In this document: positions 1 to 64,000 of the stretch, in pieces
How positions within the stretch are numbered: position 1 is the first letter of the stretch
How the letters are laid out: each line of letters starts with the position of its first letter
Source of the DNA: an uncultured Solirubrobacterales bacterium
GTDB lineage: Bacteria; Actinomycetota; Thermoleophilia; Solirubrobacterales; JBBDJG01
Reading direction: 5' to 3'
Length of the DNA: 64,000 nucleotides
Assembly: GCA_963731895.1 (NCBI GenBank)
Contig: CAVSXO010000007.1
Location: forward strand, 324-64,323
The notes under the pieces: model-generated
The model's input: only the letters and a program-made list of their open reading frames with translations
What the model was told of the DNA's origin: nothing
Database searches by the model: none
Made by a program: the position numbers and the translations under genes

Positions 1-206
1 GCCGGCGCGCTCGGAGACGGCGGCAGGCTCTGCATCGCCACCTGGCAGCCACGGCGAGCGAACGGTTGGCTGACCGTGCCGGGTTCAACCATGTCCGCAT
101 CCACGGCGGCGAGTATCCCGGTCTTGAAGGGCCTTCAGGGGGGCATCGGGTGGGCGCAGACCGAGGGCTTCGCCAACCCCGCCCCATTTCGGCCGGACAG
201 CTGACG

Positions 207-668
207 ATGGTGCGGGAGTCGCGGCCCGAGGACGTCGAACAGTGCGTCGGCGTCCTCGCGCGACTGCCCGACTACTTCACGCCGGACACGCATGACCAGG
301 TGCGGGCGGCCTGGCCGTCCGACCGTTCGTGGGTGGCCGTCGACCGCGGCGAGATCATCGGCTTCGTGCTCGTCCAGCGGCGCCACCCCTCGACCGCGGA
401 GATCACGTTCGCGGCGGTGGAGCGGACCCGGCACCGCTCGGGCGTGGGGACGATGCTCGTCGACACCGCGCTCGGCGCCCTGGACGGCGTCGTGCTGGTG
501 GAGGTCAAGACGCTCGACGCCTCGGCGGAGTACGAGCCGTACGAGGCGACGCGGGCCTTCTGGGAGCACTGCGGGTTTCGCCAGGTGGACTGCATCGACC
601 CGTTGCCCGGTTGGCAGCCCGGCAACCCGGCGGCGATCTACATCGCCGCGCTGGGGTCCACCCGGTAG
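207..668 (+). CDS. GNAT family N-acetyltransferase
   Basis: Lies within ORF 66..668, with an ATG at 207 (MVRESRPEDV...). It has a GNAT-type acetyl-CoA loop RHRSGVGTMLVD and the C-terminal AFWEHCGF. The frame is intact. The start is my choice; 66 is also possible. Confidence 0.7.
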   Translation: MVRESRPEDVEQCVGVLARLPDYFTPDTHDQVRAAWPSDRSWVAVDRGEIIGFVLVQRRHPSTAEITFAAVERTRHRSGVGTMLVDTALGALDGVVLVEVKTLDASAEYEPYEATRAFWEHCGFRQVDCIDPLPGWQPGNPAAIYIAALGSTR

Positions 669-708
669 CGGAGCAATCCCCTCGGCGGCCGCCGCCGTAC
701 TGACCGGC

Positions 709-1278
709 ATGCGAACGAACGCGGCATCCCGGATCCTGACGACCGTGGTGGCGATCCTCGCCACCGCGGCCTTGTTGGCTGCGTGTGGTGACTCGAACGA
801 CGAAGGTTCGGACTCCACCACCTCGACGACGGCCGCCGGCAGCTCGTCCGATTCGACCACGACCACGGCGGCCCCGGCCGCGGATCTGACCGTGGTGGTG
901 AAGACGGATCCGAACCTCGGCGCGATCCTGGCCGACCCCGACGGCAGGACGCTCTACACGTTGACCGACGACGCCGGTGATCCGGTCGAGTGCACCGGGC
1001 CGTGCCTCGCCGCTTGGCCCCCCCTCGAGCTCCCCGACGGCACGACCGAGCCGAGCGCCCCCGAAGGCGTCGCCCTGACGGTCGTCGACGGCCCCGACGG
1101 ATCGAAGCTCGTCGCCGCCGACGGCCTGCCGCTGTACACCTTCGCCGGCGACGGGTCGGAGGCCGACGCCAAGGGTGAGGGCCTCCAGAGCTTCGGGGGT
1201 ACCTGGCGCGTCGTGAAGACGAACGGCGGGGAGCCGACACCGCCGCCGGACAGCGACACCACCTCCACCACGTACTGA
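709..1278 (+). CDS. secreted lipoprotein with two Y-x-[FY]-x-x-D repeats (COG4315/PF03640-like)
   Basis: In-frame ATG at 709 inside ORF 292..1278. MRTNAASRILTTVVAILATAALLAAC gives a signal peptide plus lipobox. A Ser/Thr-rich linker follows, then repeats DGRTLYTLTDD and DGLPLYTFAGD. Confidence 0.65.
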   Translation: MRTNAASRILTTVVAILATAALLAACGDSNDEGSDSTTSTTAAGSSSDSTTTTAAPAADLTVVVKTDPNLGAILADPDGRTLYTLTDDAGDPVECTGPCLAAWPPLELPDGTTEPSAPEGVALTVVDGPDGSKLVAADGLPLYTFAGDGSEADAKGEGLQSFGGTWRVVKTNGGEPTPPPDSDTTSTTY

Positions 1279-1280
1279 CC

Positions 1281-1296
1281 CGGGGACGGGTCCCCG
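1281..1296 (+). terminator. candidate intrinsic terminator hairpin after the lipoprotein gene
   Basis: CGGGGA-cggg-TCCCCG (6-bp stem) begins 3 nt after the stop at 1278 and is followed by TTGT. It is short and weak. Confidence 0.3.
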
Positions 1297-1336
1297 TTGT
1301 GGCCGTCCCGCCGCGGCGGCGGGCCACGATGGGCGT

Positions 1337-2674
1337 GTGCCCGTACGCGCCCTCGGAGCCGCGGTGGCGCTCACGGCCCTGCTGACCGGCTGCACCCTCA
1401 CGGCCGAGCCCGCCGCGGGGCCGGCCCCCGGACCACGTCGCTCGACCTCCTCGACCTCCTCGGCCGCACCGACCACCGTCGTCCCGCCCACCCCGCCGGT
1501 CACCGAGCCGAGCTGCCCGCCGTGGGACGACGGCACCGTCGCCCCCGAGGCCGCGCCGATCACCCGCGTCCTGGCCGCCCACCTCCTCGATCCGCGGCTG
1601 GCCGGCAACCGCGTGAGCGTGTCGCTGTGGATCGACGGCCTGGGCGAGGTGCTGGTCCAGAACGGCGACGAACGGCTGGCGGTCGCGTCCAACCAGAAGC
1701 TCCTCACCGCCATGGGTGTGCTCGACGAGCTCGACCTCGACACGGCGCTCCACACCTGGGTGGTCCGCTCCGGCGACGACCTCGTGCTCGTCGCCGGAGG
1801 CGACCCCACCCTGACCTCGGAGGGACCGCACTCGCTCGCCGCGCTCGCGATGCTCGTCCGGGCGGCGGGCATCACCGAGGTGGGCGGCGATCTCGTGATC
1901 GACGAGTCCCGCTTCGATGCGGCCCGCACCGCGCCAGGCTGGCAGGACTGGCAGATGCCCGCCTACGTGGGCCCCCTGTCGGCCCTGACCGTCGACGACA
2001 ACCGCGGCCGCTCCGACGCCGCCTTCCTCGCCGAGCCGGCCCTCGGCCACGGCGAGACGTTCCGTGACCTCCTCGGTGCGGTCGGAGTGCGGGTCGTCGG
2101 GTCGGTGACCAGGGGGACCGCACCGCAGGGCGCGGTCCCGGTCGCCGGTCTCGACTCCCCGCCGCTGGGTGATCTGCTCGCCCGGATGCTGCTGAGCAGC
2201 GACAACGAGGTGGCCGAGTCGCTCACTCGCGAAGCCGGTGCGGAGCTTTCGGGCGAAGGCTCCACCCCGACCGGAACCGCCGTGCTCTCGGCCCGGCTGC
2301 GCGACGAATGTGCGCCGATCGCCGCCGACGGCTGGGCCGACGGGTCGGGACTGAGCCGCGCCGATCTGCGCTCCGCCCGAGAGCTCCGGCGGCTGGTCCA
2401 ATGGGCCCGCACCGAGCGGTGGTGGCCCGAGCTGGCCGCCCGACTCCCCGTGGCCGGCCGCTCGGGCACGTTGACCGGGCGCTTCCGAGGCACCGCCGCG
2501 GACGGGCGCGTGGTCGCCAAGACGGGAACGATCATCGGCGGATCGGCGCTGACCGGTGTGATCACGACCGCGAGTGGCCGGACGGCGGTGTTCTCCGTCA
2601 TCGTCAACGGCCCGGGTGCCCCCGCGGCCAGCCGTGCCCTCGACGACCTGATCGTCGCGCTTGCGGCCACCTGA
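1337..2674 (+). CDS. dacB: D-alanyl-D-alanine carboxypeptidase/endopeptidase (PBP4, peptidase S13)
   Basis: GTG start, signal/lipobox LTALLTGC. The penicillin-binding motifs occur in the expected order: SNQK (SxxK), SDN (SxN), KTGT (KTG). The ORF is an intact 445 aa. Confidence 0.85.
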   Translation: MPVRALGAAVALTALLTGCTLTAEPAAGPAPGPRRSTSSTSSAAPTTVVPPTPPVTEPSCPPWDDGTVAPEAAPITRVLAAHLLDPRLAGNRVSVSLWIDGLGEVLVQNGDERLAVASNQKLLTAMGVLDELDLDTALHTWVVRSGDDLVLVAGGDPTLTSEGPHSLAALAMLVRAAGITEVGGDLVIDESRFDAARTAPGWQDWQMPAYVGPLSALTVDDNRGRSDAAFLAEPALGHGETFRDLLGAVGVRVVGSVTRGTAPQGAVPVAGLDSPPLGDLLARMLLSSDNEVAESLTREAGAELSGEGSTPTGTAVLSARLRDECAPIAADGWADGSGLSRADLRSARELRRLVQWARTERWWPELAARLPVAGRSGTLTGRFRGTAADGRVVAKTGTIIGGSALTGVITTASGRTAVFSVIVNGPGAPAASRALDDLIVALAAT

Positions 2675-2699
2675 GCACCGAAACCTCTCGGGCGTGGGT

Positions 2700-3311
2700 C
2701 TATGGCTGGCGACCGGTGAAGGCGATGAGCTGGGTCTGCTCGTCGGCGTCGTCCGGCACCGCGACCCGCGGGCCGTAGTGGCCGCTCGCCCGCAGCATCT
2801 CGTCCATCGGCTCCATGCCCACGAACATGCGGTGGACCTCGTCGGCGTCGAGGGTCTCGTCGAGGCCGGTGGCCCGGGCGAGGTCCCAGGTGTGGACGAG
2901 GATGTCGCCGGTGCAGAACATGTCGACCGCGTCCTCGACGGTCGTGGGACCGGGTGGGGCGTCGAACGCCTTCGCCGCCACCGCCGGGTCGTCGAGCAGC
3001 TCCTGAAGCGACCGGTCGAGCGCCGCCCATGCACCGGCCGGGTCGGTGTCCACCGACGGCATCGGCCCGAGCTGGATCCCGGCGTAGGAGTCGAAGAAGC
3101 CGGGGACCCACTCGACGAGGTGGCGCACCACGTCCCGGGCCACCCATCCCTCACACGGCGCCGGCCGGTCCCACGCGTCGTCGGGCACGGCGTCGACTCG
3201 GGCGCCGAACTGGTCGGCGATCCTCCGGTACCGCTCGGCGTTCTCGCTCACGTCAGCCTCCATCGATTGCTCCTCCTGAGACGCCGCCACGGAACTCGAT
3301 TCATCGGTCAC
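2700..3311 (-). CDS. DinB-like / TIGR03086-type (mycothiol-dependent maleylpyruvate isomerase N-terminal domain) protein
   Basis: Intact 203-aa ORF. It has the pattern of the actinobacterial TIGR03086 family: ERYRRIADQFGARVDAVPDDAWDRPAPCEGWVARDVVRHLVEW ... DILVHTWDLARATG. Assignment is from memory of the family, not a search. Confidence 0.6.
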   Translation of the reverse strand: MTDESSSVAASQEEQSMEADVSENAERYRRIADQFGARVDAVPDDAWDRPAPCEGWVARDVVRHLVEWVPGFFDSYAGIQLGPMPSVDTDPAGAWAALDRSLQELLDDPAVAAKAFDAPPGPTTVEDAVDMFCTGDILVHTWDLARATGLDETLDADEVHRMFVGMEPMDEMLRASGHYGPRVAVPDDADEQTQLIAFTGRQP

Positions 3312-3891
3312 CGAGCAGTGTCCCGACGTCCCGAGCGAAGTGGTCGTCCCCCTGGAACCAGTATCCCGATCCTCCGGCGTCGCGCCACGCCTCGATCAGG
3401 TCGAGGCGGTTGTCGATCAACAGGGCCTCGGACCTGTCACCGGCGAAGCCGAGCCGACCGAGCGCGATGTCGCACAGGACGACCTTGTCGTCGGTTCCCT
3501 CCACGTGGGACGCCACGACGTGGTCGAACACCGCCGACAGGTCACAGGCCGGAGCGACGAGATCGGTGAAGAGGTCCGGGTTCACCGTGACCACGGCCTG
3601 CGGCCGGCGCCGCTCGGACGCGACGCCCCATGCCGCCGAGTGGAAGGTGAGCCGCCGGCAGCAGTCCTGGGCATGGGCCTCGACTGCCTCGTACGCCATC
3701 CCCGTCCGCCCCGCCAGCGCCGCGTACACGGTGTCCGAGTCGACCGCGCCCACGTTCCAGGCGTCGGCGAGGTCGTCCATGACCGACGTCCACGCGGCTT
3801 CCCAAGCCGGCACGCCGGCGGGGGCACGTCGCATCCAGCGCTCGTCGACGAGCGTGTCACCGAAGTCCCAGAGGAGCACGGCGTAGGTCAT
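3301..3891 (-). CDS. HAD-superfamily hydrolase-like protein
   Basis: ATG at 3891 inside ORF 3301..4410 (MTYAVLLWDFGDTLVDE, a motif I-like DFGDT). The C-terminal ALLIDNRLDLIEAW resembles HAD motif III/IV. It overlaps the start of the downstream gene by 11 nt. Confidence 0.5.
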   Translation of the reverse strand: MTYAVLLWDFGDTLVDERWMRRAPAGVPAWEAAWTSVMDDLADAWNVGAVDSDTVYAALAGRTGMAYEAVEAHAQDCCRRLTFHSAAWGVASERRRPQAVVTVNPDLFTDLVAPACDLSAVFDHVVASHVEGTDDKVVLCDIALGRLGFAGDRSEALLIDNRLDLIEAWRDAGGSGYWFQGDDHFARDVGTLLGDR

Positions 3892-3939
3892 GATCCGATC
3901 GTCGCGAACCAGATGGCTCCGGCGAGCGTCAGTACAGCC

Positions 3940-4497
3940 ATGACGTCCGAGGGAAGCCCCGCCGACCTGGCGGACCTGCTGGTCGCCGGGTACGGGCGGG
4001 CGTACCGCACCGCGTACCTCATCACCCGCAACCCCGCCGACGCGGAGGAGGCGGTGCAGGAGGCGTTCCTCCGGGTGTGGCGCTTCCGCAGCGCTCTGCC
4101 CGACGGCCAGGGCATCGAGCCCTGGATGTACCGGGTGCTCGTCAACACCTGCTACTCCCACCTCCGCAAGGAGATCCCGCGGCGGCAGCGCACCGCGGGG
4201 GACGCGGCCCTGCGCACCCAGGCCGCGCCCGACTCCACCGAGGCGGCGGCCACCGTGTCCTCCACCGCCGACGGGGTCCTCGACGCCCTCGCCGCCCTGC
4301 CCGAGCACCTGCGCATCCCCACCGTGCTGCGCTACTGGACCGGCCTGTCCGAGCGGGAGATCGCCACTGCGATCCGCCGGCGGCCGGGAACGGTGAAGTC
4401 CCGCCTGCACGAGGCCCGTCGCCGCCTGGCGAACGACCCCCGCATCGCCGCGCTCGCTCCCGTCGGGCGGTCCGCGGCCGAGGAGGAGGCCCGATGA
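3940..4497 (+). CDS. ECF-type RNA polymerase sigma-70 family factor
   Basis: In-frame ATG at 3940 (alternative 3913) inside ORF 3340..4497. Region 2 reads AYLITRNPADAEEAVQEAFLRVW...WMYRVLVNTCYSHLR. Region 4 reads LPEHLRIPTVLRYWTGLSEREIATAIRRRPGTVKSRLHEARRRL. Confidence 0.85.
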   Translation: MTSEGSPADLADLLVAGYGRAYRTAYLITRNPADAEEAVQEAFLRVWRFRSALPDGQGIEPWMYRVLVNTCYSHLRKEIPRRQRTAGDAALRTQAAPDSTEAAATVSSTADGVLDALAALPEHLRIPTVLRYWTGLSEREIATAIRRRPGTVKSRLHEARRRLANDPRIAALAPVGRSAAEEEAR

Positions 4498-5549
4498 TCG
4501 ACGAGGACGACCTGCGGCAGCTCATGAGAGAGGCGGCCGATGCCATCCCGCCGCCGGGGAGAGCTCCGGAGCAGCTGGCCGCCAAGCTCACCCGCCCGGT
4601 CGCCCCGCCGCGACCTGGCGTCGGTCGGGAACGGGCCACCGCGGTCCTCAAGGTCGCCGCCGCGGTGCTCGTGGTGGTCGGCCTCATCGCCGGGCTGGCC
4701 ACGCTCGGCGACGGCTCCAGAGACGACAGCACCAGCGGCGGTTCCCTCTCCCGCGGTGACTCCGACAGCGGCGAGGCCGCCGCGCCGCAGACCACGGTGG
4801 GGGGCCAGGAGGGCGACGAAGGCGGGAGCAGCAGCGGCGGCGCGATCCCCCGAGAGCCCGCGCCGCCGACCGACAACGCGAAGATCGTCAAGACCGGGTC
4901 GATCGAGATCCAGGTGCGCAAGGGCGGGTTCGACGCGGCGGTCGCCCGGATCTCCAGCGAGTCGGTGGGCCTGGGCGGCTACGTGGAGGAGTCCAGGACC
5001 AGCGAGTCGAGCGACCAACCGAGCGGCTCGCTCACCGTGCGGGTGCCGGTCGACAGCTACGAGGCCCTGCTGGCCAACCTGCGCAAGCTCGGCAAGGTCG
5101 GATCGGTCACCTCCAAGGGCACCGACGTGACCGCCCAGTACACCGATCTCGGCGCCCGCCTCGAGGCGCTCGTCAGCACCCGGAACCAGCTTTCGGCCGT
5201 GCTCGCCCAGGCGTCCACGGTCGGCGACATCCTGGCCGTCCAGGACCGGATCACCCAGGTGCAGACCCAGATCGAGCAGCTCCAGGGCCAGCAGCAGGTG
5301 CTCGCCGACCAGGCGTCCATGGCCACCATCGCCATCACCCTTGGCGAACCCGGGTCGGAGGCAACTGAGCCCGATCCCGACGAGGAGGGCCTCGGGCAGG
5401 CCTGGGAGACGGCCCGCCGGCGCTTCGGCGACGGGATCGAGGGCATCGTGGCCTGGTCCGGACCGCTCGCCATCCTCCTGCTCGTGGCGGCGATCCTGTT
5501 CGGCCTCGGCCGGCTCGGCTGGGTGCTCGTGCGTCGCTTCACGATGTGA
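4494..5549 (+). CDS. membrane protein with DUF4349-like extracytoplasmic domain (candidate anti-sigma partner)
   Basis: ATG at 4494 overlaps the sigma-factor stop (ATGA). It has a short cytoplasmic N-terminus, a TM helix (VLKVAAAVLVVVGLIAGLA) and a Gly/Ser-rich linker. A coiled-coil-rich domain follows (TAQYTDLGARLEALVSTRNQL...QIEQLQGQQQVL), then a C-terminal TM helix. Confidence 0.55.
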   Translation: MIDEDDLRQLMREAADAIPPPGRAPEQLAAKLTRPVAPPRPGVGRERATAVLKVAAAVLVVVGLIAGLATLGDGSRDDSTSGGSLSRGDSDSGEAAAPQTTVGGQEGDEGGSSSGGAIPREPAPPTDNAKIVKTGSIEIQVRKGGFDAAVARISSESVGLGGYVEESRTSESSDQPSGSLTVRVPVDSYEALLANLRKLGKVGSVTSKGTDVTAQYTDLGARLEALVSTRNQLSAVLAQASTVGDILAVQDRITQVQTQIEQLQGQQQVLADQASMATIAITLGEPGSEATEPDPDEEGLGQAWETARRRFGDGIEGIVAWSGPLAILLLVAAILFGLGRLGWVLVRRFTM

Positions 5550-5591
5550 ACCCGGAATAATCGGGCACTTCGTGCGGCTTACCGAGGCGCC

Positions 5592-7476
5592 ATGCCGCCT
5601 GGACCTCCCGCCTACCACATGCTCGGATCCGACCCCGCCGCCGTCGCGGGGGTGCAGGTGCGCGAGGACCTGCTCCGCCGGGTGTGGGGCTTCGCCCGGC
5701 CCTACCGGAAGCAGCTCGTGCTCTTCCTGCGGTGCTGATCGCCGAGGCCCTGCTGACCATCGCACCCGCCCTGCTGATCAAGCAGATCGTCGACGGCCTG
5801 CGCGGCGGCACTGACGAAGGCCGGCTGACCGTGCTCGCCCTCCTGATGGTGGCGGCGGCGGTCGCGGGCGCGGTGCTCTCGCTGGTCGAGCGCTGGCTCT
5901 CGGCCGGCATCGGCGAGGGGCTGATCTACGACCTGCGGACCGCGCTGTTCGACCACGTGCAGCGCATGCCGATCGCGTTCTTCACCCGCACGCAGACCGG
6001 CGCGCTCGTCAGCCGCATGAACAACGACGTGATCGGCGCCCAGCGGGCGGTCACCGGCACGCTCGGCTCGGTCGTCTCCAACGTCATCGTGCTCGCCACC
6101 ACCCTCGTCGCGATGCTGCTCCTCGAGTGGCGCCTCACGCTGCGTCGCCCTCGCTGCTGCTCCCGCTCTTCCTGCTCCCGGCCAAGCGGGTCGGCCGGCG
6201 CCTCCAGGCGATCACCCGCGAGTCGTTCGACCTCAACGCCGCGATGAACACCACGATGACCGAGCGCTTCAACGTCTCGGGCGCGCTGCTGGTGAAGCTG
6301 TTCGGCCGGCACGACGACGAGGCCGACGAGTTCTCGGCACGGGCCGGCCGGGTGCGCGACATCGGCGTCCGCACGGCGATGTACAGCCGCACGTTCTTCG
6401 TCGCTCTCGGCCCTCGTCGGCGCGGTCGGCACCGCGCCGATCTACCTGCTCGGCGGCCGGCTGGTCATCTCCGGCACCATCACCCTCGGCACGCTGGTCG
6501 CCCTGGGCGCCTTCGTCGTCCAGATCTACGCGCCGCTCACCGCGCTCACCAACGCCCGGGTCGACGTCATGACGGCGTTCGTCTCGTTCGACCGGGTGTT
6601 CGAGGTGCTCGACGCGCCCGAACCCGATCGAGGACCGCCCCGGCGCCGACCTGCTCGAGCGGCCGGCCGGGCGCATCGAGCTCGACGACGTGTGGTTCCG
6701 CTACCCGGCGGCCGTCCGAGGTCTCGATCGCGTCGCTCGAGGCCGACGTCGACGCGACCGCTCGGGAACGAGGCGTCAGCGCCGGTCCTGCGGGGCATCG
6801 ACCTGCGTCGTCGAGCCGGGCCAGACGGTCGCGCTGGTCGGACCGTCGGGCGCCGGCAAGACCACGCTCACCTACCTCGTCCCCCGGCTCTACGACCCGA
6901 CGCTGCGGCGCCGTGCGCATCGACGGCCACGACGTGCGCGACCTCACCCAGGACAGCCTGCCGCCAGGCCATCGGCGTGGTCAGCCAGGACCCGCACCTG
7001 TTCCACGACACGGTCGGCGCCAACCTGCGCTACGCCCGCCCCGACGCCACCGACGACGAGCTCGAGGCGGCGTGCCGGGCCGCCCGGATCCACGACGTGA
7101 TCGCCGCGCTGCCCGACGGCTACGACACCGATCGTCGGCGAGCGCGGGCTACCGGCTGTCGGGCGGCGAGAAGCAGCGGCTCGCCATCGCCCGGATGCTG
7201 CTGAAGGACCCGGCGATCGTCATCCTCGACGAGGCGACGAGCCACCTCGACTCCGAGAACGAGGCGCTCGTCCAGCAGGCGCTCGCCGACGCGCTGGCGG
7301 GCCGCACCTCGATCGTGATCGCCCACCGCCTCTCGACGATCGCCGACGCCGACCAGATCGTCGTGCTCGACGAGGGCCGGATCGTCGAGCGGGGCACGCC
7401 ACGACGAGCTGCTGGCGCGGCGGCGGCCTCTACGCCGAGCTCTACCAGCACGCTCGTGCGGGCCCAACCGGCCTGA
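5592..7476 (+). CDS. ABC exporter, fused permease/ATPase (MsbA/MdlB-like); frame broken at least a dozen times as written
   Basis: The conserved protein has to be followed through all three frames.
- MPPGPP...RKQLVLFL is in the frame of 5592.
- [20 protein letters not shown]...LLLEWRLTL is in ORF 5684..6247.
- [32 protein letters not shown] is in ORF 6127..7476.
- [18 protein letters not shown] is in ORF 6569..7204.
- Walker [13 protein letters not shown] is in ORF 6690..7100.
- [16 protein letters not shown], the signature [13 protein letters not shown] and Walker [14 protein letters not shown] complete the ATPase. Confidence 0.8.
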
Positions 7477-7484
7477 CGTCGAGC

Positions 7485-9250
7485 TCAGTCGAGGGAGGAA
7501 AGGCGGGATGTCGCGGCTGCAGGGTCCGCGACCAGCTCCGTGCGCCCTGAGCGCAGCCGCGTGGGCAGCGCCGCGTCCATGAGGTCCGGGCACCGGGCGG
7601 GCGCACCGGCTCGCGCCTCGGCGTCGCTGGCCCGGCCGAGCGCGATCACCTCGTCGAGCAGGCGCGCGAGCTCCGCGTCGAGCAGGGCCAGGTCGTCGGA
7701 CACGAGGGCCATGCCCGCCGGACACGCCGACCGCGCGGGCCCACGTGCGCGACCGCATCCGCGGCGCATCTGGGTCGGCCGGTGCCGCAGCATCAGGCAG
7801 TCGGGGTCGTTGAGCCAGAGGCGCCGGTGCATGAACGACCGGGCCAGCGTGTTGCGCCAGCCGTTCGACGGTCGCCGGCTCCGCGGTCTCGTAGCGGACC
7901 GGGCCGGTACTGGCCGTCCCGCAGGCGACCCAGTGCGGGGCGACGTCGGCGCCGATGCGCATGCCGTCGACCGACGCCGATGGTCGAGCCGAGCGGCGCG
8001 CCGCAGCCGAGCAGGAACGTGTCGTCGCCCGCGCCCCGCGCGGATGGCGTCGTACCCGGCCCGCACCCGCTGCGGCGGGCGTGCGGGTGGGGTCGTGGTA
8101 CACGCCGTCGGCGGCGGGCGCGAAGGTGAAGTCGAGCTTGAGGTAGCGTGAACCCGGCCTCGACCAGCGAGCGGGCGACGCGCCTCGAGGTGGGCGAGCA
8201 CCTCGGGGTTGGTCGTGTCGAGGCCACGTGAGCGTCGGCGCCGCCCCAGGCCGGGTTCCACCACGCCGATCGAGCCGCGTGTCCCGCTCGGTGCGTGCCG
8301 GGCGACCCAGTCGGGGTGCTCGCGGGCGACCGGCGAGTCGGGCCGCGGCGAGGAACGGGGCGATCCAGATGCCCGGCCGGCGCCCGGCAGCCGCGATGCG
8401 CGCCGCGATGGCGTCGAGGTCGGACGGGAAGCGCTCGTTGGTCGCGAGCCAGTCGCCGATCGTCGGCTGGTAGCCGTCGTCGAGCTGGAAGACCTCGAAC
8501 GGCCAGTCGTCGGCGCGGGCGAGGTTCGCGCCGCAGGTCGGCCTCGGTGACGCCGTCGAAGTAGTGGTACCAGCTGCACCAGCCGACCTGGAACGGCGCG
8601 CCGATGCGGGCGCCGTCGCGCCGCGCCGACCTCGCGCCGCCCAGCGCTCGAGCAGCGTGGCGGTGGTCGTCGCCTCGCTCGACGACCACGAACCCGTGGA
8701 GCTCGCGCTGCTCGCCCGGGCGCCGAGCACCGCGCCGCCGAGGAACGCCTCGACCTCGCACGACGGGCCCGTCGGCCGTCGGTCGCAGGCGGAACGTGCC
8801 GTCGTGGCGGTCGCCGCCGTCGAAGCCGACGAGCACGCGCGTCGGGCGCCGTCGTCGGCCAGCACGGTCACGAGCTCGGAGCGCAGCTCGCCGTCGGCGC
8901 GGCCGGCCGCTGGTCGGCGTGGTGGTCGGCGTGCACGAGCGCCGAGCACCGGGTCGAGCGTGCGACGGGTCGGCGTCGACGCCCAGCGTCGCCACGCCGG
9001 TGGGCGACCAGGACTGGTAGCCGTTGCGGAACATGCGCAGCGGACCCCGCACGCCGTCCACCATGAAGCGGACCCGCACCGAGCGCACCCGCACGGCGGT
9101 GTCGAGGCGGTTCGTCACTGACCACCGCCACCCCTCGCCCAGATCGACGGTCAGCGGCCCGAGGTCCGAGCGGCCCGGGCCCGAGGCTCGTGCCTCGATG
9201 CGACCGGCGCCGTCGATCTCGACCGCCACGCCCACCGGATCGAGCTGCAC
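7485..9250 (-). CDS. alpha-galactosidase-like glycoside hydrolase (GH36/melibiase-type); many frame breaks
   Basis: Three overlapping minus-strand ORFs (7793..9250, 7120..8949, 7485..8579) each carry conserved pieces. These are WCSWYHYFDGVTEADL, FEVFQLDDGYQPTIGDWLATNERFPS, GRRPGIWIAPFLAA, YLKLDFTFAP, FLLGCGAPLG and RRLWLNDPDCLMLR. Confidence 0.6.
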
Positions 9251-9299
9251 GGCGCCGGAGCGTAGGCCCCCGGCAGGTCGCCGCCTACGCTGCGCCGCG

Positions 9300-10535
9300 G
9301 TGGACGAGCGGACCTACGGCGTCGCCGAGCTGGGCAGCGTATCGCCGGGGCCGTCCACCAGATGTTCCCGGCCGGTGCTGGGTGACGGGCCAGATCCGCA
9401 ACCTCACCCGCAGCGCCGCCGGCCACGTCTACTTCGAGCTGGCCGAGCCGGCCCGCTCGGGGCGGCGCCCGACGCGGTCGTCCCGGTCACGCTCCTGGCC
9501 AGCGACCGGCCGACGGTCAACGCGGTGACGAGGCGGCCGGGGCCGGCCGCATGGACGACGGCATGGAGATCCGGATCGCCGGGCGACTCCCTGGTCGCGC
9601 CCCGCGGTCGGCTGCAGCTGCGGATGGTGACGATCGACCCCGCCTACACGCTCGGGCGGCTCGGCCGCCGACCGGGAGCGCGCTGCTGGCCGCCCTCGCC
9701 GCCGAGCGGCTGCTCGACCGCAACCGGTCGGCTGCCATGCCGGCCCTGCCCCTGCGCGTCGGCCTCGTCACGAGCGTGGGCAGCGCCGCCCACGCCGACT
9801 TCCTCCACGAGCTGGAGCGGTCGGCATCGGGTCACGGTCTCGAGGCCGACGCCCGCACGCAGGGCGTCGACGCCGGGCGAGTCCGTCGCCGCCGCGATCG
9901 GCCGCCTGGCCGGCCACGGCGTGGACGTGGTGGCGCTCGTGCGGGGCGGCGGCGCCCGCACCGACCTCGCGCCGTTCGACAGCGAGGTCATCGCCCGGGC
10001 CATCGCCCTCTGCCACGGTGCCGGTCGTCACCGGCATCGGCCACGAGGTCGACCGGAGCATCGCCGACGAGGTCGCCCACACCTCGTTCAAGACGCCGAC
10101 CGCCTGCGCCGCCGGACTGGTGCTGATCACGCGCGTCCGCCATCGATCGGGACCGAGGCGCTGTGGACCGCGATCGCCGCGGCGGCCGCCGCCCGGCTCG
10201 TCGCGGCCGAGGACCGGGTCGCGGAACGGCGCGGACCGCCTCGAGCGCTCGAGCGGGGGCGGGCTCGCCGCCGGTGAGCGCACGCTCGCTGGAGGCCGGC
10301 CGCCGCCTCGGCCGCGAGTCGACCCGTGCCCTCACGCTGGCCGACCAGCGGCTCGTCGGCGCCGAGGCGCGGCGCCGCTCCTTCGATCCGGCCCTCGCCC
10401 TCGCCCGCGGCTGGTCCATCACCCGTGACGAGAGCCGGCCGGGTGGTGCGCTCGATCGACGAGGTGGCACCCGGCGACCGGCTCGTCACCACGATCGCCG
10501 ACGGCGACATCAGGAGCACCGTGGACGATGGATGA
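9300..10535 (+). CDS. xseA: exodeoxyribonuclease VII large subunit; several frame breaks
   Basis: GTG at 9300 (VDERTYGVAELG). Conserved blocks are spread over three frames: WVTGQIRNLTRSAAGHVYFELAE, LPLRVGLVTSVGSAAHADFLHEL, VVALVRGGGARTDLAPFDSE and PVVTGIGHEVDRSIADEVAH. Confidence 0.75.
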
Positions 10536-10746
10536 CGCACCCGGCTACGCCGCGGCGATGGCCGAGCTCGAACGGATCCTCGTCGACCTCGAGCGGGCCG
10601 ACCTCGACGTCGACCAGCTCGGCACGAAGGTGGCCCGGGCCGCCGAGCTGATCCGGGCCTGCCGGGACCGGATCGGCATCGGCCCGGCTCGAGGTGGAGC
10701 GGATCGTCGCCGACCTCGACCCGGCCGACGAGTCAGCTCTACTTGA
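10528..10746 (+). CDS. xseB: exodeoxyribonuclease VII small subunit
   Basis: MDDAPGYAAAMAELERILVDLERADLDVDQLGTKVARAAELIRACRDRI. The start overlaps the xseA end. The last ~15 codons appear shifted (ARLEVERIVADLDPADE lies in another frame). Confidence 0.65.
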   Translation: MDDAPGYAAAMAELERILVDLERADLDVDQLGTKVARAAELIRACRDRIGIGPARGGADRRRPRPGRRVSST

Positions 10747-11728
10747 TGGCCAGCGCGTTCGGGGGCGAGGCCACGCCCCGGGTGAGGTGGAGCGGTGAGG
10801 ACGTCTGAACAGGAACGTGTAACGGCTGTCGCCCGCGCAGTCCTCGGCCAGCGCGTCGAGGACGAAGAACTCGCCCAACGGGATGCCGAGCAACGGGATC
10901 AACGCGGTGTGCACGAAAACTCCGGCATCGTCGAGCGGTCCTCCATGGCTGCCTGCAGATCCTCCGGTGACGACAACGCACCCGGCGGCCACACCTCCAC
11001 CGCCGGGTTGTCTGCGGCGACGGCCGCGATGTGCAGGTCCCACAGCGCGCGGCGGTGGCACATGCCGGGACGGAGGCCGGGGTTGGCGTGCTGCTCGGCG
11101 AGCGCCGCCTTCTCGTCGGCCGACCGCGCCCGGTACCAACCGAGCCAGCCGGTGCGGATCAGCAGCACGTCGCCGGGCTCGGACTCGACCCCCTCGTCGG
11201 CGAGGCAACGCACCACGTCCTCGGGATCGATGGGCACTGGCTGGTCCAGCTCGAGCGGGCGGCCGTCGGCCTCCAGCCACCGGCCGACGTCGGCCAGCAC
11301 GCCCCGGCCGACGATGCCACGGTCGGCCCAGTGGTCCACGCCGTGGTCCTTCTCGTCCAGCCCGCCGTAGAACCGGTGGACCGGGTGCGGGATGTGGCGG
11401 AAGCCGTCCCACTGCGTGCTGGCCTGCGTGTTCCACCCGTCGAGGACGTCGTCGTGGAAGATCGACGCCGCGTCCCCTTCACCCGTGACGGTGTGCTGCA
11501 TCGCGCGCGCCCGAACATCGGCGGGTCGACCACGTCGAGCGGCGCGTCCAGCGGGAAGACCACCCCGGTCTGCACCAGCCGGGCCGCCTCGACGACCCGC
11601 TCGGGGGTCAGGAGGTTGAGGCAGCCGAGCCGGTCACCGGCACCCCACAGGCCCCAGGACGAGCCCGGCGGTGCCCCGTCGACGACGGGCAGGTCGGCGT
11701 GGTCGGGCAGCGGCATCGGGTCGGCCAT
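10739..11728 (-). CDS. cyclase-family protein (putative metal-dependent hydrolase fold); frame breaks
   Basis: The N-terminus lies in ORF 11159..12262 (MADPMPLPDHADLPVVDGAPPGSSWGLWGAGDRLGCLNLLTPERVVEAARLV). The middle lies in ORF 10899..11501 (STQWDGFRHIPHPVHRFYGG...GDVLLIRTGW). The C-terminus lies in ORFs 10510..11436 and 10739..10981 (...GVASPPNALAIK). The family call is from memory. Confidence 0.45.
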
Positions 11729-11807
11729 GCCCCGCATCCTGCTATCAGACGGAACCCTGTGCGGACACGAGCCGGCGAGGCGACGCGGCCCTACGCTCGG
11801 GCGCCTC

Positions 11808-12771
11808 GTGGTCGACCTGCCGAAGCCCATGAAGGCCGTGTCCGGGACGCTGCCGGACGACGACGACGGCTGGGCGTACGAGATCAAGTGGGACGGGATG
11901 CGGGTCGTGAGCGGCATCGACGACGGGATCAAGGCGGTCAGCACCGCGGCCTCGACGTGATCCCCCGCTTCCCCGAGCTCGAGGGTCTGGCCGACCATGC
12001 TCCGCGGCCACCGGTCGCGCTCGACGGCGAGGTGGTGGCCTTCGACGGGCAGCGCACGGACTTCGGCCGGTTGCAGCACCGCATGCACGTGGCCAACCGG
12101 CGCGAGGCCCTCCGTCGGGCCGCCGAAGTGCCGGTCGTCTACGTCGTCTTCGACCTCCTGCACCTCGACGGCATCGACACGATGCCGCTGCCCTACGAAG
12201 ACCGGCGGCGGCTGCTGCTCGAGCTCGTCGAACCCGGAGGTGGGTGGTCGGTCCCACCCCACCAGATCGGCGACGGCGCGGCGCTGAAGGAGGCGGCCGC
12301 CGAGCAGGGTCTCGAGGCGTGGTGGCCAAACGGCTGGCCTCCCGCTACGAGCCCGGCCGGCGGTCGCCGGCCTGGCGCAAGGTGAAGGTCCGCCGGCGCC
12401 AGGAGCTGGTGGTCGGCGGCTGGACCGGCGGCGAAGGCAACCGGGAGGGGTCCTTCGGCGGGCTGCTCGTGGGGCACCACGCCGACGGCGACCCCGGATG
12501 GGCCGCTCGAGTTCGCCGGCTCGGTCGGCACCGGCTTCGGCCAGGCCGAGCTGACGCGCCTCCAGGGGCTGCCGAGGCCCACGCCAGCGAGCGGTCGCCG
12601 TTCCGCACCCCGCTGCCGAAGACCATCAAGGGCATCCGGTGGACCGAACCCGCCCTCGTCGTGGAGGTGGGGTTCGCCGAGTGGACCTCGGAGGGCCGGA
12701 TGCGCCATCCCGCCTACCTCGGGCAACGGATCGACGCCGACCCGGAGCGGGTGATCCGCGAGCCCGGCTGA
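11808..12771 (+). CDS. ATP-dependent DNA ligase (LigC/LigD ligase-domain type); frame breaks
   Basis: The KxDG adenylation motif is in WAYEIKWDGMRVV. Further blocks are ALDGEVVAFDG, VVYVVFDLLHLDG, GVVAKRLASRYEPGRRSPAWRKVK and AEWTSEGRMRHPAYLGQR. The GTG 11808 start is approximate. No Ku gene lies in the window. Confidence 0.75.
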
Positions 12772-12856
12772 GCCCGGTGCGACCCATGTCCGGTTTGTCC
12801 GTTCGAGTGGCCGGGTATCGATCCCATTCGAACATCGATGGGCGGTCGGAGGGTCC

Positions 12857-13252
12857 GTGCAGACGGCAACCAACCCTGAGATCGAGACCACCGTGGCCGC
12901 CACGTTCCCGGCGGAGGCGCGGAGTGCCACCTCGGCCCGCCACTTCGTGGTGCGGACGATCGAGCCGCTGGTCAGGCGGGACGTCGTCGACGTCGCGGCG
13001 CTGCTGGCCACCGAGCTGGCCACGAACTCCCTGCTCCACGCCGGCTCGGCGATCGACGTGCAGGTCACGGTGACCTGCGAGCGCCTGCGGGTGGAGGTCT
13101 GCGACGCGCACCCGAGCCGCCCGCACCGGCTCCATGCCGATCTCTACGGCACCTACGGCCGCGGTCTGGCCCTCGTCGAGCAGATGAGCGACAGATGGGG
13201 CGTATCGCCCAAGGCCGCCGGCAAGGGCGTCTGGTTCTCGCTCGAGCTCTGA
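12857..13252 (+). CDS. anti-sigma-factor-type serine kinase (HATPase_c_2, RsbW/SpoIIAB-like)
   Basis: Intact 131-aa ORF. It has ARHFVVRTIEP, an N-box-like ELATNSLLHAG and a G-box-like YGRGLALVEQMSDRWG. Confidence 0.6.
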   Translation: MQTATNPEIETTVAATFPAEARSATSARHFVVRTIEPLVRRDVVDVAALLATELATNSLLHAGSAIDVQVTVTCERLRVEVCDAHPSRPHRLHADLYGTYGRGLALVEQMSDRWGVSPKAAGKGVWFSLEL

Positions 13253-13326
13253 GCTCACCCGCCCGGGGCATCCCCGGTGGCGGTCCTGCAACAATCGGAC
13301 CAAAGACGGGTGCCGGAGATCGGGGA

Positions 13327-13709
13327 ATGGGCTGGCCACACCACTGACCGAGGACGAGATCCGGCTCGACGCTGCCCGCGCGGCCCGAGTACGCGCGGCT
13401 GGCCCGCCTGACCGTCGCGGGCCTCGCCACCCGCATCGGCTTCACCTACGACGAGGTCGAGGACCTCCGCATCGCCGTCGGCGAGGCGTGCTCCTTGCTC
13501 GTCGCCCCCGACCGGCGTGACGGACAGCTCGAGCTGGTGTTCCGGGACTGCCGTCGAGGCTGCGACATCGACGTCACCGGCCCTGTCGACCGCCCGTGTG
13601 GCGGCCGAGGACAGCGACCTCACCGAGCAGATCCTCGATGCCGTCGTCGACGAGCTCACGATCGATCCGGACGCAGCGTCCGGTTCCTGGTCAAGCACCG
13701 CCGACGTGA
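13327..13709 (+). CDS. second RsbW-like anti-sigma factor/ATP-binding protein; frame breaks
   Basis: ATG at 13327, then frame changes. The conserved sequence reads [53 protein letters not shown]...QLELVF. The stop overlaps the sigma-factor start (GTGACATG). Confidence 0.5.
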
Positions 13710-13710
13710 C

Positions 13711-14480
13711 ATGTGCCTGGACGACGAGGAACGCCAGCGCCTCCGGGAGCGGTTCGTCCAGTTCGCGCCAGACCCGCGACCGGGCGATCCGGGACGAGCT
13801 GATCGAGGCCCACCTCCGCCTCGCCGAGCACCTCGCCCGCCGGTTCGCCAACCGGGGCGTCGCCCTCGACGACCTCATCCAGGTGGCGTCGCTCGGTCTG
13901 GTGAAGGCGGTCGAGCGGTTCGAGCCCGAGCGGGGCCTCGAGTTCTCGACGTTCGCCACGCCCACCATCGTCGGCGAGCTCAAGCGCCACTTCCGCGACA
14001 AGGGCTGGGCGGTGCGGGTGCCCCGCCGCGTCCAGGAGCTGCACGTCGAGGTCAACACGCCTCGTCGGCGAGCTGACCCAGCGGCTCGGCCGCTCGCCCA
14101 CCATCAGCGAGCTGGCCCGGGCGGCCGGCACCTCCGAGGAGGAGGTGCTCGAGGCGATGGAGGCGGCCCAGGCCTACCGCTCGGCGTCGATCGACGCGCC
14201 GCGCCGGCGGCGACGACGACGGGCGCGGGCTCGCCGGCCAGCTCGGCGACGAGGACGCGCAACCTGTTCGCCGCCGAGAACCGCATGCTGGTCGACGACC
14301 TCGCTCGCCACCCTCCCCAAGCGCGAGCAGCTGATGCTGCGCCTGCGCTTCTACGAGGGCATGACCCAGAGCCAGATCGCCGACCGCCTCGGCATCAGCC
14401 AGATGCACGTGTCCCGCCTGCTCGCCCGCAGCCTCGCCCAGCTCCGCGACCGCCTCGAGCCGACGCCGACGGCAGCGTGA
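13711..14480 (+). CDS. SigB/SigF-group sigma-70 family factor; frame breaks
   Basis: Region 2 reads [84 protein letters not shown]. Regions 3/4 read [11 protein letters not shown] and [37 protein letters not shown] (ORF 14145..14480). Confidence 0.8.
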
Positions 14481-14498
14481 CCGGCGCCGTGGCCGGCG

Positions 14499-14940
14499 TC
14501 AGCGACCGGTGGAGCCGAAGCCGCCGCCGCGCGCTCGACGTGTCGGGCAGCTCGTCGACCGGGCGCGAACCGCGCCTGCTCGACCCGCTGGACCACCAGC
14601 TGGGCGATGCGGTCGCCGCGGTGCACCTGGTAGTCGGCGTCGGGGTCGGTGTTGACGAGGAGCACCTTGAGCTCGTCGCGGTAGCCGGCAGTCGATCAGG
14701 CCCGGGCGTGTTGAGGCAGGTGACGCCGTGGCGGAGGGCCAGCCCGCTGCGGGGCTGCACGAACCCGGCGTAGCCCGCGGGCAGGGCGAGCGCGATCCCG
14801 GTCGGGCACGAGGGCCCGGCCGCCGCCGGCCGTGAGCACGACGTCCTCGCGGGCCACGCAGGTCGGCGCCGGCGTCGCCCGGGTGGGCGTAGCCGGGCAG
14901 CGGGCAGGTCGGGATCGAGGCGGACGACGGGACGCGGCAC
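14499..14940 (-). CDS. dut: dUTP diphosphatase; frame breaks
   Basis: Conserved pieces lie in three minus-strand frames: [73 protein letters not shown], and GGGFGSTGR with its stop at 14499. Confidence 0.75.
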
Positions 14941-15002
14941 CTCGCAGCATCGGGCGGCCAGCCTGGCGAGCCGCCGGTCGCGCCGGTTCTACGGTCGCTC
15001 GA

Positions 15003-15585
15003 GTGCTCGTCTGGATGGACCTCGAGATGACCGGGCTCGACCCGGACCGCCGACGTCATCGTCGAGATCGCCACCCTCGTCACCGACGACGAGCTCGACG
15101 ATCGTGGCCGAGGGGCCCGACCTGGTGGTCGCACCAGCCGCCCGAGGCCGCTCGCCGGCATGGAGGAGGTCGTGCGCGACATGCACACCCGCAGCGGCCT
15201 GCTCGACCGCCATCGCCGCGTCGACCATCACCCTCGAGGAGGCCGGCGCCGCAGACGCTCGCCTTCATCAAGGAGCACGTCCCCGAGGCCCGCACGGTGC
15301 CGCTGTGCGGCAACTCGATCGGCACCGACCGGCGCTTCCTCGCCAAGCACCTGCCCGAGATCGAGGACTACCTGCACTACCGCTCGGTCGACGTGTCGAC
15401 CATCAAGGAGCTGGCCCGGCGCTGGTACCCCGAGCGTGCTCGACGGCGCGCCGCGGAAGGCGACCAGCCACCGGGCCCTCGACGACATCCGCGAGAGCAT
15501 CGACGAGCTCCGCTTCTACCGGCGGACCGGCGTGCTTCCGATCACCGCACCGCGCCGGCTGACGCGACGCGCACTCCGCCGATAA
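15003..15585 (+). CDS. orn: oligoribonuclease; frame breaks
   Basis: GTG at 15003. Conserved blocks are [13 protein letters not shown] (DEDD exo motif I), [58 protein letters not shown] and [18 protein letters not shown]. Confidence 0.75.
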
Positions 15586-15838
15586 TCGCTTGACGCCTTG
15601 ACCGGGGTCGGGTCCGATGATCGGGCGCCCGGTCCACCCGGGCGTGGCGCACTCGCCGACCGACGCCCGATCCGAGGACCCGATGAGCACGCAGACCCGG
15701 CACCTACCAGAGAGCGCGGCACCGCCGCCGGTGCCGCGCGGCCCGCGCCGGTGCCGCCGCGTCGCTGCTCCCGGTGGTCCCGGTCGCCGGTCGCCACGAC
15801 GCTCGCCGTCCGTGGACCGCCAACCCGACCTTGCGGTG

Positions 15839-15880
15839 ATGGCCGTCCAAGCACGGCCTCACCCCTGCCCCACGGCCTGA
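15839..15880 (+). promoter_or_regulatory. candidate leader uORF in the whiB7-like 5' leader
   Basis: ATG 15839 to TGA 15880 encodes MAVQARPHPCPTA. It contains the hairpin GGCCGT-ccaagc-ACGGCC (15841-15858). The ACGGCC/GGCCGT hexamers recur and can pair alternatively with the left arm of the downstream terminator. There is no clear Shine-Dalgarno sequence. This is speculative. Confidence 0.25.
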
Positions 15881-15921
15881 GGAGGCGGTTCCCTGATAGG
15901 CGACAAGGCCAAGAACCTCCG

Positions 15922-15958
15922 AAGGCCGTCGGGATCTCCCGGCGGCCTTTCTGGTTTT
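15922..15958 (+). terminator. intrinsic terminator/attenuator inside the whiB7-like leader
   Basis: AAGGCCGTCGG-gatctc-CCGGCGGCCTT forms an 11-bp stem with one G-U pair. It is followed directly by TCTGGTTTT and ends ~90 nt upstream of the whiB start codon. Confidence 0.55.
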
Positions 15959-16047
15959 CGGCCCCGGTCCACCTGCACCACCCCGCCCACCTGACACCAC
16001 CACCCAACGACACACCGACACCACGAACACCGGGAAGGGGACCACCG

Positions 16048-16392
16048 ATGATCGCCCTGAACGACGACCTGCAGCACCGATCCGAGGACCGCAGCTGGTG
16101 GGCCGAGGCCCGCTGCAACGACGCGGCCGGCTCCATGGCCGGGCTGTTCTTCTCCGAGGAGCTGCAGGACATCGCCGCGGCCAAGCGCATCTGCGCCGAG
16201 TGCCCGGTGATGGTGCAGTGCCTCGAAGGGGCCCTCGCCCGGCGTGAGCCCTGGGGCGTCTGGGGCGGCCAGCTGTTCCTCAACGGGAGGATCCTGGCCA
16301 CCAAGCGGCGCCGGGGCCGGCCGCCCAAGGTCGCCCGTCCCGAGGACCAGCTGCCCGACATCCCCATCCCCGAGCACCTGCGCAGCGCGTAG
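16048..16392 (+). CDS. whiB7: WhiB-family regulator with C-terminal AT-hook (WhiB7-like)
   Basis: RBS GGGAAGGGG precedes the ATG at 16048. The Cys pattern is C-x25-C-x2-C-x5-C (ARC...ICAECPVMVQC). It has the EPWGVWGG turn and the C-terminal KRRRGRPPK, which closely resembles the WhiB7 tail. The frame is intact. A UvrD2-like helicase nearby echoes the whiB7-uvrD2 neighbourhood in mycobacteria. Confidence 0.8.
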   Translation: MIALNDDLQHRSEDRSWWAEARCNDAAGSMAGLFFSEELQDIAAAKRICAECPVMVQCLEGALARREPWGVWGGQLFLNGRILATKRRRGRPPKVARPEDQLPDIPIPEHLRSA

Positions 16393-16417
16393 CGCCCGCA
16401 GAAGGCGAATGGGTCCG

Positions 16418-16446
16418 TCCTGCCCCCGGCCGAGCATCGGGGGCAG
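16418..16446 (+). terminator. candidate terminator hairpin after whiB7-like gene
   Basis: CCTGCCCCCG-gccgagcat-CGGGGGCAGG is a perfect 10-bp stem starting 26 nt after the stop. It has no U-tract, as in the I-shaped hairpins common in high-GC actinobacteria. Confidence 0.45.
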
Positions 16447-16484
16447 GATGGAGCCCGCGACCGACGAGCCGACAGCCACCCGGG

Positions 16485-17120
16485 GTGCCCCGGTTGGACC
16501 GGCGCACGATCCTCGTCTGCGTGGCGATCGCCGCCGTCGCCGCCATCGGTGTCTTCGTCCTCCTGCTCGACGTCCTCGCCGACGACACGGGCACCGCCGC
16601 CGAGAACACGGCCTCGGACGACGACCAATGGGTCCGCCGAGCACCGGGTCCGAGACCGGGTCCGAGACACCGGGTCCGAGGGCACCACGTCGACCTCGTC
16701 GAGGCCACCGAGGCGCCCGACGTGGCGTTCACCCGCTTCGACGGCAGCACCGCGAAGCTCTCGGACTACCGGGGCCAGAAGCTGGTGGTCAACTTCTTCG
16801 CATCCACGTGCATGCCCTGCAAGAAGGAGATGCCCGCCCTCCAGCGGGTGCACGAGCGCCTCGGCGACGACGTCACCTTCATGGGCATCGCCGTGCAGGA
16901 CGACCCCGAGGCCGCCGAGGACCTCGTCGACACGACCGGGGTCAGCTACGACCTCGGCCAGGACCCCCAGGAACGCTGTTCCACGGCTTCGGGGGCGTCG
17001 TGCTGCCCGTGACCGCCTTCGTGGCCGAGGACGGCACGGTGATGGACCTCCACGCCGGCGAGCTGACCGAAGCGGACGAGCACCCAGAAGGTCAGCGACA
17101 AGCTGCTCGCCGGCGGCTGA
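16485..17120 (+). CDS. TlpA/ResA-like thiol-disulfide oxidoreductase; frame breaks near the 3' end
   Basis: It has a membrane anchor and a thioredoxin fold with CxxC (FFASTCMPCKKEMP). The C-terminal third continues in the frame of ORF 16244..17371 (TLFHGFGGVVLPVTAFVAEDGTVM). The last part lies in a third frame (KVSDKLLAGG, stop at 17120). Confidence 0.7.
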
Positions 17121-17121
17121 C

Positions 17122-17983
17122 GTGGACGGCGGGCGCTCGGCCTGGCGCTCACCGCCGGGATGCTGGCGACGGTGAACCCCTGCGGGCTGCCGATGCTGCC
17201 CGCCTACCTCAGCTTCTTCATCTCGGACGACTCCGACGACGACCGCGCCGCCCTTCCCCGCCGTCCTCCGGGCCGTGGTGGTGGCCCTGTTCGTGGCCCT
17301 CGGCTTCCTGGCCGTCTTCGCGATCGCCGGTGGGCTGGTCAGCTGGGTCACCCACGACGTCTACGAGGTGACGCCGTGGGTCACGGTGGCGGTGGGCGCG
17401 GTGCTGCGTCGGGCTCGGGATCGCGATGCTCCTGGGCCGGCAGATCAAGGTGCCGCTCCCCCGGCTCGACCGGGGCGGCCGCACCCGCGGGCTGGGCTCG
17501 ATGTTCGTCTTCGGGGTCTCGTACACGATCGCGTCGATCTCCTGCACGCTTCCGGTCTTCCTCGCCCAGGTGTCCTCGACCCTCGGCAGCGACCTCCGGC
17601 GGGGCCTGCTCGTCTTCGGTGCCTTCGCGGCGGGGATGGCCCTCGTGCTCGTGGCCCTGTCGGTGTCGCTGGCCCTCGCCCGCACCGAGGTCGTCCACGC
17701 CCTGCGGCGCAGCCTGCCCGTGATCGGGCGGGTCGCCGGCGCGTTCCTGGTGCTGGCCGGCGCCTACCTCGCCTGGTTCGGCGTCTACGAGATCCGCGAC
17801 TCGGTCGAATCCGACCCGGCCATCGACCGGGTGACGGGCTGGTCGGGCGACCTCGCCGAGATCCTCGACGGCCGGGCCTACGCCATCGCCGGGGTGCTGG
17901 CGATCGCCATCGTGGCGATCCTGGCCGTGGCCTACGTGCGCTCGGCCAGGTTCTCGAGGAGCTCGAGCAGCTCCTCCCCGTAG
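17122..17983 (+). CDS. ccdA: cytochrome c biogenesis protein CcdA (DsbD-family transmembrane thiol transporter); frame breaks
   Basis: Conserved pieces are LALTAGMLATVNPCGLPMLPAYLSFF, FVALGFLAVFAIAGGLV and FVFGVSYTIASISCTLPVFL. They lie across ORFs 17160..17723, 17275..18336 and 17426..17983. Confidence 0.7.
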
Positions 17984-20624
17984 AGGTCGAGCTTGGCCGG
18001 GCCGATGCCCGAGATCCGCGACAGCTCGACCATGGACGATGGGCGCTTCACCACGATCGCGGCCAGGGTGGCGTTCGACAGCACCACGTAGGCCGGCTTG
18101 GCGATCTTCGATGCTGTGGCCGTCCGCCAGCCGGCGAGGGCGTCGTAGACCACTTCCTGTGCGGTCTCGGTGAGCTCGTCGCGTGGCGCCGCCTTCTTCT
18201 TGTCCGGCGCCACCTGGCCGCGCGGCGGAGCGATGACCTGCGGCTGGTGGGGCGCGGTGCCGTCGAGCTCGCCGAGGAAGGGCGACGGGCGGGCTCGCGT
18301 CGCCCAGCACGACGACCCGGTGCCGGGCGCGGGTGAGCGCGACGTGGAGCACCCGCCGCTCGCTCCTCGACGTCGTCGGCGAGGCGGTGCGGCAGCGACC
18401 CGGCGGTGACGCCGACGACGGCGACCCGATCCCACTCGCGCCCCTTCACCCGGTGCACGGTCGACAGCGTCACCCCGCCGTCGGCGCTGGTCGCGGCGCA
18501 GCGGCCGCCGCAGCCACGGCTCGAAGCCGGCCGGATCGGGGTGCAGGTCGGCCACCTGGAGCAGCGCCTCGAGGTCGTCGAGCTGGCTGCGACCCCTCGC
18601 CGCCCTTCGAGCCGGTCGAGCAGCTCCATGGCCTCGCCCAGCCCGACGCCGTCGCGACCTCCTCGAGCACCTGCGCGGGTGGTGCCCGACGCGCGCCGCC
18701 TCGATCGACCAGCGGCGAGGTCGTCGGCGAGGCGCTCGACCTTGTCGGCCACCTTGGCGTCGTCGAGCCGGGTGGCGATGCGCCGGGCCCCTGCACGTCG
18801 AGCCCGCGGCGGAACCACTTGGTGATCCAGTTGGGCAGGCCGCGGCTCGGCCGCCGGTAGACCTCGGCCAGGTCGTCGGGATCGAGCGGCGAGGGGCTCG
18901 GCGCGATGCGCAGGTAGGCGAGCGCCGCCCGCACGCCGGTGCGGTCGAGCACGTCGGCGCGCGAGCGATGGAGCTGCACCGGGACGCCCGCCTCGACCAG
19001 CGCCACGTGCGGGGCCAGCAGCAGCGAGCGGACCCGCGGCCAGCACCGCGATCTCGGCCGGCTCGGCGCCGTCCTCGAGCCAGCCCTCGCACCTCCTCGA
19101 CCAGGCGCTGCGCCGCCGGCGGCTCGGGCCGGACCGACGAGCGCCTCGGGGCCGGATCGGCGGCGCGGGCCCGGGCCGGATCACCTTCGCCACCCGGCGT
19201 GGTTGTAGGACGAGCAGCGTGGCCGCGCCGCGTCGACGACCGGCGCCGGGCAGCGGTAGTTGACCTCGAGCGGGTGGTCGCCGGCGCGCCGGGAAGAGCG
19301 TGGCGAAGTCGATGAGGAACCGCGGGTCGGCACCGGCGTGGCCGTAGATCGCCTGGTCGTCGTCGCCGACGCCGAACACGTCGAGCCCGGGAGCGGCGCA
19401 CCAGCCGCACGAGCAGGACGTGGGCGGGGGTGAGGTCCTGGAGCTCGTCGACCAGCAGGTGGCGGTGGGCGGCCTGCATGCGCCGCCGGAGGGCGCCGTC
19501 GGCGAGCAGCGCCTCGACGGCGCGCGTACGACCTGCTCGTCGAAGTCGACCACGCCCTTGCGGCGAGCTCGGCGCGGTAGCGGGTCGAACAGGTCGCCGA
19601 AGCCCGGGACGTCGCCCCGCTCCTGCTCGACCTCGCGCGGGGTCGCGCAGGCCGAGGCGGATCGGTGGTGAGCGCCTCGAGGTAGGGGCCGAGCGGGTCG
19701 GTGTTGGCCCGGCGGGCGACGGGACGGCGCCAGCCGGTCGAGGATGCGCCGCACCTCCCGCTCGTCGATGACCGGCGGCGCCCCGCCCTCGTGGTCGGCG
19801 AGCACGCCGTAGGCGAGGCCGTTCAGGGTCTGGACGCGGGCGCCGAGGCCGGCGGTGCGCTCGGCCATCTCGTCGCGGGCCTTGACGTTGTAGCGCGACC
19901 GCGAGGAGCGGCGTCGCGCTCCTAGCCCCGGTCGGCGACGAGGTGGCGCAGCCGCTCGGTGAGCACCCGGGTCTTGCCCGAGCCGGCCGGGGCGATGATC
20001 CGGGCCGGACCGGCACCGTGGGCGACCGCCGCCAGCTGGTCGGGCGCGAGGTCGGCGGTCGGCGCGATCGGAGGCGGGGCCACCGCCAGGCGACCGAGCT
20101 CGATCGAGTCGACGTGGACCACCGCATGCCCGCCCACGGCCTCGGGCGCGAAGGGGCACGCGGGGTCCGCCGTCGACCCAGGCCGGCCGGCCGTCGGTCA
20201 GCACCAGGTCGGCCGTTCCGTCGGGGCTCGGCGCCGCGCCGCAGCCGGGCCGCCTTGGTGGCCCACCACCAGCGGGCTCGTACCGGTCCGGGCGTCGTAG
20301 GTGTTGGCCCAGACCAGGAAGTGCAGGCGGTCGCCCCACACCTCGTGCTCGGGGCCGAGCGTCCAGGGTTCGACCCGCCACTCCTCGGGCTCGCGGAAGC
20401 GCGGACGGGTCGACCGCCAGCCGCACGACGAAGGGCCGGCGGGTGGCCCAGAGGTCGTGGAGGGTGGCCACGGTCGGGCCGGGATCGGACAGCACCGCCT
20501 CGTCGATGGTGACGACGGGGGCGTCCTGCCAGGGCGGCGGCACCGGATCGCCGGCTCCGATCACCACCCCGCGGCCGAGCGCGACGGGGCCCGGCAGGGT
20601 CGCGATCGGGGCGTCAGCGGGCAC
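17932..20624 (-). CDS. UvrD/Rep-family DNA helicase with C-terminal HRDC-like domain (UvrD2-like); many frame breaks
   Basis: Motif I is IIAPAGSGKTRVLTERL (ORF 19922..20137). Motif III is DVFGVGDDDQAIYGHAGADPRFL and motif VI is LHVALTRARHRVVVLGD. The HRDC-like tail reads KPAYVVLSNATLAAIVVKRPSSMVELSRISGIGPAKLDLYGEELLELL. About 190 aa of unassigned N-terminal extension precede motif I. Confidence 0.7.
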
Positions 20625-20705
20625 CTGAGCACCCTACGCAGCGGCCGTGACCCACCCTTCTCGTCCCTGCGGAAGGCCGCCGGGGTCGCCGGTAGGGTCG
20701 CCGCC

Positions 20706-21643
20706 ATGGACCTCCGCATCTTCGTCGAGCCCCAGCAGGGCGCCTCCTACGAGACCGCAGCTGGCCGTGGCCCAGACGGCCGAGGAGCTCGGGCTTCGAC
20801 GCCTTCTTCCGCTCCGACCACTACCTCAAGATGGGCGCCGGGCTCCGGCGAGCCGGGCCCGACCGACTCGTGGGTCACCCTCGGCGCCATCGCCCGCGAG
20901 ACCTCGACGCATCCGCCTCGGCACGCTGGTCACCTCGGCGACCTTCCGCCTGCCGGGCCCGCTCGCCATCTCGCGTCGCCCAGGTCGACGCCATGAGCGG
21001 CGGCCGGGTCGAGCTGGGCATCGGCGCCGGCTGGTTCGACGACGAGCACACGGCCTACGGCATCCCGTTCCCGCCACCGGTGAGCGCTTCGACCGGCTCG
21101 AGGAGCAGCTCGCGATCATCACCGGGCTCTGGGAGACGCCGGCCGGCTCGACGTTCACCTTCAAGGGCAAGCACATGGCGGTGGTCGACTCCCCCGGCCC
21201 TGCCCAAGCCGGCGCAGCGCCCGCGCCCGCCGATGATCATCGGCGGCTTCGGCCCCAAGCGCACGCCCCGCCTCGTGGCGCCCTACGCCGACGAGTTCAA
21301 CACGCCGTTCCTGCCGGTCGAAGGACGTCCCAGGCATCGCACGCCAACATCGACGCCGCCTGCGAGGCCATCGGCCGGGACCCGGCGACGGTCCTCCGCT
21401 CGTCGGCCGTCGTGGTCTGCTGCGGCAGCGACGAGGCCGAGGTCGCCCGCCGGGCCGCGGCGATCGGCCAGGAGCCCGACGAGCTGCGGCAGAACGGCGG
21501 TGGCCGGCACGCCGGCGGAGGTGGTCGACGCGCTCGGCCGCTACGCCGAGGTCGGCATCACCCGCGCCTACCTCCAGGTGCTCGACCAGACCGACCTCGA
21601 CCACATCCACCTCCTCGCCGCCGAGGTCCTCGGGAAGGTCTAG
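20706..21643 (+). CDS. LLM-class F420-dependent oxidoreductase (Rv1855c-like); frame breaks
   Basis: Conserved blocks are [143 protein letters not shown] and the C-terminal [14 protein letters not shown]. Confidence 0.8.
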
Positions 21644-21782
21644 GCGGTGACGGTCTTAGCGAGGCTGTGGAGCGCCAGCCGGAGCGAGCGCTGCCGGTGC
21701 CACCCGGATGGCGAAGCCCGACCTGCGAGGGGCCCGGCGGAGCCGGGAGGGCGGCGGCGGAGGTAGGGCGGGGGTCGCAGTG

Positions 21783-22383
21783 TCATGGCATGAGGCGCTG
21801 GATGTCCCACCCGGTGTCGGTGCGGGTGTAGCGGAAGCGGTCGTGGAGGCGGCTGGGCCGGCCCTGCCAGAACTCGATCTCGTCGGGCACGAGGCGGTAC
21901 CCGCCCCAGTGCGGCGGCCGGGGCACGGCGTCCGCCGTAGCGGGCCTCGGCCTCGGCCCACCGGCGTTCGAGGTCCTCGCGGTCGGCGATCGGCCCGGCT
22001 CTGGTCGGAGGCCCACGCGCCCCACTGGCTCCCGGGCGGTCGGCTCGCGAAGTAGGCGTCCGACTCGACCGCGTCGCACCTGGTGCACGGGGCCCACCAC
22101 CCGGACCTGGCGTTCGAGCTCGAGCCAGCCGAAGCACGAGCGCGGCCTGCGGGTTGGCGGCCAGCTCCTCACCCTTGCGGCTCTGGTAGTTGGTGAAGAA
22201 CACGAACCCGTCGTCGACGCCCTTGAGCAGCACGAAGCGGGCCGACGGGCGCCCGTCGCATCGGCGGTGGCGAGCGCCACGGCGGTCGGTTCCTTCGGGG
22301 ATGTCGCCTCCCAGTCGGCGAACCACGTGCGCGAACTGCTCGAACGGATCGGCCGCGAGATCGGCGCGCCGCAGGCCGTCCAC
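21783..22383 (-). CDS. pdxH: pyridoxamine 5'-phosphate oxidase; frame breaks
   Basis: GTG at 22383 lies 2 nt after the upstream stop. Conserved blocks are [52 protein letters not shown] and [30 protein letters not shown]...IQRLMP. Confidence 0.7.
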
Positions 22384-22385
22384 GG

Positions 22386-22704
22386 TCAGGGGTTCTCGAC
22401 CCTCGCGGCGATGTAGGTGAGGTGCTGCATCACGTCGGGGTCGGCGGCCATGCCGAAGGCCGACACGAGCGTGCCCCGCACGTTCGCTCTCGGGTAATGC
22501 AGGCCGAACACGACCATCTCGTCGCCCGGGTCGCTGTCGCCCTCGAACCGGTACATCCGCTCGACCACCGCCTCGTCGAGCCCGCACGGAAGTGTCGACG
22601 CCCGTGAAGCGCAGCACGCCGCCGTCGAGCAGGGTGACGGCTGGCGGCGTAGCCCTCGGCTCGAGCATGCGGGTGGCCTCGGTGACGGTGTCGGGCGCTT
22701 CCAT
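22386..22704 (-). CDS. hypothetical protein (~106 aa); one frame break
   Basis: RBS GGTGGAGGG precedes the ATG at 22704 ([17 protein letters not shown]...). One frame change occurs at ~22,590, followed by ...[21 protein letters not shown]...IAARVENP. I recognise no family. Confidence 0.4.
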
Positions 22705-22727
22705 GCCCTCCACCTTGCCACTCGGGC

Positions 22728-24833
22728 GTCAGAGATCGAGACCGAGCTGCCTGGCGGGGCGCTCGCCGGGCGGGCTCGGGCACGGCCACCGGGTGCTCGT
22801 GGCCGGTGAGGTGGGCGCTCTCCCGCGGCTCGGCGCTGCACCCGCCGGCCCGGCGGACCGCTGCGTGCACGATCGCCGCGACTCGCCGCTGGTCCGCCTT
22901 GGGCGCGTTGGCCCGCGGGTAGATGCGCTCGGTCCGCTCGGCCACGTCGGGATGGCTCGCCCGCAGCGACGCGAGGTAGTGCTCCTTCACGCCCGGGCGC
23001 AGGTGGAGCAGGATCGGCGAGATCGACACCGCGCCGGCCTCGACGCACGCCGTCGCCACCGCCTCGAGCTGGTCCGGCCGGTCGGAGAGCCCGGGCAGGA
23101 TCGGCGCGACGAGCACGCCGCACGGGATGCCGGCCTCGTTGAGCGTGGCGACCGCCTCGATCCGCCGGCGCGGGTGCGGCGTGCCGGGCTCGGTCGCCCG
23201 CCACACGTCGCTCGTCGAGCGTGCCGATCGAGAGGTTGGCCCGCACGTCGGTGCGCTCGCGGCCTCGACGAGCAGGTCGAGGTCGCGGAGGACGAGCGTG
23301 CGACTTGGTGAGGATCGAGAACGGGTTGCCGCGCTCGCCGAGCACCTCGATGATCCCGCGCGTCAGCCGGTACTTGCCCTCGGCGCGCTGGTACGGGTCG
23401 GTGTTCGTGCCCATCGCGATGTGGTGCCCGGCCCACCGGCGCGGCGAGCAGCTCGCCCGCAGCCGCTCCACCGCGTTGACCTTCACGACGATCTTCGGTC
23501 GAAGTCGCCGCCGGGTCGAGGCCCAGGTACTCGTGCGTCGGCCGAGCGAAGCAGTTGTGGCTCACCACGCCGTTGGCGATGAAGTCGCCGGTCCCGGTCG
23601 TGATGTCGTACATCGGGATCTCGATGCCGAGCGGCTCGACGGCGACGACCTGCCGCCGGCGCGTCGCTTCATGGCCCGCCCGAGGATCGTCCGCTTGCGG
23701 GCGTCGCCGGATCGACGGTGAGGAAGAACCGCAGCCGTCTCGGGGAGTCCGCCGAGGATGCGGACGTTGCGCACGCCGTTCGGCGTGGCAGGCTCCAGCA
23801 CCGAGCCGGAAGCTCGAGCCGTCGAGCGACGGTCGATCCAGTCGAGGATCTCCGGATCGCTGTTGCTGATCCGGATGACCTCGGCCCAGATGACCCTCGG
23901 CGTCGTAGATGCCGGCCAGGAAGCCCTTGGTCCAGCTCTCGCGAGCGCAAGCGGGCCACGCGATCAGCGACTCGATCGCCTCGACTGCCGCCGTGCCGGC
24001 GTGCGGATCGCCTGCATCGTCGCGTGGCGTCTCGGCCGCCGAGAAGTCGAACCGCGTCGCCTCGACACCGAAGTTCGCGAGGAACGCCTTGCGTTCGGTC
24101 GAGCGGCTCGAGGTCGTCGAGCGCGAGCCGGAACTGGTGCTGGACGTCCAGGTACGGCCGCTCGGCCGCTCGTACTCGGTGGCCGAGGTGGCCGTCGCCG
24201 CGGATCATCCCGCAGAGGTAGCCGCGGCGGTAGTCGTCGTCGATGCTTCGGCGGCTGCGGCGAAGCGCCCGATGCCGAGGAGCGCGTTGTTCGCGTGAGA
24301 TGCGGGCGCTGCGCGGGCCTGCTCGGTGCCGGTCACGTGCTTCCAGCCTCGCTCGGTGAGGAACCGGTGGTCGCCGCTGGCGATCAGCTCGGTGCCGTCC
24401 TCGAGCGTGACCCGGTAGGCGGCTTCGACGTCGCCCAGTGGTCGAGAACCGGCGTGGCCACGTAGCGGCGGTACCATCCGTCACGCGCTCGGTCCCGAAG
24501 ACGCGGTCGCCGACCCGCAGGTCGGCGATCGGCGATCCGCCCGTCGGCCATGAGCACCGGGGTATCGGGCGCCGCGCAGTACGTGCAGGCATGGCTGCAT
24601 CCTCGGTACGCGTTGATCGTGAAGCGGAACGGCAGGTGGCTGGCGGCGCCTTGACCTCGTTGATGATCCGGCGGGCCCGCACGTGGAGGAACTCCAGGCC
24701 GCGGTACTCGCCGGGGCCGGCCTGCCACCCCTCGGTGCGAAGAGACGAGCCCTGCGCCGAGGGTTCCTCGGCCCGGGTCCAGCGCAGGTGGGCCGGTCCG
24801 TGAAGTGGGGGGCGTGGTCGCGCCACGCGCCAC
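22728..24833 (-). CDS. Rv2578c/SplB-like radical SAM protein interrupted by an intein; many frame breaks
   Basis: The N-extein reads [19 protein letters not shown] ... [15 protein letters not shown]. The C-extein reads [13 protein letters not shown] ... [37 protein letters not shown] ... and ends [13 protein letters not shown] (stop at 22728). The start near 24833 is approximate. Confidence 0.8.
23554..24578 (-). mobile_element. intein with LAGLIDADG homing-endonuclease domain inside the radical SAM gene
   Basis: It starts at the Cys codon 24578-24576 ([13 protein letters not shown]) and has a block-B-like ASGDHRFLT. The LAGLIDADG motifs are [10 protein letters not shown] (~24,200) and [14 protein letters not shown] (~23,920). 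It ends [12 protein letters not shown] (Asn at 23556-23554), followed by the Cys+1 at 23553-23551. Confidence 0.8.
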
Positions 24834-24854
24834 TCTACGACGAACACCAGTTCG

Positions 24855-25005
24855 CTACGACAGCAGGTTCTTGGACATCCAGCCACTCCTTGGCCACGTC
24901 GGCGGGATCGTCCTTGTCGATGTTCGGTACGGGCGTTCCAGCTGATCAGGTCTTCCGTGGTCAGCTTCGATGACAGCTCGTTGATCGCATCGGTGAGGTC
25001 CAGCC
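24855..25005 (-). pseudogene. 3' fragment (last ~50 codons) of a glycine-betaine/proline-betaine-type ABC substrate-binding protein gene
   Basis: LDLTDAINELSSKLTTEDLISWNA, then after a frame change ...DKDDPADVAKEWLDVQEPAVVAN, with a TAG stop at 24857-24855. The 5' part of the gene is absent because the sequence switches to glpF at ~25,000. Confidence 0.55.
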
Positions 25006-25012
25006 GCCTACG
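24995..25012. other. breakpoint between the high-GC actinobacterial segment and the lower-GC exosortase segment
   Basis: The glpF frame loses homology after ...APIVGG. The substrate-binding-protein fragment starts in another frame within the same ~18 nt (GTAGGCGGCTGGACCTC on the minus strand). Composition, taxon markers and frame-break density all change here. Confidence 0.75.
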
Positions 25013-25713
25013 ATCGGCGCGACCACGGGAATCCAGGCGTAGCCCCAATCCGAATCGCGCTTCCCAGATATCGGAAGCAGGAAATGCGCGAGGCGAGGCC
25101 CGAGATCGCGTGCGGGATTGATCGCATAGCCGGTGGGCCCGCCCAGCGACAAACCAACACCAAGCACCAGACCGCCAAGCAACAGCGGCTGCAGTCCACT
25201 GCTGAAGACGACCGACAGATCGATGTCGCCCGGCGCCGCCAGCATCTGCGCGTTGGCCGCGATCGCGAGGACGGCAAACATGAATACGCCGGTCGCGATC
25301 GTCTCGGTCATGAAATTCGCCGCGGGGCGACGAATCGCCGGTCCTGTGCAAAAGACGGCGAGTTTGAGATTCGCGTCCTCGGTGACGGACCAGTGAGGCA
25401 GGTACATCAGCCAGACCAGCGTCGCTCCAATAACGGCACCACCCATTTGCGCCGCGATGTAGCCGGGCACATCGACCCACGGAAACGCACCGATCGACGC
25501 GAGCGCCACGGTGACCGCTGGATTGAGATGTGCGCCACTCAGTCGCCCGACCGCGTAAACCGCGATCATCACGGCAATCGCCCATCCGAAGGCGATGACG
25601 ATCCAGCCGCTCTTCTCACCCTTGGAACGGGCCAGCAGGACGTTGGCGACCACACCGTCGCCAAAGAGAATGAGCAATGCCATGCCAATCGCTTCAGCTG
25701 TGTAGTTGATCAT
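25005..25713 (-). CDS. glpF: aquaglyceroporin (MIP family), 3'-truncated at the breakpoint
   Basis: ATG at 25713 (MINYTAEAIGMALLILFGDG). The NPA boxes are HLNPAVT and AINPARD. It reads cleanly to ...WGYAWIPVVAPIVGG and then lacks the usual last ~20 residues. The written ORF runs on to 24961 through foreign sequence. Confidence 0.8.
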
Positions 25714-26279
25714 AGTGAGGCAGGTGGATTGAAGAGTTACCGGGGCTCGTGATGATAACGCCCGAGTTCTTCCCAATGAACTGTCGAGCACGGCAACCTC
25801 AACTGTAACGAGGGTGCGGGTGCAGGTGAGAGAGGCCGTTTTCCTCCGCGGATTCCACCGCGAAATCTCGCGGTCATCGATCGCGCCGCTCACGAGCGCA
25901 CGTGGCAACGAGACCTGCAGGGCAGACTGACCTCCGCCGCGGTCACCATTTGGACGCGGCAGTCGCGAGCACGAAGGCCCGCGGGCGTCAACTGGAACGA
26001 TGGAACAGGCCTACTGCTGCGCTTGTCGTCGCGTCGTTGTGCCTTTATTGTCTAGCTTCCTACACGCCGGGATTTCTCGCCCCTACGGCAGACTCAATTT
26101 CGTTATTGCGTAACATCGCGGAAAATTTGCGCGACGACAATCCACATCAGCTTACATATTGTTCCACCCACCGCCTCCTCCGGCATCAATACTGCACTAG
26201 AGCCGCCGACGCGAGCGCGGACTGGTCCGCCGCTCGCCTCACACATCGGGTGTGAATATGTCAGACAGTCAGTTGTCTC

Positions 26280-27386
26280 TTGCGGCTAAGTACTCCCGCT
26301 GTTCGATCGCTGTACCGGCAGATTGATCGGGCGGCGCGTTCCGACGCCAAGGTGCTCATCACCGGTGAAAGCGGAACGGGTAAAGAAGTCATGGCGCGTC
26401 TGATTCACGAACGCAGCCCAAGACGAACGTCTGCCCTCACGACCGTCAATTGTGCAGGCATCCCGGACTCGCTGCTCGAGTCGGAATTGTTTGGCTACCG
26501 TCGCGGCAGCTTTACAGGGGCTGTTCGAGACCGGCAGGGACTCCTCGAGAAAGCACATGGCGGAACGCTGTTCATGGACGAAGTGGGCGAGATGAGCGGG
26601 CGGATGCAGGGTCTGCTCCTGCGATTCCTTGAGACAGGTGAGATCCAGCCGCTCGGGAGTGAATCGGCGGGACGCCACGTGGACGTCCGCGTGATTGCCG
26701 CAACGAACCGCCAACTCGAACACGACGTCACATCGCAGTCGTTCCGTCTTGACCTGTACTACCGTCTCAAGGTCGTTCACGTTCACATCCCTCCCCTGCG
26801 GCAACGCCCAGACGACATTCTTCCGCTGCTCGATCACTTCATGACGTTGTACTGCGAGCGCTACCAGGTCCCGAAGCGAGAGCTGTCGGACCCGGTGGTC
26901 GACTGCCTCAGGAACTGCGCCTGGCCGGGAAACATCCGACAGCTGAAGAACGTTGCCGAGCGTCTGGTCGTGTGCGCCGAGGATGGGCCCATCACGGTTG
27001 ATGAGCTCCCACTCGACCTCCAGGAGCCGCTGTCCCACGAGGCCGACGATCGCCCGGCCGAACCGGCGCGCGTCGACGCGCTCTTCGATCGGATGATCAA
27101 CGGGGGCGAGTCGTTCTGGCTGGCCGTTTACGGACCGTTCATGCTGCGCGATCTTACGCGTGACGATGTAAGACTTATCGTCCGGAAGGGATTGCTCAAG
27201 AGCCACGGCAACTACATGCGAATGCTGCAGACGTTCAACATGCCTGCAGATGACTACAAACGCTTCCTGAACTTCCTGCGGAAGCACCAATGCCAGCTGA
27301 GCTTTCAGCCGTTCCGTTCTGATGCGCCGGTTCACCTCGCGCCGCCCATCGACCCTCAGCCTGCTCGATTGGCTGAGGCTGAGTAA
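26280..27386 (+). CDS. sigma54-dependent transcriptional activator without N-terminal sensory/receiver domain (paralogue 1)
   Basis: The AAA+ domain begins within ~10 residues of the N-terminus. It has Walker A GESGTGKE, GSFTGA (a GAFTGA-loop variant), Walker B TLFMDEVGE, VRVIAATN and LDLYYRLKVV. The C-terminal Fis-like HTH reads GNYMRMLQTFNMPADDYKRFLNFLRKH. The track start is TTG 26280. An ATG at 26258 is one base out of frame, so the true start is unresolved. Confidence 0.8.
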   Translation: MRLSTPAVRSLYRQIDRAARSDAKVLITGESGTGKEVMARLIHERSPRRTSALTTVNCAGIPDSLLESELFGYRRGSFTGAVRDRQGLLEKAHGGTLFMDEVGEMSGRMQGLLLRFLETGEIQPLGSESAGRHVDVRVIAATNRQLEHDVTSQSFRLDLYYRLKVVHVHIPPLRQRPDDILPLLDHFMTLYCERYQVPKRELSDPVVDCLRNCAWPGNIRQLKNVAERLVVCAEDGPITVDELPLDLQEPLSHEADDRPAEPARVDALFDRMINGGESFWLAVYGPFMLRDLTRDDVRLIVRKGLLKSHGNYMRMLQTFNMPADDYKRFLNFLRKHQCQLSFQPFRSDAPVHLAPPIDPQPARLAEAE

Positions 27387-27396
27387 CGACACCGTC

Positions 27397-27419
27397 GTCG
27401 CCGCCGGGCGCGACTTTTT
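27397..27419 (+). terminator. weak hairpin plus T5 after activator 1
   Basis: GTCGC-ccgccggg-GCGAC (5-bp stem) is followed by TTTTT and begins 11 nt after the stop at 27386. Confidence 0.25.
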
Positions 27420-27497
27420 CGAGCGCGACCGACCGATTCGGTCTGAATTCCGCGAAATCTTTCGGAAATCGACCGAACGAGCGGGTTCCGGTAGTGG

Positions 27498-27513
27498 TGG
27501 CGAACGGATTGCA
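27498..27513 (+). promoter_or_regulatory. candidate sigma54 (-24/-12) promoter upstream of activator 2
   Basis: TGGCGAACGGATTGCA gives GG-N10-GC with a TTGCA -12 element (consensus TGGCAC-N5-TTGCW). It lies 74 nt upstream of the ATG at 27587. The RBS GGAGG lies at 27573-27577. Confidence 0.45.
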
Positions 27514-27586
27514 GCAGCCGGTGAGCGCGCAAAGCACGCGCGCTCTTTCTCCGCAGCGTGGAGTACGCACCCGGAGGCCGTGTCCC

Positions 27587-28664
27587 ATGAGTGAGAAGCG
27601 AGGTCGAGAGTTGATCGGGAGCAGCCAGCAGATAAAGGCATTGCAGAACCAGGTCCGCCGGGTCGCGGCCAGCGATGCCAAGGTACTGATTACAGGCGAC
27701 AGTGGTGTAGGTAAAGAGCTCGTGGCGCACGCGCTTCACAGTGAGGGCACTCGCGCCAACCAGCGCTTTGTTCCGGTCAACTGCGCCGGCCTGCCCGAGA
27801 CGCTTCTGGAATCGGAGTTGTTCGGACACGTCAAAGGAAGCTTCACCGGCGCGTTCCGCGACCAGGCTGGCAAGCTCGAACAGGCCCATCTCGGCACGGT
27901 GTTCCTCGACGAGCTCGGTGAAATGACACCTCGTATGCAGTCGCTGCTGCTGCGGTTCCTGGAGACCGGGGAGTTGCAGAAGGTCGGTGGCGATCAGCTC
28001 GGGTCAAGGTGGATGTCCGCGTCATCGCGGCGACCAATCGCGACTGCGGGCCATGGTCCGACAGGGCACGTTCCGCGAGGACCTCTACTACCGAATCCGC
28101 GTCATCCATCTGCACGTACCTCCGTTGCGCGAACGGACGCAGGACATTCCTGAGCTCGTGGAGTATTTCCTGGCGCAGTTCACCGCGGGCACATCTCTGC
28201 TCACGCGCGGCATCTCTCCGGAGGCCATGGCGCTCCTCCTGCAACACACCTGGCCCGGCAACGTGCGCGAGCTCGAGAACGTGCTCGAACGCCTCGTCGT
28301 CACCGGTTCGCACGAGATGATCCAGGTCGACGAGCTTCCGCCAGAGATACTTCCTCAAGCCGAGCAACGACCGCTTGCCACCGCGTCCTCGATGACGGTC
28401 GCAGACGAGCTCTACAAGGAACTGACACAGGAAGGCAAGTGCTTCTGGACCTCGGTGTATCCGCTCTACATGCAGCGCGAGATCACTCGCGGCAACGTGC
28501 GCGACCTTGTACGCAAAGCGCTCGAAGAAACGTGCGGCAGCTATCGCGTCGTCACACGAATGTTCAATATGCAGGACGCCGATTACAAACGGTTTTTGAA
28601 TTTTCTACGCAAGCACGATTGTCAGGTTCCATACCGGAACTATCGTCTGCAGTCCCTGCAGTGA
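27587..28664 (+). CDS. sigma54-dependent transcriptional activator without N-terminal sensory/receiver domain (paralogue 2); two frame breaks
   Basis: MSEKRGRELIGSSQQIKALQNQV starts the protein, with Walker A GDSGVGKE, GSFTGA and TVFLDELGE. It breaks at ~28,005 (VDVRVIAATNRD lies in the frame of ORF 28009..28320). It breaks again at ~28,045 (LRAMVRQGTFREDLYYRIRVIHLHVPPLRER lies in the frame of ORF 27987..28664). The C-terminal end matches paralogue 1 (DADYKRFLNFLRKHDCQV). Confidence 0.8.
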
Positions 28665-28672
28665 GGCGCGCC

Positions 28673-29344
28673 ATGCCTACTCGTATCTTCCTGATCGCCG
28701 CGGGCCTGATGGTGATGACGCAGGCCTCACCCGCGTGGAGCCAGGACGCGTCCAGCACGCCCGCCACGACCGCGGCTCCGCCGCCTGCCGCGATGGCCGC
28801 GCCTCCATCCGCCGCGGCAGCAGCCGAAGCAGAGGCCGCGGTCACGAAGCCGTCGCAGCCGCGTGGTTACATCATCGGACCTGATGACATCCTGCAGATC
28901 GTCTTCTGGCGCGAGAAGGAGCTCTCTGGTGACGTGGTCGTGCGGCCGGATGGGCGGATCTCGCTGCCGTTGCTCAATGACGTCGTCGCCGCGGGGCGCA
29001 CACCGGAGGAATTGCGCACGACTCTGGCCCAAGAAGCGGCGAAGTATTTTGGCAATCCCAATCCCACGGTCGTCGTCAAAGAAATTCGCAGCCGGAAAGT
29101 CTTCATCACCGGAGCGGTGGAAAAGCCCGGGCCGTACATCGTGACCGCTCCAACGAGCGTGCTCCAGTTGATCTCGATGGCAGGTGGACTGAAGGAATAC
29201 GCGGACCAAAAGAACATCCTCGTCATGCGTACGATAGACGGAAAGCAGACCGGTTACGTGGTCGACTACCACAGCATCCTGCGGAGAGAAAACCTCGAAC
29301 AGAACTTCCTGCTGGTACCTGGCGATACCGTGTTGGTTCGCTGA
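28673..29344 (+). CDS. polysaccharide export protein (Wza/OPX-like, PEP-CTERM-locus type)
   Basis: ATG at 28673 within ORF 28439..29344. It has a signal peptide (LIAAGLMVMTQASPAWSQ) and an Ala/Pro-rich linker. The Poly_export motif is YIIGPDDILQIVFW...RPDGRISLPLL, followed by an SLBB-like VFITGAVEKPGPY. Confidence 0.8.
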   Translation: MPTRIFLIAAGLMVMTQASPAWSQDASSTPATTAAPPPAAMAAPPSAAAAAEAEAAVTKPSQPRGYIIGPDDILQIVFWREKELSGDVVVRPDGRISLPLLNDVVAAGRTPEELRTTLAQEAAKYFGNPNPTVVVKEIRSRKVFITGAVEKPGPYIVTAPTSVLQLISMAGGLKEYADQKNILVMRTIDGKQTGYVVDYHSILRRENLEQNFLLVPGDTVLVR

Positions 29345-29346
29345 AC

Positions 29347-30702
29347 GTGGCACCAGCGGGGCCGAGTTACGGAGGAATACCCGACGTGTATTCACTTTGT
29401 GTGGCAAGTGCGGTCACGGTGCTGCTCGCCTCGAGCGTGCCCGCCATTGTGCATGCCCAGGAAGTGCCTGAACGCCGGCCCACTCGTCCACTCTTTGGCG
29501 CGCCCGATCCACGCGGTGAGAGCGAAGGCGGAATCTCGGTGAGCGGAGCACTCTTCGGCTCCTACGACGACAACCTTCTCCTCAACAGCCAGGGATCGGC
29601 AACGCGACCGCCCCCGGGTGCCGTCCTGGCCGAGCCGATCGCGGGAGCAGCAGCCGGATACGATTCGGCGCTCTTCCTCAAACTGCCGAGCGAACAACCG
29701 ACGTTTGAGGTCAGCGTGGCCAGTGCGGGCCGCTACCTTCCCGAGTTCAACGACTTCATCCCTGGCCGGCAGATGGCTGAAGCGTCCTCGTCCGTGTCGG
29801 GGACGCCATGGCGGGACACGACGCTGCGCGCGACTGGCTCGGGGCGCTATTCCTTGAACGCTCCTCCCTTCCTCACTGCCGACTCGCTTTATGACGTCGA
29901 CGTCGATCTGCCCGACGGCGGGGATTCCGTCCGCCTTCGAGAGACCAACGATATTCGCGGAGTGGTCGAGCTCGAGCGCGAGTGGGGTGGAAGCAAGTCA
30001 GTGGGGGTCCTTGGGGGCATTCACTCCTCGCAGATCGACGGTGGAGATCGGCACGAGCTCTACGACGTGGGCGCGAGGTTGGGCGTCAGGATGGGCCGTT
30101 ATGGCGCGTTTCGGGCGAGCTACGTCCGCCAGGATGTCGATCGCGGCACGTCGCAGTACGTCGTTCATCACCTCAACATCGGCGGTGACTACGTGCGACC
30201 ACTCTCGGCCTCGCGGCGGGCCTTCATCGCATTGAGTGGCGGCTCAGCCGCGCTCGAATCGCGAGACGCGCTGCGTATGAGTGCCATCGGCGATGCCGAC
30301 TTCTGGTACGAGTTCAAGCAGTCGTGGGTCGGTGCGCTGCGGTATCGCCGCGGCATCACCTTCATCGACGAGGTCGACGACCCGCTCCTGTCGGATAGTG
30401 TCGGCGCCGAACTCACGGGGCTGCTGTCCCCGCGCGTCGACTTCCTCGCCTCAGGATCGTTCGCGCACGGCGTCGTAGGAGTGGACAGCGGCCAGACGTA
30501 CCAGATGTACGGGGCGCGCGCACAGCTTCGTTACGCGCTGTCGCGAATGATGGCGCTGTACGGGGAGTACACCCTCTATCAGGACCAGTTCCCGGAATCG
30601 GTTCCACTCACCGGGGGAATCCCCTCGGCATTCAATCGACAGGCGGTACGGGCGGGACTGACGGTCTCGACCCAGCTCGTCGGGTTGGGACGAAGAAACT
30701 GA
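29347..30702 (+). CDS. putative outer-membrane beta-barrel protein (PEP-CTERM-system-associated, uncharacterised)
   Basis: GTG at 29347 with a signal-like N-terminus (...LLASSVPAIVHAQ). About 420 aa show alternating-hydrophobic strand-like segments. Its position between the export protein and the chain-length determinant matches the conserved hypothetical OM protein of such loci. The fold is an inference. Confidence 0.45.
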   Translation: MAPAGPSYGGIPDVYSLCVASAVTVLLASSVPAIVHAQEVPERRPTRPLFGAPDPRGESEGGISVSGALFGSYDDNLLLNSQGSATRPPPGAVLAEPIAGAAAGYDSALFLKLPSEQPTFEVSVASAGRYLPEFNDFIPGRQMAEASSSVSGTPWRDTTLRATGSGRYSLNAPPFLTADSLYDVDVDLPDGGDSVRLRETNDIRGVVELEREWGGSKSVGVLGGIHSSQIDGGDRHELYDVGARLGVRMGRYGAFRASYVRQDVDRGTSQYVVHHLNIGGDYVRPLSASRRAFIALSGGSAALESRDALRMSAIGDADFWYEFKQSWVGALRYRRGITFIDEVDDPLLSDSVGAELTGLLSPRVDFLASGSFAHGVVGVDSGQTYQMYGARAQLRYALSRMMALYGEYTLYQDQFPESVPLTGGIPSAFNRQAVRAGLTVSTQLVGLGRRN

Positions 30703-32240
30703 TGCTGCCAGGCAGAGTTTACACGTTCGATGACATCGCGGTCATGATCCGGCGCCGCTGGTGGCTCCTGATTCTGCCGGTCATCGTGTTCGGCGCCGGC
30801 ACCATGGCGGTGCTGGACAAGATGCCGAACAAATATCGAGCGGACACGCTGATTTTGGTCATTCCGCAGCGCGTGCCGGAATCGTACGTGCGCTCGACCA
30901 TCACCGCGCGGATCGAGGACCGGCTGCAATCGATCAGTCAGCAGCTCCTGAGCCGCACACGCCTCGAGCGCATCATTCGCGACTTCAACTTGTATGAGGC
31001 AGATCGGCAGACGTCGGCGATGGAGGACGTCGTCGAGCGGATGCGTGCGGATATCCGCGTCCAGATGGACAAGGGTGACTCCTTCCGGGTGAGTTACATC
31101 GCGACTTCGCCAACCATCGCCCAGAAGGTGACTCAGCAGCTGGCATCACTCTTCATCGAGGAAAACCTGCGCGACCGCGAGATGCTGGCTGACGCCACCA
31201 ACGCATTCCTCGACACGCAGCTGGAAGACGCCCGCCGGCGCCTCGTGGAGCAGGAAGAGCAGCTCGAGCAGTATCGCGTCCAGCATGCCGGGCAGCTGCC
31301 GTCGCAATTACAGTCGAATTTGCAAGTCTCGCAAAATCTGCAAACCCAGATGCAGGGGCTCATCGATTCGATGAACCGCGACCGCGATCGCCGACTCGTG
31401 CTCGAGCGTATGCAGCTCGAGATTGAATCGGCCCCGACCGGCGCCGCGCCCGTCAGCAACGAAGCGTCGCCGGCCGCTCAACTCGAGAACCTTCAGCAGC
31501 AGCTGACGTCGCTGGAAGCTCGACTCAAGCCCAGCCATCCCGACGTGATCCAGACGAAGGGTCAGATCCGTGATCTCGAAGCCAAGATCGCGGCGAACCC
31601 GTCAGCGGCCTACGGCCCGCCCGAGACGGGTTCGGTTGCCAACGAGGCTGCCCGGCGGCGGCGTCTCTCCGCGCTCGCAGCTGAAATCCAGACGCTCGAC
31701 CTTCAGATCGCGGACAAGGAGCAACGCCGCAAGAACTTCAACGACCAGATTGCCGGCTACGACACCCGCATTGCCGCGGTTCCGGCACGAGAATCGGAGC
31801 TTGCGTCGCTGACGCGCGACTACGAGACGTTGCAGAAGATGTACACGGATCTTCTGTCGAAGCGTGAACAGTCAAAAGTGGCGGCCAACCTCGAGCGACG
31901 GCAGATCGGTGAGCAGTTCAACGTGCTCGATCCGGCCCGCTTACCGGAAAGGCCGTTCAGCCCCAACCGGCCACTCGTCATCCTCGGTGGCCTCGCGGCA
32001 GGACTGCTCTTCGGCGCCGGCCTCGCCGGCTGGCTCGAGTATCGCGATACCTCGTTACGCTCCGAGGCAGACATCCGCGCCGCTCTGGCGCTCCCGTTGC
32101 TCGGCGAAGTCCCAGTCATCCGCACGGTCCTCGAACGGCGCCGCAAGCGGACCCAGGTCATCACCCTGTCGTTTGCCACGGGCACGCTCGTGATTGCGGC
32201 CGTGCTCATCGTGTGGAAATTCTCACTGCTCGCGATTTAG
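30702..32240 (+). CDS. polysaccharide chain-length determinant (Wzz/GumC-like, PEP-CTERM-locus subfamily)
   Basis: The ATG overlaps the upstream stop (TGATG). The N-terminal TM helix is RRRWWLLILPVIVFGAGTMAVL, followed by KYRADTLILV. A long coiled coil follows (EQLEQYRVQHAGQLPSQLQSNLQ...), then a C-terminal TM helix. The ORF is an intact 512 aa. Confidence 0.85.
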   Translation: MLPGRVYTFDDIAVMIRRRWWLLILPVIVFGAGTMAVLDKMPNKYRADTLILVIPQRVPESYVRSTITARIEDRLQSISQQLLSRTRLERIIRDFNLYEADRQTSAMEDVVERMRADIRVQMDKGDSFRVSYIATSPTIAQKVTQQLASLFIEENLRDREMLADATNAFLDTQLEDARRRLVEQEEQLEQYRVQHAGQLPSQLQSNLQVSQNLQTQMQGLIDSMNRDRDRRLVLERMQLEIESAPTGAAPVSNEASPAAQLENLQQQLTSLEARLKPSHPDVIQTKGQIRDLEAKIAANPSAAYGPPETGSVANEAARRRRLSALAAEIQTLDLQIADKEQRRKNFNDQIAGYDTRIAAVPARESELASLTRDYETLQKMYTDLLSKREQSKVAANLERRQIGEQFNVLDPARLPERPFSPNRPLVILGGLAAGLLFGAGLAGWLEYRDTSLRSEADIRAALALPLLGEVPVIRTVLERRRKRTQVITLSFATGTLVIAAVLIVWKFSLLAI

Positions 32241-32246
32241 TCATCC

Positions 32247-33011
32247 ATGTCCAAGGCCCACTCCGCTCCGATTCCGCTGTCACAGGTCATGGACGCTCCT
32301 CGTCCCGATCCCACCGCTACCCGTCCGCCCGTGAAGATGCGTCCCGGCGGCGAAGCGCGAAGCAACGCAACCTGGCAGGAGTTCGACGCCAGCTACGACG
32401 TCAGCGATGCGTATTGCCGGTTGGCGGCTCAGCTCCATCAGGTCCAGCAGACCCGGCCACTGACCACTGTGCTGATCGCGAGCGCGCTGCCAGCTGAGGG
32501 CAAGTCGCTTACGGCAGCTAACCTCGCGCGCGCGCTGAGCGAGGCCTACGGAAAGCGGGTCGTCCTCATCGATGCCGACCTGCGCCGACCGTCGCTCCAC
32601 TCGCTCTTCGGTACCCGCATGAGTCCGGGCCTCAAGGATTGCCTCGCAGGCAACAGCCCGCTCCATGCGGCCCGGTTGTCCAGCACGCTCTCGCTCGTGC
32701 CGGCCGGTACACCCGAGGCCAATCCCCTGGAACGACTGAGCTCGGGCGGTTTGCGCGCGCTGCTGCTGGAGCAGGCGCAACGGGCGGACTGGGTCATCAT
32801 CGACGCGCCCCCGCTGGCCGCCTGTCCCGACGCAGGCGTGCTCGCCGGCCTCGTGGACGGAGTGGTGGTCGTTGTGCGTGCAGGCCAGACCCCGCTGGCC
32901 GCGGTGGAATCCGCCGTCGCGGCGCTCGGCCGCGAGCGGATTGTCGGCGTCGTCCTGAACCGATCGACGTCGATTGCCACGCGGTATCGATATCCGGCTC
33001 GAAAGGCGTAG
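32247..33011 (+). CDS. BY-kinase-type ATPase (CpsD/CapB-like, exopolysaccharide tyrosine autokinase family)
   Basis: Walker A-like SALPAEGKSLTAANLA, Walker A' VVLIDADLRRPSLH and Walker B WVIIDAPPL are present. It has no TM segment, so it is split from the chain-length determinant. The tail has only two Tyr (ATRYRYPARKA). Confidence 0.75.
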   Translation: MSKAHSAPIPLSQVMDAPRPDPTATRPPVKMRPGGEARSNATWQEFDASYDVSDAYCRLAAQLHQVQQTRPLTTVLIASALPAEGKSLTAANLARALSEAYGKRVVLIDADLRRPSLHSLFGTRMSPGLKDCLAGNSPLHAARLSSTLSLVPAGTPEANPLERLSSGGLRALLLEQAQRADWVIIDAPPLAACPDAGVLAGLVDGVVVVVRAGQTPLAAVESAVAALGRERIVGVVLNRSTSIATRYRYPARKA

Positions 33012-33015
33012 CGCC

Positions 33016-34406
33016 ATGCTCACGTTTCTTTTACAGAGCATAAATGCCCGCGCGACGATGCTGATCGGGCTCGAATCGGTCCTGATCGTCGGATCACTCA
33101 TCGGCACGTCGATCGTTGTCGGTGGGACAGAGGCCTGGTCAGTCGTCGGTACGGCCGGCGGATTTCTGCGCGTCGCACTGGTGGCGCTGGTGTGCCAGAT
33201 CTGCCTGTACTACACCGACCTCTACGATCTCCGGATCATCGCGAACCGCCGCGAGCTCTTCGCCCGGACGTTTCACTCGCTCGCCGCGGCCTCGATCATC
33301 CTGGCGGTCGTTTACGCGCTGCTTCCGGACCTCGGCGTCGGTCCTGGCGTCGTGATCGCCGCCACGCTCGTCGTCATGGCCACGATTCCGGGCTGGCGGG
33401 TGGTCTTCGAGTCCGCCGTCCATCGCGTCTCACCACGGGAGCGGCTCGTCATCGTCGGGACTAACTCCGCGGCCGTCGGGCTGGCCTCCGAGCTGACCGA
33501 GCGTCGCTACTCGCTGGGACTGGAGATCGTCGGTTTCGTCACGGCCGGCGCCGCTCACACGCCCGGACCGGGGCCTTCCGCGTGCTCGGCGACATCGCTG
33601 ACATTCCGGCGATCATCCGCGAGCATCGAGTCGATCGGGTGGTCGTCAGCCTCGCGGATGCGCGCGGAAACCTGCCGATGGCACAGCTGCTCGACATGAA
33701 GATGCGCGGTGTCACGTTCGACTATCTCGCGTCCGTCTACGAGCGCTACACCGGAAAGATCGCGATCGAGAACCTGCGCCCCAGCTGGCTCATCTTCTCG
33801 GCCGGGTTCCGGGCAACGCCGCGCCTGCTCGCGCTCAAGCGTCTGGTCGACATCGTGATCTCGCTGGTGGGTCTTGTGGTGACTGCCCCGTTGATGTTGC
33901 TCGTCGGGTTGGCGGTGAGGCTGTCGTCTCCCGGGCCTGCCCTGTATCACCAGCAGCGCGTCGGGGAACGCGGCCGGGTGTTCACGGTCCACAAGTTCCG
34001 CTCGATGCGGACCGATGCCGAGGCCAGCTCCGGCGCTGTCTGGTCCCGCGAAGGCGATACACGCACGACAACGGTCGGTCGATTCCTACGGGCGGCACGT
34101 CTCGACGAGCTCCCACAGCTCTGGAACATCCTGCGCGGTGACATGAGCCTCGTGGGTCCCCGGCCCGAGCGTCCGGAGTTCATTCAGCAGCTGACCGAGC
34201 AGATCCCGTACTACGGACAGCGACACATCGTGAAACCCGGCCTCACCGGCTGGGCCCAGGTTCGCTACACGTACGGCTCGTCGGTCGAGGACTCGATGGA
34301 GAAGCTGCAGTACGACCTCTTCTACATCAAGAACATGTCGCTCGCCATGGACCTGCTAATCGTGCTGAGCACCGTCAAGACCGTGGTGTCTCGGCGAGGT
34401 ATCTGA
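33016..34406 (+). CDS. priming sugar-phosphate transferase (undecaprenyl-phosphate hexose-1-P transferase family); one frame break
   Basis: It has N-terminal TM helices and the linker LVIVGTNSAAVGLA, with a break at ~33,570. The bacterial sugar transferase domain follows: KRLVDIVISLVGLVV...VHKFRSMR...DELPQLWNILRGDMSLVGPRPERP...KPGLTGWAQV. Confidence 0.85.
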
Positions 34407-35562
34407 TGCCCAGGTCCGCGCCACTGACCGTCGTCCACGTCGTCGCATCGCTCGAAGTCGGCGGACTCGAGCGCGTCGTGCTCGACCTGGCGACACACGC
34501 CGACCGCACGCGCATCGCGCCGCGGGTAGTGTGCCTCGACCACCCTGGTGCCCTGGCATCACGGTTCACCGACGCCGGCATACCGGTCGAGTGTGTGCCC
34601 CACGCGAGCGGGCGGGATGGGAGCGCGGATCTTCCGTCTTGCCCGGTTACTCCGAGAGGCCAGCGCTGACGTGATGCATGCGCACAACGTCAAGTCGCAC
34701 CTGCACGGTGCCCTGGCCGCGCGCCTGGCTGGTGTGCCGGTCGCCGTGAGCACCAAGCATGGGCGGAACTTTCCAACCAGTCCGCGCGGCCAGATCGCCA
34801 ATCGGCTGGCGTGCCATCTATGCAGTGACCTCGTCGGCGTCTCGAGCGATTGCGCCGCGATCTGGCACGACGTCGAGTCGGCCAATGCCGCCAAGGTCTC
34901 GGTGATCACCAACGGCATCGATATCGATGCGTTTCCCTACTGGTCCGGGCCGGTCGATGAACCTCCCAGGGCCGTCAGCGTCGCGCGTCTCAGCGCTGTC
35001 AAGGATCCGCTGACGCTGCTCCGGGCGGCCAGGCGCGTAGTCGATCGTGAGCCCGGTTTCCGGCTCGATCTCGTCGGCGACGGCCCCTTGCGGGCCGAGG
35101 TGGAAGCGACCATCGATCGGTTGCGTCTCGGCCGTGCTGTACGCGTGCGCGGCAACCTCGATGACGTGGCCTCGGCGCTGAGCGGCGCGAGTTTCTTCGT
35201 CCTGGCCTCGACCAGCGAAGGCGTGTCGCTCACGTTGCTGGAAGCGATGGCAACCGGGCTGCCGGTGATCGCGACCCGTGTGGGTGGGACACCTGAAGTG
35301 GTCTCGCACGGAACGACCGGATTGCTGGTACTCACCACGCTCACCCGAGGAACTCGCGGACGCGATGCTCTGGATGCTCAGGCAGCCGGATGCCTGCCGA
35401 CGGATGGGGCAAGAAGCCAGACGCCGCGTCGAGGAGCGATTCAATCTGCGTCACACCGTCGACGCGTACGAGCAGATGTACTTGCGAGCGTTCGACACAC
35501 AGCAGCCGCCGGACGGGGCGGACGCCCGAGCCACAGACCGCGTACGAGGCATAACGCTGTGA
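34406..35562 (+). CDS. GT4-family glycosyltransferase; two frame breaks
   Basis: Conserved blocks are VVHVVASLEVGGLERVV, HAHNVKSHLHGA and EGVSLTLLEAMATGLPVIATRVGGTPEVVSHGTTGLLV. Breaks lie at ~34,600 and ~35,330. The true C-terminus lies in ORF 35278..35562 (PRSPEELADAMLWML...). Confidence 0.8.
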
Positions 35563-36656
35563 AGCTGCTGCTCGTGACCACCGTATTTCCATCACCTCTC
35601 CTGCCGGGGCGAGGGGCGTTCAACTACGAAATGGTCCGCGCGTTCGGTTCCTCGCACGAGGTCAAGGTCGTAGCACCAGTGCCATGGCCGATCGCACTGC
35701 GCGCGCGCCGGCAGTCGCGCGGCTGGCAACACGCCCGTCGACTGGACGGCATCGAGATTCAACACCCGGTGTATTACTACACGCCGCGCGCGTTGCGGAG
35801 CTACTACGGCGCCTTCCTGCGATGGTCGATTCGCCGCTCCGTCGATGAGATCCTGCAGGGGTTCGCGCCGGACGTCGTCGTCGGCTACTGGGCGCACCCC
35901 GACGGGCACGCCGCAGTTGCGCTCGCTCGCCGACTGGGTGTTCCGGGTGTCGTGATGGTCGGCGGCAGCGACATCCTCCTGCTCGGCCGCGAAGAGGGCC
36001 GCGCGCGCCTGATTCGACAAGTCCTCGAGGACGCCGATGCCATCGTGACGGTCAGCGAGGACCTGAAGCGGGCGTTAGGCCGCTGGGCGCTGCCCGCTGA
36101 CAAGGTTCAGGTCGTATACCGCGGCGTCGATCTGACGCGCTTCACTCCGGGATCGCGCATCGAGGCCCGCCGGCGGCTGGGAATTCGTCAGGCCGGGCAG
36201 ATGCTCCTCTACGTCGGGCATCTCGTCCCCGTCAAAGGCCTCGAGATCCTGCTTGCCGCGTGCGCCCGCGCGAAGACCCGGTCGGATTTCCACTTGTATC
36301 TGGTCGGCGATGGTCCGCTGAAGGCCAGGCTTCAACGTGTCTGCTCGGGGAGTGGCCTGACCAATCGCGTGACGTTCGTCGGCGCGGTCAGCCATGCCAC
36401 CCTGCCCGACTGGTATCGCGCCGCCGATCGAACGGTGCTCTCCAGTCGGTCGGAAGGCGTCCCCAATGTGTTGCTCGAATCGGCGGCGGCTGGTACGCCA
36501 TTCATTGCACCGCACGTCGGCGGGATTCCGGAGATCGCCGATCCGCTCGCCGATCGTCTCGTCCCACCAGGTGACCCGGATGCCCTCGCCGATGCGATCG
36601 TCGAGTCGCTGGCGGCTGCCCCTGTCGACGAGGAGCGTGAGGCCGACCTCGCTTGA
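35559..36656 (+). CDS. GT4-family glycosyltransferase
   Basis: GTG at 35559 overlaps the upstream stop (GTGA). The protein starts VKLLLVTTVFPSPLLPGRGAFN, and its C-terminal half contains SRSEGVPNVLLESAAAGTPFIAPHVGGIPEI. The frame is continuous within ORF 34548..36656. Confidence 0.8.
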   Translation: MKLLLVTTVFPSPLLPGRGAFNYEMVRAFGSSHEVKVVAPVPWPIALRARRQSRGWQHARRLDGIEIQHPVYYYTPRALRSYYGAFLRWSIRRSVDEILQGFAPDVVVGYWAHPDGHAAVALARRLGVPGVVMVGGSDILLLGREEGRARLIRQVLEDADAIVTVSEDLKRALGRWALPADKVQVVYRGVDLTRFTPGSRIEARRRLGIRQAGQMLLYVGHLVPVKGLEILLAACARAKTRSDFHLYLVGDGPLKARLQRVCSGSGLTNRVTFVGAVSHATLPDWYRAADRTVLSSRSEGVPNVLLESAAAGTPFIAPHVGGIPEIADPLADRLVPPGDPDALADAIVESLAAAPVDEEREADLA

Positions 36657-36767
36657 GGACGCCGCGCGTCAACTGCTCGCCGTGTTTGCATCGACGATCG
36701 CCACTGCCCATCGACGCGCGCCGGCGGCAATGAACGTGCGCGCCGCGCAATCCGAGGGGGCGCGGTC

Positions 36768-37334
36768 ATGACACTCGCCCAGCTGGTCCTCGGCGACATC
36801 CGCGCGAAGGCTGAGTGGAACTACGAGCGCACGGATTGGAAGGCCCTGCTCAGGACGCTGGCGACCGACGGCACGGCCGCCATGGTGCTGTATCGGCTCA
36901 TGCAATGGGCCACGCGACGGCATCTGACGCCACTCGCGTGGATATTCAACAAGCTGAACTCGGTCTTGAACAACTGCATCATCGGCTGTGGTGCGAATTT
37001 CGGGCCTCGTCTGGTCCTCATCCACGCAACAGGGGTCGTCATCAACAGCTCCGTCCGTGGCGGTTCTGACATCCACGTCGAGCATCAGGTCACGATCGGA
37101 GCCGACCGCCGGCTGGCGCCCGTGCTGGGCGATGGAGTGTTCATCGGCGCGGGCGCGAAGATCATCGGCAGCGTACACATAGGTAGCGATGTGCGCGTCG
37201 GTGCGAACGCCGTCGTCGTGCACGACGTGCCGCCGCACTGCACGGTCGTCGGCGTGCCGGCGCGCATCGTGCGGCGCCGATCTCCGGACTCCGCCGGCGA
37301 TAGTCACCAGCCGTCGGCGATGGTTTTGATGTAG
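36768..37334 (+). CDS. serine-acetyltransferase-like hexapeptide O-acetyltransferase
   Basis: Left-handed beta-helix repeats are present (GANFGPRLVLIHATGVVINSSVRGGSDIHVEHQVTIGA...VLGDGVFIGAGAKIIGSVHIGSDVRVGANAVV). The N-terminus is helical and CysE/EpsC-like. Confidence 0.7.
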   Translation: MTLAQLVLGDIRAKAEWNYERTDWKALLRTLATDGTAAMVLYRLMQWATRRHLTPLAWIFNKLNSVLNNCIIGCGANFGPRLVLIHATGVVINSSVRGGSDIHVEHQVTIGADRRLAPVLGDGVFIGAGAKIIGSVHIGSDVRVGANAVVVHDVPPHCTVVGVPARIVRRRSPDSAGDSHQPSAMVLM

Positions 37335-37357
37335 CCGACGGGAATGTAAAGGCGTTC

Positions 37358-38510
37358 ATGACGACTATCGAGATCATGTTCTGGGTGTGTGTCGCGCTGA
37401 TTGTCTACGCGTACGCCATCTATCCGATCGTCGTCTGGGGACTGTCACGACTCTTCGGTCGGCTGGCCACGAGCCCTGCGCTTGCCGAGGACGACCTGCC
37501 GTCGGTGTCGCTGCTCATCGCCGCGTACAACGAGGAGCAGGTCATCGCGCCACGAATCGAGAACGCCCTCGCGCTCGACTATCCGGCCGACCGCCTCGAA
37601 GTCGTCATCGCCTCCGACGGCAGCAACGATGCGACAGCGCGGATCGTCAGCGCATTCGAAGACCGGCGGATCCGCCTCCTCCAGTCGCCGCTCCGGCGAG
37701 GGAAAGCCACCGTCCTCAACGCGGCGTTCCGGCACGTGCGCGGCGACATCGTTCTTCTCTCGGACGCCAACACGTTCACCGACCGCAGCGCGCTCCGGCA
37801 CATCGTCAGGTGGTTCGAGAACCCGCGCGTCGGGATCGTGTGCGGCCACCTCGTGCTCACCGATCCCGCAACGGGCCGCAATGTCGACGGCCTCTATTGG
37901 CGCTACGAGACCTTCCTGAAAACCTGCGAGGGACGCCTCGGTGCGCTGCTCGGTGCCAATGGCGCCATCTACGCCATCCGCCGATCGAGCTTCGCGGGTA
38001 TCTGGAATGACACGATCGTCGATGACTTCGTGATTCCGCTCGTGACTCGCCTGCGCTCCGGCTGCGAGATCGTCTACGACGATCATGCAATTGCCTACGA
38101 AGAGACGCCCCACGATTTCAGCACGGAGTTCAGCCGCCGCTCCCGCATCGGCGCCGGGGGCTTCCAGAGCATCATCCGGCTGCGAGGGTTGCTGAACCCG
38201 GGCCAGGGCTGGACCGCGTTCACGTTCTTCTCGCACAAGGTCCTTCGCTGGCTGTGCCCGTTCCTGCTGATCGCGCGCCTTCGTCACCAATCTCGCGCTC
38301 ATCAACGTTCCGCTCTATCAACTGACCATGACTGTGCAGGTCCTCGGATATGGACTGGCACTCCTCGGCCTGGCCACAGGCACACATCCCGGGTTCAGGC
38401 CGCTGCGCCTGGCAACGATGTTCACCGCCATGAACGCGGCGCTGCTCGTCGGCTTCTGGCGCTGGGCGTCGGGTGGCCAGCAGGGCGTCTGGCAGCGGAC
38501 GGCGAGGTAG
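37358..38510 (+). CDS. membrane GT2-family glycosyltransferase; one frame break
   Basis: It has an N-terminal TM helix and a GT-A core (SLLIAAYNEE, ASDGSNDAT, LLSDANT), followed by FSRRSRIGAGGFQ. A break lies at ~38,275. The last ~75 residues lie in the frame of ORF 38328..38510. Confidence 0.8.
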
Positions 38511-38511
38511 C

Positions 38512-39261
38512 GTGATCGCCGAGCTTCGTCACACCTTGTCCGTCTCGGATTCTCGCGTCGCGCGGGCCACTCGCGGGGTGCGGCGAGCGGTGTCTACGTT
38601 CACGCTGCCCGCCGTCACCGGCCGCATCGCCCGGCCCGTGTTGTGGTGCTTTCTGACAGCCAGGGGCATGGTGTTCTTCCTCTATCGTGTCTTCGTGTGC
38701 GAGCCGCTCTTCAAGGCGTCCTGCCGGTCCTGCGGACGCGGCGTGCGGACCAATGTGTACCTCCACTGGATTCAGGGACGCGGCAACCTCGTCGTCGGGG
38801 ATGACGTGCTGATGGACGGCAAGTGCAGCATCACTTTCGCCGCTCGCTACGTCTCGGATCCGACGCTCGTGATCGGGGATCACACCGGCATCGGGCACGG
38901 ATGCCGGTTCTCGATCGGCAAGCGGATCACCATTGGACGGCACTGTCGGATCGCCAGCGACGTGTGGATGTTCGACTCGTCTGGCCATCCGCTGGATGCC
39001 GAAGCACGACGCGCGGGACTCGCCGCTGCAGACAGCGATGTGCGGCCGATCACCATCGGGGACAACGTCTGGATTGGCGGCCGCGCGATCATCCACCCGG
39101 GCGTCACCATCGGAGATCACAGCGTGGTATCGGCTGGGGCGGTCGTGATGAACGACGTGCCCGCACACGCCGTCGTCGCAGGCAATCCCGCGCGCGCCGT
39201 GATGGGGACCAGCCGTCCGATGGTGGAGCGCAACACGGGCGGCGAACGGCTCAGAGCCTGA
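38512..39261 (+). CDS. hexapeptide-repeat acyltransferase (maltose/galactoside O-acetyltransferase-like)
   Basis: GTG at 38512 inside ORF 38473..39261. The LbH repeats read IGHGCRFSIGKRITIGRHCRIASDVWMFD ... ITIGDNVWIGGRAIIHPGVTIGDHSVVSAGAVVMNDVPAHAVVAGNPAR. Confidence 0.75.
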   Translation: MIAELRHTLSVSDSRVARATRGVRRAVSTFTLPAVTGRIARPVLWCFLTARGMVFFLYRVFVCEPLFKASCRSCGRGVRTNVYLHWIQGRGNLVVGDDVLMDGKCSITFAARYVSDPTLVIGDHTGIGHGCRFSIGKRITIGRHCRIASDVWMFDSSGHPLDAEARRAGLAAADSDVRPITIGDNVWIGGRAIIHPGVTIGDHSVVSAGAVVMNDVPAHAVVAGNPARAVMGTSRPMVERNTGGERLRA

Positions 39262-39279
39262 AAGGCGAAGGAGGAATGG

Positions 39280-39540
39280 ATGCACGCCGAGTCGGCAAAT
39301 GAACACGACCTTGCACGAGTCATGACACTCGTGCGCGAGACCGGGCACATCGGGGACATCACGCCGGATGAAGATTTCTACGACGCCGGTTTCACGTCGC
39401 TCCGATCACTCGAGCTCCTGCTGCAACTCGAAGCCGAGTGGGAGGTCACCATTCCCGACGAAGAGTTCATCGTCGCACGGTCCGTCCGGTCGCTGGGCGA
39501 GCTGATCGTCCGTCTCAAGGAGAGTACTGCGTGCGCTTGA
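39280..39540 (+). CDS. acyl/peptidyl carrier protein
   Basis: The 86-aa ORF has the PP-binding-type helix-II region DFYDAGFTSLRSLELLLQLEAEW, with Ser in the phosphopantetheine position and Thr replacing the usual Asp. Confidence 0.7.
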   Translation: MHAESANEHDLARVMTLVRETGHIGDITPDEDFYDAGFTSLRSLELLLQLEAEWEVTIPDEEFIVARSVRSLGELIVRLKESTACA

Positions 39541-40721
39541 TGGTCGCGCTGGAGGGCCGCGCGCACGAGATGGCTCAGGAAGAGATTCAGAAGCAGGTCG
39601 CGTATCTGTCGCCGGACATCCGCAACGTACGATTCGATGCCGATGGCGCCGTACTCGAGTGCGACGTCCCGGACGAGCAGGCAGAGCGGCTCGGGCAAGA
39701 CGTGCGCGCGCTCGCCGATCGGATGCAGCGAAGCCTCCGGCGGCTGCAGCGCAAGGTGATCTTCCGAAGCGCGTCGTTCGAAAGCCCGGTGTTCCGTGGT
39801 GCCGGCACCCTCGACGATGTCCACATCCTGGGCACTGGTCAGGTCGCGCTGACGGGACTTCCGCTGGCGGTGTTCATGTCACTCGACCGTCTCTTCACCC
39901 AGCTCGGCGACATCTGGGATGCGCAGCCCATACGAACGCCCACACTGATTCCGACGCAGGTCCTGGCCCGGTGCGACTACTTCCGTTCGTTTCCGCAGAA
40001 CGTCACGTTTGCGAGCCATCTGCGCGAGGATCTCGAGGTCATCGATAGCTTCAGGGCCGAGGCACGACGACGCTGGACCGCCTCGACGATCGCGCGCTCG
40101 GCCGACATGGTCACCCCTGAGGTCTGCCTCTCGCCAGCGGCTGTTACCACATCTATCACCTGCATCAGAACCAGACCATCCCCGCCGCGGGAACTGCGCA
40201 CGGCGTGTGCGGCTCGTGCTTCCGCTACGAGGCAGGCGAACACCAGCGACCTGCGCCGCCTCTGGGACTTCACGATGCGTGAGGTCGTCTTCATGGGACA
40301 CGGAGAGGACGTGCTGCAGCGCGGACGACCGCGATTGCAGAGGATCGCGGATCTCCTGGACCAGCACGGTTTCGGGTCGAAATCCGAACGGCCAGCGATC
40401 CTTTCTTCATCGCACCGGATGCCGTGGCCAAGACGTACTTTCCAGCTCAGCTCCGAGACGAAATACGAGATTTCGCTGGTGCTGCCCGGACGGCCGAGCG
40501 GGTGGCGGTCGGCTCGCTGAACTATCACACCGACTTCTTCGGGCGCGCGTTCACGATGCACGTGGACGGCCGGAGGGCCGATGCACAGCGTCTGCATCGC
40601 GTTCGGCCTCGAGCGCTGGGTGCATGCCTTCCTGGCGCAGCACGGCGAGCATCCGGAAGACTGGCCGGATATCATGCGGGACGCGCCCGAGTTTGCCTCC
40701 AGGGTATCGGCGACATGCTGA
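39531..40721 (+). CDS. class II aaRS catalytic-core homologue lacking a tRNA-binding domain = candidate amino acid--[carrier protein] ligase; about 6 frame breaks
   Basis: The start (GTG 39531 or ATG 39540) overlaps the ACP stop. Conserved blocks are IRTPTLIPTQVLARCDYFRSFPQ, VCLSPAA|CYHIYH, motif-2-like GVCGSCFRYEAGE|TSDLRRLWDFTMREVVF, ASDPFFIAPDAVAKTYF|QLSSETKYEISLVLPG|VAVGSLNYHTDFFGRAF, and motif-3-like CIAFGLERWVHAFLAQHG. A bar (|) marks a frame change. Confidence 0.6.
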
Positions 40722-41707
40722 ATGCTGCTGTGCGCTCGGCGAGACGTGGGAGCCCTCCGCTCGGGCATCCAGTTCCACGACGCGGACCCATCCGCCCATG
40801 CCACCGCGGCCGCCGCGCTTCTGCGACAGGCATGGGGGCCGCCCTGTCTTCGCTACTCAGATTGGTACGTCAGGTGGCAACTGGCGTTCCCGGGAGCCGT
40901 GCGGCCACGAGCGGTGCTCGCAACCGATGGGCGGCGGACAATCGGATTCGTCGCCTTGATTCCTCGGCAGGTCCTGATCGGCGATCGAGTCGCGATCATC
41001 TACGTGTTGTCGTTCTTCTCGGTGCATCCTGACTACCGTGGTGCGCGCATCGGAACCGAGCTGGCCTCTCGGATCGTGGAGATCGCGGATCGTCCAATCG
41101 TCACCTTTACCGAGCCGGGCGCGCCATCGGAACGGCCGCTGGTCCGGTCGGCTACTGCCAGAGGATGGACGTTCAAACGGCTGGCCACGCTCCGGACTAT
41201 GCAGGCGGCCCCGGCCGCCGGGCACACTCGACGGCCATCGCGCGACAAGCCACGGTGGAGGAGTTCGTCGCGGCCGCGAAGCCTCGTGGCGGCGCGACGG
41301 TCGTCTGGAGTCAGCCGACGATCGAGCAGGCCAGGCACTACGCTAGAGACCCGCGCGGGGCCTACTTCGCGATTGCGCAAACCACGGGCGGCGTGACGCT
41401 GGGTGCCGCGCTGGTGGTGCGTTCCGAGGTCCTCACCCTCGCTGGCGCCGAGGACGTGCCATCGCTGGATGCGGTGTACCTTCATGACCATCACGCGGAA
41501 GCCCTCGGTGCGCTTCGCGCGTTTGCGCTCGAGCGTAGCGGCGGCCAATCGATCGTGACGGCCCCGAACCTCGACACGGTGCCACCCGATGCGATTCGAC
41601 TGGCTGGCTTCCGTGCGACCCAATCGGCCTTCAACGTCGCTGTGCTGAGTGACCCGAGCGAGCCAATCACCGAGCACACGACGTCAACCAACCTCGAGGT
41701 GTTCTGA
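40722..41707 (+). CDS. two-lobed GNAT/FemAB-like acyltransferase; one frame break
   Basis: ATG at 40722 directly follows the ligase stop. The first lobe has a GNAT loop (GFVALIPRQVLIGDRVAIIYVLSFFSVHPDYRGARIGTELASRIVE). A break lies at ~41,215. The second lobe lies in ORF 41165..41707. The size (~328 aa) and architecture resemble the FemAB-related proteins of PEP-CTERM loci. Confidence 0.5.
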
Positions 41708-41711
41708 GACC

Positions 41712-42851
41712 GTGAGACTTCCGCGCAACGCTCATCTCTGGCTTCCGGGACTTTTACGGTCTCGCCGCGACCGGGTGCGGGTGTCCAGGGATGGGCCGGT
41801 CGATGTTCTGCTATGCATGGCAGACCACTTCGAACCGGCGCATGGGGATCCAGGACTTACGGTCGAGCGCGCCCGTATGGACGCATGGTGCGAGCGCCTG
41901 CCGAAACTGGCAGCTCGATTTGCCGATGCCGATGGACGGCCGCCCCGGCACACCTTCTTCTTTCCCGCCGAGCAGTACCGGCGTGAGCACCTGGATCGGT
42001 TGTCGGCTCTCTGCGAGGCCGGCCTCGGCGAGGTCGAGATCCATCTGCACCACGACGGCGACACCTCGGAGGGCCTGCGCAGCACGCTGCTCGAGTTCAA
42101 GACGCGGTTAGCCACGGACCATGGGCTGCTGACGTCCGCACCCGACGGCACCGTGCTCTACGGCTTCATCCATGGCAACTGGGCGCTCGACAATGCACGA
42201 CCTGACGGTCGTCGCTGCGGAGTGAACAACGAGCTCACGGTGCTGCGCGAGACCGGCTGCTACGCCGACTTCACACAGCCGGCTGCTCCGGACATTTCGC
42301 AGACTCGCACCGTCAACTCCGTCTACTACGCAGTCGACGATCCCGATCGCGCGCGGTCGCACGACTTCGGCATCGCCGCCAAGGCCGCGCGGACACCACC
42401 GAGCGACAGTCTGCTGCTGGTCCAGGGCCCGATCGCGTTGGACTGGGATCGTCGCGTGTGTGGTGTGGCTCCGGGTCTGGACGTTGGTGCAATCGACGGT
42501 TCACCGGGCTATGCGCCAGTCCTGCGACGATTCCGAAAATGGGTCGACGCCGGCATCGGAGTACATGGCCGCCCCGAGTGGGTGTTCGTCAAGCTCCACA
42601 CCCACGGCGCACCCGAGCGAAATGCAGCAGTCCTGCTGGGTCCGAAGATGGAGGCCCTTCACGAGGACATCAATCGCGAGTTCAACGATGGCCGCCGCTA
42701 TCGTCTGCACTACGTGACCGCGCGTGAAATGGTGAACATCGTGCGCGCCGCCGAAGCCGGCGCGCACGGGAACCCCGGACGCTATCGCGACTACCTTCTG
42801 CCGCCCCCCCCTGCGGCACGGGTGAAGAAGAAGGCAGTGTTGACCGATTAG
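41712..42851 (+). CDS. putative polysaccharide deacetylase-like / metal-dependent hydrolase (divergent)
   Basis: GTG at 41712 inside ORF 41649..42851. Candidate metal/acid-base residues lie in VLLCMADHFEP, GEVEIHLHHDGDT and YGFIHGNWALDN. Further conserved-looking blocks are CGVNNELTVLRETGCYADFTQPAAP. The function call is weak. Confidence 0.35.
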   Translation: MRLPRNAHLWLPGLLRSRRDRVRVSRDGPVDVLLCMADHFEPAHGDPGLTVERARMDAWCERLPKLAARFADADGRPPRHTFFFPAEQYRREHLDRLSALCEAGLGEVEIHLHHDGDTSEGLRSTLLEFKTRLATDHGLLTSAPDGTVLYGFIHGNWALDNARPDGRRCGVNNELTVLRETGCYADFTQPAAPDISQTRTVNSVYYAVDDPDRARSHDFGIAAKAARTPPSDSLLLVQGPIALDWDRRVCGVAPGLDVGAIDGSPGYAPVLRRFRKWVDAGIGVHGRPEWVFVKLHTHGAPERNAAVLLGPKMEALHEDINREFNDGRRYRLHYVTAREMVNIVRAAEAGAHGNPGRYRDYLLPPPPAARVKKKAVLTD

Positions 42852-42870
42852 TCCAAAGTTAGGGGGATTA

Positions 42871-45210
42871 ATGATTTTTGGCGTCGGCCTTCGCACTCTC
42901 ACGACCATTCCCGTGCTCTGTCTGCTTCTCGCGTCGGGTGCAATCCGCGAAACGGCAGTCGACGCCGCAGTCTCACCCACGGGTCGTTCGCCAAAGCTTC
43001 TCTGGACGGCGGAGCGACAAGGCGTGTGGGCGCGCATGAAAGCCGACTACGAAATGAACTCGCGGTCGATGCCCGCCCAGTGGTACGGAATCCTGAAAAG
43101 GAACGCCGAGTGCGCGTGCAGGTACGGCGACAACGGGATCTGGGCAACGGTGATGTACCAGATCACTGGCGATGCGAAATACGTGAATCTCGCCTGGACA
43201 CGCCTCACCGCAGGTTTCCTGAAGTCTACGGGCAGGGCGCTGGTGGGTAACTACGCGCGCGAATACTCCCAGGAGATGGTGCTGATCTACGACTGGCTGT
43301 ACCCAGGGCTCACCGCCACTCAGCGCCAGACGTTCCTGTCGAAACTCAACGAGATGTTCTCGCTGCTGGCAGCAGGAAACCAGTACACCGGCAAGGTCCC
43401 GATTCGAACGGCCGACACGGATCAGACCGTTGGCAGCTACTTCGGCTTTGCGTTTCTCGCGCTCGCCACCGGCGACCACAACCCGGCCGGGCTGGAGCTG
43501 TTCTCGAGCAGCTTCATCGGCGGCCTCGATGCCACCGGCTCCGGACGAACCACGCTCCGTAACGCCATCAAGCAGTACGTCAGCGAGCTCGCGGCGGGCG
43601 GCGAATGGATGGAGGGATCGGAATACAACCTCGGGACCGTGCGCCTGCTCGCGATCGGAGCCGAAGGCGTCAAGACAGCGACAGGAGTCGACCACTTTCC
43701 CGAAGTCACCACCTTCCTCGACGATGCTGCGCTCAGACAGGTCTACATGATGACGCCGGATCTCAAAGGGTCGGTCCAATGGGGAGACGAGCAGAATCCC
43801 CGGCAAGTCGCCAGCCGTCTGTTCTCGTGGCAGACGACCAACGGCATCCTCGCGGGGTTGACGCAGGACGATACGAGGAGCGGACCGTACATTCAGCAGC
43901 TCGTGTACGACATCACCGAACAGTACGGCGTGACGGGATACCTCTCGAGCGAGCCATGGGCCCGCTTCTTCCTCCTGTTCAATCCGTACGCGCGCATGAC
44001 CACCCCTGATTCGTTGCCGCTGTCACGCTTCTCGCCCGGCCAGGGCATGCTCGTGGTCCGTGATGGCTGGACGGACGACAGTACGCTTGTCGCCGTTCAC
44101 ATGCCGATCAAGCATTCGGCAGTCGATCACCAGGTCAGCTATTTCGGTGACTTCCAGATATACCGCAAGGGCGCCTGGGCCGTGACTCACCCGCTTTCGT
44201 ACGCAGGTCCCTCGCTCCGCGGCGACGGTACCAACTCGATGATCATCGGGAGCTTCTCCTCGATGGCGCAGTACAAGCGTGTCACCGCCTACGAGCACGG
44301 CGCGGGCGGCAGCTACACCTACATCGCCGGAACGACCGCGGGGCAGAAGTCGTTGGAGGGCGCCTACGACCCGCCGCCCACATTCCTGCACGAGTGGACA
44401 CGCAGCGTCGTGTATCTGCCGTCGAAGGACAAGCGCTCCGATACGCTCGTGGTCTACGACCGGACGAATGCGCACCATCCGATGGAACTGCCAAAGTTCG
44501 AGCGCTACCGTCGCGCCAGCCCCGATGAACAGAGCGCGATTCTCGACATGCCGGCACTGAAACAGTGGGTGATTCATTCACCGGTCGAGCCCGAGTTGTC
44601 GTCCGACGCTATCTCGTGGGCTACACCTGAAGGTCAGCAGATCGAGGTAACCACTCTCCTGCCGCAGCAACAGCGTCGCCTGGTGTACGACGAGCGCACG
44701 CTGTGGACGAGCAGGGTCCCCCTCGCCGAGCGAAAGTGGCAGGTTCGAGTCGTGCCGAGCGTCGACCAGCAGTGGGACACCTTCCTGAATGTCGTCCAGG
44801 CGTTCGATGCGCCGACGACATTGTCGAACGGTCTGCTCCGCAGCGAGGACAAGAATGCCGAGGGCGTCCTGGTGCGACGCGGCGGCCACGACGACATGGT
44901 CCTGATGTTCAACGCCTCATCGGGACAGGCGCTTCCGGATACCCGCAAGGGAGCGCTCTCGGTCTTCGACGCCAATGCGGACTCGATGCTGAATGCCGTG
45001 CGGTTGCGGTCGAACAGTTACGTCGTGCGGTGGACCTCGGCCAGTGCCGCGACCGGTGTGCTGCTCTTCGATCTGGTGCCATCGAAAAGCTGGCGCGTGA
45101 GTGTTGACGGCGGCCCGGAGGCCGCGCTGACGGTCAGTGCCCAAGGGGTTGGCTCGGTGAACATCACAGGCGTCGGCGCTCACTCGGTGAGCGTGACGTC
45201 TACCCCGTAG
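42871..45210 (+). CDS. secreted polysaccharide-lyase-like protein (alginate-lyase-type toroid + heparinase II/III-like C-terminal domain), paralogue A
   Basis: It has a signal peptide (LTTIPVLCLLLASGA). The N-terminal half reads WATVMYQITGDAKYVNLAW...NYAREYSQEMVLIYDWLYPGL. The C-terminal half reads VDHQVSYFGDFQIYRKGAWAVTHPLSYAGP. The ORF is an intact 779 aa. The fold assignment is by resemblance only. Confidence 0.45.
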   Translation: MIFGVGLRTLTTIPVLCLLLASGAIRETAVDAAVSPTGRSPKLLWTAERQGVWARMKADYEMNSRSMPAQWYGILKRNAECACRYGDNGIWATVMYQITGDAKYVNLAWTRLTAGFLKSTGRALVGNYAREYSQEMVLIYDWLYPGLTATQRQTFLSKLNEMFSLLAAGNQYTGKVPIRTADTDQTVGSYFGFAFLALATGDHNPAGLELFSSSFIGGLDATGSGRTTLRNAIKQYVSELAAGGEWMEGSEYNLGTVRLLAIGAEGVKTATGVDHFPEVTTFLDDAALRQVYMMTPDLKGSVQWGDEQNPRQVASRLFSWQTTNGILAGLTQDDTRSGPYIQQLVYDITEQYGVTGYLSSEPWARFFLLFNPYARMTTPDSLPLSRFSPGQGMLVVRDGWTDDSTLVAVHMPIKHSAVDHQVSYFGDFQIYRKGAWAVTHPLSYAGPSLRGDGTNSMIIGSFSSMAQYKRVTAYEHGAGGSYTYIAGTTAGQKSLEGAYDPPPTFLHEWTRSVVYLPSKDKRSDTLVVYDRTNAHHPMELPKFERYRRASPDEQSAILDMPALKQWVIHSPVEPELSSDAISWATPEGQQIEVTTLLPQQQRRLVYDERTLWTSRVPLAERKWQVRVVPSVDQQWDTFLNVVQAFDAPTTLSNGLLRSEDKNAEGVLVRRGGHDDMVLMFNASSGQALPDTRKGALSVFDANADSMLNAVRLRSNSYVVRWTSASAATGVLLFDLVPSKSWRVSVDGGPEAALTVSAQGVGSVNITGVGAHSVSVTSTP

Positions 45211-45730
45211 GCGGGGGAGACGCGAGTTCCACCAACCCGACGCGGCCGTTCACTTCAACGGCGGCCGCGACGCGGTGGTCCGCGGCGATCTCCTCCCAGG
45301 CCTCGCGCATCCGCGACCCTGGCCGCTTGAAGTCGATATCGTCGAAGGCAATCATCCCGCCACTGGACATGCGCGGCCGCAACGCGTCGAACTGGGCCTT
45401 GACGAATTCATAGGTATGGATGCCATCAACGAACGCGAGATCGATCGTCCCGGGCACAACCTTCTCGACGTGATCCTCGAACGTGCCTCGCGTCAGGGTC
45501 AGGCAGTTGCCGATCGACCGGATGTTGCGCTCGGCGATGTCCGCCCATTCGCGATTGATCTCGAAGCTGTAGAGATGACCGGACCCGGCCGCCATCAGGC
45601 CGCTCGCGAAGTACATCCCGCTCACGCCGAATGCCGATCCGAATTCGACCACCGTTGCCGGCCGGCGCTGCTGCACGAGCCATGCGTACAGATCGCCGAG
45701 ATCGGCCGACGACCTCACGTCATCGGGCAT
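45200..45730 (-). CDS. class I SAM-dependent methyltransferase (O-methyltransferase-like)
   Basis: ATG at 45730 (MPDDVRSS...) inside ORF 45200..46063. Motif I reads VVEFGSAFGVSGMYFA, followed by IDLAFVDG and GGMIAFDDI. A longer N-terminus is possible. The 3' end overlaps paralogue A by 11 nt. Confidence 0.65.
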   Translation of the reverse strand: MPDDVRSSADLGDLYAWLVQQRRPATVVEFGSAFGVSGMYFASGLMAAGSGHLYSFEINREWADIAERNIRSIGNCLTLTRGTFEDHVEKVVPGTIDLAFVDGIHTYEFVKAQFDALRPRMSSGGMIAFDDIDFKRPGSRMREAWEEIAADHRVAAAVEVNGRVGLVELASPPPTG

Positions 45731-46049
45731 GCGCACACCTCCGACCTCGCCGTAGGCAAGGTCGAGCTTCTGCACGCCGAGACTGTTGGTGTTTCGCGCG
45801 ACGGCTTCGATCTGGCTCTTGCGAGGAGCCTGGGGAACGCGTTGACGAAGGTGGCTCCCGAGCCATCCGGCCCGTTTTCGCCATCGCACATTGAGACGAA
45901 CACCGATGATGCTGCGCAACATTTCGCTGTCGATTCTAGCGCGCGGCGCCATACTCACGGCCGAGATGGCACTGCAAGCCCGGCTATTTCGGACGCGATA
46001 CACTGGCTTTCTCCGGCCCGATAGGTGCAGTGCTGTGAGACACCACGAA

Positions 46050-48429
46050 ATGCGGCAGCACAATCGACTCCCCCGTCTTCCTCATCAGCCGACGCCGCGA
46101 CATCGCAGGCTGTCGCTGACGATGGCCGCGCTCCTCCTCGCGATGGGTTCGGCGACGATCGTCGAGTATCCGGAAGCGCGCCAGGCGCCGGGAGGCGTCC
46201 GGCTGGCCCAACTGGGTTCGCCTACAGGGCGCGAGCCACGTCTCATCTGGACGCCAGAGCGCCAGGCCGTCTGGTCCCAGATGCGCGCCGACTACGAAGC
46301 GAGTCCTGCGTCGCCTCGCACGCTGGGCGGTCAGGTACTACAAGCTCATCAAGACCAACGCTGAGTGCAAGTGCCGCTACGCGGACACCGGCCTTTGGGC
46401 CACCTTGATGTTCCAGATCACGGGCGATCGTCAGTACGTCGAGCTGGCGTGGAACGAGGTGGAAACGTCCTTCCTGAAGCTCACGGGACGCAGTCTCACT
46501 GGCAACTACGCGCGCGAGTACGCCCTGGAGAATGTCCTGCTCTACGATTGGCTCTATCCAGCCCTCTCGAGCGCCCAGCGCTCCGCGTTCCTCGCGAAGT
46601 TGAATGAGATGTTCACCGCGGCGCTCACGAACCCGTCGAGCCCGGCCGCTCCCGTTCGCACGGCCGACTCCGACCAGACCGTGGGTACCTATTTCGGTCT
46701 CGCCTTCCTGTACGCCGCAACCGCCGATCACAATCCACAAGCGACCGAGTTCATCAATCGCCCGTACGTCGGCGGGTTGAACGCGACCGCCCGCGACCGA
46801 TCGACGCTTCGGAATGCAATCCTCGATTACGTGACCATGGCCAACGGCGGCGAATGGATCGAGGGGACCGACTACAACCTGGGAACGGTGCGCCTGCTGC
46901 TGCTGGGAGCCGAAGGAGTCCGGACCGCGACGGGCCGGCAATACTTCCCCGAGATCGCGCGATGGATCTCGAGTGCCGTGACTCGCCCGGTCCACCTCAT
47001 CACTCCAGACCTGAAGCAGTCGTATCAATGGGGCGACACCGAGCATCCGGGCATCTTCCAGGGGAGGCTCTCGGCGTGGCAGACGACCAACGGCATTCTG
47101 GCCGGACTCGGCGATCCCGCTACGGCTCCATACGCACAGGACCTGGTGTCGCGGCTGGCCACGCGATATGGGGTCGCCGGTTATCAGACCGCTGAGCCGA
47201 TGGCTCGGATGTTTCTCACATACAACCCGTATGCGCCGGCTGCTCCGAGCAGCGCCCTGCCACGGGCGTGGTTTGCCCAGGGACAGGGCTTGCTGGTCGT
47301 CCGCAACGGCTGGGACGAGAACTCCTCGATGTTCGGCGCGCACTTTCCGGCACAGCAGCCCTACGTCGATCATCAGGTGGCCTACGTTGGGGACTTTCAG
47401 CTGTATCGAAGAGGGGCGTGGGCCGTTACTCACCCACTCACTTACGGCGGGCCTGGCATCACTGGGGAAGGCGTCAACACGTTGCTGCATTCGGGCTTCG
47501 GCTCGATGCTCGAGTTCCGCGACGTGGCGGGGGCCGAATGGGATGCCGCGGGCACCTACGCCTACGTCGCAGGGACCACGGGAGGACAGAAGTACGCGGA
47601 CAGCTACTACCAGCCGCCTCCGACGTTCCTCCACGAATGGACCAGGAGCCTCGTGTATCTGCCGGCAACCGGCGGAGGCGCCGATGCGATCGTCGTCTTC
47701 GATCGAAGCCACGCGGAACATCCTCGTCAGCTTCCCAGGTTCGAGCGCTACTCGGCGACAGATCGCAACACCATCATGGGCTCGCCTGCCCTTCGACAGT
47801 GGATCATCCACATGCCGGTGAACCCATCAATCTCCGGTGACACGATCGCGTGGCAGACGCCAACCGACGCAGTCAGAGTCACCATGCTGCTGCCACGGGA
47901 GCGGACGGTCAGCACGGTCGATGAATCTCAGAAATGGGCCGCCGCCACGGTTCGCGACGATCAGCGGAAGTGGCACGTGCGTATCGCGCCGGCAGCGGAA
48001 GGGGCATGGCACACGTTCCTGAACGTCGTCCAGGCGTACGGTGGTTCGGCGCCGGCAGACGTCAATCTGGTGACCTCGTCAGACCGCGTCGAAGGCACTG
48101 TGGTTCACAGAGCCGGACAGCCGGACATGGTCGTGCTCTTCAATGCCGCGCCAAGCTCGCGCATCGAAGGACTGCCCAATGGGCTCGGAGCCTACAACGC
48201 CGGCAACCCCGGTCAACTGCGCAGTGCGCGGCTGCGCTCGACCGGCTTCAGTGTCCAGTGGCAGAGTTCAGCGGGATCAACGCGCGTGATCGTCGCTGAC
48301 CTGGATCCGTCACGGACGTGGCAGTACCGATTGAACGGGGGTGACTCTCGCACGCTGCGAGTATCGATGTCTGGCGTGGCGACGATCGACGTCACGGGTG
48401 CGCGCAGTCACACACTTGCCGTGTCGTGA
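46050..48429 (+). CDS. secreted polysaccharide-lyase-like protein, paralogue B; one frame break
   Basis: ATG at 46050 (MRQHNRLP...LTMAALLLAMGSA) lies in the frame of ORF 45891..46364. A break lies at ~46,325, after which the sequence follows ORF 46405..48429. It is collinear with paralogue A throughout. Confidence 0.45.
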
Positions 48430-48437
48430 GCGCGGGC

Positions 48438-49346
48438 CTATCCCGGATACGACGGCGAGGCTGGTTTCATCAGCAGCGCTGAGTAGTAGGAGTGCATCAG
48501 TTCCTGCAGAACCGGCACCTTCGCCAGCGGCGACAGCAACGGCGCGAGCCTGTTGCCTTTTCCACTGAACCCGTAGACGCGGAACTGCCGCACCTCGAAA
48601 GGTGACGCCTTCATCACGCGTCGAATCTTCCGAAGCGACAACATATTCAAAGGCTCACCCGGCCGATCCCGTAGAGTGGTCACCGAGTCCCAGCGTCCAA
48701 GCCCTTCCATCCGCTCCCAGACGGTGGCCGTGTATCCAGGGCTCCGCAGCAGCGTTCGAATGGTCTTGATGATCGCGGTCTCGGAAAACAGAACCTGGCA
48801 CCAGGGAATCGGGATATGCGCGCTGGTACAGTGACTCGCAAAGTAGTTGTACCAGCCGATCGAGCCCACCCAGAGGACGCCGCCCGGTCGCAGCCAGCCG
48901 TGCACCTGTTGCAGCAGCGCACCAGGATCGACGAGGTGCTCGAACGAGTCGAAGAGAATCGCCACATCTCCGTTGCTCACGCCCGTCATGTCGTCGGGAT
49001 GACGGTAGACCACTTGTGACGATCGATCGGCGTAGCGTTCGTGCAGGATCGCCTCGCCGACCGCAAGCTCCTGCCGATTGATGTCGATGTTGGTGACGTG
49101 CCTGGCCCCGAGATCCAACCAGCCGAGCGCACGACCACCGAGACCACTTCCAACATCGAGCACGATCTTCCCCGACACGTCGAGATCGTGCATGTGCGTC
49201 TGGTAGCGCAGATTCGTGTCGCGGTATTGCTGCTCGAAATACGAAGCCTGATCGTCCTGGGCCGTGCCGGGTTGGCTGCGCAGGCGCCGCGCGAACTGGG
49301 TAACGGGGTAGCACACCGTGTAGGGCAGGTTGAGCGTGAAGGCCAT
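48438..49346 (-). CDS. class I SAM-dependent methyltransferase
   Basis: Intact 302-aa ORF. Motif I reads IVLDVGSGLGGRALGW, followed by DVAILFDSFEHL and LRPGGVLWV. Confidence 0.7.
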   Translation of the reverse strand: MAFTLNLPYTVCYPVTQFARRLRSQPGTAQDDQASYFEQQYRDTNLRYQTHMHDLDVSGKIVLDVGSGLGGRALGWLDLGARHVTNIDINRQELAVGEAILHERYADRSSQVVYRHPDDMTGVSNGDVAILFDSFEHLVDPGALLQQVHGWLRPGGVLWVGSIGWYNYFASHCTSAHIPIPWCQVLFSETAIIKTIRTLLRSPGYTATVWERMEGLGRWDSVTTLRDRPGEPLNMLSLRKIRRVMKASPFEVRQFRVYGFSGKGNRLAPLLSPLAKVPVLQELMHSYYSALLMKPASPSYPG

Positions 49347-49370
49347 ATCTGAATCACTCCGTCGTGCGTC

Positions 49371-50201
49371 TCACCCGCGCAGCGTGTGCTTGAGGCGTTC
49401 GAGCCGATCGTGGAGCTGTGCAAGCCGATCGGCGCGAACAACCGGATCGCTCAGCTGAGGATGCGCGGTTCGGGAAATCCATGAGAGCTGCGCCGTCGCC
49501 ATGGCCTTCTTCACTGTCAGCTTCAGAGTCGACCTCGACGTGGGAAAGATCGGGACGACGCGATGCGGTTGGTAGGAAAGGCCGAGCGAGCTGCACCAGT
49601 CACGCCACTTGAACGCGAGGGTGCCCGCACCTGCGGTCCTGACCGTGATCCACGGAACACCGAGCGAATCCGCCACGATCGCACCATGCATCGCCTCGGT
49701 AACGAGCACTTCGCTGCGACGAATCCCGTCGAGGACTGAGTCCCGCGGTTCCCGTGGGTCTATATACCCGAACCCTAATGCACGACACACCGAGGCCCAG
49801 TGGTCGCTGGCATTACGGTAGTGAGGCATGTAGGAGAACTTGTGAATCGCTGGGGCTGCCTGCTTCGGCAGGAGCGCGGCGAGAAACAGCGCGGGATCGG
49901 TCACGGCATACGAAGGCGATAACCCGAGCGCCTGCGCCGAAAGCGGTCCCCGCACGCAGTAGAACGTCCAGGAGTCGTCCACGCGCGGGACGCCCGATCC
50001 AAACCCGACTCCGGCCCCAAACACGAGCGTCCGGCGCGCGCGGGGAAACCGTTCGTTCAACAGCGTGCCGATGCCGGCGAGGACAGTGTCGCTCTCGCTG
50101 ACCACGTAGTCACCGAGCAGCTTCCGCCACATCCACGGGTTGAGCTCGTCACCAAAATTCGGGACGCCGTCAGCGCTCTTGAAGTAGTACAGCTTCAGCA
50201 C
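49371..50201 (-). CDS. polysaccharide pyruvyl transferase (ExoV-like)
   Basis: MLKLYYF...GVPNFGDELNPWMWRKLL and EAMHGAIVADSLGVPWI resemble the ExoV/pyruvyl-transferase family. The frame is intact. Confidence 0.65.
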   Translation of the reverse strand: MLKLYYFKSADGVPNFGDELNPWMWRKLLGDYVVSESDTVLAGIGTLLNERFPRARRTLVFGAGVGFGSGVPRVDDSWTFYCVRGPLSAQALGLSPSYAVTDPALFLAALLPKQAAPAIHKFSYMPHYRNASDHWASVCRALGFGYIDPREPRDSVLDGIRRSEVLVTEAMHGAIVADSLGVPWITVRTAGAGTLAFKWRDWCSSLGLSYQPHRVVPIFPTSRSTLKLTVKKAMATAQLSWISRTAHPQLSDPVVRADRLAQLHDRLERLKHTLRG

Positions 50202-51728
50202 GGCTCTCTTGCCTCGTTGCGGAGGACCTGACCAGGCTCACGACGTCGGCACATACCCGCCGCCCGGACGGAAGGCCCAGAAGCACGCCTCCTGCCGCCA
50301 GCAGCGCAACGCCGGTCGATAGCGCCAGCAATCGCACGCCCTCGACCGGTACAGCGAACGACAGCGCGCTGCACGCGATGAAGATCGCCACGGCTGCCAG
50401 GAATCCCGGGCGAATCGCCGCGAGCACGTCGGTGACGCGCACGGGTCCGCGTCGGCCCACCAGCCATGCCAGCAGCGGTGCCCGCACGAACAACTCGCAT
50501 GCCGCATACGCCATCGCCACGGCAATCACGCCGTGGGATATGCCCGCCACGATGGCTGCACACGACAGTCCGGAACCGACAATGCTCCACAAGCGGAGAT
50601 CGGCGCGCCGGCCCTGGCTCACGAGCATCCAGATAAATGTCGCAGAGACTGGCTGCACCATACCGGCGATCGCCAGCGGCATGAACACCGGCGCAACCTC
50701 ATGCCACTTAGGTCCGAGCAGGAGGTCGACGACCGGCCCGGCATTGACGAACAGGAACGTCGTCATCGGCATGCAGACGACGGCGATCTTTTCAAGGAGG
50801 CGCGTGTACGCCTGCCGGTAGCGCTCGTCTTCACCATTCAGCCGGCTGAGAGCCGAGATGGCGACGCTCGAGAGCGGACTCGTCACCTGCTGGAGTGGAA
50901 GGAGGAGGAGCTGGTATGCCCTGCTATAGAGCCCCAGTTGCGCAGCGCCCCAGAAACGCCCGATCAGGAAGTTGTCCAGATTGCGGGCCCAGTAGGTCAG
51001 CACGTTGAACTGCGTCAGGTCCCGTCCGAGCGCGACCATCTCGCCAATCTTGGCGTCGAACCTCGGCCGGGTCGGTCGCCAGTTCACCCTGTGCCACACG
51101 AGGACAAGGCTCACGATTTCGGTGACCATGTATCCGCCGACAAGGGCCATGGGCCAGCGCCCTGACTCGCAAACACGATGGCGGCCGCCGTGCCCACGGC
51201 CAGCGCGGATATCTCAATCCAGGCAGTCGTCCCGAATTTCATCTCGCGGCGCAGTAAGGCATGGTGCTGAACACTGAGCCCGCCGATGAGAAATGTCACC
51301 GACAAGGCCGCGATCAGCGGCGTGACTCGAGGCTCGTCATACACCATCGCCATGAGAGGAGCGGCAGCAACGGCGACGATCAGGGCGGCGGCGCCAAAGC
51401 CCACGTTCAGCCAGAACAGTCCGTTCAACTCGGCATGCGTAAGCTGCGGAGCCTGAATGGTCGCCGTCGCCAGGCCGAGCGACTTGAACAATCCGATGAA
51501 CCCAGTCACCACCGCCACCATCGCGACCAGTCCATACGCATCAGGCGTCAGGAGCCGTGCGAGGACGATGGTCGAGATCAGCCGGAGGGCAAGTTGCGTG
51601 GCCTGCGCAACCAGACTGATCCAGCTCCCGCGGAAGACCTGGGCACCAAGCGCCTCGTGGCGAACCGAACGCGGCGCGGCACTGGCATCAAGCGCAATCG
51701 CCGCCGCGGAGGCTCCCCTGTCCGTCAT
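50170..51728 (-). CDS. wzx: polysaccharide flippase (PST/Wzx family); one frame break
   Basis: It is a multi-TM protein. The N-terminal half lies in ORF 51111..51728 (RLLTPDAYGLVAMVAVVTGFIGLF...). A break lies at ~51,150 (GPW|ALVGGYMVTEIV). The rest lies in ORF 50170..51150. It overlaps the downstream start by 32 nt. Confidence 0.7.
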
Positions 51729-52902
51729 TGCGCCGCGCCCGATTGAAGACGCGTCTGCAGAATCGATATCACCCTGCCCGCCAGAGTCGACCAGTCATGG
51801 CGGCTGGCGATGGCCCGCCGCGCATCCCTGGCACATCCGTCGGCACGTGTCATCAGCGCTCGCGTAATGGCGTCGGACCATTCATCGGCCTCGCCGGCGA
51901 ACGTCACGACGTCGGCAAACTCCCGGAGATTCGGCAGCGGAGACGCGACGACGGGATTGCCGGAGGCGAGATATTCGTGCACCTTCACCGGGTAGATGTA
52001 GTGCGTGTACTGTTGATCTCGTACGGCATCAGGCACACGTCGAAGTGCTGGACGTAACTGTGTAGCTCGGCCGTCGGCCGGCCGCCCAGGATGTAGACGT
52101 TCGGCAGATGCCGCAGGCGCGCGACGCTGTCCGCGACTTCGGGCTGACGCTGCTGGTCGCCGACGAACACAAACGACCATGCGGGATGTCGCTCGGCCAG
52201 TGCCTGCAGCAACGGCCAGTTGATCTGCGGCTTCAGCCACCCTGAGTACCCGATCCGCGGCCGCGGGATGGCGCGCAGGTCGTCAGGCTCCGGCGCACTC
52301 TGCGAGTACCGTGCGTAATCAACCCCATTCGGAATGTGTGACGTGTGAGGGTTGATGCCTCCCTTTGCCTGAAGCATGGTTTCCGAGTGGATGAACACTT
52401 GCCCGACCTGGCTCAATAGTCGAAGCTCTAAGGGCGAGCTGGGCACATCCGACGTTGAAAAGGAATATTCGTCGTCGATGTGATAGCAGGACAGGTGGTG
52501 GCGCACCAGGCGAAGGGCCGAGGCAAACTCCGGTCTCCACAGGTAGAGCACGATGTGCCTGGCGCCCGCGCGAATCAACGACTGACGCGCCGTCCTCAAC
52601 CTCAATGCCAGGGTCATATCGTTCAGCCGGGGCTGGCCATGGAAACGTGGAAGCCAGAGAGGCGCATCACAAATCCGCAGTCGCGGGTCGTGTGGAGCGT
52701 CTGAGTTGTCGAAGCGCCGATCGCCGTTCGAGCGAAGAATGCTGCGCCAGTGATGTGCGGGGTTCATCCAGGCCACGTTGCACTGCTGCGCAACGCGCGA
52801 CAGGAGGTGATGGCGAGCCTGCCACCTGTTGCCCCAGTGATCGGGAACAAGGGCGATGATGCCCACTGACGAGACGTCAATCCCTGACATCGGCGCCGCC
52901 AC
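51725..52902 (-). CDS. glycosyltransferase (GT-B fold, GT4-like); one frame break
   Basis: ORF 51985..52902 carries the N-terminal and middle parts (IGYSGWLKPQINWPLLQALAERHPAWSFVFVG...FDVCLMPYEIN). A break lies at ~52,010. The sequence YTHYIYPVKVHEYLASGNPVVASPLPNLREF follows in the frame of ORF 51725..52240. Confidence 0.6.
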
Positions 52903-52908
52903 AGGGCC

Positions 52909-54216
52909 TCACCTGCCTCTCGGCTGTTGGGACGCGAGGTTCAGGTCCGCCCGGGTGCCCTCCGGGACGACCCCGGTGACCGCGGATGGCGAGACACGAT
53001 CGAGGATGGCCGCGAGGGAGGCCGTTAACCGCTCGCGGCTGAAGGTTTCGACGAACGCGCTGCTGACGAGCGGCTCACACGAGTCAGCCACCGCTCGCGC
53101 TTCCCGCAATGCGCTCGTGACCGCATTGACATCGCGAGAGGTGACGACCCATGCCTTCGTCGCAAAGTGCCGGATGATGTCCGCGTTGTCGCCCGGGGGA
53201 ACCTCTGCCAGCACCGGAAGGCCCGTCGCCAGATACTCGTAGGTCTTCGACGCGACGGCGACGTACTCAGTGATGCCGTCCTCCCAGCCCTGGACGAGGT
53301 AGAGGAGGGAGGCAGTCCGCATCAGCTCCAAGGCCTCGGCATGCGGAATTCTTTCGATATGCCGGATGCGAACCCGATCGGCGTAACGCTGGAGAACCTC
53401 TGACGACGGACCGATATGAACGAACTCGATCTCGGGATCGTTCAGCGCGCAGAGTGCTTCCAGCAGGCGCGCGGGCGTACGCGAGCGATAGAAATCGCCA
53501 ACGTGCATGATGGTGAACCGATCGCGTCGAAGCGATGGTGACGCAACATTCAACTCGTCGAAGCCGTTGGGAACGCACGTCATCTTGTGCGCGTACTCCG
53601 GGTATCGATCTCGGTAGAGCCGTTCGGCCCCCGTCGTATTCAAGATTAGCGCATCGCAGGTTCGGAGAACCCAGCGTTCGAGCCGCCTCAGGATCCTCCG
53701 CTGAAGAGGACCATGATGTGAGTGCTGGTTGAGTGCCCAGGGATCGCGGAAATCGAGCACCAGTGGCCGGCCGGTTGCGAGCTTGATCAGGCAGCCGCTC
53801 ACTGCCGAGCTGAATGGCGAACAGCTCACGTAAACGCAGTCACTCGTCCGAGCCAGCAGCACGCCACGGATAGTGCTGAGCCAGGCGATCTGCACGTCCG
53901 GGAGGCACCAGGTGTAGAGGGCGCTCGGGCGCCGCGGGAGACGGAACAGATCGCGGAGCCGGTTGATTACGCCCGTCAGCAGCGTCAGGACGCCCAGCAG
54001 GTTCCATTCGTAAGACCGCACCACCTGCACGTGCTCAGGCACCTGCTCGCAACGAGGCTCCCAGCGGATGCGCGAGTTGCCAACTGTCAGCACAACCGGC
54101 AACCAGCCGAACTCGCCGAGCCATCGCGTGAAGCCGACGCTCCGGTGCGTACCCGCCGACGAGAGCGGCGGGTAGTAATAGCAGAGCATCAGCACCCGCT
54201 TGCGGCCGGATTCCAT
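52909..54216 (-). CDS. GT4-family glycosyltransferase
   Basis: Intact 435-aa ORF. The N-terminus reads RVLMLCYYYPPLSSAGTHRSVGFTRWL, and the C-terminal half is typical of GT-B enzymes (...YEYLATGLPVLAEVPPGD). Confidence 0.7.
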   Translation of the reverse strand: MESGRKRVLMLCYYYPPLSSAGTHRSVGFTRWLGEFGWLPVVLTVGNSRIRWEPRCEQVPEHVQVVRSYEWNLLGVLTLLTGVINRLRDLFRLPRRPSALYTWCLPDVQIAWLSTIRGVLLARTSDCVYVSCSPFSSAVSGCLIKLATGRPLVLDFRDPWALNQHSHHGPLQRRILRRLERWVLRTCDALILNTTGAERLYRDRYPEYAHKMTCVPNGFDELNVASPSLRRDRFTIMHVGDFYRSRTPARLLEALCALNDPEIEFVHIGPSSEVLQRYADRVRIRHIERIPHAEALELMRTASLLYLVQGWEDGITEYVAVASKTYEYLATGLPVLAEVPPGDNADIIRHFATKAWVVTSRDVNAVTSALREARAVADSCEPLVSSAFVETFSRERLTASLAAILDRVSPSAVTGVVPEGTRADLNLASQQPRGR

Positions 54217-54217
54217 C

Positions 54218-55522
54218 TCACCACGCTCCCATCGTCAGCACCATTGCGTAGACAACGCCGAGCGTGACCATCGTGACGGCAACGGCTCTGAAGGCTGGCG
54301 CAATCAGCGGGGGGAGCGTTCCGCCTGCCGGGGCAGGGACGAGCCTGTCGATTGATCCGGCGAGCGCCAGCAGGATGAACGGCACGGCGACGTATTGCCG
54401 CGAGAGGAACCACCCGCACATCACCATCCCGGCGGCCGACGCAACCATGGCGTTCATCCAGGACGGCGACAGGGCCGGCCCCAATGAGGCGGCTGCCTTC
54501 CGCGCTCGATGGAGAATGCGGAACAGGGTGTCGTACATCGCAATGAACACGAACGCTCCAACGAGTCCGAGCTCTGCGGCGGTCTGGACAAAGGAGTTGT
54601 GCGCAACCTTCTGATGGAACTCCGTGAAACGGCTGTAGCCGACGCCGAAGACCGGCTTCGACTTCAGCATCATCAGACCCTGGCCCCAGGCCTCGATCCG
54701 GCTCTGCGCCGAGTTTTCCTGGGAGTCCATGGCCTGCACCCGCGCCGGTCCCAGGAGAATCACCGCGCCAACCGCCACTGCCCCGAATGTGAGCGCCGGG
54801 ATCATCTTGAATCGGCGCAGGGCGAAGACAATGGCCACCGCGCACAGGCCGAGCATCGCGCCCCTCGAGCTCGTGTAGACGATGGCGGTCAAAATGGGCG
54901 CCGAGAGTAGAGTGGCGAACACGCGCTGCCAGAGCGGTCGATCGCGCTCGAACACGACCCACATGAGCAGCGGAACGGCCATGACCAGTGTCATGCCGAG
55001 ATCGTTCGGGTCGTTGAAGATGCCCGTGCCCCGGATCCGGTTTTCGAGTCCGACGGTGGTGACGTTCCCGATGCCAACCCCGGTGTGGTACTGAACGATG
55101 CCGTTGATCGCGAGCAGCACGTTGAGCGCCACGAACACGTGCACGAATCCACGCAGCCGTTCCGGCGTGTCGATGGCGACGCGCACCAGCAGGTAGAAGA
55201 AGACAACCGGGGCAAAATCGACGAATCCCTTGTAGGCTCCTCCGAGCCATCCCCACGCGGCGTTCGACACCACGATCGCTATCCAGAACAGCAGGACGTA
55301 GCCGTCCATCGCCGCCACCTTCAGCCGTCCCGGGCGGACAAAGAGCGTCCCGACCATGATCAGCGTCGAGGCGACCGTCAGCCAGTCGACGAGCGGAATG
55401 CCCTCCAGGCTCGGCATGATCTCCGCCGGCCGGATGTAGAGCACCGAAAGGTAGAGAACCGCCGCCAGGTACAACACGGTCTTATGCGGTGGCCCCTGCT
55501 GGAGGAGCCCCCGTCCATTCAT
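54218..55522 (-). CDS. O-antigen-ligase/Wzy-like polymerase (exosortase-locus type)
   Basis: ATG at 55522 (MNGRGLL...) inside ORF 54218..55639. It has at least 10 hydrophobic segments. The Wzy_C-type loop reads VYTSSRGAMLGL...AQSRIEAWGQGLMMLKSKPVFGVGYSRF...AHNSFVQTAAELG. Confidence 0.7.
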   Translation of the reverse strand: MNGRGLLQQGPPHKTVLYLAAVLYLSVLYIRPAEIMPSLEGIPLVDWLTVASTLIMVGTLFVRPGRLKVAAMDGYVLLFWIAIVVSNAAWGWLGGAYKGFVDFAPVVFFYLLVRVAIDTPERLRGFVHVFVALNVLLAINGIVQYHTGVGIGNVTTVGLENRIRGTGIFNDPNDLGMTLVMAVPLLMWVVFERDRPLWQRVFATLLSAPILTAIVYTSSRGAMLGLCAVAIVFALRRFKMIPALTFGAVAVGAVILLGPARVQAMDSQENSAQSRIEAWGQGLMMLKSKPVFGVGYSRFTEFHQKVAHNSFVQTAAELGLVGAFVFIAMYDTLFRILHRARKAAASLGPALSPSWMNAMVASAAGMVMCGWFLSRQYVAVPFILLALAGSIDRLVPAPAGGTLPPLIAPAFRAVAVTMVTLGVVYAMVLTMGAW

Positions 55523-56901
55523 CGATCGAGGGCCACATGTATTGCGGACGCGGCACGCCGAAATGTTGGAGGATGGTTGGAGCGACAGTCGCCAGTGGAA
55601 CGTGCGTGGAATGCACGGCATGCTTGCGGTTCGCCGCACGAATCCACAGCATCCCGTCGGGATGGTGCATGCCGCTCTTCACTCCGTCGACCTGATAGAA
55701 CACGTCGAAGAACGGGATCTCGGCGTTGGAGTCGTCGATCATCAACTTGGCATCACGCGAGAGTCGCTCGTAGACGCGGCACCCCATGAACAGGCCGAGG
55801 CCGTTTCGTTCGACGGACACCGCCTGCCGGGACATGTGGCTCACGCGAGCCAGACGCGCTGCGGCATGGTCGGCGGCTTCGTTGGTCTTGAAGTACAGGT
55901 GGAACTGATGCGCCATCACCGGTGAGACCGTGTACGAGTCGGTGATACCGGCAAACGATGTGAGCCGGCCCACATCCGTCGGGCGGTAGAAGAATTTCCC
56001 GCCCTGTTCCTCGAACATGAGACACGGTTGCTGACTGAGCGCCGTGGCCATGACGATTGTCGTATCGGGATCGGCCAGCGCATAGACACGCGCGATCAAC
56101 TCGTCCATCTGCCGATAGCCGTACGCGATGGCGTCACGATACGTGCGCCGCTGGGCTTCGGTCGGTTGCACGGTAAAGACGTCCGGGTCCATCTCGCGCC
56201 AGTACAGATGTTGATAGTGCGCGGTGCTGTTCAGGAAGAACGTGGCGAACTGCGGCCGAATCTTCCGGTAGTACCACGCGAACACGTCGAACTGCAGCTT
56301 GTCGAGCAGAGCCGCACGCTTCCACCTCGCCGAGCCGGCACGTTCTTCCGCCAGCTGCTTCGCAATCGCGACGATGCTGTGGCGGGAGAGTCCGTGCGAC
56401 GCCATGAAGCCCGCAAATCGAAGGAGGTCGCGCGCGCCGGACGAGGCCTGCGCGCTGGTGTGCTCCATCACCTGCCGCTGAACAAAAGAAAAGTAGGGCT
56501 CGAGCGCTGCCGGTTGCGGCCGGACCTTCGTCGTCCAGGGATCGGGCATGACGCAGCCGTCTGGCAACTGAGCGTCGCCGACGTTCATACTGCCGCAGAT
56601 CCACGATCTTTGCCCCGACGCGGTGAGCAGATCCCACACCCTCGGGACCTGCAGCGTGTGTCCTTCGTTCAGTCGCTGCAGACCGTGGTCGCTGAAATTC
56701 AGGCCGGTATGTACGGTGACCCACTGAATCCAGGGATCGAGGTGGGGCGGGCGTTCCGACGCGGTGGTCGTGTAGATTTCTGACTCGCGGTACAGCCGCG
56801 AAAAGTTCGGTAGTGCTGCCGTCGCCCATGAACCGCTGAATGAGCGAGGGCGTGAGCTCGTTGAGCTCCAGGACGATCATGCGGGCTTTTGTCGCCGACA
56901 T
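55482..56901 (-). CDS. alkaline-phosphatase-superfamily protein (phosphodiesterase/sulfatase-like); one frame break
   Basis: MSATKARMIVLELNELTPSLIQRFMGDG precedes a break at ~56,815. LPNFSRLYRESEIYTTTASERPPHLDPWIQWVTVHTG... and ORF 55482..56639 follow. The C-terminal KSGMHHPDGMLWI is typical of the family. It has no TM segment. It overlaps the Wzy-like start by 41 nt. Confidence 0.45.
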
Positions 56902-56926
56902 CGTTGTGTCACACGAGCTTGTCGCC

Positions 56927-58063
56927 TTAGGCGACCGCTGCGTGCGCCTCCCCTTCGGTCAGACCGTCGGCCTGAGCCGGAACGTGTAAAAGGACGTCCA
57001 GAATGCGTTCGGCGGCACGGCCGTCCCACAAATACGGCACTCGACCGGCTGGACCGTCTCCGGCCAGCACCCTCTCGACCGCCTCTGCGATACGTGCCGG
57101 AACGACGCCCACCAGCTGGTTGGTGCCATGCGTAATCGTCACCGGCCGCTCTGTGTTCTCCCGAAACGTCAGGCATGGAACGCCCAGCGCCGTCGTCTCT
57201 TCCTGGATGCCCCCCGAGTCAGTGAACACGAGGCGCGCCTGGTTCATCAACGCGAGAAAGTCGAGGTAGCCCTTCGGTCCGGTGATGATCAGTCGATCGA
57301 TGGACGCCAATCCGTCGAACAGGCCGAACTCCTCCAGGCGCCCCTTCGACCGCGGATGAAGCGGCACGACGGTCATCATTCGCGTCGCGATTTCCCGCAG
57401 CGCCGCGATCGTGTTCAAGGCTGCGTCGCGCGTGTCGACGTTGCTCGGCCGGTGCAACGTGCACAGTGCGTACTCGCCTGGTACCAATCCCAGTTCGGCA
57501 AGCACGGGCCGGCCCTGCGCCCGCTGACGGTGTCGAAGGAGGGTGTCGATCATCACGTTGCCGACGAAATGAATTCGCGACAACGGGATTCCCTCGGCGA
57601 CGAGATTCTCTGCGGCTGATTCTTCCGTCGTGAACAGCCAATCGGCGAGGTGATCGGTCAGGACACGATTGATCTCTTCAGGCATGCGACGGTCGCCGCT
57701 CCGAAGGCCGGCTTCCACGTGGGCGACGGCGATGTTCCGCTTCGCGGCGACCAGCGCGCAGGCGATGGTCGAATTGACATCTCCGACCACGACCACCGCG
57801 TCGGTCGGATGCCGGGCAACATCTTCATCGAACGCCGCCATCACCCGTGCCGTCTGCGCCGCGTGCGTCCCGGAACCGACGCCAAGGTGAGCGTCGGGCC
57901 TGGGCAGGTCCAGCTCCTCAAAAAAGCGGTCCGACATATCCGCGTCGTAGTGCTGGCCGGTGTGCACCAATCGACACGACACACCTGCATGCCTTGCGGC
58001 TATCAGCAGCGGAGCCACCTTCATGAAATTCGGTCGGGCTCCCGCGACCAGGGTCAGCTGCAT
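56927..58063 (-). CDS. wecB: UDP-N-acetylglucosamine 2-epimerase (non-hydrolysing)
   Basis: Conserved blocks are GARPNFMKVAPL, HTGQHYD, VVGDVNSTIA, HVEAGLRSGDRRMPEEINR and DSGGIQEETTALGVPCLTFRENTERP. The ORF is an intact 378 aa. Confidence 0.9.
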   Translation of the reverse strand: MQLTLVAGARPNFMKVAPLLIAARHAGVSCRLVHTGQHYDADMSDRFFEELDLPRPDAHLGVGSGTHAAQTARVMAAFDEDVARHPTDAVVVVGDVNSTIACALVAAKRNIAVAHVEAGLRSGDRRMPEEINRVLTDHLADWLFTTEESAAENLVAEGIPLSRIHFVGNVMIDTLLRHRQRAQGRPVLAELGLVPGEYALCTLHRPSNVDTRDAALNTIAALREIATRMMTVVPLHPRSKGRLEEFGLFDGLASIDRLIITGPKGYLDFLALMNQARLVFTDSGGIQEETTALGVPCLTFRENTERPVTITHGTNQLVGVVPARIAEAVERVLAGDGPAGRVPYLWDGRAAERILDVLLHVPAQADGLTEGEAHAAVA

Positions 58064-58080
58064 CGTCTCTCCTCAGAAGC

Positions 58081-59370
58081 TCATTGCACGGCGGTTGCCA
58101 TCCGCTCAGCCGACGCCGGCTCCGGGAACGAGGTGAGCTCCACGAGCGGCGCATAGATGTCAGTGTAGCGGGCAACGAGTGTTGGCCATTTGCGGTGTTC
58201 CAGTACCCACGAGCGAGCACGCTCCCCGAGTTCCTTCCGAAGACTCGGATCCTCGAGCAGGCGCAGGCACACCCTCGCCAGGGCATCGGCGTCGCCCGCC
58301 GGAAATGTCGCACCCGTTTCGCCGTCACGAACCAGCTCACGCATGCCAGGGACGTCGCTGATGACGAGCGCCCGTCCCATCGCCATGGCTTCGAGCGGTT
58401 TGAGCGGCGTGGTGAGCTCTGTCGTGCGGGTCAGCAGCCTTGGGCACACGATGATGTCAGCCAACGCATAGGCGCCCTTGACCATCGCGTGGGGGACGCG
58501 GCCGGTGAACGTGACGTGTGACCCGAGATTGAGGCGGGAGACCGTTGCCTGTAGCGACGTTTCGACGGCCGTGCTCTCGCCTGCCGAGCCGCCGACGATC
58601 AGCAGGTGTGTGTTCGCCGCGCGCGCGAGAATTCCCGGCAGAGCTCGAATCAGGAGGTCCAACCCCTCGTACGGCTGAAACGTCCCCACGTAGGCAATGA
58701 CCTGCTTGCGCTCGAGACCCCACTGCCTGCGAATATCGTCCAGCCCATCAACCGTTGCAGGATCGAACACGCCCGTGTCGACGCCATTGCTGACCACGAA
58801 CACGCGCTTCGGATCCGAGACGCGGGCTGCAACATCTGCTCTGAGAGCGTCGCAGATGGTCACGACGGCATCGGCCCGCCTCAGGACGTAGGTTTCCAGG
58901 CCGCGAGCGAGGCGATAGAGGGGCGAGTTGTATCCGAACTTCCCACGGTCGACCGACGCGTTCTCCCAGAGGTCGCGTATTTCGTAGACCAACGGAAGGC
59001 CGTGATTACGCGCTGCCAGAAGCGCCGGCAACCCGACGAGGACGGGCGAATGTGCGTGCACGAGATGGGGCCGCACCTGGCCGATCACCTGCTCGATGCG
59101 CTGCTGCAGTCGGCGCATCAGCGCGCGTTCGCGCAGGATTGGCAGTGAAGGCTCGGTCGATGCCCCCGTCCGGAAATGGGGCGTGCCATCGATGTGATCG
59201 ACACGTCCCTCGATCGAGTCGGGCTGTCGCGAGGAGGTCACGACAATCGGATCGAGTCCTCGACTCCGTTGGTGGCTGACAATCGCGCCGCTGCGAATGC
59301 TGTAGCCGCACAGCAGCGGCAGCGAATTGTGCAGGACGTGGAGGACTCGCACCGGCGATTCCATGCTCAC
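58081..59370 (-). CDS. GT4-family glycosyltransferase (PEP-CTERM/exosortase-associated subtype)
   Basis: Conserved blocks are VRVLHVLHNSLPLLCGYSIRS, YEIRDLWENASVDRG and LKPLEAMAMGRALVISDVPGMRELV. The ORF is an intact 429 aa. Confidence 0.75.
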   Translation of the reverse strand: MSMESPVRVLHVLHNSLPLLCGYSIRSGAIVSHQRSRGLDPIVVTSSRQPDSIEGRVDHIDGTPHFRTGASTEPSLPILRERALMRRLQQRIEQVIGQVRPHLVHAHSPVLVGLPALLAARNHGLPLVYEIRDLWENASVDRGKFGYNSPLYRLARGLETYVLRRADAVVTICDALRADVAARVSDPKRVFVVSNGVDTGVFDPATVDGLDDIRRQWGLERKQVIAYVGTFQPYEGLDLLIRALPGILARAANTHLLIVGGSAGESTAVETSLQATVSRLNLGSHVTFTGRVPHAMVKGAYALADIIVCPRLLTRTTELTTPLKPLEAMAMGRALVISDVPGMRELVRDGETGATFPAGDADALARVCLRLLEDPSLRKELGERARSWVLEHRKWPTLVARYTDIYAPLVELTSFPEPASAERMATAVQ

Positions 59371-61688
59371 CGGCCCGTTCCCGCACGGGCGACCAGGCCC
59401 AGCTGCGCTGACACGCGCCGCGCCTCCTCGGCACCCTCGAAGTTCGCATTCAGCGCGAGCGCGCGATCGAGGGTCCGCCCTGCCCTCGCACGATCGCCCC
59501 GGCTCGCGTACACCATGCCGAGGTGATACAGATAGACCGGGTTGTTGGGCTCCTTCAGGACGCTCTGCTCGAGTGCCTCCTGCGCATACTGATAGAGGCC
59601 CTTCTGATAGTACACCCAGCCGAGCGTGTCATTGACTTCGGGCCGATCCGGCAGTGCCCGCTTCGCTGCTTGAGCCAGCGTCAGCGCCACGTCGAGGTCG
59701 CCACCTGACGTGCTGTAGAGCCACGCAAGATTGTTGGAAGCGACTGCGCTGCCGCGTCCATCGTGGACGATCTTCTCGTAATGAGTCCGCGCCTCGTTTA
59801 CACGGTTCTGCAGGTGCAGCAGCGTCGCCACCATCGTGCGCGAGCCGGTCGATTCAGGTCGACGCTCGACGAGCCGCTCGAACTCGGCCTGCGCCTCAGG
59901 CAGCCGCTTCTGTGACATGTACAAACGACCGAGGAGGTCGTACGCCGGCAACTGATCGGCGTCGATTTCGATGACCTGACGCAGCACGCGTTCGGCCTGT
60001 GCCTGATCGTTCGCCGCCAGATTCAGATGAGCGGCCAGCATGAGCGCCGATGGATCCCTGGGCGCGACGGCCAGGCGGGCCTCCACGCGGCGTCGCGCAC
60101 TCGCCATGTCGCGCGCAAACAGGTCCGCTCTGACGGCGCCGGTGAGCGCGTCCATCGAGTTGGGCGAAAGGGCAAGCGCACGATCGAAGGCCGCTCGAGT
60201 CGCAGCCTGATCCCCCTTCAACCGGGCCAGCTCTCCGACCGCGACCTGGACGTCTGCTGACTGCGGTAACGCCGCTGCCAGAGGCGCGATGTTGGACGTT
60301 GCGCCCCGCAGATCGCCCTTCTGCATCATCGCCTTCACGACGAGGAGGCGAGCCTCGAGACTCCTGGGATCGTCCGTGGCAGCCTGTTGGGCAAGATCCA
60401 GGGCGACGTCGGGCCGGCCGCGCGCCATTTCGATGCGCGCGAGCTGCAAGCGCGTGTCGATCCCGCGGTCCTCGATCTTCAGCGACTCAACGAGTGCCTG
60501 GGCGGCGGCCTCCATCTCATAGCGCGCAGCATGGGCTTCGCCAAGGAGACGATAACCCAGCGCAGAGCGGGGATCCAATTCGAGTGCACGTCGGCTTTCA
60601 GCTACCGCCTCCTCGTAGCGCTCGTCGCGCAACAGGAGCTGCGCCCTGACCAGACGGGCGGCGGTGCTGTCGGCTTGCTGCTTGAGCAAAGCATCCACCG
60701 TCGCGTAGGCATCCTTCCGGTCGCCTTGCGAGTGCTGAATCATCGCGATGCGGCCCTTGACTTCCATCGCCACGGTCTTGTCCGTCGCCATATCCTCGAG
60801 CACGGCCATGGCCTCGCTGCGCCGGTTCGTCGCCGTGTAGTAGTCGGCGAGCATCAGACCGGCCGCAGGTGTCGTTGCGGACTGGACCAGCGTCTTGAGG
60901 ATTGGCTCAGCCTCGGCAACGCGATTGATCGACATGTAGAGCACGGCGAGCGAGCGCGCCGCCACGAGATCCGACGGGTCGAGCTCGCGCGCTTTGACGA
61001 AACTACCTTCAGCCTCCGCATAGCGGTCCTGCGCCCAGAAGAAATTGGCGAGCGCAACCCAGGCCGGAGCCGAACCGGGATCGAGCTCGACCGCTTTTCT
61101 GAACGTCTGTTCGGCCTGCTGCAGATCGCCGCGGGTCAGTTGCAGCGTCCCGAGATTGCTGAACGCTGCAGCCGAGTTGGGTGCATTGATGAGTGCCTGC
61201 TCGAGCCGCTCGATCGCCCCATCGATGTTCTTCATGCCGGCCAGCGAGTAGCCGACGATGACGTGTGCCTCCACGCTCTTCGGGTCCCGCTCCAGGACCT
61301 TCTCCGCCCTCACGCGGGCGTCCTCGAAGCGACCGGCGACGAGCAGGTACTGACCGGCCTTGATCTGCACGTCAGGGCGATCGGGCAGGATATCGGCGGC
61401 TCGCACGTATTCGCGAAATGCATTCTGCAGATCTCCGGTGCGCTCATAGGTTCCGGCAAGCCGGAGGCGAGCCTCGCCAAACGTCCCGTCGATCCGGACC
61501 GCGCGCCGGTACTCGAGAATGGCCTCGCGATACTTGCCGGCCTCCACGTAGCCGTTGCCCGCTTCGAAGGCACGCATCTTGAGGACCTGAGGATCACGTG
61601 AGCACATGGCGGTCGCGGCGACCGCGACGACCAAGGCGATGATGCGTAGTGAACTTACGAGCATGGGAGACGACTCCTCTGACGTCAC
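59367..61688 (-). CDS. prsT: PEP-CTERM-system TPR-repeat lipoprotein
   Basis: It has a signal peptide with lipobox (VAVAATAMCS). About 750 aa of consecutive TPR units follow (e.g. YREAILEYRRAVRIDGTFGEARLRLAGTYERTGD). The start overlaps the EpsI stop and the stop overlaps the next start. Confidence 0.8.
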   Translation of the reverse strand: MTSEESSPMLVSSLRIIALVVAVAATAMCSRDPQVLKMRAFEAGNGYVEAGKYREAILEYRRAVRIDGTFGEARLRLAGTYERTGDLQNAFREYVRAADILPDRPDVQIKAGQYLLVAGRFEDARVRAEKVLERDPKSVEAHVIVGYSLAGMKNIDGAIERLEQALINAPNSAAAFSNLGTLQLTRGDLQQAEQTFRKAVELDPGSAPAWVALANFFWAQDRYAEAEGSFVKARELDPSDLVAARSLAVLYMSINRVAEAEPILKTLVQSATTPAAGLMLADYYTATNRRSEAMAVLEDMATDKTVAMEVKGRIAMIQHSQGDRKDAYATVDALLKQQADSTAARLVRAQLLLRDERYEEAVAESRRALELDPRSALGYRLLGEAHAARYEMEAAAQALVESLKIEDRGIDTRLQLARIEMARGRPDVALDLAQQAATDDPRSLEARLLVVKAMMQKGDLRGATSNIAPLAAALPQSADVQVAVGELARLKGDQAATRAAFDRALALSPNSMDALTGAVRADLFARDMASARRRVEARLAVAPRDPSALMLAAHLNLAANDQAQAERVLRQVIEIDADQLPAYDLLGRLYMSQKRLPEAQAEFERLVERRPESTGSRTMVATLLHLQNRVNEARTHYEKIVHDGRGSAVASNNLAWLYSTSGGDLDVALTLAQAAKRALPDRPEVNDTLGWVYYQKGLYQYAQEALEQSVLKEPNNPVYLYHLGMVYASRGDRARAGRTLDRALALNANFEGAEEARRVSAQLGLVARAGTGR

Positions 61689-62365
61689 GCCGGAAGGTAT
61701 CCGTCCAGCAAAGGAAAGATGGTCTGGACGAAGGCGGTCAATCGCGCGGCGGCCTCTTCAGGTGCCCCATCTGTTCCGGCGGGCGTGACGACACGGACGA
61801 GCGCACCGTCGGTGCGTCCGTAACGCGCCGCGTCGAGCATCATGTAGGCGCGACTCATGTACTCGCTGGCGACCACGCGCCCGCGCTCGTGATACCAGTA
61901 CAACGCCACCTGACGCTCCTCACCCTTCTGCATGACGACGCGGTTGACGATGACGGTGCGTGCGCCGCCCGTGTCCGGCGCTCTCGCCGGAACCTCGAGA
62001 CCGACGCGCTCGCGACTGACGAACTGCCAGCCCGCGCCCGGCAGACAGTTGAGGGGCGAATGAATGACGGCGCCCGTGGTCTGGCTGCCGTAGTAACCAA
62101 CGAACAGGTCCACTGGCAGCGCAGCGCCCTGCCGGTACATGCGTGTGAGGTACTCGTCGGCCCCGAGCACTTTGACGACTCGCTCGTCGAAGTCCGGGGA
62201 GACACGGCCGGTCCACTCATTGACTTGAATAGGAAAGGCGCGGAGTGGCGGGCGTGAAGGGATCGTTCGCTGCATCTGCGAAGTCTCGACCAGCGCCGCC
62301 GTGGCGACAAACACCGCCGCCAGCACGATGAGGCGCATCGCCGACAGCCTCGCTCCGCTCGTCAT
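61685..62365 (-). CDS. epsI: EpsI-family exosortase-associated protein
   Basis: It has an N-terminal TM helix, then FPIQVNEWTG and the hallmark HSPLNCLPGAGW. The sequence ALYWYHERGRVVASEY follows. It overlaps the exosortase stop by 4 nt. Confidence 0.85.
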   Translation of the reverse strand: MTSGARLSAMRLIVLAAVFVATAALVETSQMQRTIPSRPPLRAFPIQVNEWTGRVSPDFDERVVKVLGADEYLTRMYRQGAALPVDLFVGYYGSQTTGAVIHSPLNCLPGAGWQFVSRERVGLEVPARAPDTGGARTVIVNRVVMQKGEERQVALYWYHERGRVVASEYMSRAYMMLDAARYGRTDGALVRVVTPAGTDGAPEEAAARLTAFVQTIFPLLDGYLPA

Positions 62366-63309
62366 CGCACGGCCTCACTCACGATCGGCGCGCCCGGGTG
62401 ACTGCTCACCCACCGCATGACGCCCTGCAGCAGGAACATCATCGCCACCGCGAACATGAACACGAGCCAGCCGGCGAAGACGTGGAAGAATCCGTCCGCC
62501 GCAGCCTGTCCCGCCAAGTGCGCCAGCACGCCGGTGCCAGCGACTCGCAGCGCGTTCGCGACGACGGCAATCGGCAGCGTTGACAGCGCGAGAATCGCAC
62601 GCCGGTCGATTCGGTCCTCGGTGAAGTAGCCGTAGACAATGCCGACTGTGAGCAGCGAGACCAGCGACCTGATGCCGCTGCACGCCTCCGCCACTTCGAG
62701 CGTCGCATTGGACAAGAAGATCACGTTCCCTTCGCGCAGCACCGGAATGCTGAAGAGCAGCAGGGTCTCCTCCGCCACGGTTGAGGCCAGCAACTGAAGC
62801 GGCAGGGCGACCTCGTTGAACACGATCGCCGGCAGCGGAATCATCAGCAGCGCAAAACCGAACGTCCACGCGAGCATACGAACGTGCGCCAGGCCCAGAA
62901 CGAAGGCCACCGATCCCGCCAGCACACCGATCAGCGAGACCCGCGCGAGGAACTGTTCGGCGCCGAGCTGACCCGCGACGAACAGACACAAGGAACCCGC
63001 GACGACGACGAGGCCGGTTGAGGATGGACGCACCTCGAGCACCGCCAGCCGCCGCCGGCGTTCCCAGACGAAATAGGCGCACAACGGGACGATCAGAAAA
63101 CCGTGGGAGTAGTCAGGATTGGTGATCCATGCGTTGACGAGCCCCACAGCGACCTCGCCGTACAGAGCCACCAGACTGAGCCCGGCAATGACGAGAGCCG
63201 CGCGCCTCAACAGCAACGCGTCCCCCATCAAAAGCGGCCGGGCACGTCGCACGCGGTCGAAGCGCGGGCGGACGAGCCCGTGATTGGAGTCTGGCTGGTC
63301 CATATCCAT
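62362..63309 (-). CDS. exosortase (EpsH/XrtA-like)
   Basis: ATG at 63309 (MDMDQPDSN...) inside ORF 62362..63408. It is polytopic. Conserved blocks are NPDYSHGFLIVP, the catalytic-Cys motif LEVAEACSGIRS, the Arg motif VANALRVAG and the later His (FFHVFAGW). Confidence 0.85.
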   Translation of the reverse strand: MDMDQPDSNHGLVRPRFDRVRRARPLLMGDALLLRRAALVIAGLSLVALYGEVAVGLVNAWITNPDYSHGFLIVPLCAYFVWERRRRLAVLEVRPSSTGLVVVAGSLCLFVAGQLGAEQFLARVSLIGVLAGSVAFVLGLAHVRMLAWTFGFALLMIPLPAIVFNEVALPLQLLASTVAEETLLLFSIPVLREGNVIFLSNATLEVAEACSGIRSLVSLLTVGIVYGYFTEDRIDRRAILALSTLPIAVVANALRVAGTGVLAHLAGQAAADGFFHVFAGWLVFMFAVAMMFLLQGVMRWVSSHPGAPIVSEAVR

Positions 63310-63426
63310 CTGGTGACACTTCACCGTCGCTGAGAGTCTGCCTGCAGGGCAACAATAGGTGCGCTCCACGGCGCAGGAACGGCAGCAGTGCGTCACACGC
63401 ACACACAACTGCCGAGCCGCTCGACC

Positions 63427-64000
63427 CTAGATCGTCGTCGTCTTCTTTTTCGCGCCCCGATAACGCGCCATCCAGCCAGCCGCCGCGAAGGCGCTGCCGA
63501 GCAGGAGGAGAGAGGCAGGCTCGGGCACGGCCGACGGAGCGAAGGATTGCCCGCTTATATTGATGCCGTTGGCGACGGTCGTCAGCCCGGGCACGTACCG
63601 GGTTGCGTTAGTACGAATGACCAGAATTCGGGAGACTTCACCGGGATTGAGCTTGAGGGCGCTCTGGAATGGATTCCCGGCAAACGTGAACCCGACCACT
63701 GTGCCATCCGCGCTTCGTGCGGCCAGGGATGGGGCCCCCCCGATTGAACCATTGCGGAAGAAGTCCAGCCCTCCGTTTTCAAGGCGGAAGAACACGTCCG
63801 TCACGAACGTGGCCGACGGAATGGTGAATGACTGATTGCCCGCCAGGTTGATGTTGTGACCCGAGGTGCCCTTGTTACCAATCTGATAATAGAAGTCGAG
63901 CGTGCCACCGGCGTTCTTGACAACCGCCGTACGCAGATTGGCAATCAGTTCCGGTCCATCTAGCAGCGGCGTCAGCATCGAGTCCACGAGCGTGCCGGCC
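63427..64000 (-). CDS. PEP-CTERM sorting-domain protein (5' end outside the window)
   Basis: The C-terminus VPEPASLLLLGSAFAAAGWMARYRGAKKK shows PEP, a TM helix and a basic tail. The frame stays open to the window edge, and the MDSML at 63987 has no signal peptide. The gene therefore probably starts beyond 64000. Confidence 0.8.
   Translation of the reverse strand, partial: AGTLVDSMLTPLLDGPELIANLRTAVVKNAGGTLDFYYQIGNKGTSGHNINLAGNQSFTIPSATFVTDVFFRLENGGLDFFRNGSIGGAPSLAARSADGTVVGFTFAGNPFQSALKLNPGEVSRILVIRTNATRYVPGLTTVANGINISGQSFAPSAVPEPASLLLLGSAFAAAGWMARYRGAKKKTTTI

Follow-up and report, generated by a model that had tools for sequence, protein, structure and literature searches.

A probable artefactual join of Acidimicrobiia-like and Vicinamibacterales-like DNA within one 64-kb sequence

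At position ~25,003 of the window (the whole stretch of DNA that we analyzed, 64,000 nucleotides long), actinobacterial, Acidimicrobiia-like DNA switches to acidobacterial, Vicinamibacterales-like DNA with no transition. Two minus-strand genes are cut and abut one another there, an aquaporin gene running from 25713 to 25003 and then the remnant of an opuAC gene running from 25002 to 24855. Judged from the sequence, the join is almost certainly an artefact and not a biological structure. Taking all artefact routes together, from a chimeric read or assembly to plain concatenation of contigs, we are highly confident that one of them would account for it; a chimeric sequencing or assembly product, whose halves would never have been contiguous in a cell, is the route that we somewhat favor.

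Results

Two genes are severed and abutted at ~25,003

An earlier note on this DNA had reported an abrupt join at 24995-25012 that truncates a gene on each side, and this proved to be real and correctly placed. Base-by-base comparison set 25003 as the last aquaporin base and 25000 as the first certain OpuAC base, a switch of ~3 bases that severs one gene per side. In blastn alignments of ten aquaporin relatives, DNA homology ended at 25003/25004, the exception being one distant relative for which it ended at 25013. From these two comparisons we delimited a junction zone, which has no strand, at 24998 to 25008. There is no filler at the join, and any microhomology (possibly the bases GGCG) amounts to a few bases at most.

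The right border lies in a MIP/GlpF-type aquaporin gene (25003-25713, minus strand), of which 237 codons are present and the last 12 codons and the stop are missing. Its translation contains both NPA boxes (HLNPAVT and AINPARD) and matches Pfam MIP (PF00230, E=1.2e-36) over profile positions 11-217 of 222, which places it in the MIP family with an incomplete 3' end. The reading stops at ...APIVGG, and relatives of full length have 249 aa and finish with ...APIVGGVIGAQLFKAVGF. The gene had thus been read correctly from 25713 down to ...APIVGG, with its NPA boxes, as an aquaglyceroporin; the number of residues lost, put at ~20, is 12 by comparison with these 249-aa relatives. A scan of one genome per GTDB species found its closest relatives among Vicinamibacterales/Acidobacteriota MAG proteins, at 82-85% amino-acid identity and none of them a 100% match; synteny in that scan did not extend past the aquaporin.

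The left border lies in the 3' remnant (~46 codons, 24855-25002, minus strand) of a gene for an OpuAC (glycine-betaine-type) substrate-binding protein. From 25002 downward its frame reads (R)LDLTDAINELSSKLTTEDLISWNA and, after a one-base shift (a +1 frameshift) at ~24922, it continues ...NIDKDDPADVAKEWL. A second frameshift probably follows ...AKEWL, which would make the TAG at 24857-24855 the likely native OpuAC stop. The homology agrees with the previous reading of this segment as a fragment of a betaine-type binding protein, in another frame, with its stop at 24855.

We compared this region with L081 (JGI Ga0577625_0001283), the contig of the second-best match to the stitched radical SAM protein described below. 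Its genes encode, in order, an ABC ATPase, two successive permeases, an OpuAC protein of 313 aa, a radical SAM protein, a 105-aa protein, PNPOx (PdxH) and, on the opposite strand, a luciferase-like monooxygenase; opuAC is complete there, with the ATPase and permease genes before it and the radical SAM gene immediately after it. The left side of the window shows this order reversed and is syntenic over positions 19967-25000, where the L081 orthologues align at 75-82% amino-acid identity and nucleotide identity is ~85%. The remnant is identical at 37 of 40 positions to residues 268-307 of the L081 OpuAC (PF04069), and its assignment to OpuAC thus comes from both domain homology and native operon context in the L081 comparison. 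Residues 268-313 remain, and the first ~267 codons of the gene are absent from the window, as are the permease and ATPase genes upstream of opuAC. Between the OpuAC stop and the radical SAM start lie 16 nt in the window, compared with 21 nt in L081. Together, OpuAC identity and L081 synteny indicate that the remnant is the native 3' end of the left segment's own opuAC, and that the left segment ends inside that gene.

As is looked for in a chimeric contig, then, native continuation is interrupted on both sides, with the aquaporin short of its tail and opuAC short of its 5' part and its upstream genes. The missing aquaporin tail and OpuAC N-terminal part were sought across the whole window and found nowhere else in it, which ruled out a rearrangement within the window.

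The first complete gene left of the join, for an Rv2578c-like radical SAM protein (22732-24838, minus strand, from three-frame reading and alignment to L081), is interrupted by an intein and by six frameshifts in the exteins. The exteins match the L081 orthologue at 71/88 and 224/272 positions. Once stitched across the frame breaks and searched against a protein collection, the protein had its best matches in uncultured organisms (84-85% identity), and the named matches, lower in the list at 73-74% identity, were to Acidimicrobiia, Acidimicrobiales or Actinomycetota MAGs. The intein (~341 codons, 24578 to 23554 on the minus strand) splits the radical SAM motif CxxxCxxC, with the Y before it and the last C after it; it is preceded by ...GCSHACTY, ends in ...GVVSHN and contains a LAGLIDADG-type block. 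It is full of frameshifts in the window and is absent from the L081, L082 and L083 orthologues.

The join bears no mobile-element signature

All genes within ~4-5 kb of the join on each side were identified, and none encodes an integrase, recombinase or transposase. No unassigned ORF space adjoins the join, and the marks of an insertion sequence or transposon junction (transposase, terminal inverted repeats, target-site duplication) were not found there. Nor did we find those of an integrase-mediated genomic island, namely a border recombinase, direct repeats on the flanks and a tRNA or tmRNA to serve as target: neither tRNA nor tmRNA genes were found within the 64-kb window, searches for Rfam families gave no match, and 25,003 is bordered neither by a direct or inverted repeat nor by a duplication, the only repeats near the join being 16-mers at chance level. 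These tRNA, Rfam, repeat and gene-content searches bear out the earlier statement that integrase, transposase, tRNA and direct repeat are all missing at the join. Sequencing adapters gave only chance-level matches at the join.

The flanks belong to different phyla

The left segment (1-25002, no strand assigned) is Acidimicrobiia-like (Actinomycetota) chromosomal DNA by its radical SAM matches, its synteny with L081 and its marker genes. The Actinomycetota markers that had been proposed for this side, a WhiB-family regulator (at ~16.1-16.4 kb) and a mycothiol-type DinB protein (an MDMPI_N domain), were found, together with the luciferase-like monooxygenase, whose F420 dependence, as given in the earlier note, is putative; an ECF sigma factor and a Peptidase_S13 are encoded there as well. 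Metagenome loci anchored on WhiB showed only patchy synteny with the window at 40-80% identity; they revealed split genes at 11.8-15.5 kb but were too patchy for an error count. The right segment (25003-64000) is Vicinamibacterales-like (Acidobacteriota) DNA, and separate taxonomic searches with a protein from each side, along the lines of a check that had been suggested, gave these same two assignments. Up to the breakpoint, each flank keeps its native gene order and 80-85% protein identity to its relatives, which belong to different phyla.

Composition changes at the same place. In 1-kb windows GC is 0.70-0.77 on the left versus 0.60-0.67 on the right, with the step at the join, and GC3 in in-frame stretches of the left is 0.81-0.98, in agreement with the reported preference for G/C-ending codons on the left and lower GC on the right. 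The last ~150 bp of the left segment have a locally lower GC. GC-normalized tetranucleotide profiles, also suggested as a check, separated the two sides: the correlation inside the left segment was 0.93 and that inside the right 0.84, as against 0.73 from one side to the other, and it was 0.61 between the two 5-kb chunks that touch the join. By taxonomy, GC and tetranucleotide profiles alike, the flanks come from different organisms, as the flanks of a chimeric contig would.

Two phyla in one sequence could in principle also reflect a genuine, very recent junction, formed by illegitimate recombination that placed at least 25 kb of Acidimicrobiia DNA in a Vicinamibacterales chromosome or the reverse. 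Such an event would have destroyed the aquaporin 3' end and the 5' part of opuAC. Illegitimate recombination works without integrase or repeats, the possible few-base microhomology (GGCG) at the join would suit it, and only one border lies inside the window, so an island is formally possible. Neither GC nor tetranucleotides show any amelioration, however, mobility genes are absent, and there is no obvious route by which genes of a housekeeping type (PdxH, radical SAM, WhiB, sigma factors, a UvrD-like helicase) would pass between phyla in a stretch of 25 kb or more. We consider a genuine junction very improbable, a judgment to which the consensus quality described below also contributes.

A predicted exopolysaccharide locus occupies the right segment

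By its family matches and gene order, the right side is predicted to be a textbook XrtA/PEP-CTERM exopolysaccharide locus, at ~26258-63408. NCBIfam models TIGR03007, TIGR03018, TIGR03013, TIGR03088, TIGR04063, TIGR03097, TIGR02917, TIGR02602/TIGR03109 and TIGR02914 all found matches here. The genes encode two sigma-54 activators, a Wza-like exporter, an XrtA chain-length determinant (TIGR03007), a tyrosine kinase (TIGR03018), an EpsB_2 sugar transferase (TIGR03013), stp2 and stp3 glycosyltransferases, an O-antigen-ligase-like protein, PrsT, EpsI and an exosortase. The exosortase (62362-63408) scored 207.6 against an XrtA cutoff of 208 and scored high on XrtW and XrtD too, and any of the three may be its subtype. 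The PrsT-like TPR protein (59367-61688) matches positions 4-583 of 899 of TIGR02917 with 287 bits, below the cutoff of 312. A fragment of a PEP-CTERM-type protein follows at 63427-63999. The right side had been described as carrying diderm machinery, and NCBIfam supports this for the exosortase, the Wza-like exporter and PrsT; the proposed outer-membrane barrel (ORF 29347-30702) has no Pfam or NCBIfam match, and these models gave that candidate no support.

The locus order is the same, gene for gene, on contigs L165 and L166 and on a JGI contig, which carry relatives of the first sigma-54 activator (80-94% identity). The two tandem activators (~360-375 aa each, at 26258-28661) head the locus, and the pair is conserved in relatives; no receiver or other N-terminal sensory domain was detected in them. 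Between the aquaporin and the locus lies a 545-nt spacer (25714-26257) with the lowest GC of the window (0.52-0.58) and one orphan ORF (25902-26255) that has no family match. In the nearest relatives of the locus, on L164-L166 and one JGI contig, the first sigma-54 activator is preceded by a gene for a Peptidase_M28 or a hypothetical protein, and not by an aquaporin gene, which suggests that the aquaporin-side edge of the locus is variable. We rejected a second join between the aquaporin and the locus, as there is no truncation or compositional step there, though this is not a rigorous exclusion.

Frameshift density steps at the join

We counted frameshifts by local protein-to-DNA alignment allowing frameshifts, with the L081 orthologues as references on the left and the L165 orthologues on the right. 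A GC3-phase Viterbi segmentation was dropped, being too coarse for frameshifts ~100 bp apart. Left of the join there were 28 frameshifts in 3,734 bp, or 1 per 133 bp (one in the OpuAC remnant, six in the radical SAM exteins, one in the 105-aa gene, six in PdxH, ten in the luciferase-like monooxygenase and four in the next gene), and no in-frame stops in ~1,230 aligned codons. Right of it there were 7 in 10,864 bp, or 1 per 1,552 bp, again with no in-frame stops; all 7 fell in nine consecutive genes (10,153 bp), and the aquaporin had none in 711 bp, its four best DNA alignments (to L001, L002, L003 and L012) being free of gap openings. The left rate is 11.6 times the right (conditional binomial p = 2.4e-11), and the frameshift nearest the join lies 78 bp away on the left and ~1.3 kb away on the right.

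The high rate belongs to a low-quality block that runs from 5600 to 25002, ends exactly at the join and has ~1 frameshift per 133 bp where this could be measured. Its left boundary is approximate (~5.6-6.2 kb), which gives a length of ~19 kb with ~0.75% single-base indels, and at 6.8-7.4, 11.8-12.8 and 14.6-15.5 kb the homologues are broken up between frames. Up to ~5.55 kb, each of the domains GNAT, Peptidase_S13, ECF sigma and DUF4349 can be read entire in one frame, and splitting begins with an ABC transporter at 5561. Whole Pfam domains cover ~2.7 kb of the clean 1-5.5 kb, where ~20 frameshifts would be expected at the block's rate. This stretch has the same GC yet is clean, which argues that composition did not cause the frame breaks; the quality change at ~5.6 kb comes without truncation or composition change and so resembles a depth or polishing boundary and not a second join. 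The claim that the density of frame breaks changes at the join therefore holds, at 11.6-fold, with the qualification that the right has 7 of its own in 10.2 kb and that 1-5.5 kb on the left looks clean.

On the right, frameshifts lie at ~26288, 28002, 28046, 33551, 34607, 35331, 36639 and ~51130. They strike the N-terminus of the first sigma-54 activator and, in two events, the second activator. The TIGR03013 sugar transferase is split by a frameshift into ORFs 32974-33699 and 33582-34406, a MOP flippase into 51111-51728 and 50170-51150, and two GT4 genes are fused by a frameshift into one 702-aa ORF (34548-36656).

The left events, counted over 19967-25002, were 24 one-base insertions and 4 one-base deletions. 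The inserted bases appear random, are mostly G or C and are scattered outside homopolymers, and a test for association of frameshifts with homopolymers found none. Insertion-rich noise is more typical of PacBio CLR data, and nanopore data tend to homopolymer deletions; the left error spectrum, judged from the consensus, resembles PacBio CLR-type insertion noise more than nanopore noise. On the right the spectrum was 4 insertions to 3 deletions versus 24:4 on the left, a difference short of significance (Fisher p=0.12). Were it real, two separately produced sequences, and not one assembly, might be present. The right shows the same kind of single-base defect at a lower rate, which suggests that the whole window derives from a noisy long-read-type assembly.

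Dense frame breaks in the left block would also be expected if it were integrated actinobacterial DNA undergoing pseudogenization, a decaying foreign island. Against this, 28 frameshifts were accompanied by no in-frame stop in ~1,230 codons. Bacterial pseudogene decay is deletion-biased and proceeds by multi-base events, and here single-base insertions dominate (24:4). GC3 stays at 0.81-0.98, the 75-82% amino-acid identity to the orthologous locus is kept, and frameshifts also occur in evidently essential genes of the right-side locus, which indicates that the assembly itself is noisy. We give a decaying island almost no credence. Several features, namely the missing nonsense codons, the single-base insertion bias, the intact GC3 and the ordinary identity to orthologues, argue instead that the left frame breaks are residual sequencing errors in what would be a thinly covered consensus.

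The quality step bears on a genuine junction as well, for which it would have to be a sequencing-context effect. An 11.6-fold step is unexpected for one molecule at one depth, and composition was not its cause, given that 1-5.5 kb is of equal GC and clean. A ~12-fold quality change that falls at the same base as the change in phylum, GC, oligonucleotides and synteny, with cut genes on both sides, points away from one molecule sequenced at one depth. From consensus quality only, we infer that the step in frameshift density reflects a step in read depth.

Discussion

Taken together, the synteny of each flank, the truncations, the missing mobile-element signature and the quality step support the view, put forward in the earlier note, that a chimera or concatenation is a better account of this sequence than one replicon or a clean horizontally transferred island. 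For the chimeric product that we favor, the following course may be proposed. A mixed, soil-type community would have been sequenced and assembled by a long-read or hybrid method prone to errors. The left block would consist of a single read, or of very few, from a rare Acidimicrobiia organism, and the right side of many reads from a commoner Vicinamibacterales organism. A chimeric molecule or read, formed by blunt ligation or left unsplit, could then have given the assembler a bridge or overhang linking the two. The lack of adapter or filler at the join fits a blunt ligation chimera and proves nothing, and the clean 1-5.5 kb counts against a uniformly rare left organism as a simple account.

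Two contigs placed end to end without an N spacer, as in a contaminated bin, a pseudo-chromosome or the building of a data set, would give a similar picture. One might have been an Acidimicrobiia contig of poor coverage, the other a Vicinamibacterales contig with better coverage. Each of the border genes breaks off within its ORF, as genes do at contig ends; no filler, repeat or adapter lies between them; and the error rate, possibly also the error spectrum, differs between the sides. Scans of JGI metagenome contigs and IMG/VR did not find the junction 28-mer, which neither confirms nor refutes a chimera, and two window proteins had no exact match in a 153-billion-gene index; both results are in line with concatenation. 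However, binners that use composition and depth would seldom group a low-depth contig of 73% GC with a contig of 64% GC and higher depth, and the type of noise common to both sides, single-base indels, suggests a single assembly. Concatenation thus seems possible but on the doubtful side, and a chimeric sequencing or assembly product remains our preferred reading.

The biological value of the join is essentially nil, and its practical use is as a quality flag. With two phyla in one sequence, the window is unfit for taxonomy, pangenome work or inference of horizontal transfer across 25,003. At ~1 frameshift per 133 bp, gene calls in ~5.6-25.0 kb are unreliable, and oddities on the right, such as the "fused" 702-aa double glycosyltransferase and the split sugar transferase, flippase and sigma-54 activator, are products of error. 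A step in frameshift density can also serve as a proxy for a coverage step where reads are not at hand.

Among known systems, the window shares its abrupt compositional step and foreign gene set with a horizontally acquired genomic island. Unlike an island, it lacks an integrase, direct repeats, cargo-type genes and any tRNA or tmRNA that could be a target, and its "foreign" part is ordinary core-like chromosome whose sequence quality differs from that of the neighboring DNA. It also resembles a contaminated or chimeric MAG in mixing two phyla in one record. Tools of the GUNC and CheckM type score whole bins contig by contig, however, and unlike the MAGs that they flag, the window makes its switch inside one continuous sequence.

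Chimeric long reads, which arise in nanopore and PacBio libraries as ligation chimeras or unsplit consecutive molecules, offer a nearer parallel, as the window's join is likewise abrupt, with unrelated ends that abut directly and neither homology nor filler between them. In silico nanopore chimeras often keep an adapter at the join, and in this the window differs, its join having given only chance-level adapter matches. Many assembler chimeras arise at shared rRNA genes, insertion sequences or conserved genes, whereas the two sides of this join share nothing beyond a few bases, which points to a chimeric read or to concatenation and away from a repeat-induced graph error. Inter-genome misassemblies are a routine count in MetaQUAST-type benchmarks, and in a mock community inter-genome chimeric contigs numbered 2.6-22 per genome, depending on the assembler (PMC11261854). 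The window behaves like such a misassembly in that each flank maps to another organism, genes are cut at the breakpoint, no biological signature accompanies it, and sequence quality differs between its two sides.

Follow-up and report, generated by a model that had tools for sequence, protein, structure and literature searches.

A candidate amino acid-loading module of four conserved genes in an exosortase-type exopolysaccharide locus of a Solirubrobacterales bacterium

Why would an exopolysaccharide (EPS) locus encode a small acyl carrier protein (ACP) beside a protein that resembles an aminoacyl-tRNA synthetase (aaRS)? The question arises from a stretch of 64,000 nucleotides from an uncultured Solirubrobacterales bacterium (hereafter, the window), for which an original prediction had described a cassette of four plus-strand genes: a carrier protein, an aaRS-like aa:CP ligase (one that couples an amino acid to a carrier protein), a FemAB-like transferase (gene 3), and a deacetylase-like enzyme (gene 4). 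In that proposal, an amino acid would pass from the carrier to an amino sugar of the EPS, such as a ManNAc-type residue that the fourth enzyme would have de-N-acetylated. All four genes are present where they had been placed, as is every quoted peptide string, and the overall interpretation is partly supported. Judged from gene content and order, the window contains a single copy of a four-gene module that is conserved and complete in itself, comprising a hexapeptide-repeat (LbH) acyltransferase, the carrier protein, the ligase, and an N-myristoyltransferase (NMT)-like GNAT protein.

The module lies between a glycosyltransferase gene and gene 4. The glycosyltransferase (37358-38510, + strand) is a membrane GT2 protein, distantly PgaC/IcaA/NodC-like, whose orthologue (L003:7831-8985) matches TIGR03937 PgaC_IcaA (E 2.3e-21) and NodC (E 1.3e-12), both far under cutoff. 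An exosortase (62362-63408, - strand; PF09721 E 1.1e-70, TIGR02602 205 bits against a cutoff of 105.6), EpsI (61685-62365, - strand; TIGR02914 139 bits, cutoff 42.8), a PrsT-like TPR protein (59367-61688; PrsT 287 bits, cutoff 312), WecB (56927-58063; PF02350 E 2e-103), and an XrtA-type chain-length determinant (30702-32240) together identify an XrtA/PEP-CTERM-type EPS locus. The locus is thus a genuine exosortase EPS locus with wecB, as predicted.

The carrier protein (39280-39540, + strand, 86 aa), preceded by AAGGAGG, exceeds the curated cutoff of PF00550 (E 1.5e-10, 41.6 bits against 20.8). Its motif DAGFTSLRSLELLLQLE occupies 39382-39432, with the predicted phosphopantetheine-attachment Ser in GFTS (codon 39397-39399). 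Among all solved carrier proteins, the top match was 4h2s_C, which is "aminoacyl carrier protein 1" from the Bll0957 system (E 7.5e-6), with this Ser aligned. The ligase gene (39531-40721, + strand; 394 aa in intact orthologues) begins with a GTG and overlaps the ACP stop, as predicted, by 10 nt. Its motifs GVCGSCFRYEAGE (40202-40240) and CIAFGLERWVHAFLAQHG (40593-40646) do not share a reading frame in the raw sequence. In NCBIfam, NF005479 "amino acid--[ACP] ligase" ranked first (E 2.7e-41; 141 bits, well under the equivalog cutoff of 357), ahead of the methanogen-type seryl-tRNA synthetase (SerRS) model NF002120 (E 7e-29), and in the PDB Bll0957 (3mey) was best (E 2.8e-36, 128 bits), with methanogen-type SerRS at 98 bits. 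The Zn-site Cys/Glu/Cys is invariant in an alignment of 25 homologues, whose mean column identity is 72%, and by these comparisons the ligase family is a distinct, very strongly conserved subfamily beside the known aa:CP ligases. The window ACP and ligase are predicted to be each other's partners.

It is extremely improbable that the ligase is instead a genuine, unusual seryl-tRNA synthetase, the name given to the family by JGI pipelines. The protein does contain the Pfam tRNA-synt_2b core, its kinship with methanogen-type SerRS extends to the structure 3w3s (E 4e-27), and it has an extra conserved, uncharacterised N-terminal region of ~105 aa. However, this region does not resemble the SerRS tRNA-binding domain in sequence, and no such domain was detectable in the ligase, in keeping with the prediction. 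The ligase is, moreover, consistently nearer to aa:CP ligases than to SerRS, shows translational coupling to a carrier protein in 71 of 78 loci, and is found in accessory loci. The fate of the aminoacyl-S-carrier had been called unresolved, and the biological role of aa:CP ligases was indeed still described as unknown in a 2022 review (PMC9437257).

In the window copy, 11 indels break the frame of the ligase relative to intact orthologues, all of them in 40059-40574 (40059, 40069, 40100, 40140, 40238, 40320, 40335, 40374, 40442, 40490-91, and 40574, + strand); the raw frame-0 ORF ends at 40520, and the public record carries a truncated ORF of 329 aa (P0024). Gene 3 has two indels (40741 and 41197), and the GT2 gene one artefactual indel (38276). 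The truncated ORF, the packing of 11 indels into 514 nt, and the raised substitution of the same stretch relative to a sister assembly (39 in 300 nt) would suit a decayed cassette of dead genes with real frame breaks, which we nevertheless consider very improbable. The sister assembly (L081), which is 98.94% identical across 21 kb, has an unbroken frame at each of the 11 ligase sites and at both sites in gene 3. It has indel clusters of its own, placed differently, with 11 breaks in a 779-aa gene that is intact in the window. Once corrected, the indel zone contains no stops and has a dN/dS of 0.13, equal to that of the neighbouring genes, and synonymous changes make up half of those in the divergent patch (16 S, 16 N). 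Housekeeping-type genes in other parts of the window are full of frame changes too, as are an ABC transporter, LigD, and a sigma factor there. Read against the sister assembly, the frame breaks are assembly errors and the ligase gene is therefore not dead.

Gene 3 (40715-41707, + strand; 330 aa in the sister assembly) had been thought to start directly after the ligase stop, at 40722. Comparison with orthologues corrected this start to an ATG at 40715, which gives a 7-nt overlap with the ligase stop; the ATG at 40722 is an artefact of the 1-nt insertion at 40741. Pfam GNAT matches were weak and limited to the N-terminal half, the Acetyltransf_1 match spanning motif A. Two GNAT lobes were seen in the AF2 model of the orthologue P0121 (pLDDT 90.5, pTM 0.88), and not the single domain of an ordinary acetyltransferase. 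A fold search with Foldseek gave N-myristoyltransferases for all but two of the 50 matches listed (TM 0.59-0.67), with E values of 2.4e-15 to 1.6e-12 over these 50. NMTs also came first in a profile comparison with PDB sequences (E 6e-9), and the Pfam NMT model scored 18.8 bits, under its cutoff of 25. Pfam NodA matched weakly (E 0.085) and is the precomputed domain of the homologue P0144. The protein ends in ...TNLEVF-COOH, and most homologues keep T-N-L-E-[VI]-x-COOH at the same chain end. From its profile and modelled fold, gene 3 is a remote homologue of the eukaryotic N-myristoyltransferases. The two-lobed GNAT architecture originally proposed thus held, but the FemAB assignment did not, as neither PF02388 nor TIGR03019 matched and NMTs were nearest by both fold and profile. 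In one Gemmatimonadota group, the C-terminal motif is divergent.

A conserved partner that the prediction had overlooked lies directly 5' of the ACP. This LbH acyltransferase (38512-39261, + strand, 249 aa) is of the maltose/galactoside O-acetyltransferase, WcaF, and WbbJ type; it exceeds the cutoff of Pfam Hexapep (E 6.8e-12), and its top NCBIfam matches, MAT, LacA, WcaF, and WbbJ, each fall under the equivalog cutoff. In the 78 loci compared, which represent at least six phyla (Acidobacteriota, Planctomycetota, Armatimonadota, Myxococcota, Gemmatimonadota, and others), LbH acyltransferase, ACP, ligase, and NMT-like GNAT form a conserved unit in this fixed order. The ACP immediately precedes the ligase in 71 loci, a gene 3 homologue is found within 3.5 kb of the ligase in 61, and an LbH homologue within the same distance in 57, typically between -1000 and -300 as counted from the start of the ligase. 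The gene order is repeated in dozens of unrelated genomes, so the arrangement is not due to chance, and the predicted linkage of ACP, ligase, and gene 3 proved to be strongly conserved.

The setting of the module varies. Most non-myxobacterial loci have glycosyltransferase, flippase, Wzy, or WecB genes within 10 kb, and in most Acidobacteriota and Gemmatimonadota loci and several others the module is tightly packed, on the same strand, among glycosyltransferase, flippase, and polymerase genes. None of the 19 Polyangiaceae loci, nearly all from Sorangium, has polysaccharide genes within 10 kb, the neighbours of the So ce56 module are unrelated, and at one Singulisphaera locus a giant NRPS/PKS-like ORF follows the ligase. 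The free-standing modules and this ORF indicate that the acceptor need not be EPS. The proposed link to EPS loci is thus frequent but, with 0/19 in Polyangiaceae, not obligatory.

Gene 4 (41712-42851, + strand) encodes a cytoplasmic protein of 379 aa from a large, uncharacterised family (at least 7901 homologues), with no match in Pfam or NCBIfam. Its strings DHFEP (41823), HLHHDG (42042), and HGNWALDN (42171) and its length agree with the prediction. Its AF2 model (pLDDT 92.4) had the Bombyx chitin deacetylase 5z34 as the sole significant match among PDB folds (E 3.5e-5, TM 0.49), followed in rank by GH38 and GH57 barrels; the deacetylase likeness is therefore that of a distant NodB/CE4-like barrel and comes from one weak fold match. 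Membership in the cassette was not borne out: gene 4 adjoins the module solely in Vicinamibacteria-type loci, and L080 has the same backbone, a GT4-GT4-GT2 series followed directly by gene 4, with the module absent. By its genomic neighbourhoods, gene 4 is part of the EPS backbone here and falls outside the conserved module.

The module is widespread in bacteria and appears to load an amino acid on its carrier and to pass it to two acyltransferases. The best reading of it, to which we give slightly less than an even chance, is a carrier-protein-dependent, tRNA-independent decoration of a surface glycan with an amino acid, for which we infer what the acceptor and the amino acid are and how the two transferases divide the work. 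The Zn-dependent ligase would activate a small amino acid with ATP and thioesterify it onto the phosphopantetheine arm of the translationally coupled carrier. This loading step is supported because the ACP and ligase are both homologous to partners characterised by biochemistry and by structure, and Gly or Ala may be assumed after Bll0957 and Atu2573. Gene 3, itself in translational coupling with the ligase, would then take the aminoacyl-S-pantetheine into its N-lobe and join the aminoacyl group in amide linkage to a primary amine in the cleft between the lobes; the conserved carboxylate at its C-terminus would possibly serve as general base, as in N-myristoyltransferase. At this locus, the amine would most probably be that of an amino sugar in the EPS repeat unit while this is in the cytoplasm and linked to a lipid or nucleotide, an amine which gene 4 may expose by de-N-acetylation in a logic resembling that of NodC/NodB/NodA-NodF. 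The LbH enzyme could O-acylate the repeat unit or cap the new alpha-amine.

The same ligase and ACP could also serve transferases with swapped roles, which we regard as unlikely, though a serious alternative. Gene 3 would in that case N-acylate the alpha-amine of Gly or Ala, carrier-bound or already transferred, from acetyl-CoA or a longer acyl-CoA, and the LbH or another enzyme would move the (N-acyl-)aminoacyl group off the ACP onto a sugar hydroxyl or amine. The profile homology of gene 3 maps to the acyl-CoA-binding N-lobe of NMT, and 70-90% of its homologues retain a G-x-G loop resembling GNAT motif A, so that gene 3 could use acyl-CoA and not aminoacyl-ACP; conservation of motif A across the family is, however, only moderate. 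The natural acceptor of NMT is the alpha-amine of glycine, and the characterised aa:CP ligases load Gly/Ala. In four to five loci (including L011, L057, L073, and L076), an Fmt/ArnA-like formyltransferase, an amine-capping type of enzyme, takes the position of gene 3, which fits capping better than off-loading. LbH enzymes include users of acyl-ACP, LpxA and LpxD, and the LbH gene is co-conserved in the free-standing Sorangium modules as well. Against this, the window LbH is of the MAT/WcaF O-acetyltransferase type, with acetyl-CoA as the normal donor, and not of the LpxA/D type. In addition, at least eight Bryobacterales loci keep ACP, ligase, and gene 3 with no LbH within 3.5 kb; the obvious off-loading enzyme is missing there, which argues that gene 3 itself can off-load the carrier.

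Less probable again, and by our estimate distinctly improbable, is that the product is a small molecule or lipid, such as an N-acyl amino acid, a lipoamino acid, or an NRPS/PKS starter unit, and that placement in EPS loci reflects co-regulation only. The 19 free-standing Polyangiaceae modules with their unrelated So ce56 neighbours, the NRPS/PKS-like ORFs of 2813 aa after the ligase in L049 and of 2181 aa nearby in L068, the long acyl chains handled by NMT relatives, and a point from the 2011 literature, to the extent that it is cited in PMC7293339 and PMC11631085, would all be accommodated. They have to be set against the tight same-strand packing among polysaccharide genes in most Acidobacteriota and Gemmatimonadota loci and the absence of a thioesterase or condensation domain from the conserved gene set. 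A search of the NCBIfam library, which we take to include the exosortase-associated acyltransferase model TIGR03694, also gave no match for gene 3.

The preferred reading, amino acid decoration of a surface glycan, can be compared with several known systems. Closest are Bll0957 (3mey, 4h2s), Bll6282, and Atu2573-Atu2571, with which the window pair shares a truncated methanogen-type SerRS core bearing class II motifs, the Zn Cys/Glu/Cys, and a small adjacent carrier protein with its Ser in G-x-T/S-S. The window ligase differs in its identity of only ~25-30%, its score under the equivalog cutoff, and its extra ~105 N-terminal aa, and the module in its fixed LbH and NMT-like GNAT partners and frequent glycan-locus setting. 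For an enzyme family that has been in search of a function since 2010, placement in an EPS locus offers a role that can be tested.

Eukaryotic NMT (glycylpeptide N-tetradecanoyltransferase), in which the C-terminal carboxylate is the catalytic base, shares the tandem GNAT and the conserved chain end with gene 3. Gene 3, in contrast, is bacterial, ~10-12% identical, and shorter (~330 aa, where NMT has at least 400 aa), and it shares an operon with an ACP and an aaRS-like ligase. FemX, FemA, and FemB move an aminoacyl group from a macromolecular carrier onto an amine in a precursor of the cell envelope, and TIGR03019, a FemAB-related family associated with PEP-CTERM, recurs in exosortase loci. 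These proteins and gene 3 have the tandem-GNAT superfamily in common, with no Fem protein among the 50 fold matches listed; the Fem donor is aminoacyl-tRNA, whereas that of gene 3 would be aminoacyl-S-ACP. The core of the Nod-factor pathway consists of NodC (GT2), NodB (CE4 deacetylase), NodA (N-acyltransferase), and NodF (ACP), and the window likewise has a PgaC/NodC-like GT2, a cytoplasmic protein with a NodB-like fold, a putative N-acyltransferase, and a dedicated carrier. These similarities are weak or at fold level only, gene 4 and the module are not conserved together, and NodF carries a fatty acid where the window carrier would bear an amino acid.

DltABCD D-alanylates teichoic acids, and AlmEFG adds glycine to Vibrio lipid A. 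As in the proposed module, a small amino acid is loaded with ATP on a dedicated carrier and transferred, free of tRNA, to an envelope glycopolymer or glycolipid. No homology to the window was seen beyond the carrier protein (DltC, E ~2e-3 in the comparison with solved carriers). The transferases are MBOAT/DltD or LpxL-like (AlmG), against the tandem GNAT and LbH of the window, and DltA and AlmE are adenylating enzymes of the ANL superfamily, whereas the window ligase has a class II aaRS core. The original prediction was not aware of any description of such a tRNA-independent route; the principle is known from Dlt and AlmEFG, but with a ligase of another class.

The four plus-strand genes of the original prediction lie where it had placed them, and every peptide string that it quoted was found in the window. 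The 86-aa carrier protein (ACP) is encoded at 39280-39540 (+), with a strong AAGGAGG site in front, and its stop is overlapped by 10 nt by the gene for a class II aminoacyl-tRNA synthetase (aaRS)-like ligase of the amino acid:[carrier protein] type (aa:CP ligase; 39531-40721, +), which uses a GTG start. The third gene (gene 3, +) has its true start at the ATG at 40715 and, like its orthologues, shares 7 nt with the end of the ligase gene; it ends at 41707 and is followed by the gene for a 379-aa protein (gene 4, 41712-42851, +). The prediction had left out a further gene, at 38512-39261, for a hexapeptide-repeat acyltransferase (LbH) of the MAT/LacA/WcaF/WbbJ type. The hexapeptide repeats were confirmed with PF00132 (45 bits, cutoff 27), and the placement in the MAT/LacA/WcaF subgroup follows best matches only, all of them under the equivalog cutoffs.

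The surrounding genes form an exosortase exopolysaccharide (EPS) locus, as had been claimed. From ~25 kb on, the window is a locus of the XrtA/PEP-CTERM type, in which exosortase, EpsI, a PrsT-like TPR protein, an XrtA-type chain-length determinant and a TIGR03013-type priming transferase occur together, along with WecB, stp2- and stp3-type GT4s, a Poly_export protein, a ParA-like kinase, a flippase and a Wzy-like protein. Two markers of XrtA loci scored over their cutoffs (TIGR02602, 205 vs 105.6 bits; TIGR02914, 139 vs 42.8 bits), as did TIGR03013 on the priming transferase of the orthologous locus L003 (457 vs 393), and XrtA (207.6 vs 208), PrsT (287 vs 312) and the chain-length determinant (270 vs 279) came slightly under theirs.

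Heading the EPS locus are two adjoining sigma-54 activator genes (26280-28664, +). They resemble PEP-CTERM-box response regulators (TIGR02915, E 1e-75, under the cutoff), and a frameshift splits the second. The first 24 kb of the window have 72-77% GC and encode a WhiB-family regulator (PF02467, E 4.5e-16; peptide at 16114-16152, +), WhiB being an actinobacterial hallmark. Positions 25000-64000, with the sigma-54-regulated exosortase EPS locus, have 60-66% GC and their closest relatives in Vicinamibacteria (Acidobacteriota). A chimeric assembly is the probable explanation for this contig, and a very large foreign island the less likely one.

The carrier protein matched Pfam PP-binding (PF00550) with 41.6 bits, against a cutoff of 20.8. 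Of all solved carrier proteins it matched 4h2s_C best, 'aminoacyl carrier protein 1' of the Bll0957 system (E 7.5e-6), in which the Ser of GLTS aligned with the attachment Ser in GFTS of the window protein. Bradyrhizobium Bll0957 is the founding aa:CP ligase, and such enzymes were reportedly first described in 2010. The core of the window ligase is that of a class II aaRS from the methanogen-type SerRS lineage (PF00587, 34.7 bits, cutoff 29.3), with the motifs fRyE and GLERW. After frame correction its top NCBIfam match was NF005479, 'amino acid--[acyl-carrier-protein] ligase' (E 2.7e-41), followed by the SerRS_MJ families, among them methanogen-type SerRS NF002120 (E 7e-29). Bll0957 was also its closest solved relative, both with the single sequence (E 5.9e-27) and with the family profile, which scored 128.5 bits on 3mey (Bll0957, E 2.8e-36) vs 98.4 and 71.2 bits on the SerRS structures 3w3s and 2cim. 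On these scores the characterised aa:CP ligases, not the SerRS that charge tRNA, are its nearer relatives, as had been proposed. The suggested resemblance to a Zn site was also borne out: Cys, Glu and Cys aligned with those of Bll0957 (LSPAaCY/LSPAvCYH, CFRrE/CFRyE and HtgCVAFG/HSvCvAFG), and C204, E233 and C353 do not vary among 25 homologues. By homology, the two overlapping genes are predicted to encode a translationally coupled aa:ACP ligase and carrier protein with a conserved Zn site.

The ligase scored 141.5 bits with NF005479, where the curated equivalog cutoff is 357. As to a tRNA-binding domain, its first ~105 residues, which are conserved, had no match in PDB or Pfam and gave no alignment to the SerRS N-domain. 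Because the score is far under the cutoff and this conserved N-terminal region matches nothing, we class the window ligase, on its sequence, as a distinct new subfamily of aa:CP ligases, neither orthologue nor equivalog of Bll0957. The family is large (>892 matches, nearly all of 375-405 aa) and unusually conserved, with a mean column identity of 72% in the alignment of 25 homologues, and extends through Acidobacteriota, Planctomycetota, Armatimonadota, Myxococcota, Gemmatimonadota and other phyla.

A dead ligase gene had been named as an outcome that would speak against the prediction, and the raw sequence is indeed broken. Compared with three intact orthologues, the gene carries 11 frame-breaking indels, all within 40059-40574; the raw frame-0 ORF ends at 40520, and its truncated 329-aa product is public as record P0024. 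Gene 3 has two indels, at 40741 and 41197. Three-frame reading of selected genes and DNA alignments showed that such breaks are common throughout the window but patchy, several genes of 1-2.3 kb having none. Reading through the ABC transporter at 5700-7500 takes at least eight frame changes; LigD and a sigma factor (12000-14800) are broken too, as are, in the EPS locus (33016-38510), the priming transferase, the two GT4s and the GT2. In the indel zone the corrected ligase gave a dN/dS of 0.13 against the Vicinamibacteria orthologue L005, with no stop codons, the neighbouring genes giving 0.07-0.135. A sister assembly (L081; ENA ERZ25039504, contig_15158), 98.94% identical to window positions 30706-51684, has unbroken frames at each of the 11 ligase and two gene 3 sites, and carries 11 indels of its own in a 779-aa gene that is intact in the window, so that errors cluster at different places in the two assemblies. 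Since the frame changes are window-wide, the corrected zone has no stops and a dN/dS like that of its neighbours, and L081 is intact, the breaks are assembly errors and the pseudogene reading was rejected. Of the 178 substitutions between the window and L081, 39 fall within the ligase gene at 40300-40600 (~13% divergence vs a background of 0.6%), half of these being synonymous (16 synonymous to 16 nonsynonymous codons). This patch coincides with the indel cluster and looks like a divergent or recombined allele or a strain mosaic, not decay.

The third protein had been described as two-lobed and GNAT/FemAB-like. The AlphaFold2 model of P0121, an orthologue of 88% identity, has two GNAT lobes (pLDDT 90.5, pTM 0.88), and 48 of the 50 listed Foldseek matches in the PDB were N-myristoyltransferases (NMTs; E 2.4e-15 to 1.6e-12, TM 0.59-0.67), the other two being chains of one uncharacterised Enterococcus protein. 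The family profile also placed NMTs on top among PDB sequences (E 6e-9), ahead of every other GNAT. Direct family matches were weaker: a weak GNAT match to the N-terminal half only, PF01233 (NMT) at E 0.0015 with 18.8 bits, under the cutoff of 25 for Pfam membership, and none to the C-terminal NMT domain PF02799 in Pfam. Gene 3 gave no PF02388 or TIGR03019 match when Pfam and NCBIfam were searched to E <= 0.1, PF02388 matched none of 37 homologues, and no Fem structure was among the 50 Foldseek matches listed. FemAB membership, having neither profile nor fold support, was rejected. With a two-lobed model, NMTs on top and no FemAB or TIGR03019 signal, the GNAT part of the description stands, and the FemAB part holds at the superfamily level only. 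Most homologues share the alignment position at which the chain stops, their last residues being T-N-L-E-[VI]-x-COOH; the ending differs in a Gemmatimonadota group. In the NMT reaction the C-terminal carboxylate serves as the catalytic base, taking a proton from the glycine ammonium, and the conserved chain end is consistent with the same role in gene 3, by analogy. A first, word-based search had returned only 37 homologues and made the family look narrow, whereas iterated HMMs on the fetched loci found it in multiple phyla.

To follow the neighbours of the ligase, ORFs of 78 loci (74 genomic, fetched with the ligase profile, and 4 metagenomic) were searched with iterated HMMs, a partner being counted when a copy lay within 3.5 kb of the ligase. 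The ACP was adjacent in 71 of the 78 loci, in agreement with the predicted pairing and with the gene overlap in the window; a gene 3 homologue was found in 61 and the ~250-aa LbH acyltransferase in 57. The order of this module is fixed, with LbH at about -1000, ACP at about -230, the ligase, and gene 3 at about +1180. No curated family or paper describing it was found. Locus L080 has the backbone GT4-GT4-GT2-gene 4 without the module, which therefore looks, in the window, like an insertion between a PgaC/NodC-like GT2 and gene 4.

The claimed link to EPS loci was only partly upheld. Most loci of Acidobacteriota and Gemmatimonadota, and some others, have polysaccharide genes within 10 kb of the module, but none of 19 Polyangiaceae genomes does, and there the four genes stand alone; an exosortase 20 kb off, as in the window, is beyond the reach of these 10-kb flanks. 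The Polyangiaceae include Sorangium cellulosum So ce56, whose module lies in locus L069 (NC_010162, record positions 9,125,105-9,146,262). Judged by polysaccharide genes within these flanks, an obligatory exosortase/EPS linkage was rejected.

Gene 3 seemed to be missing from the contig of homologue P0001, and in four loci (L011, L057, L073 and L076) an Fmt/ArnA-N-like formyltransferase (NF005414, E 1.2e-32) takes its place directly after the ligase, which suggests that an amine is N-formylated in this pathway. A Gemmatimonadaceae locus (L065:4800-7800) has three tandem gene 3 paralogues after the ligase, and two Bryobacteraceae loci (L017 and L019) have a paralogue in the usual LbH slot, about -1270 to -320 from the ligase start. 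These recall the FemX/A/B series and, by that analogy, several residues or acceptors may be served. Directly after the ACP-ligase pair, a Singulisphaera MAG (L049:11219-19660) encodes a 2813-aa ORF that is NRPS/PKS-like by eye, judged from its N-terminal sequence only, and L068 has a large 2181-aa ORF upstream, near the pair; some lineages may use the aminoacyl-carrier to supply a megasynthase.

Gene 4 had been read as a deacetylase. It belongs to an unannotated family of at least 7901 homologues, had no Pfam or NCBIfam match even at E 5, and its profile found nothing among PDB sequences; the PF01522 match with TFDD and H[ST]xxH that marks CE4/NodB enzymes was absent. Its model (pLDDT 92.4) had one significant PDB fold match, the insect chitin deacetylase 5z34 (CE4; E 3.5e-5, TM 0.49), followed at E >= 8e-3 by GH38, GH57 and 3lm3 barrels of the 'glycoside hydrolase/deacetylase' superfamily. 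The invariant residues D38, H39, E41, H111, H113, H114, H154 and H298 are compatible with the metal site of a hydrolase. A deacetylase is thus plausible but weak, with one CE4 fold match in its favour and empty sequence profiles against it. Co-occurrence ruled gene 4 out as a member of the module, which it adjoins only in Vicinamibacteria-type loci.

Downstream of gene 4 lie two paralogues of ~779 aa (42871-45210 and ~46100-48429, +) with ~49% mutual identity. They belong to no Pfam family, and their only similarity, short and weak, is to heparin lyase HepB (E 2e-10); the related loci L002 and L003 conserve the pair. In the related locus L001 (13345-19082), the genes after gene 4 encode an acyl-CoA dehydrogenase, an 88-aa protein, an AMP-binding ligase and an 860-aa GDSL-type protein. 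The 88-aa protein is possibly a second carrier protein, in which case this EPS locus would have two sets for carrier-type acylation.

We infer that the co-conserved acyltransferases, one of them or both, use up the aminoacyl-S-ACP. The original prediction had a Fem-like enzyme transfer the aminoacyl group to an amino sugar de-N-acetylated by the fourth enzyme. Our leading interpretation, tentative and a little short of probable, keeps part of this: the NMT-like GNAT would move the aminoacyl group from the ACP to a primary amine, here that of an amino sugar in the EPS repeat unit, possibly produced by gene 4, and LbH would add an O-acyl group or cap the new amine. Off-loading by gene 3 is preferred mainly because ACP, ligase and gene 3 persist together where LbH is absent. 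With the roles swapped, the NMT-like enzyme would N-acylate the alpha-amine of the carrier-bound or already transferred Gly or Ala from acyl-CoA and LbH would do the off-loading. This chief rival is on the unlikely side, yet has several observations in its favour: the NMT homology of gene 3 falls in the acyl-CoA lobe, a glycine amine is the substrate of NMT, and a formyltransferase stands in for gene 3 in some loci.

It is more doubtful still that the module makes a small molecule or a lipoamino acid, for which the free-standing Sorangium modules and the NRPS/PKS-like neighbour would speak, as would a published tie of N-acyl amino acid synthases to exosortase loci (as cited in PMC7293339 and PMC11631085). 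A further idea brings in the exosortase. Glycine bridges built by Fem enzymes are the sortase acceptor; by analogy, amino-acid handles with a free alpha-amine, built on EPS or another envelope glycan by the NMT homologue from aminoacyl-S-carrier, might be the long-sought nucleophile to which the exosortase attaches PEP-CTERM proteins, an idea that we regard as highly improbable.

Amino-acid substituents have been reported in many bacterial glycans, and if the preferred reading is true, the module would supply candidate genes for them and the NMT fold would gain a bacterial function. Our literature searches found nothing relevant on a function for this ligase subfamily or for bacterial NMT homologues, and a 2022 review (PMC9437257) still called the biological role of aa:CP ligases and carrier-protein aminoacylation unknown. 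A large, strongly conserved subfamily in at least six phyla, with LbH and an NMT relative as fixed partners and often in polysaccharide loci, makes this 15-year-old question directly testable in cultured S. cellulosum So ce56, where the module comprises four small soluble proteins.

The tRNA-independent route had been put forward as undescribed. As a concept it is not categorically new, because the Dlt and AlmEFG systems share its logic, passing an amino acid to a carrier protein and on to an envelope polymer free of tRNA. Those systems use an ANL enzyme, whereas the enzymology of the module is new in three respects: the class II aaRS core, the NMT-like tandem GNAT and the LbH partner. If the proposed route is true, the cell envelope would have a third enzymology for aminoacylation independent of tRNA, beside those of Dlt and Alm.
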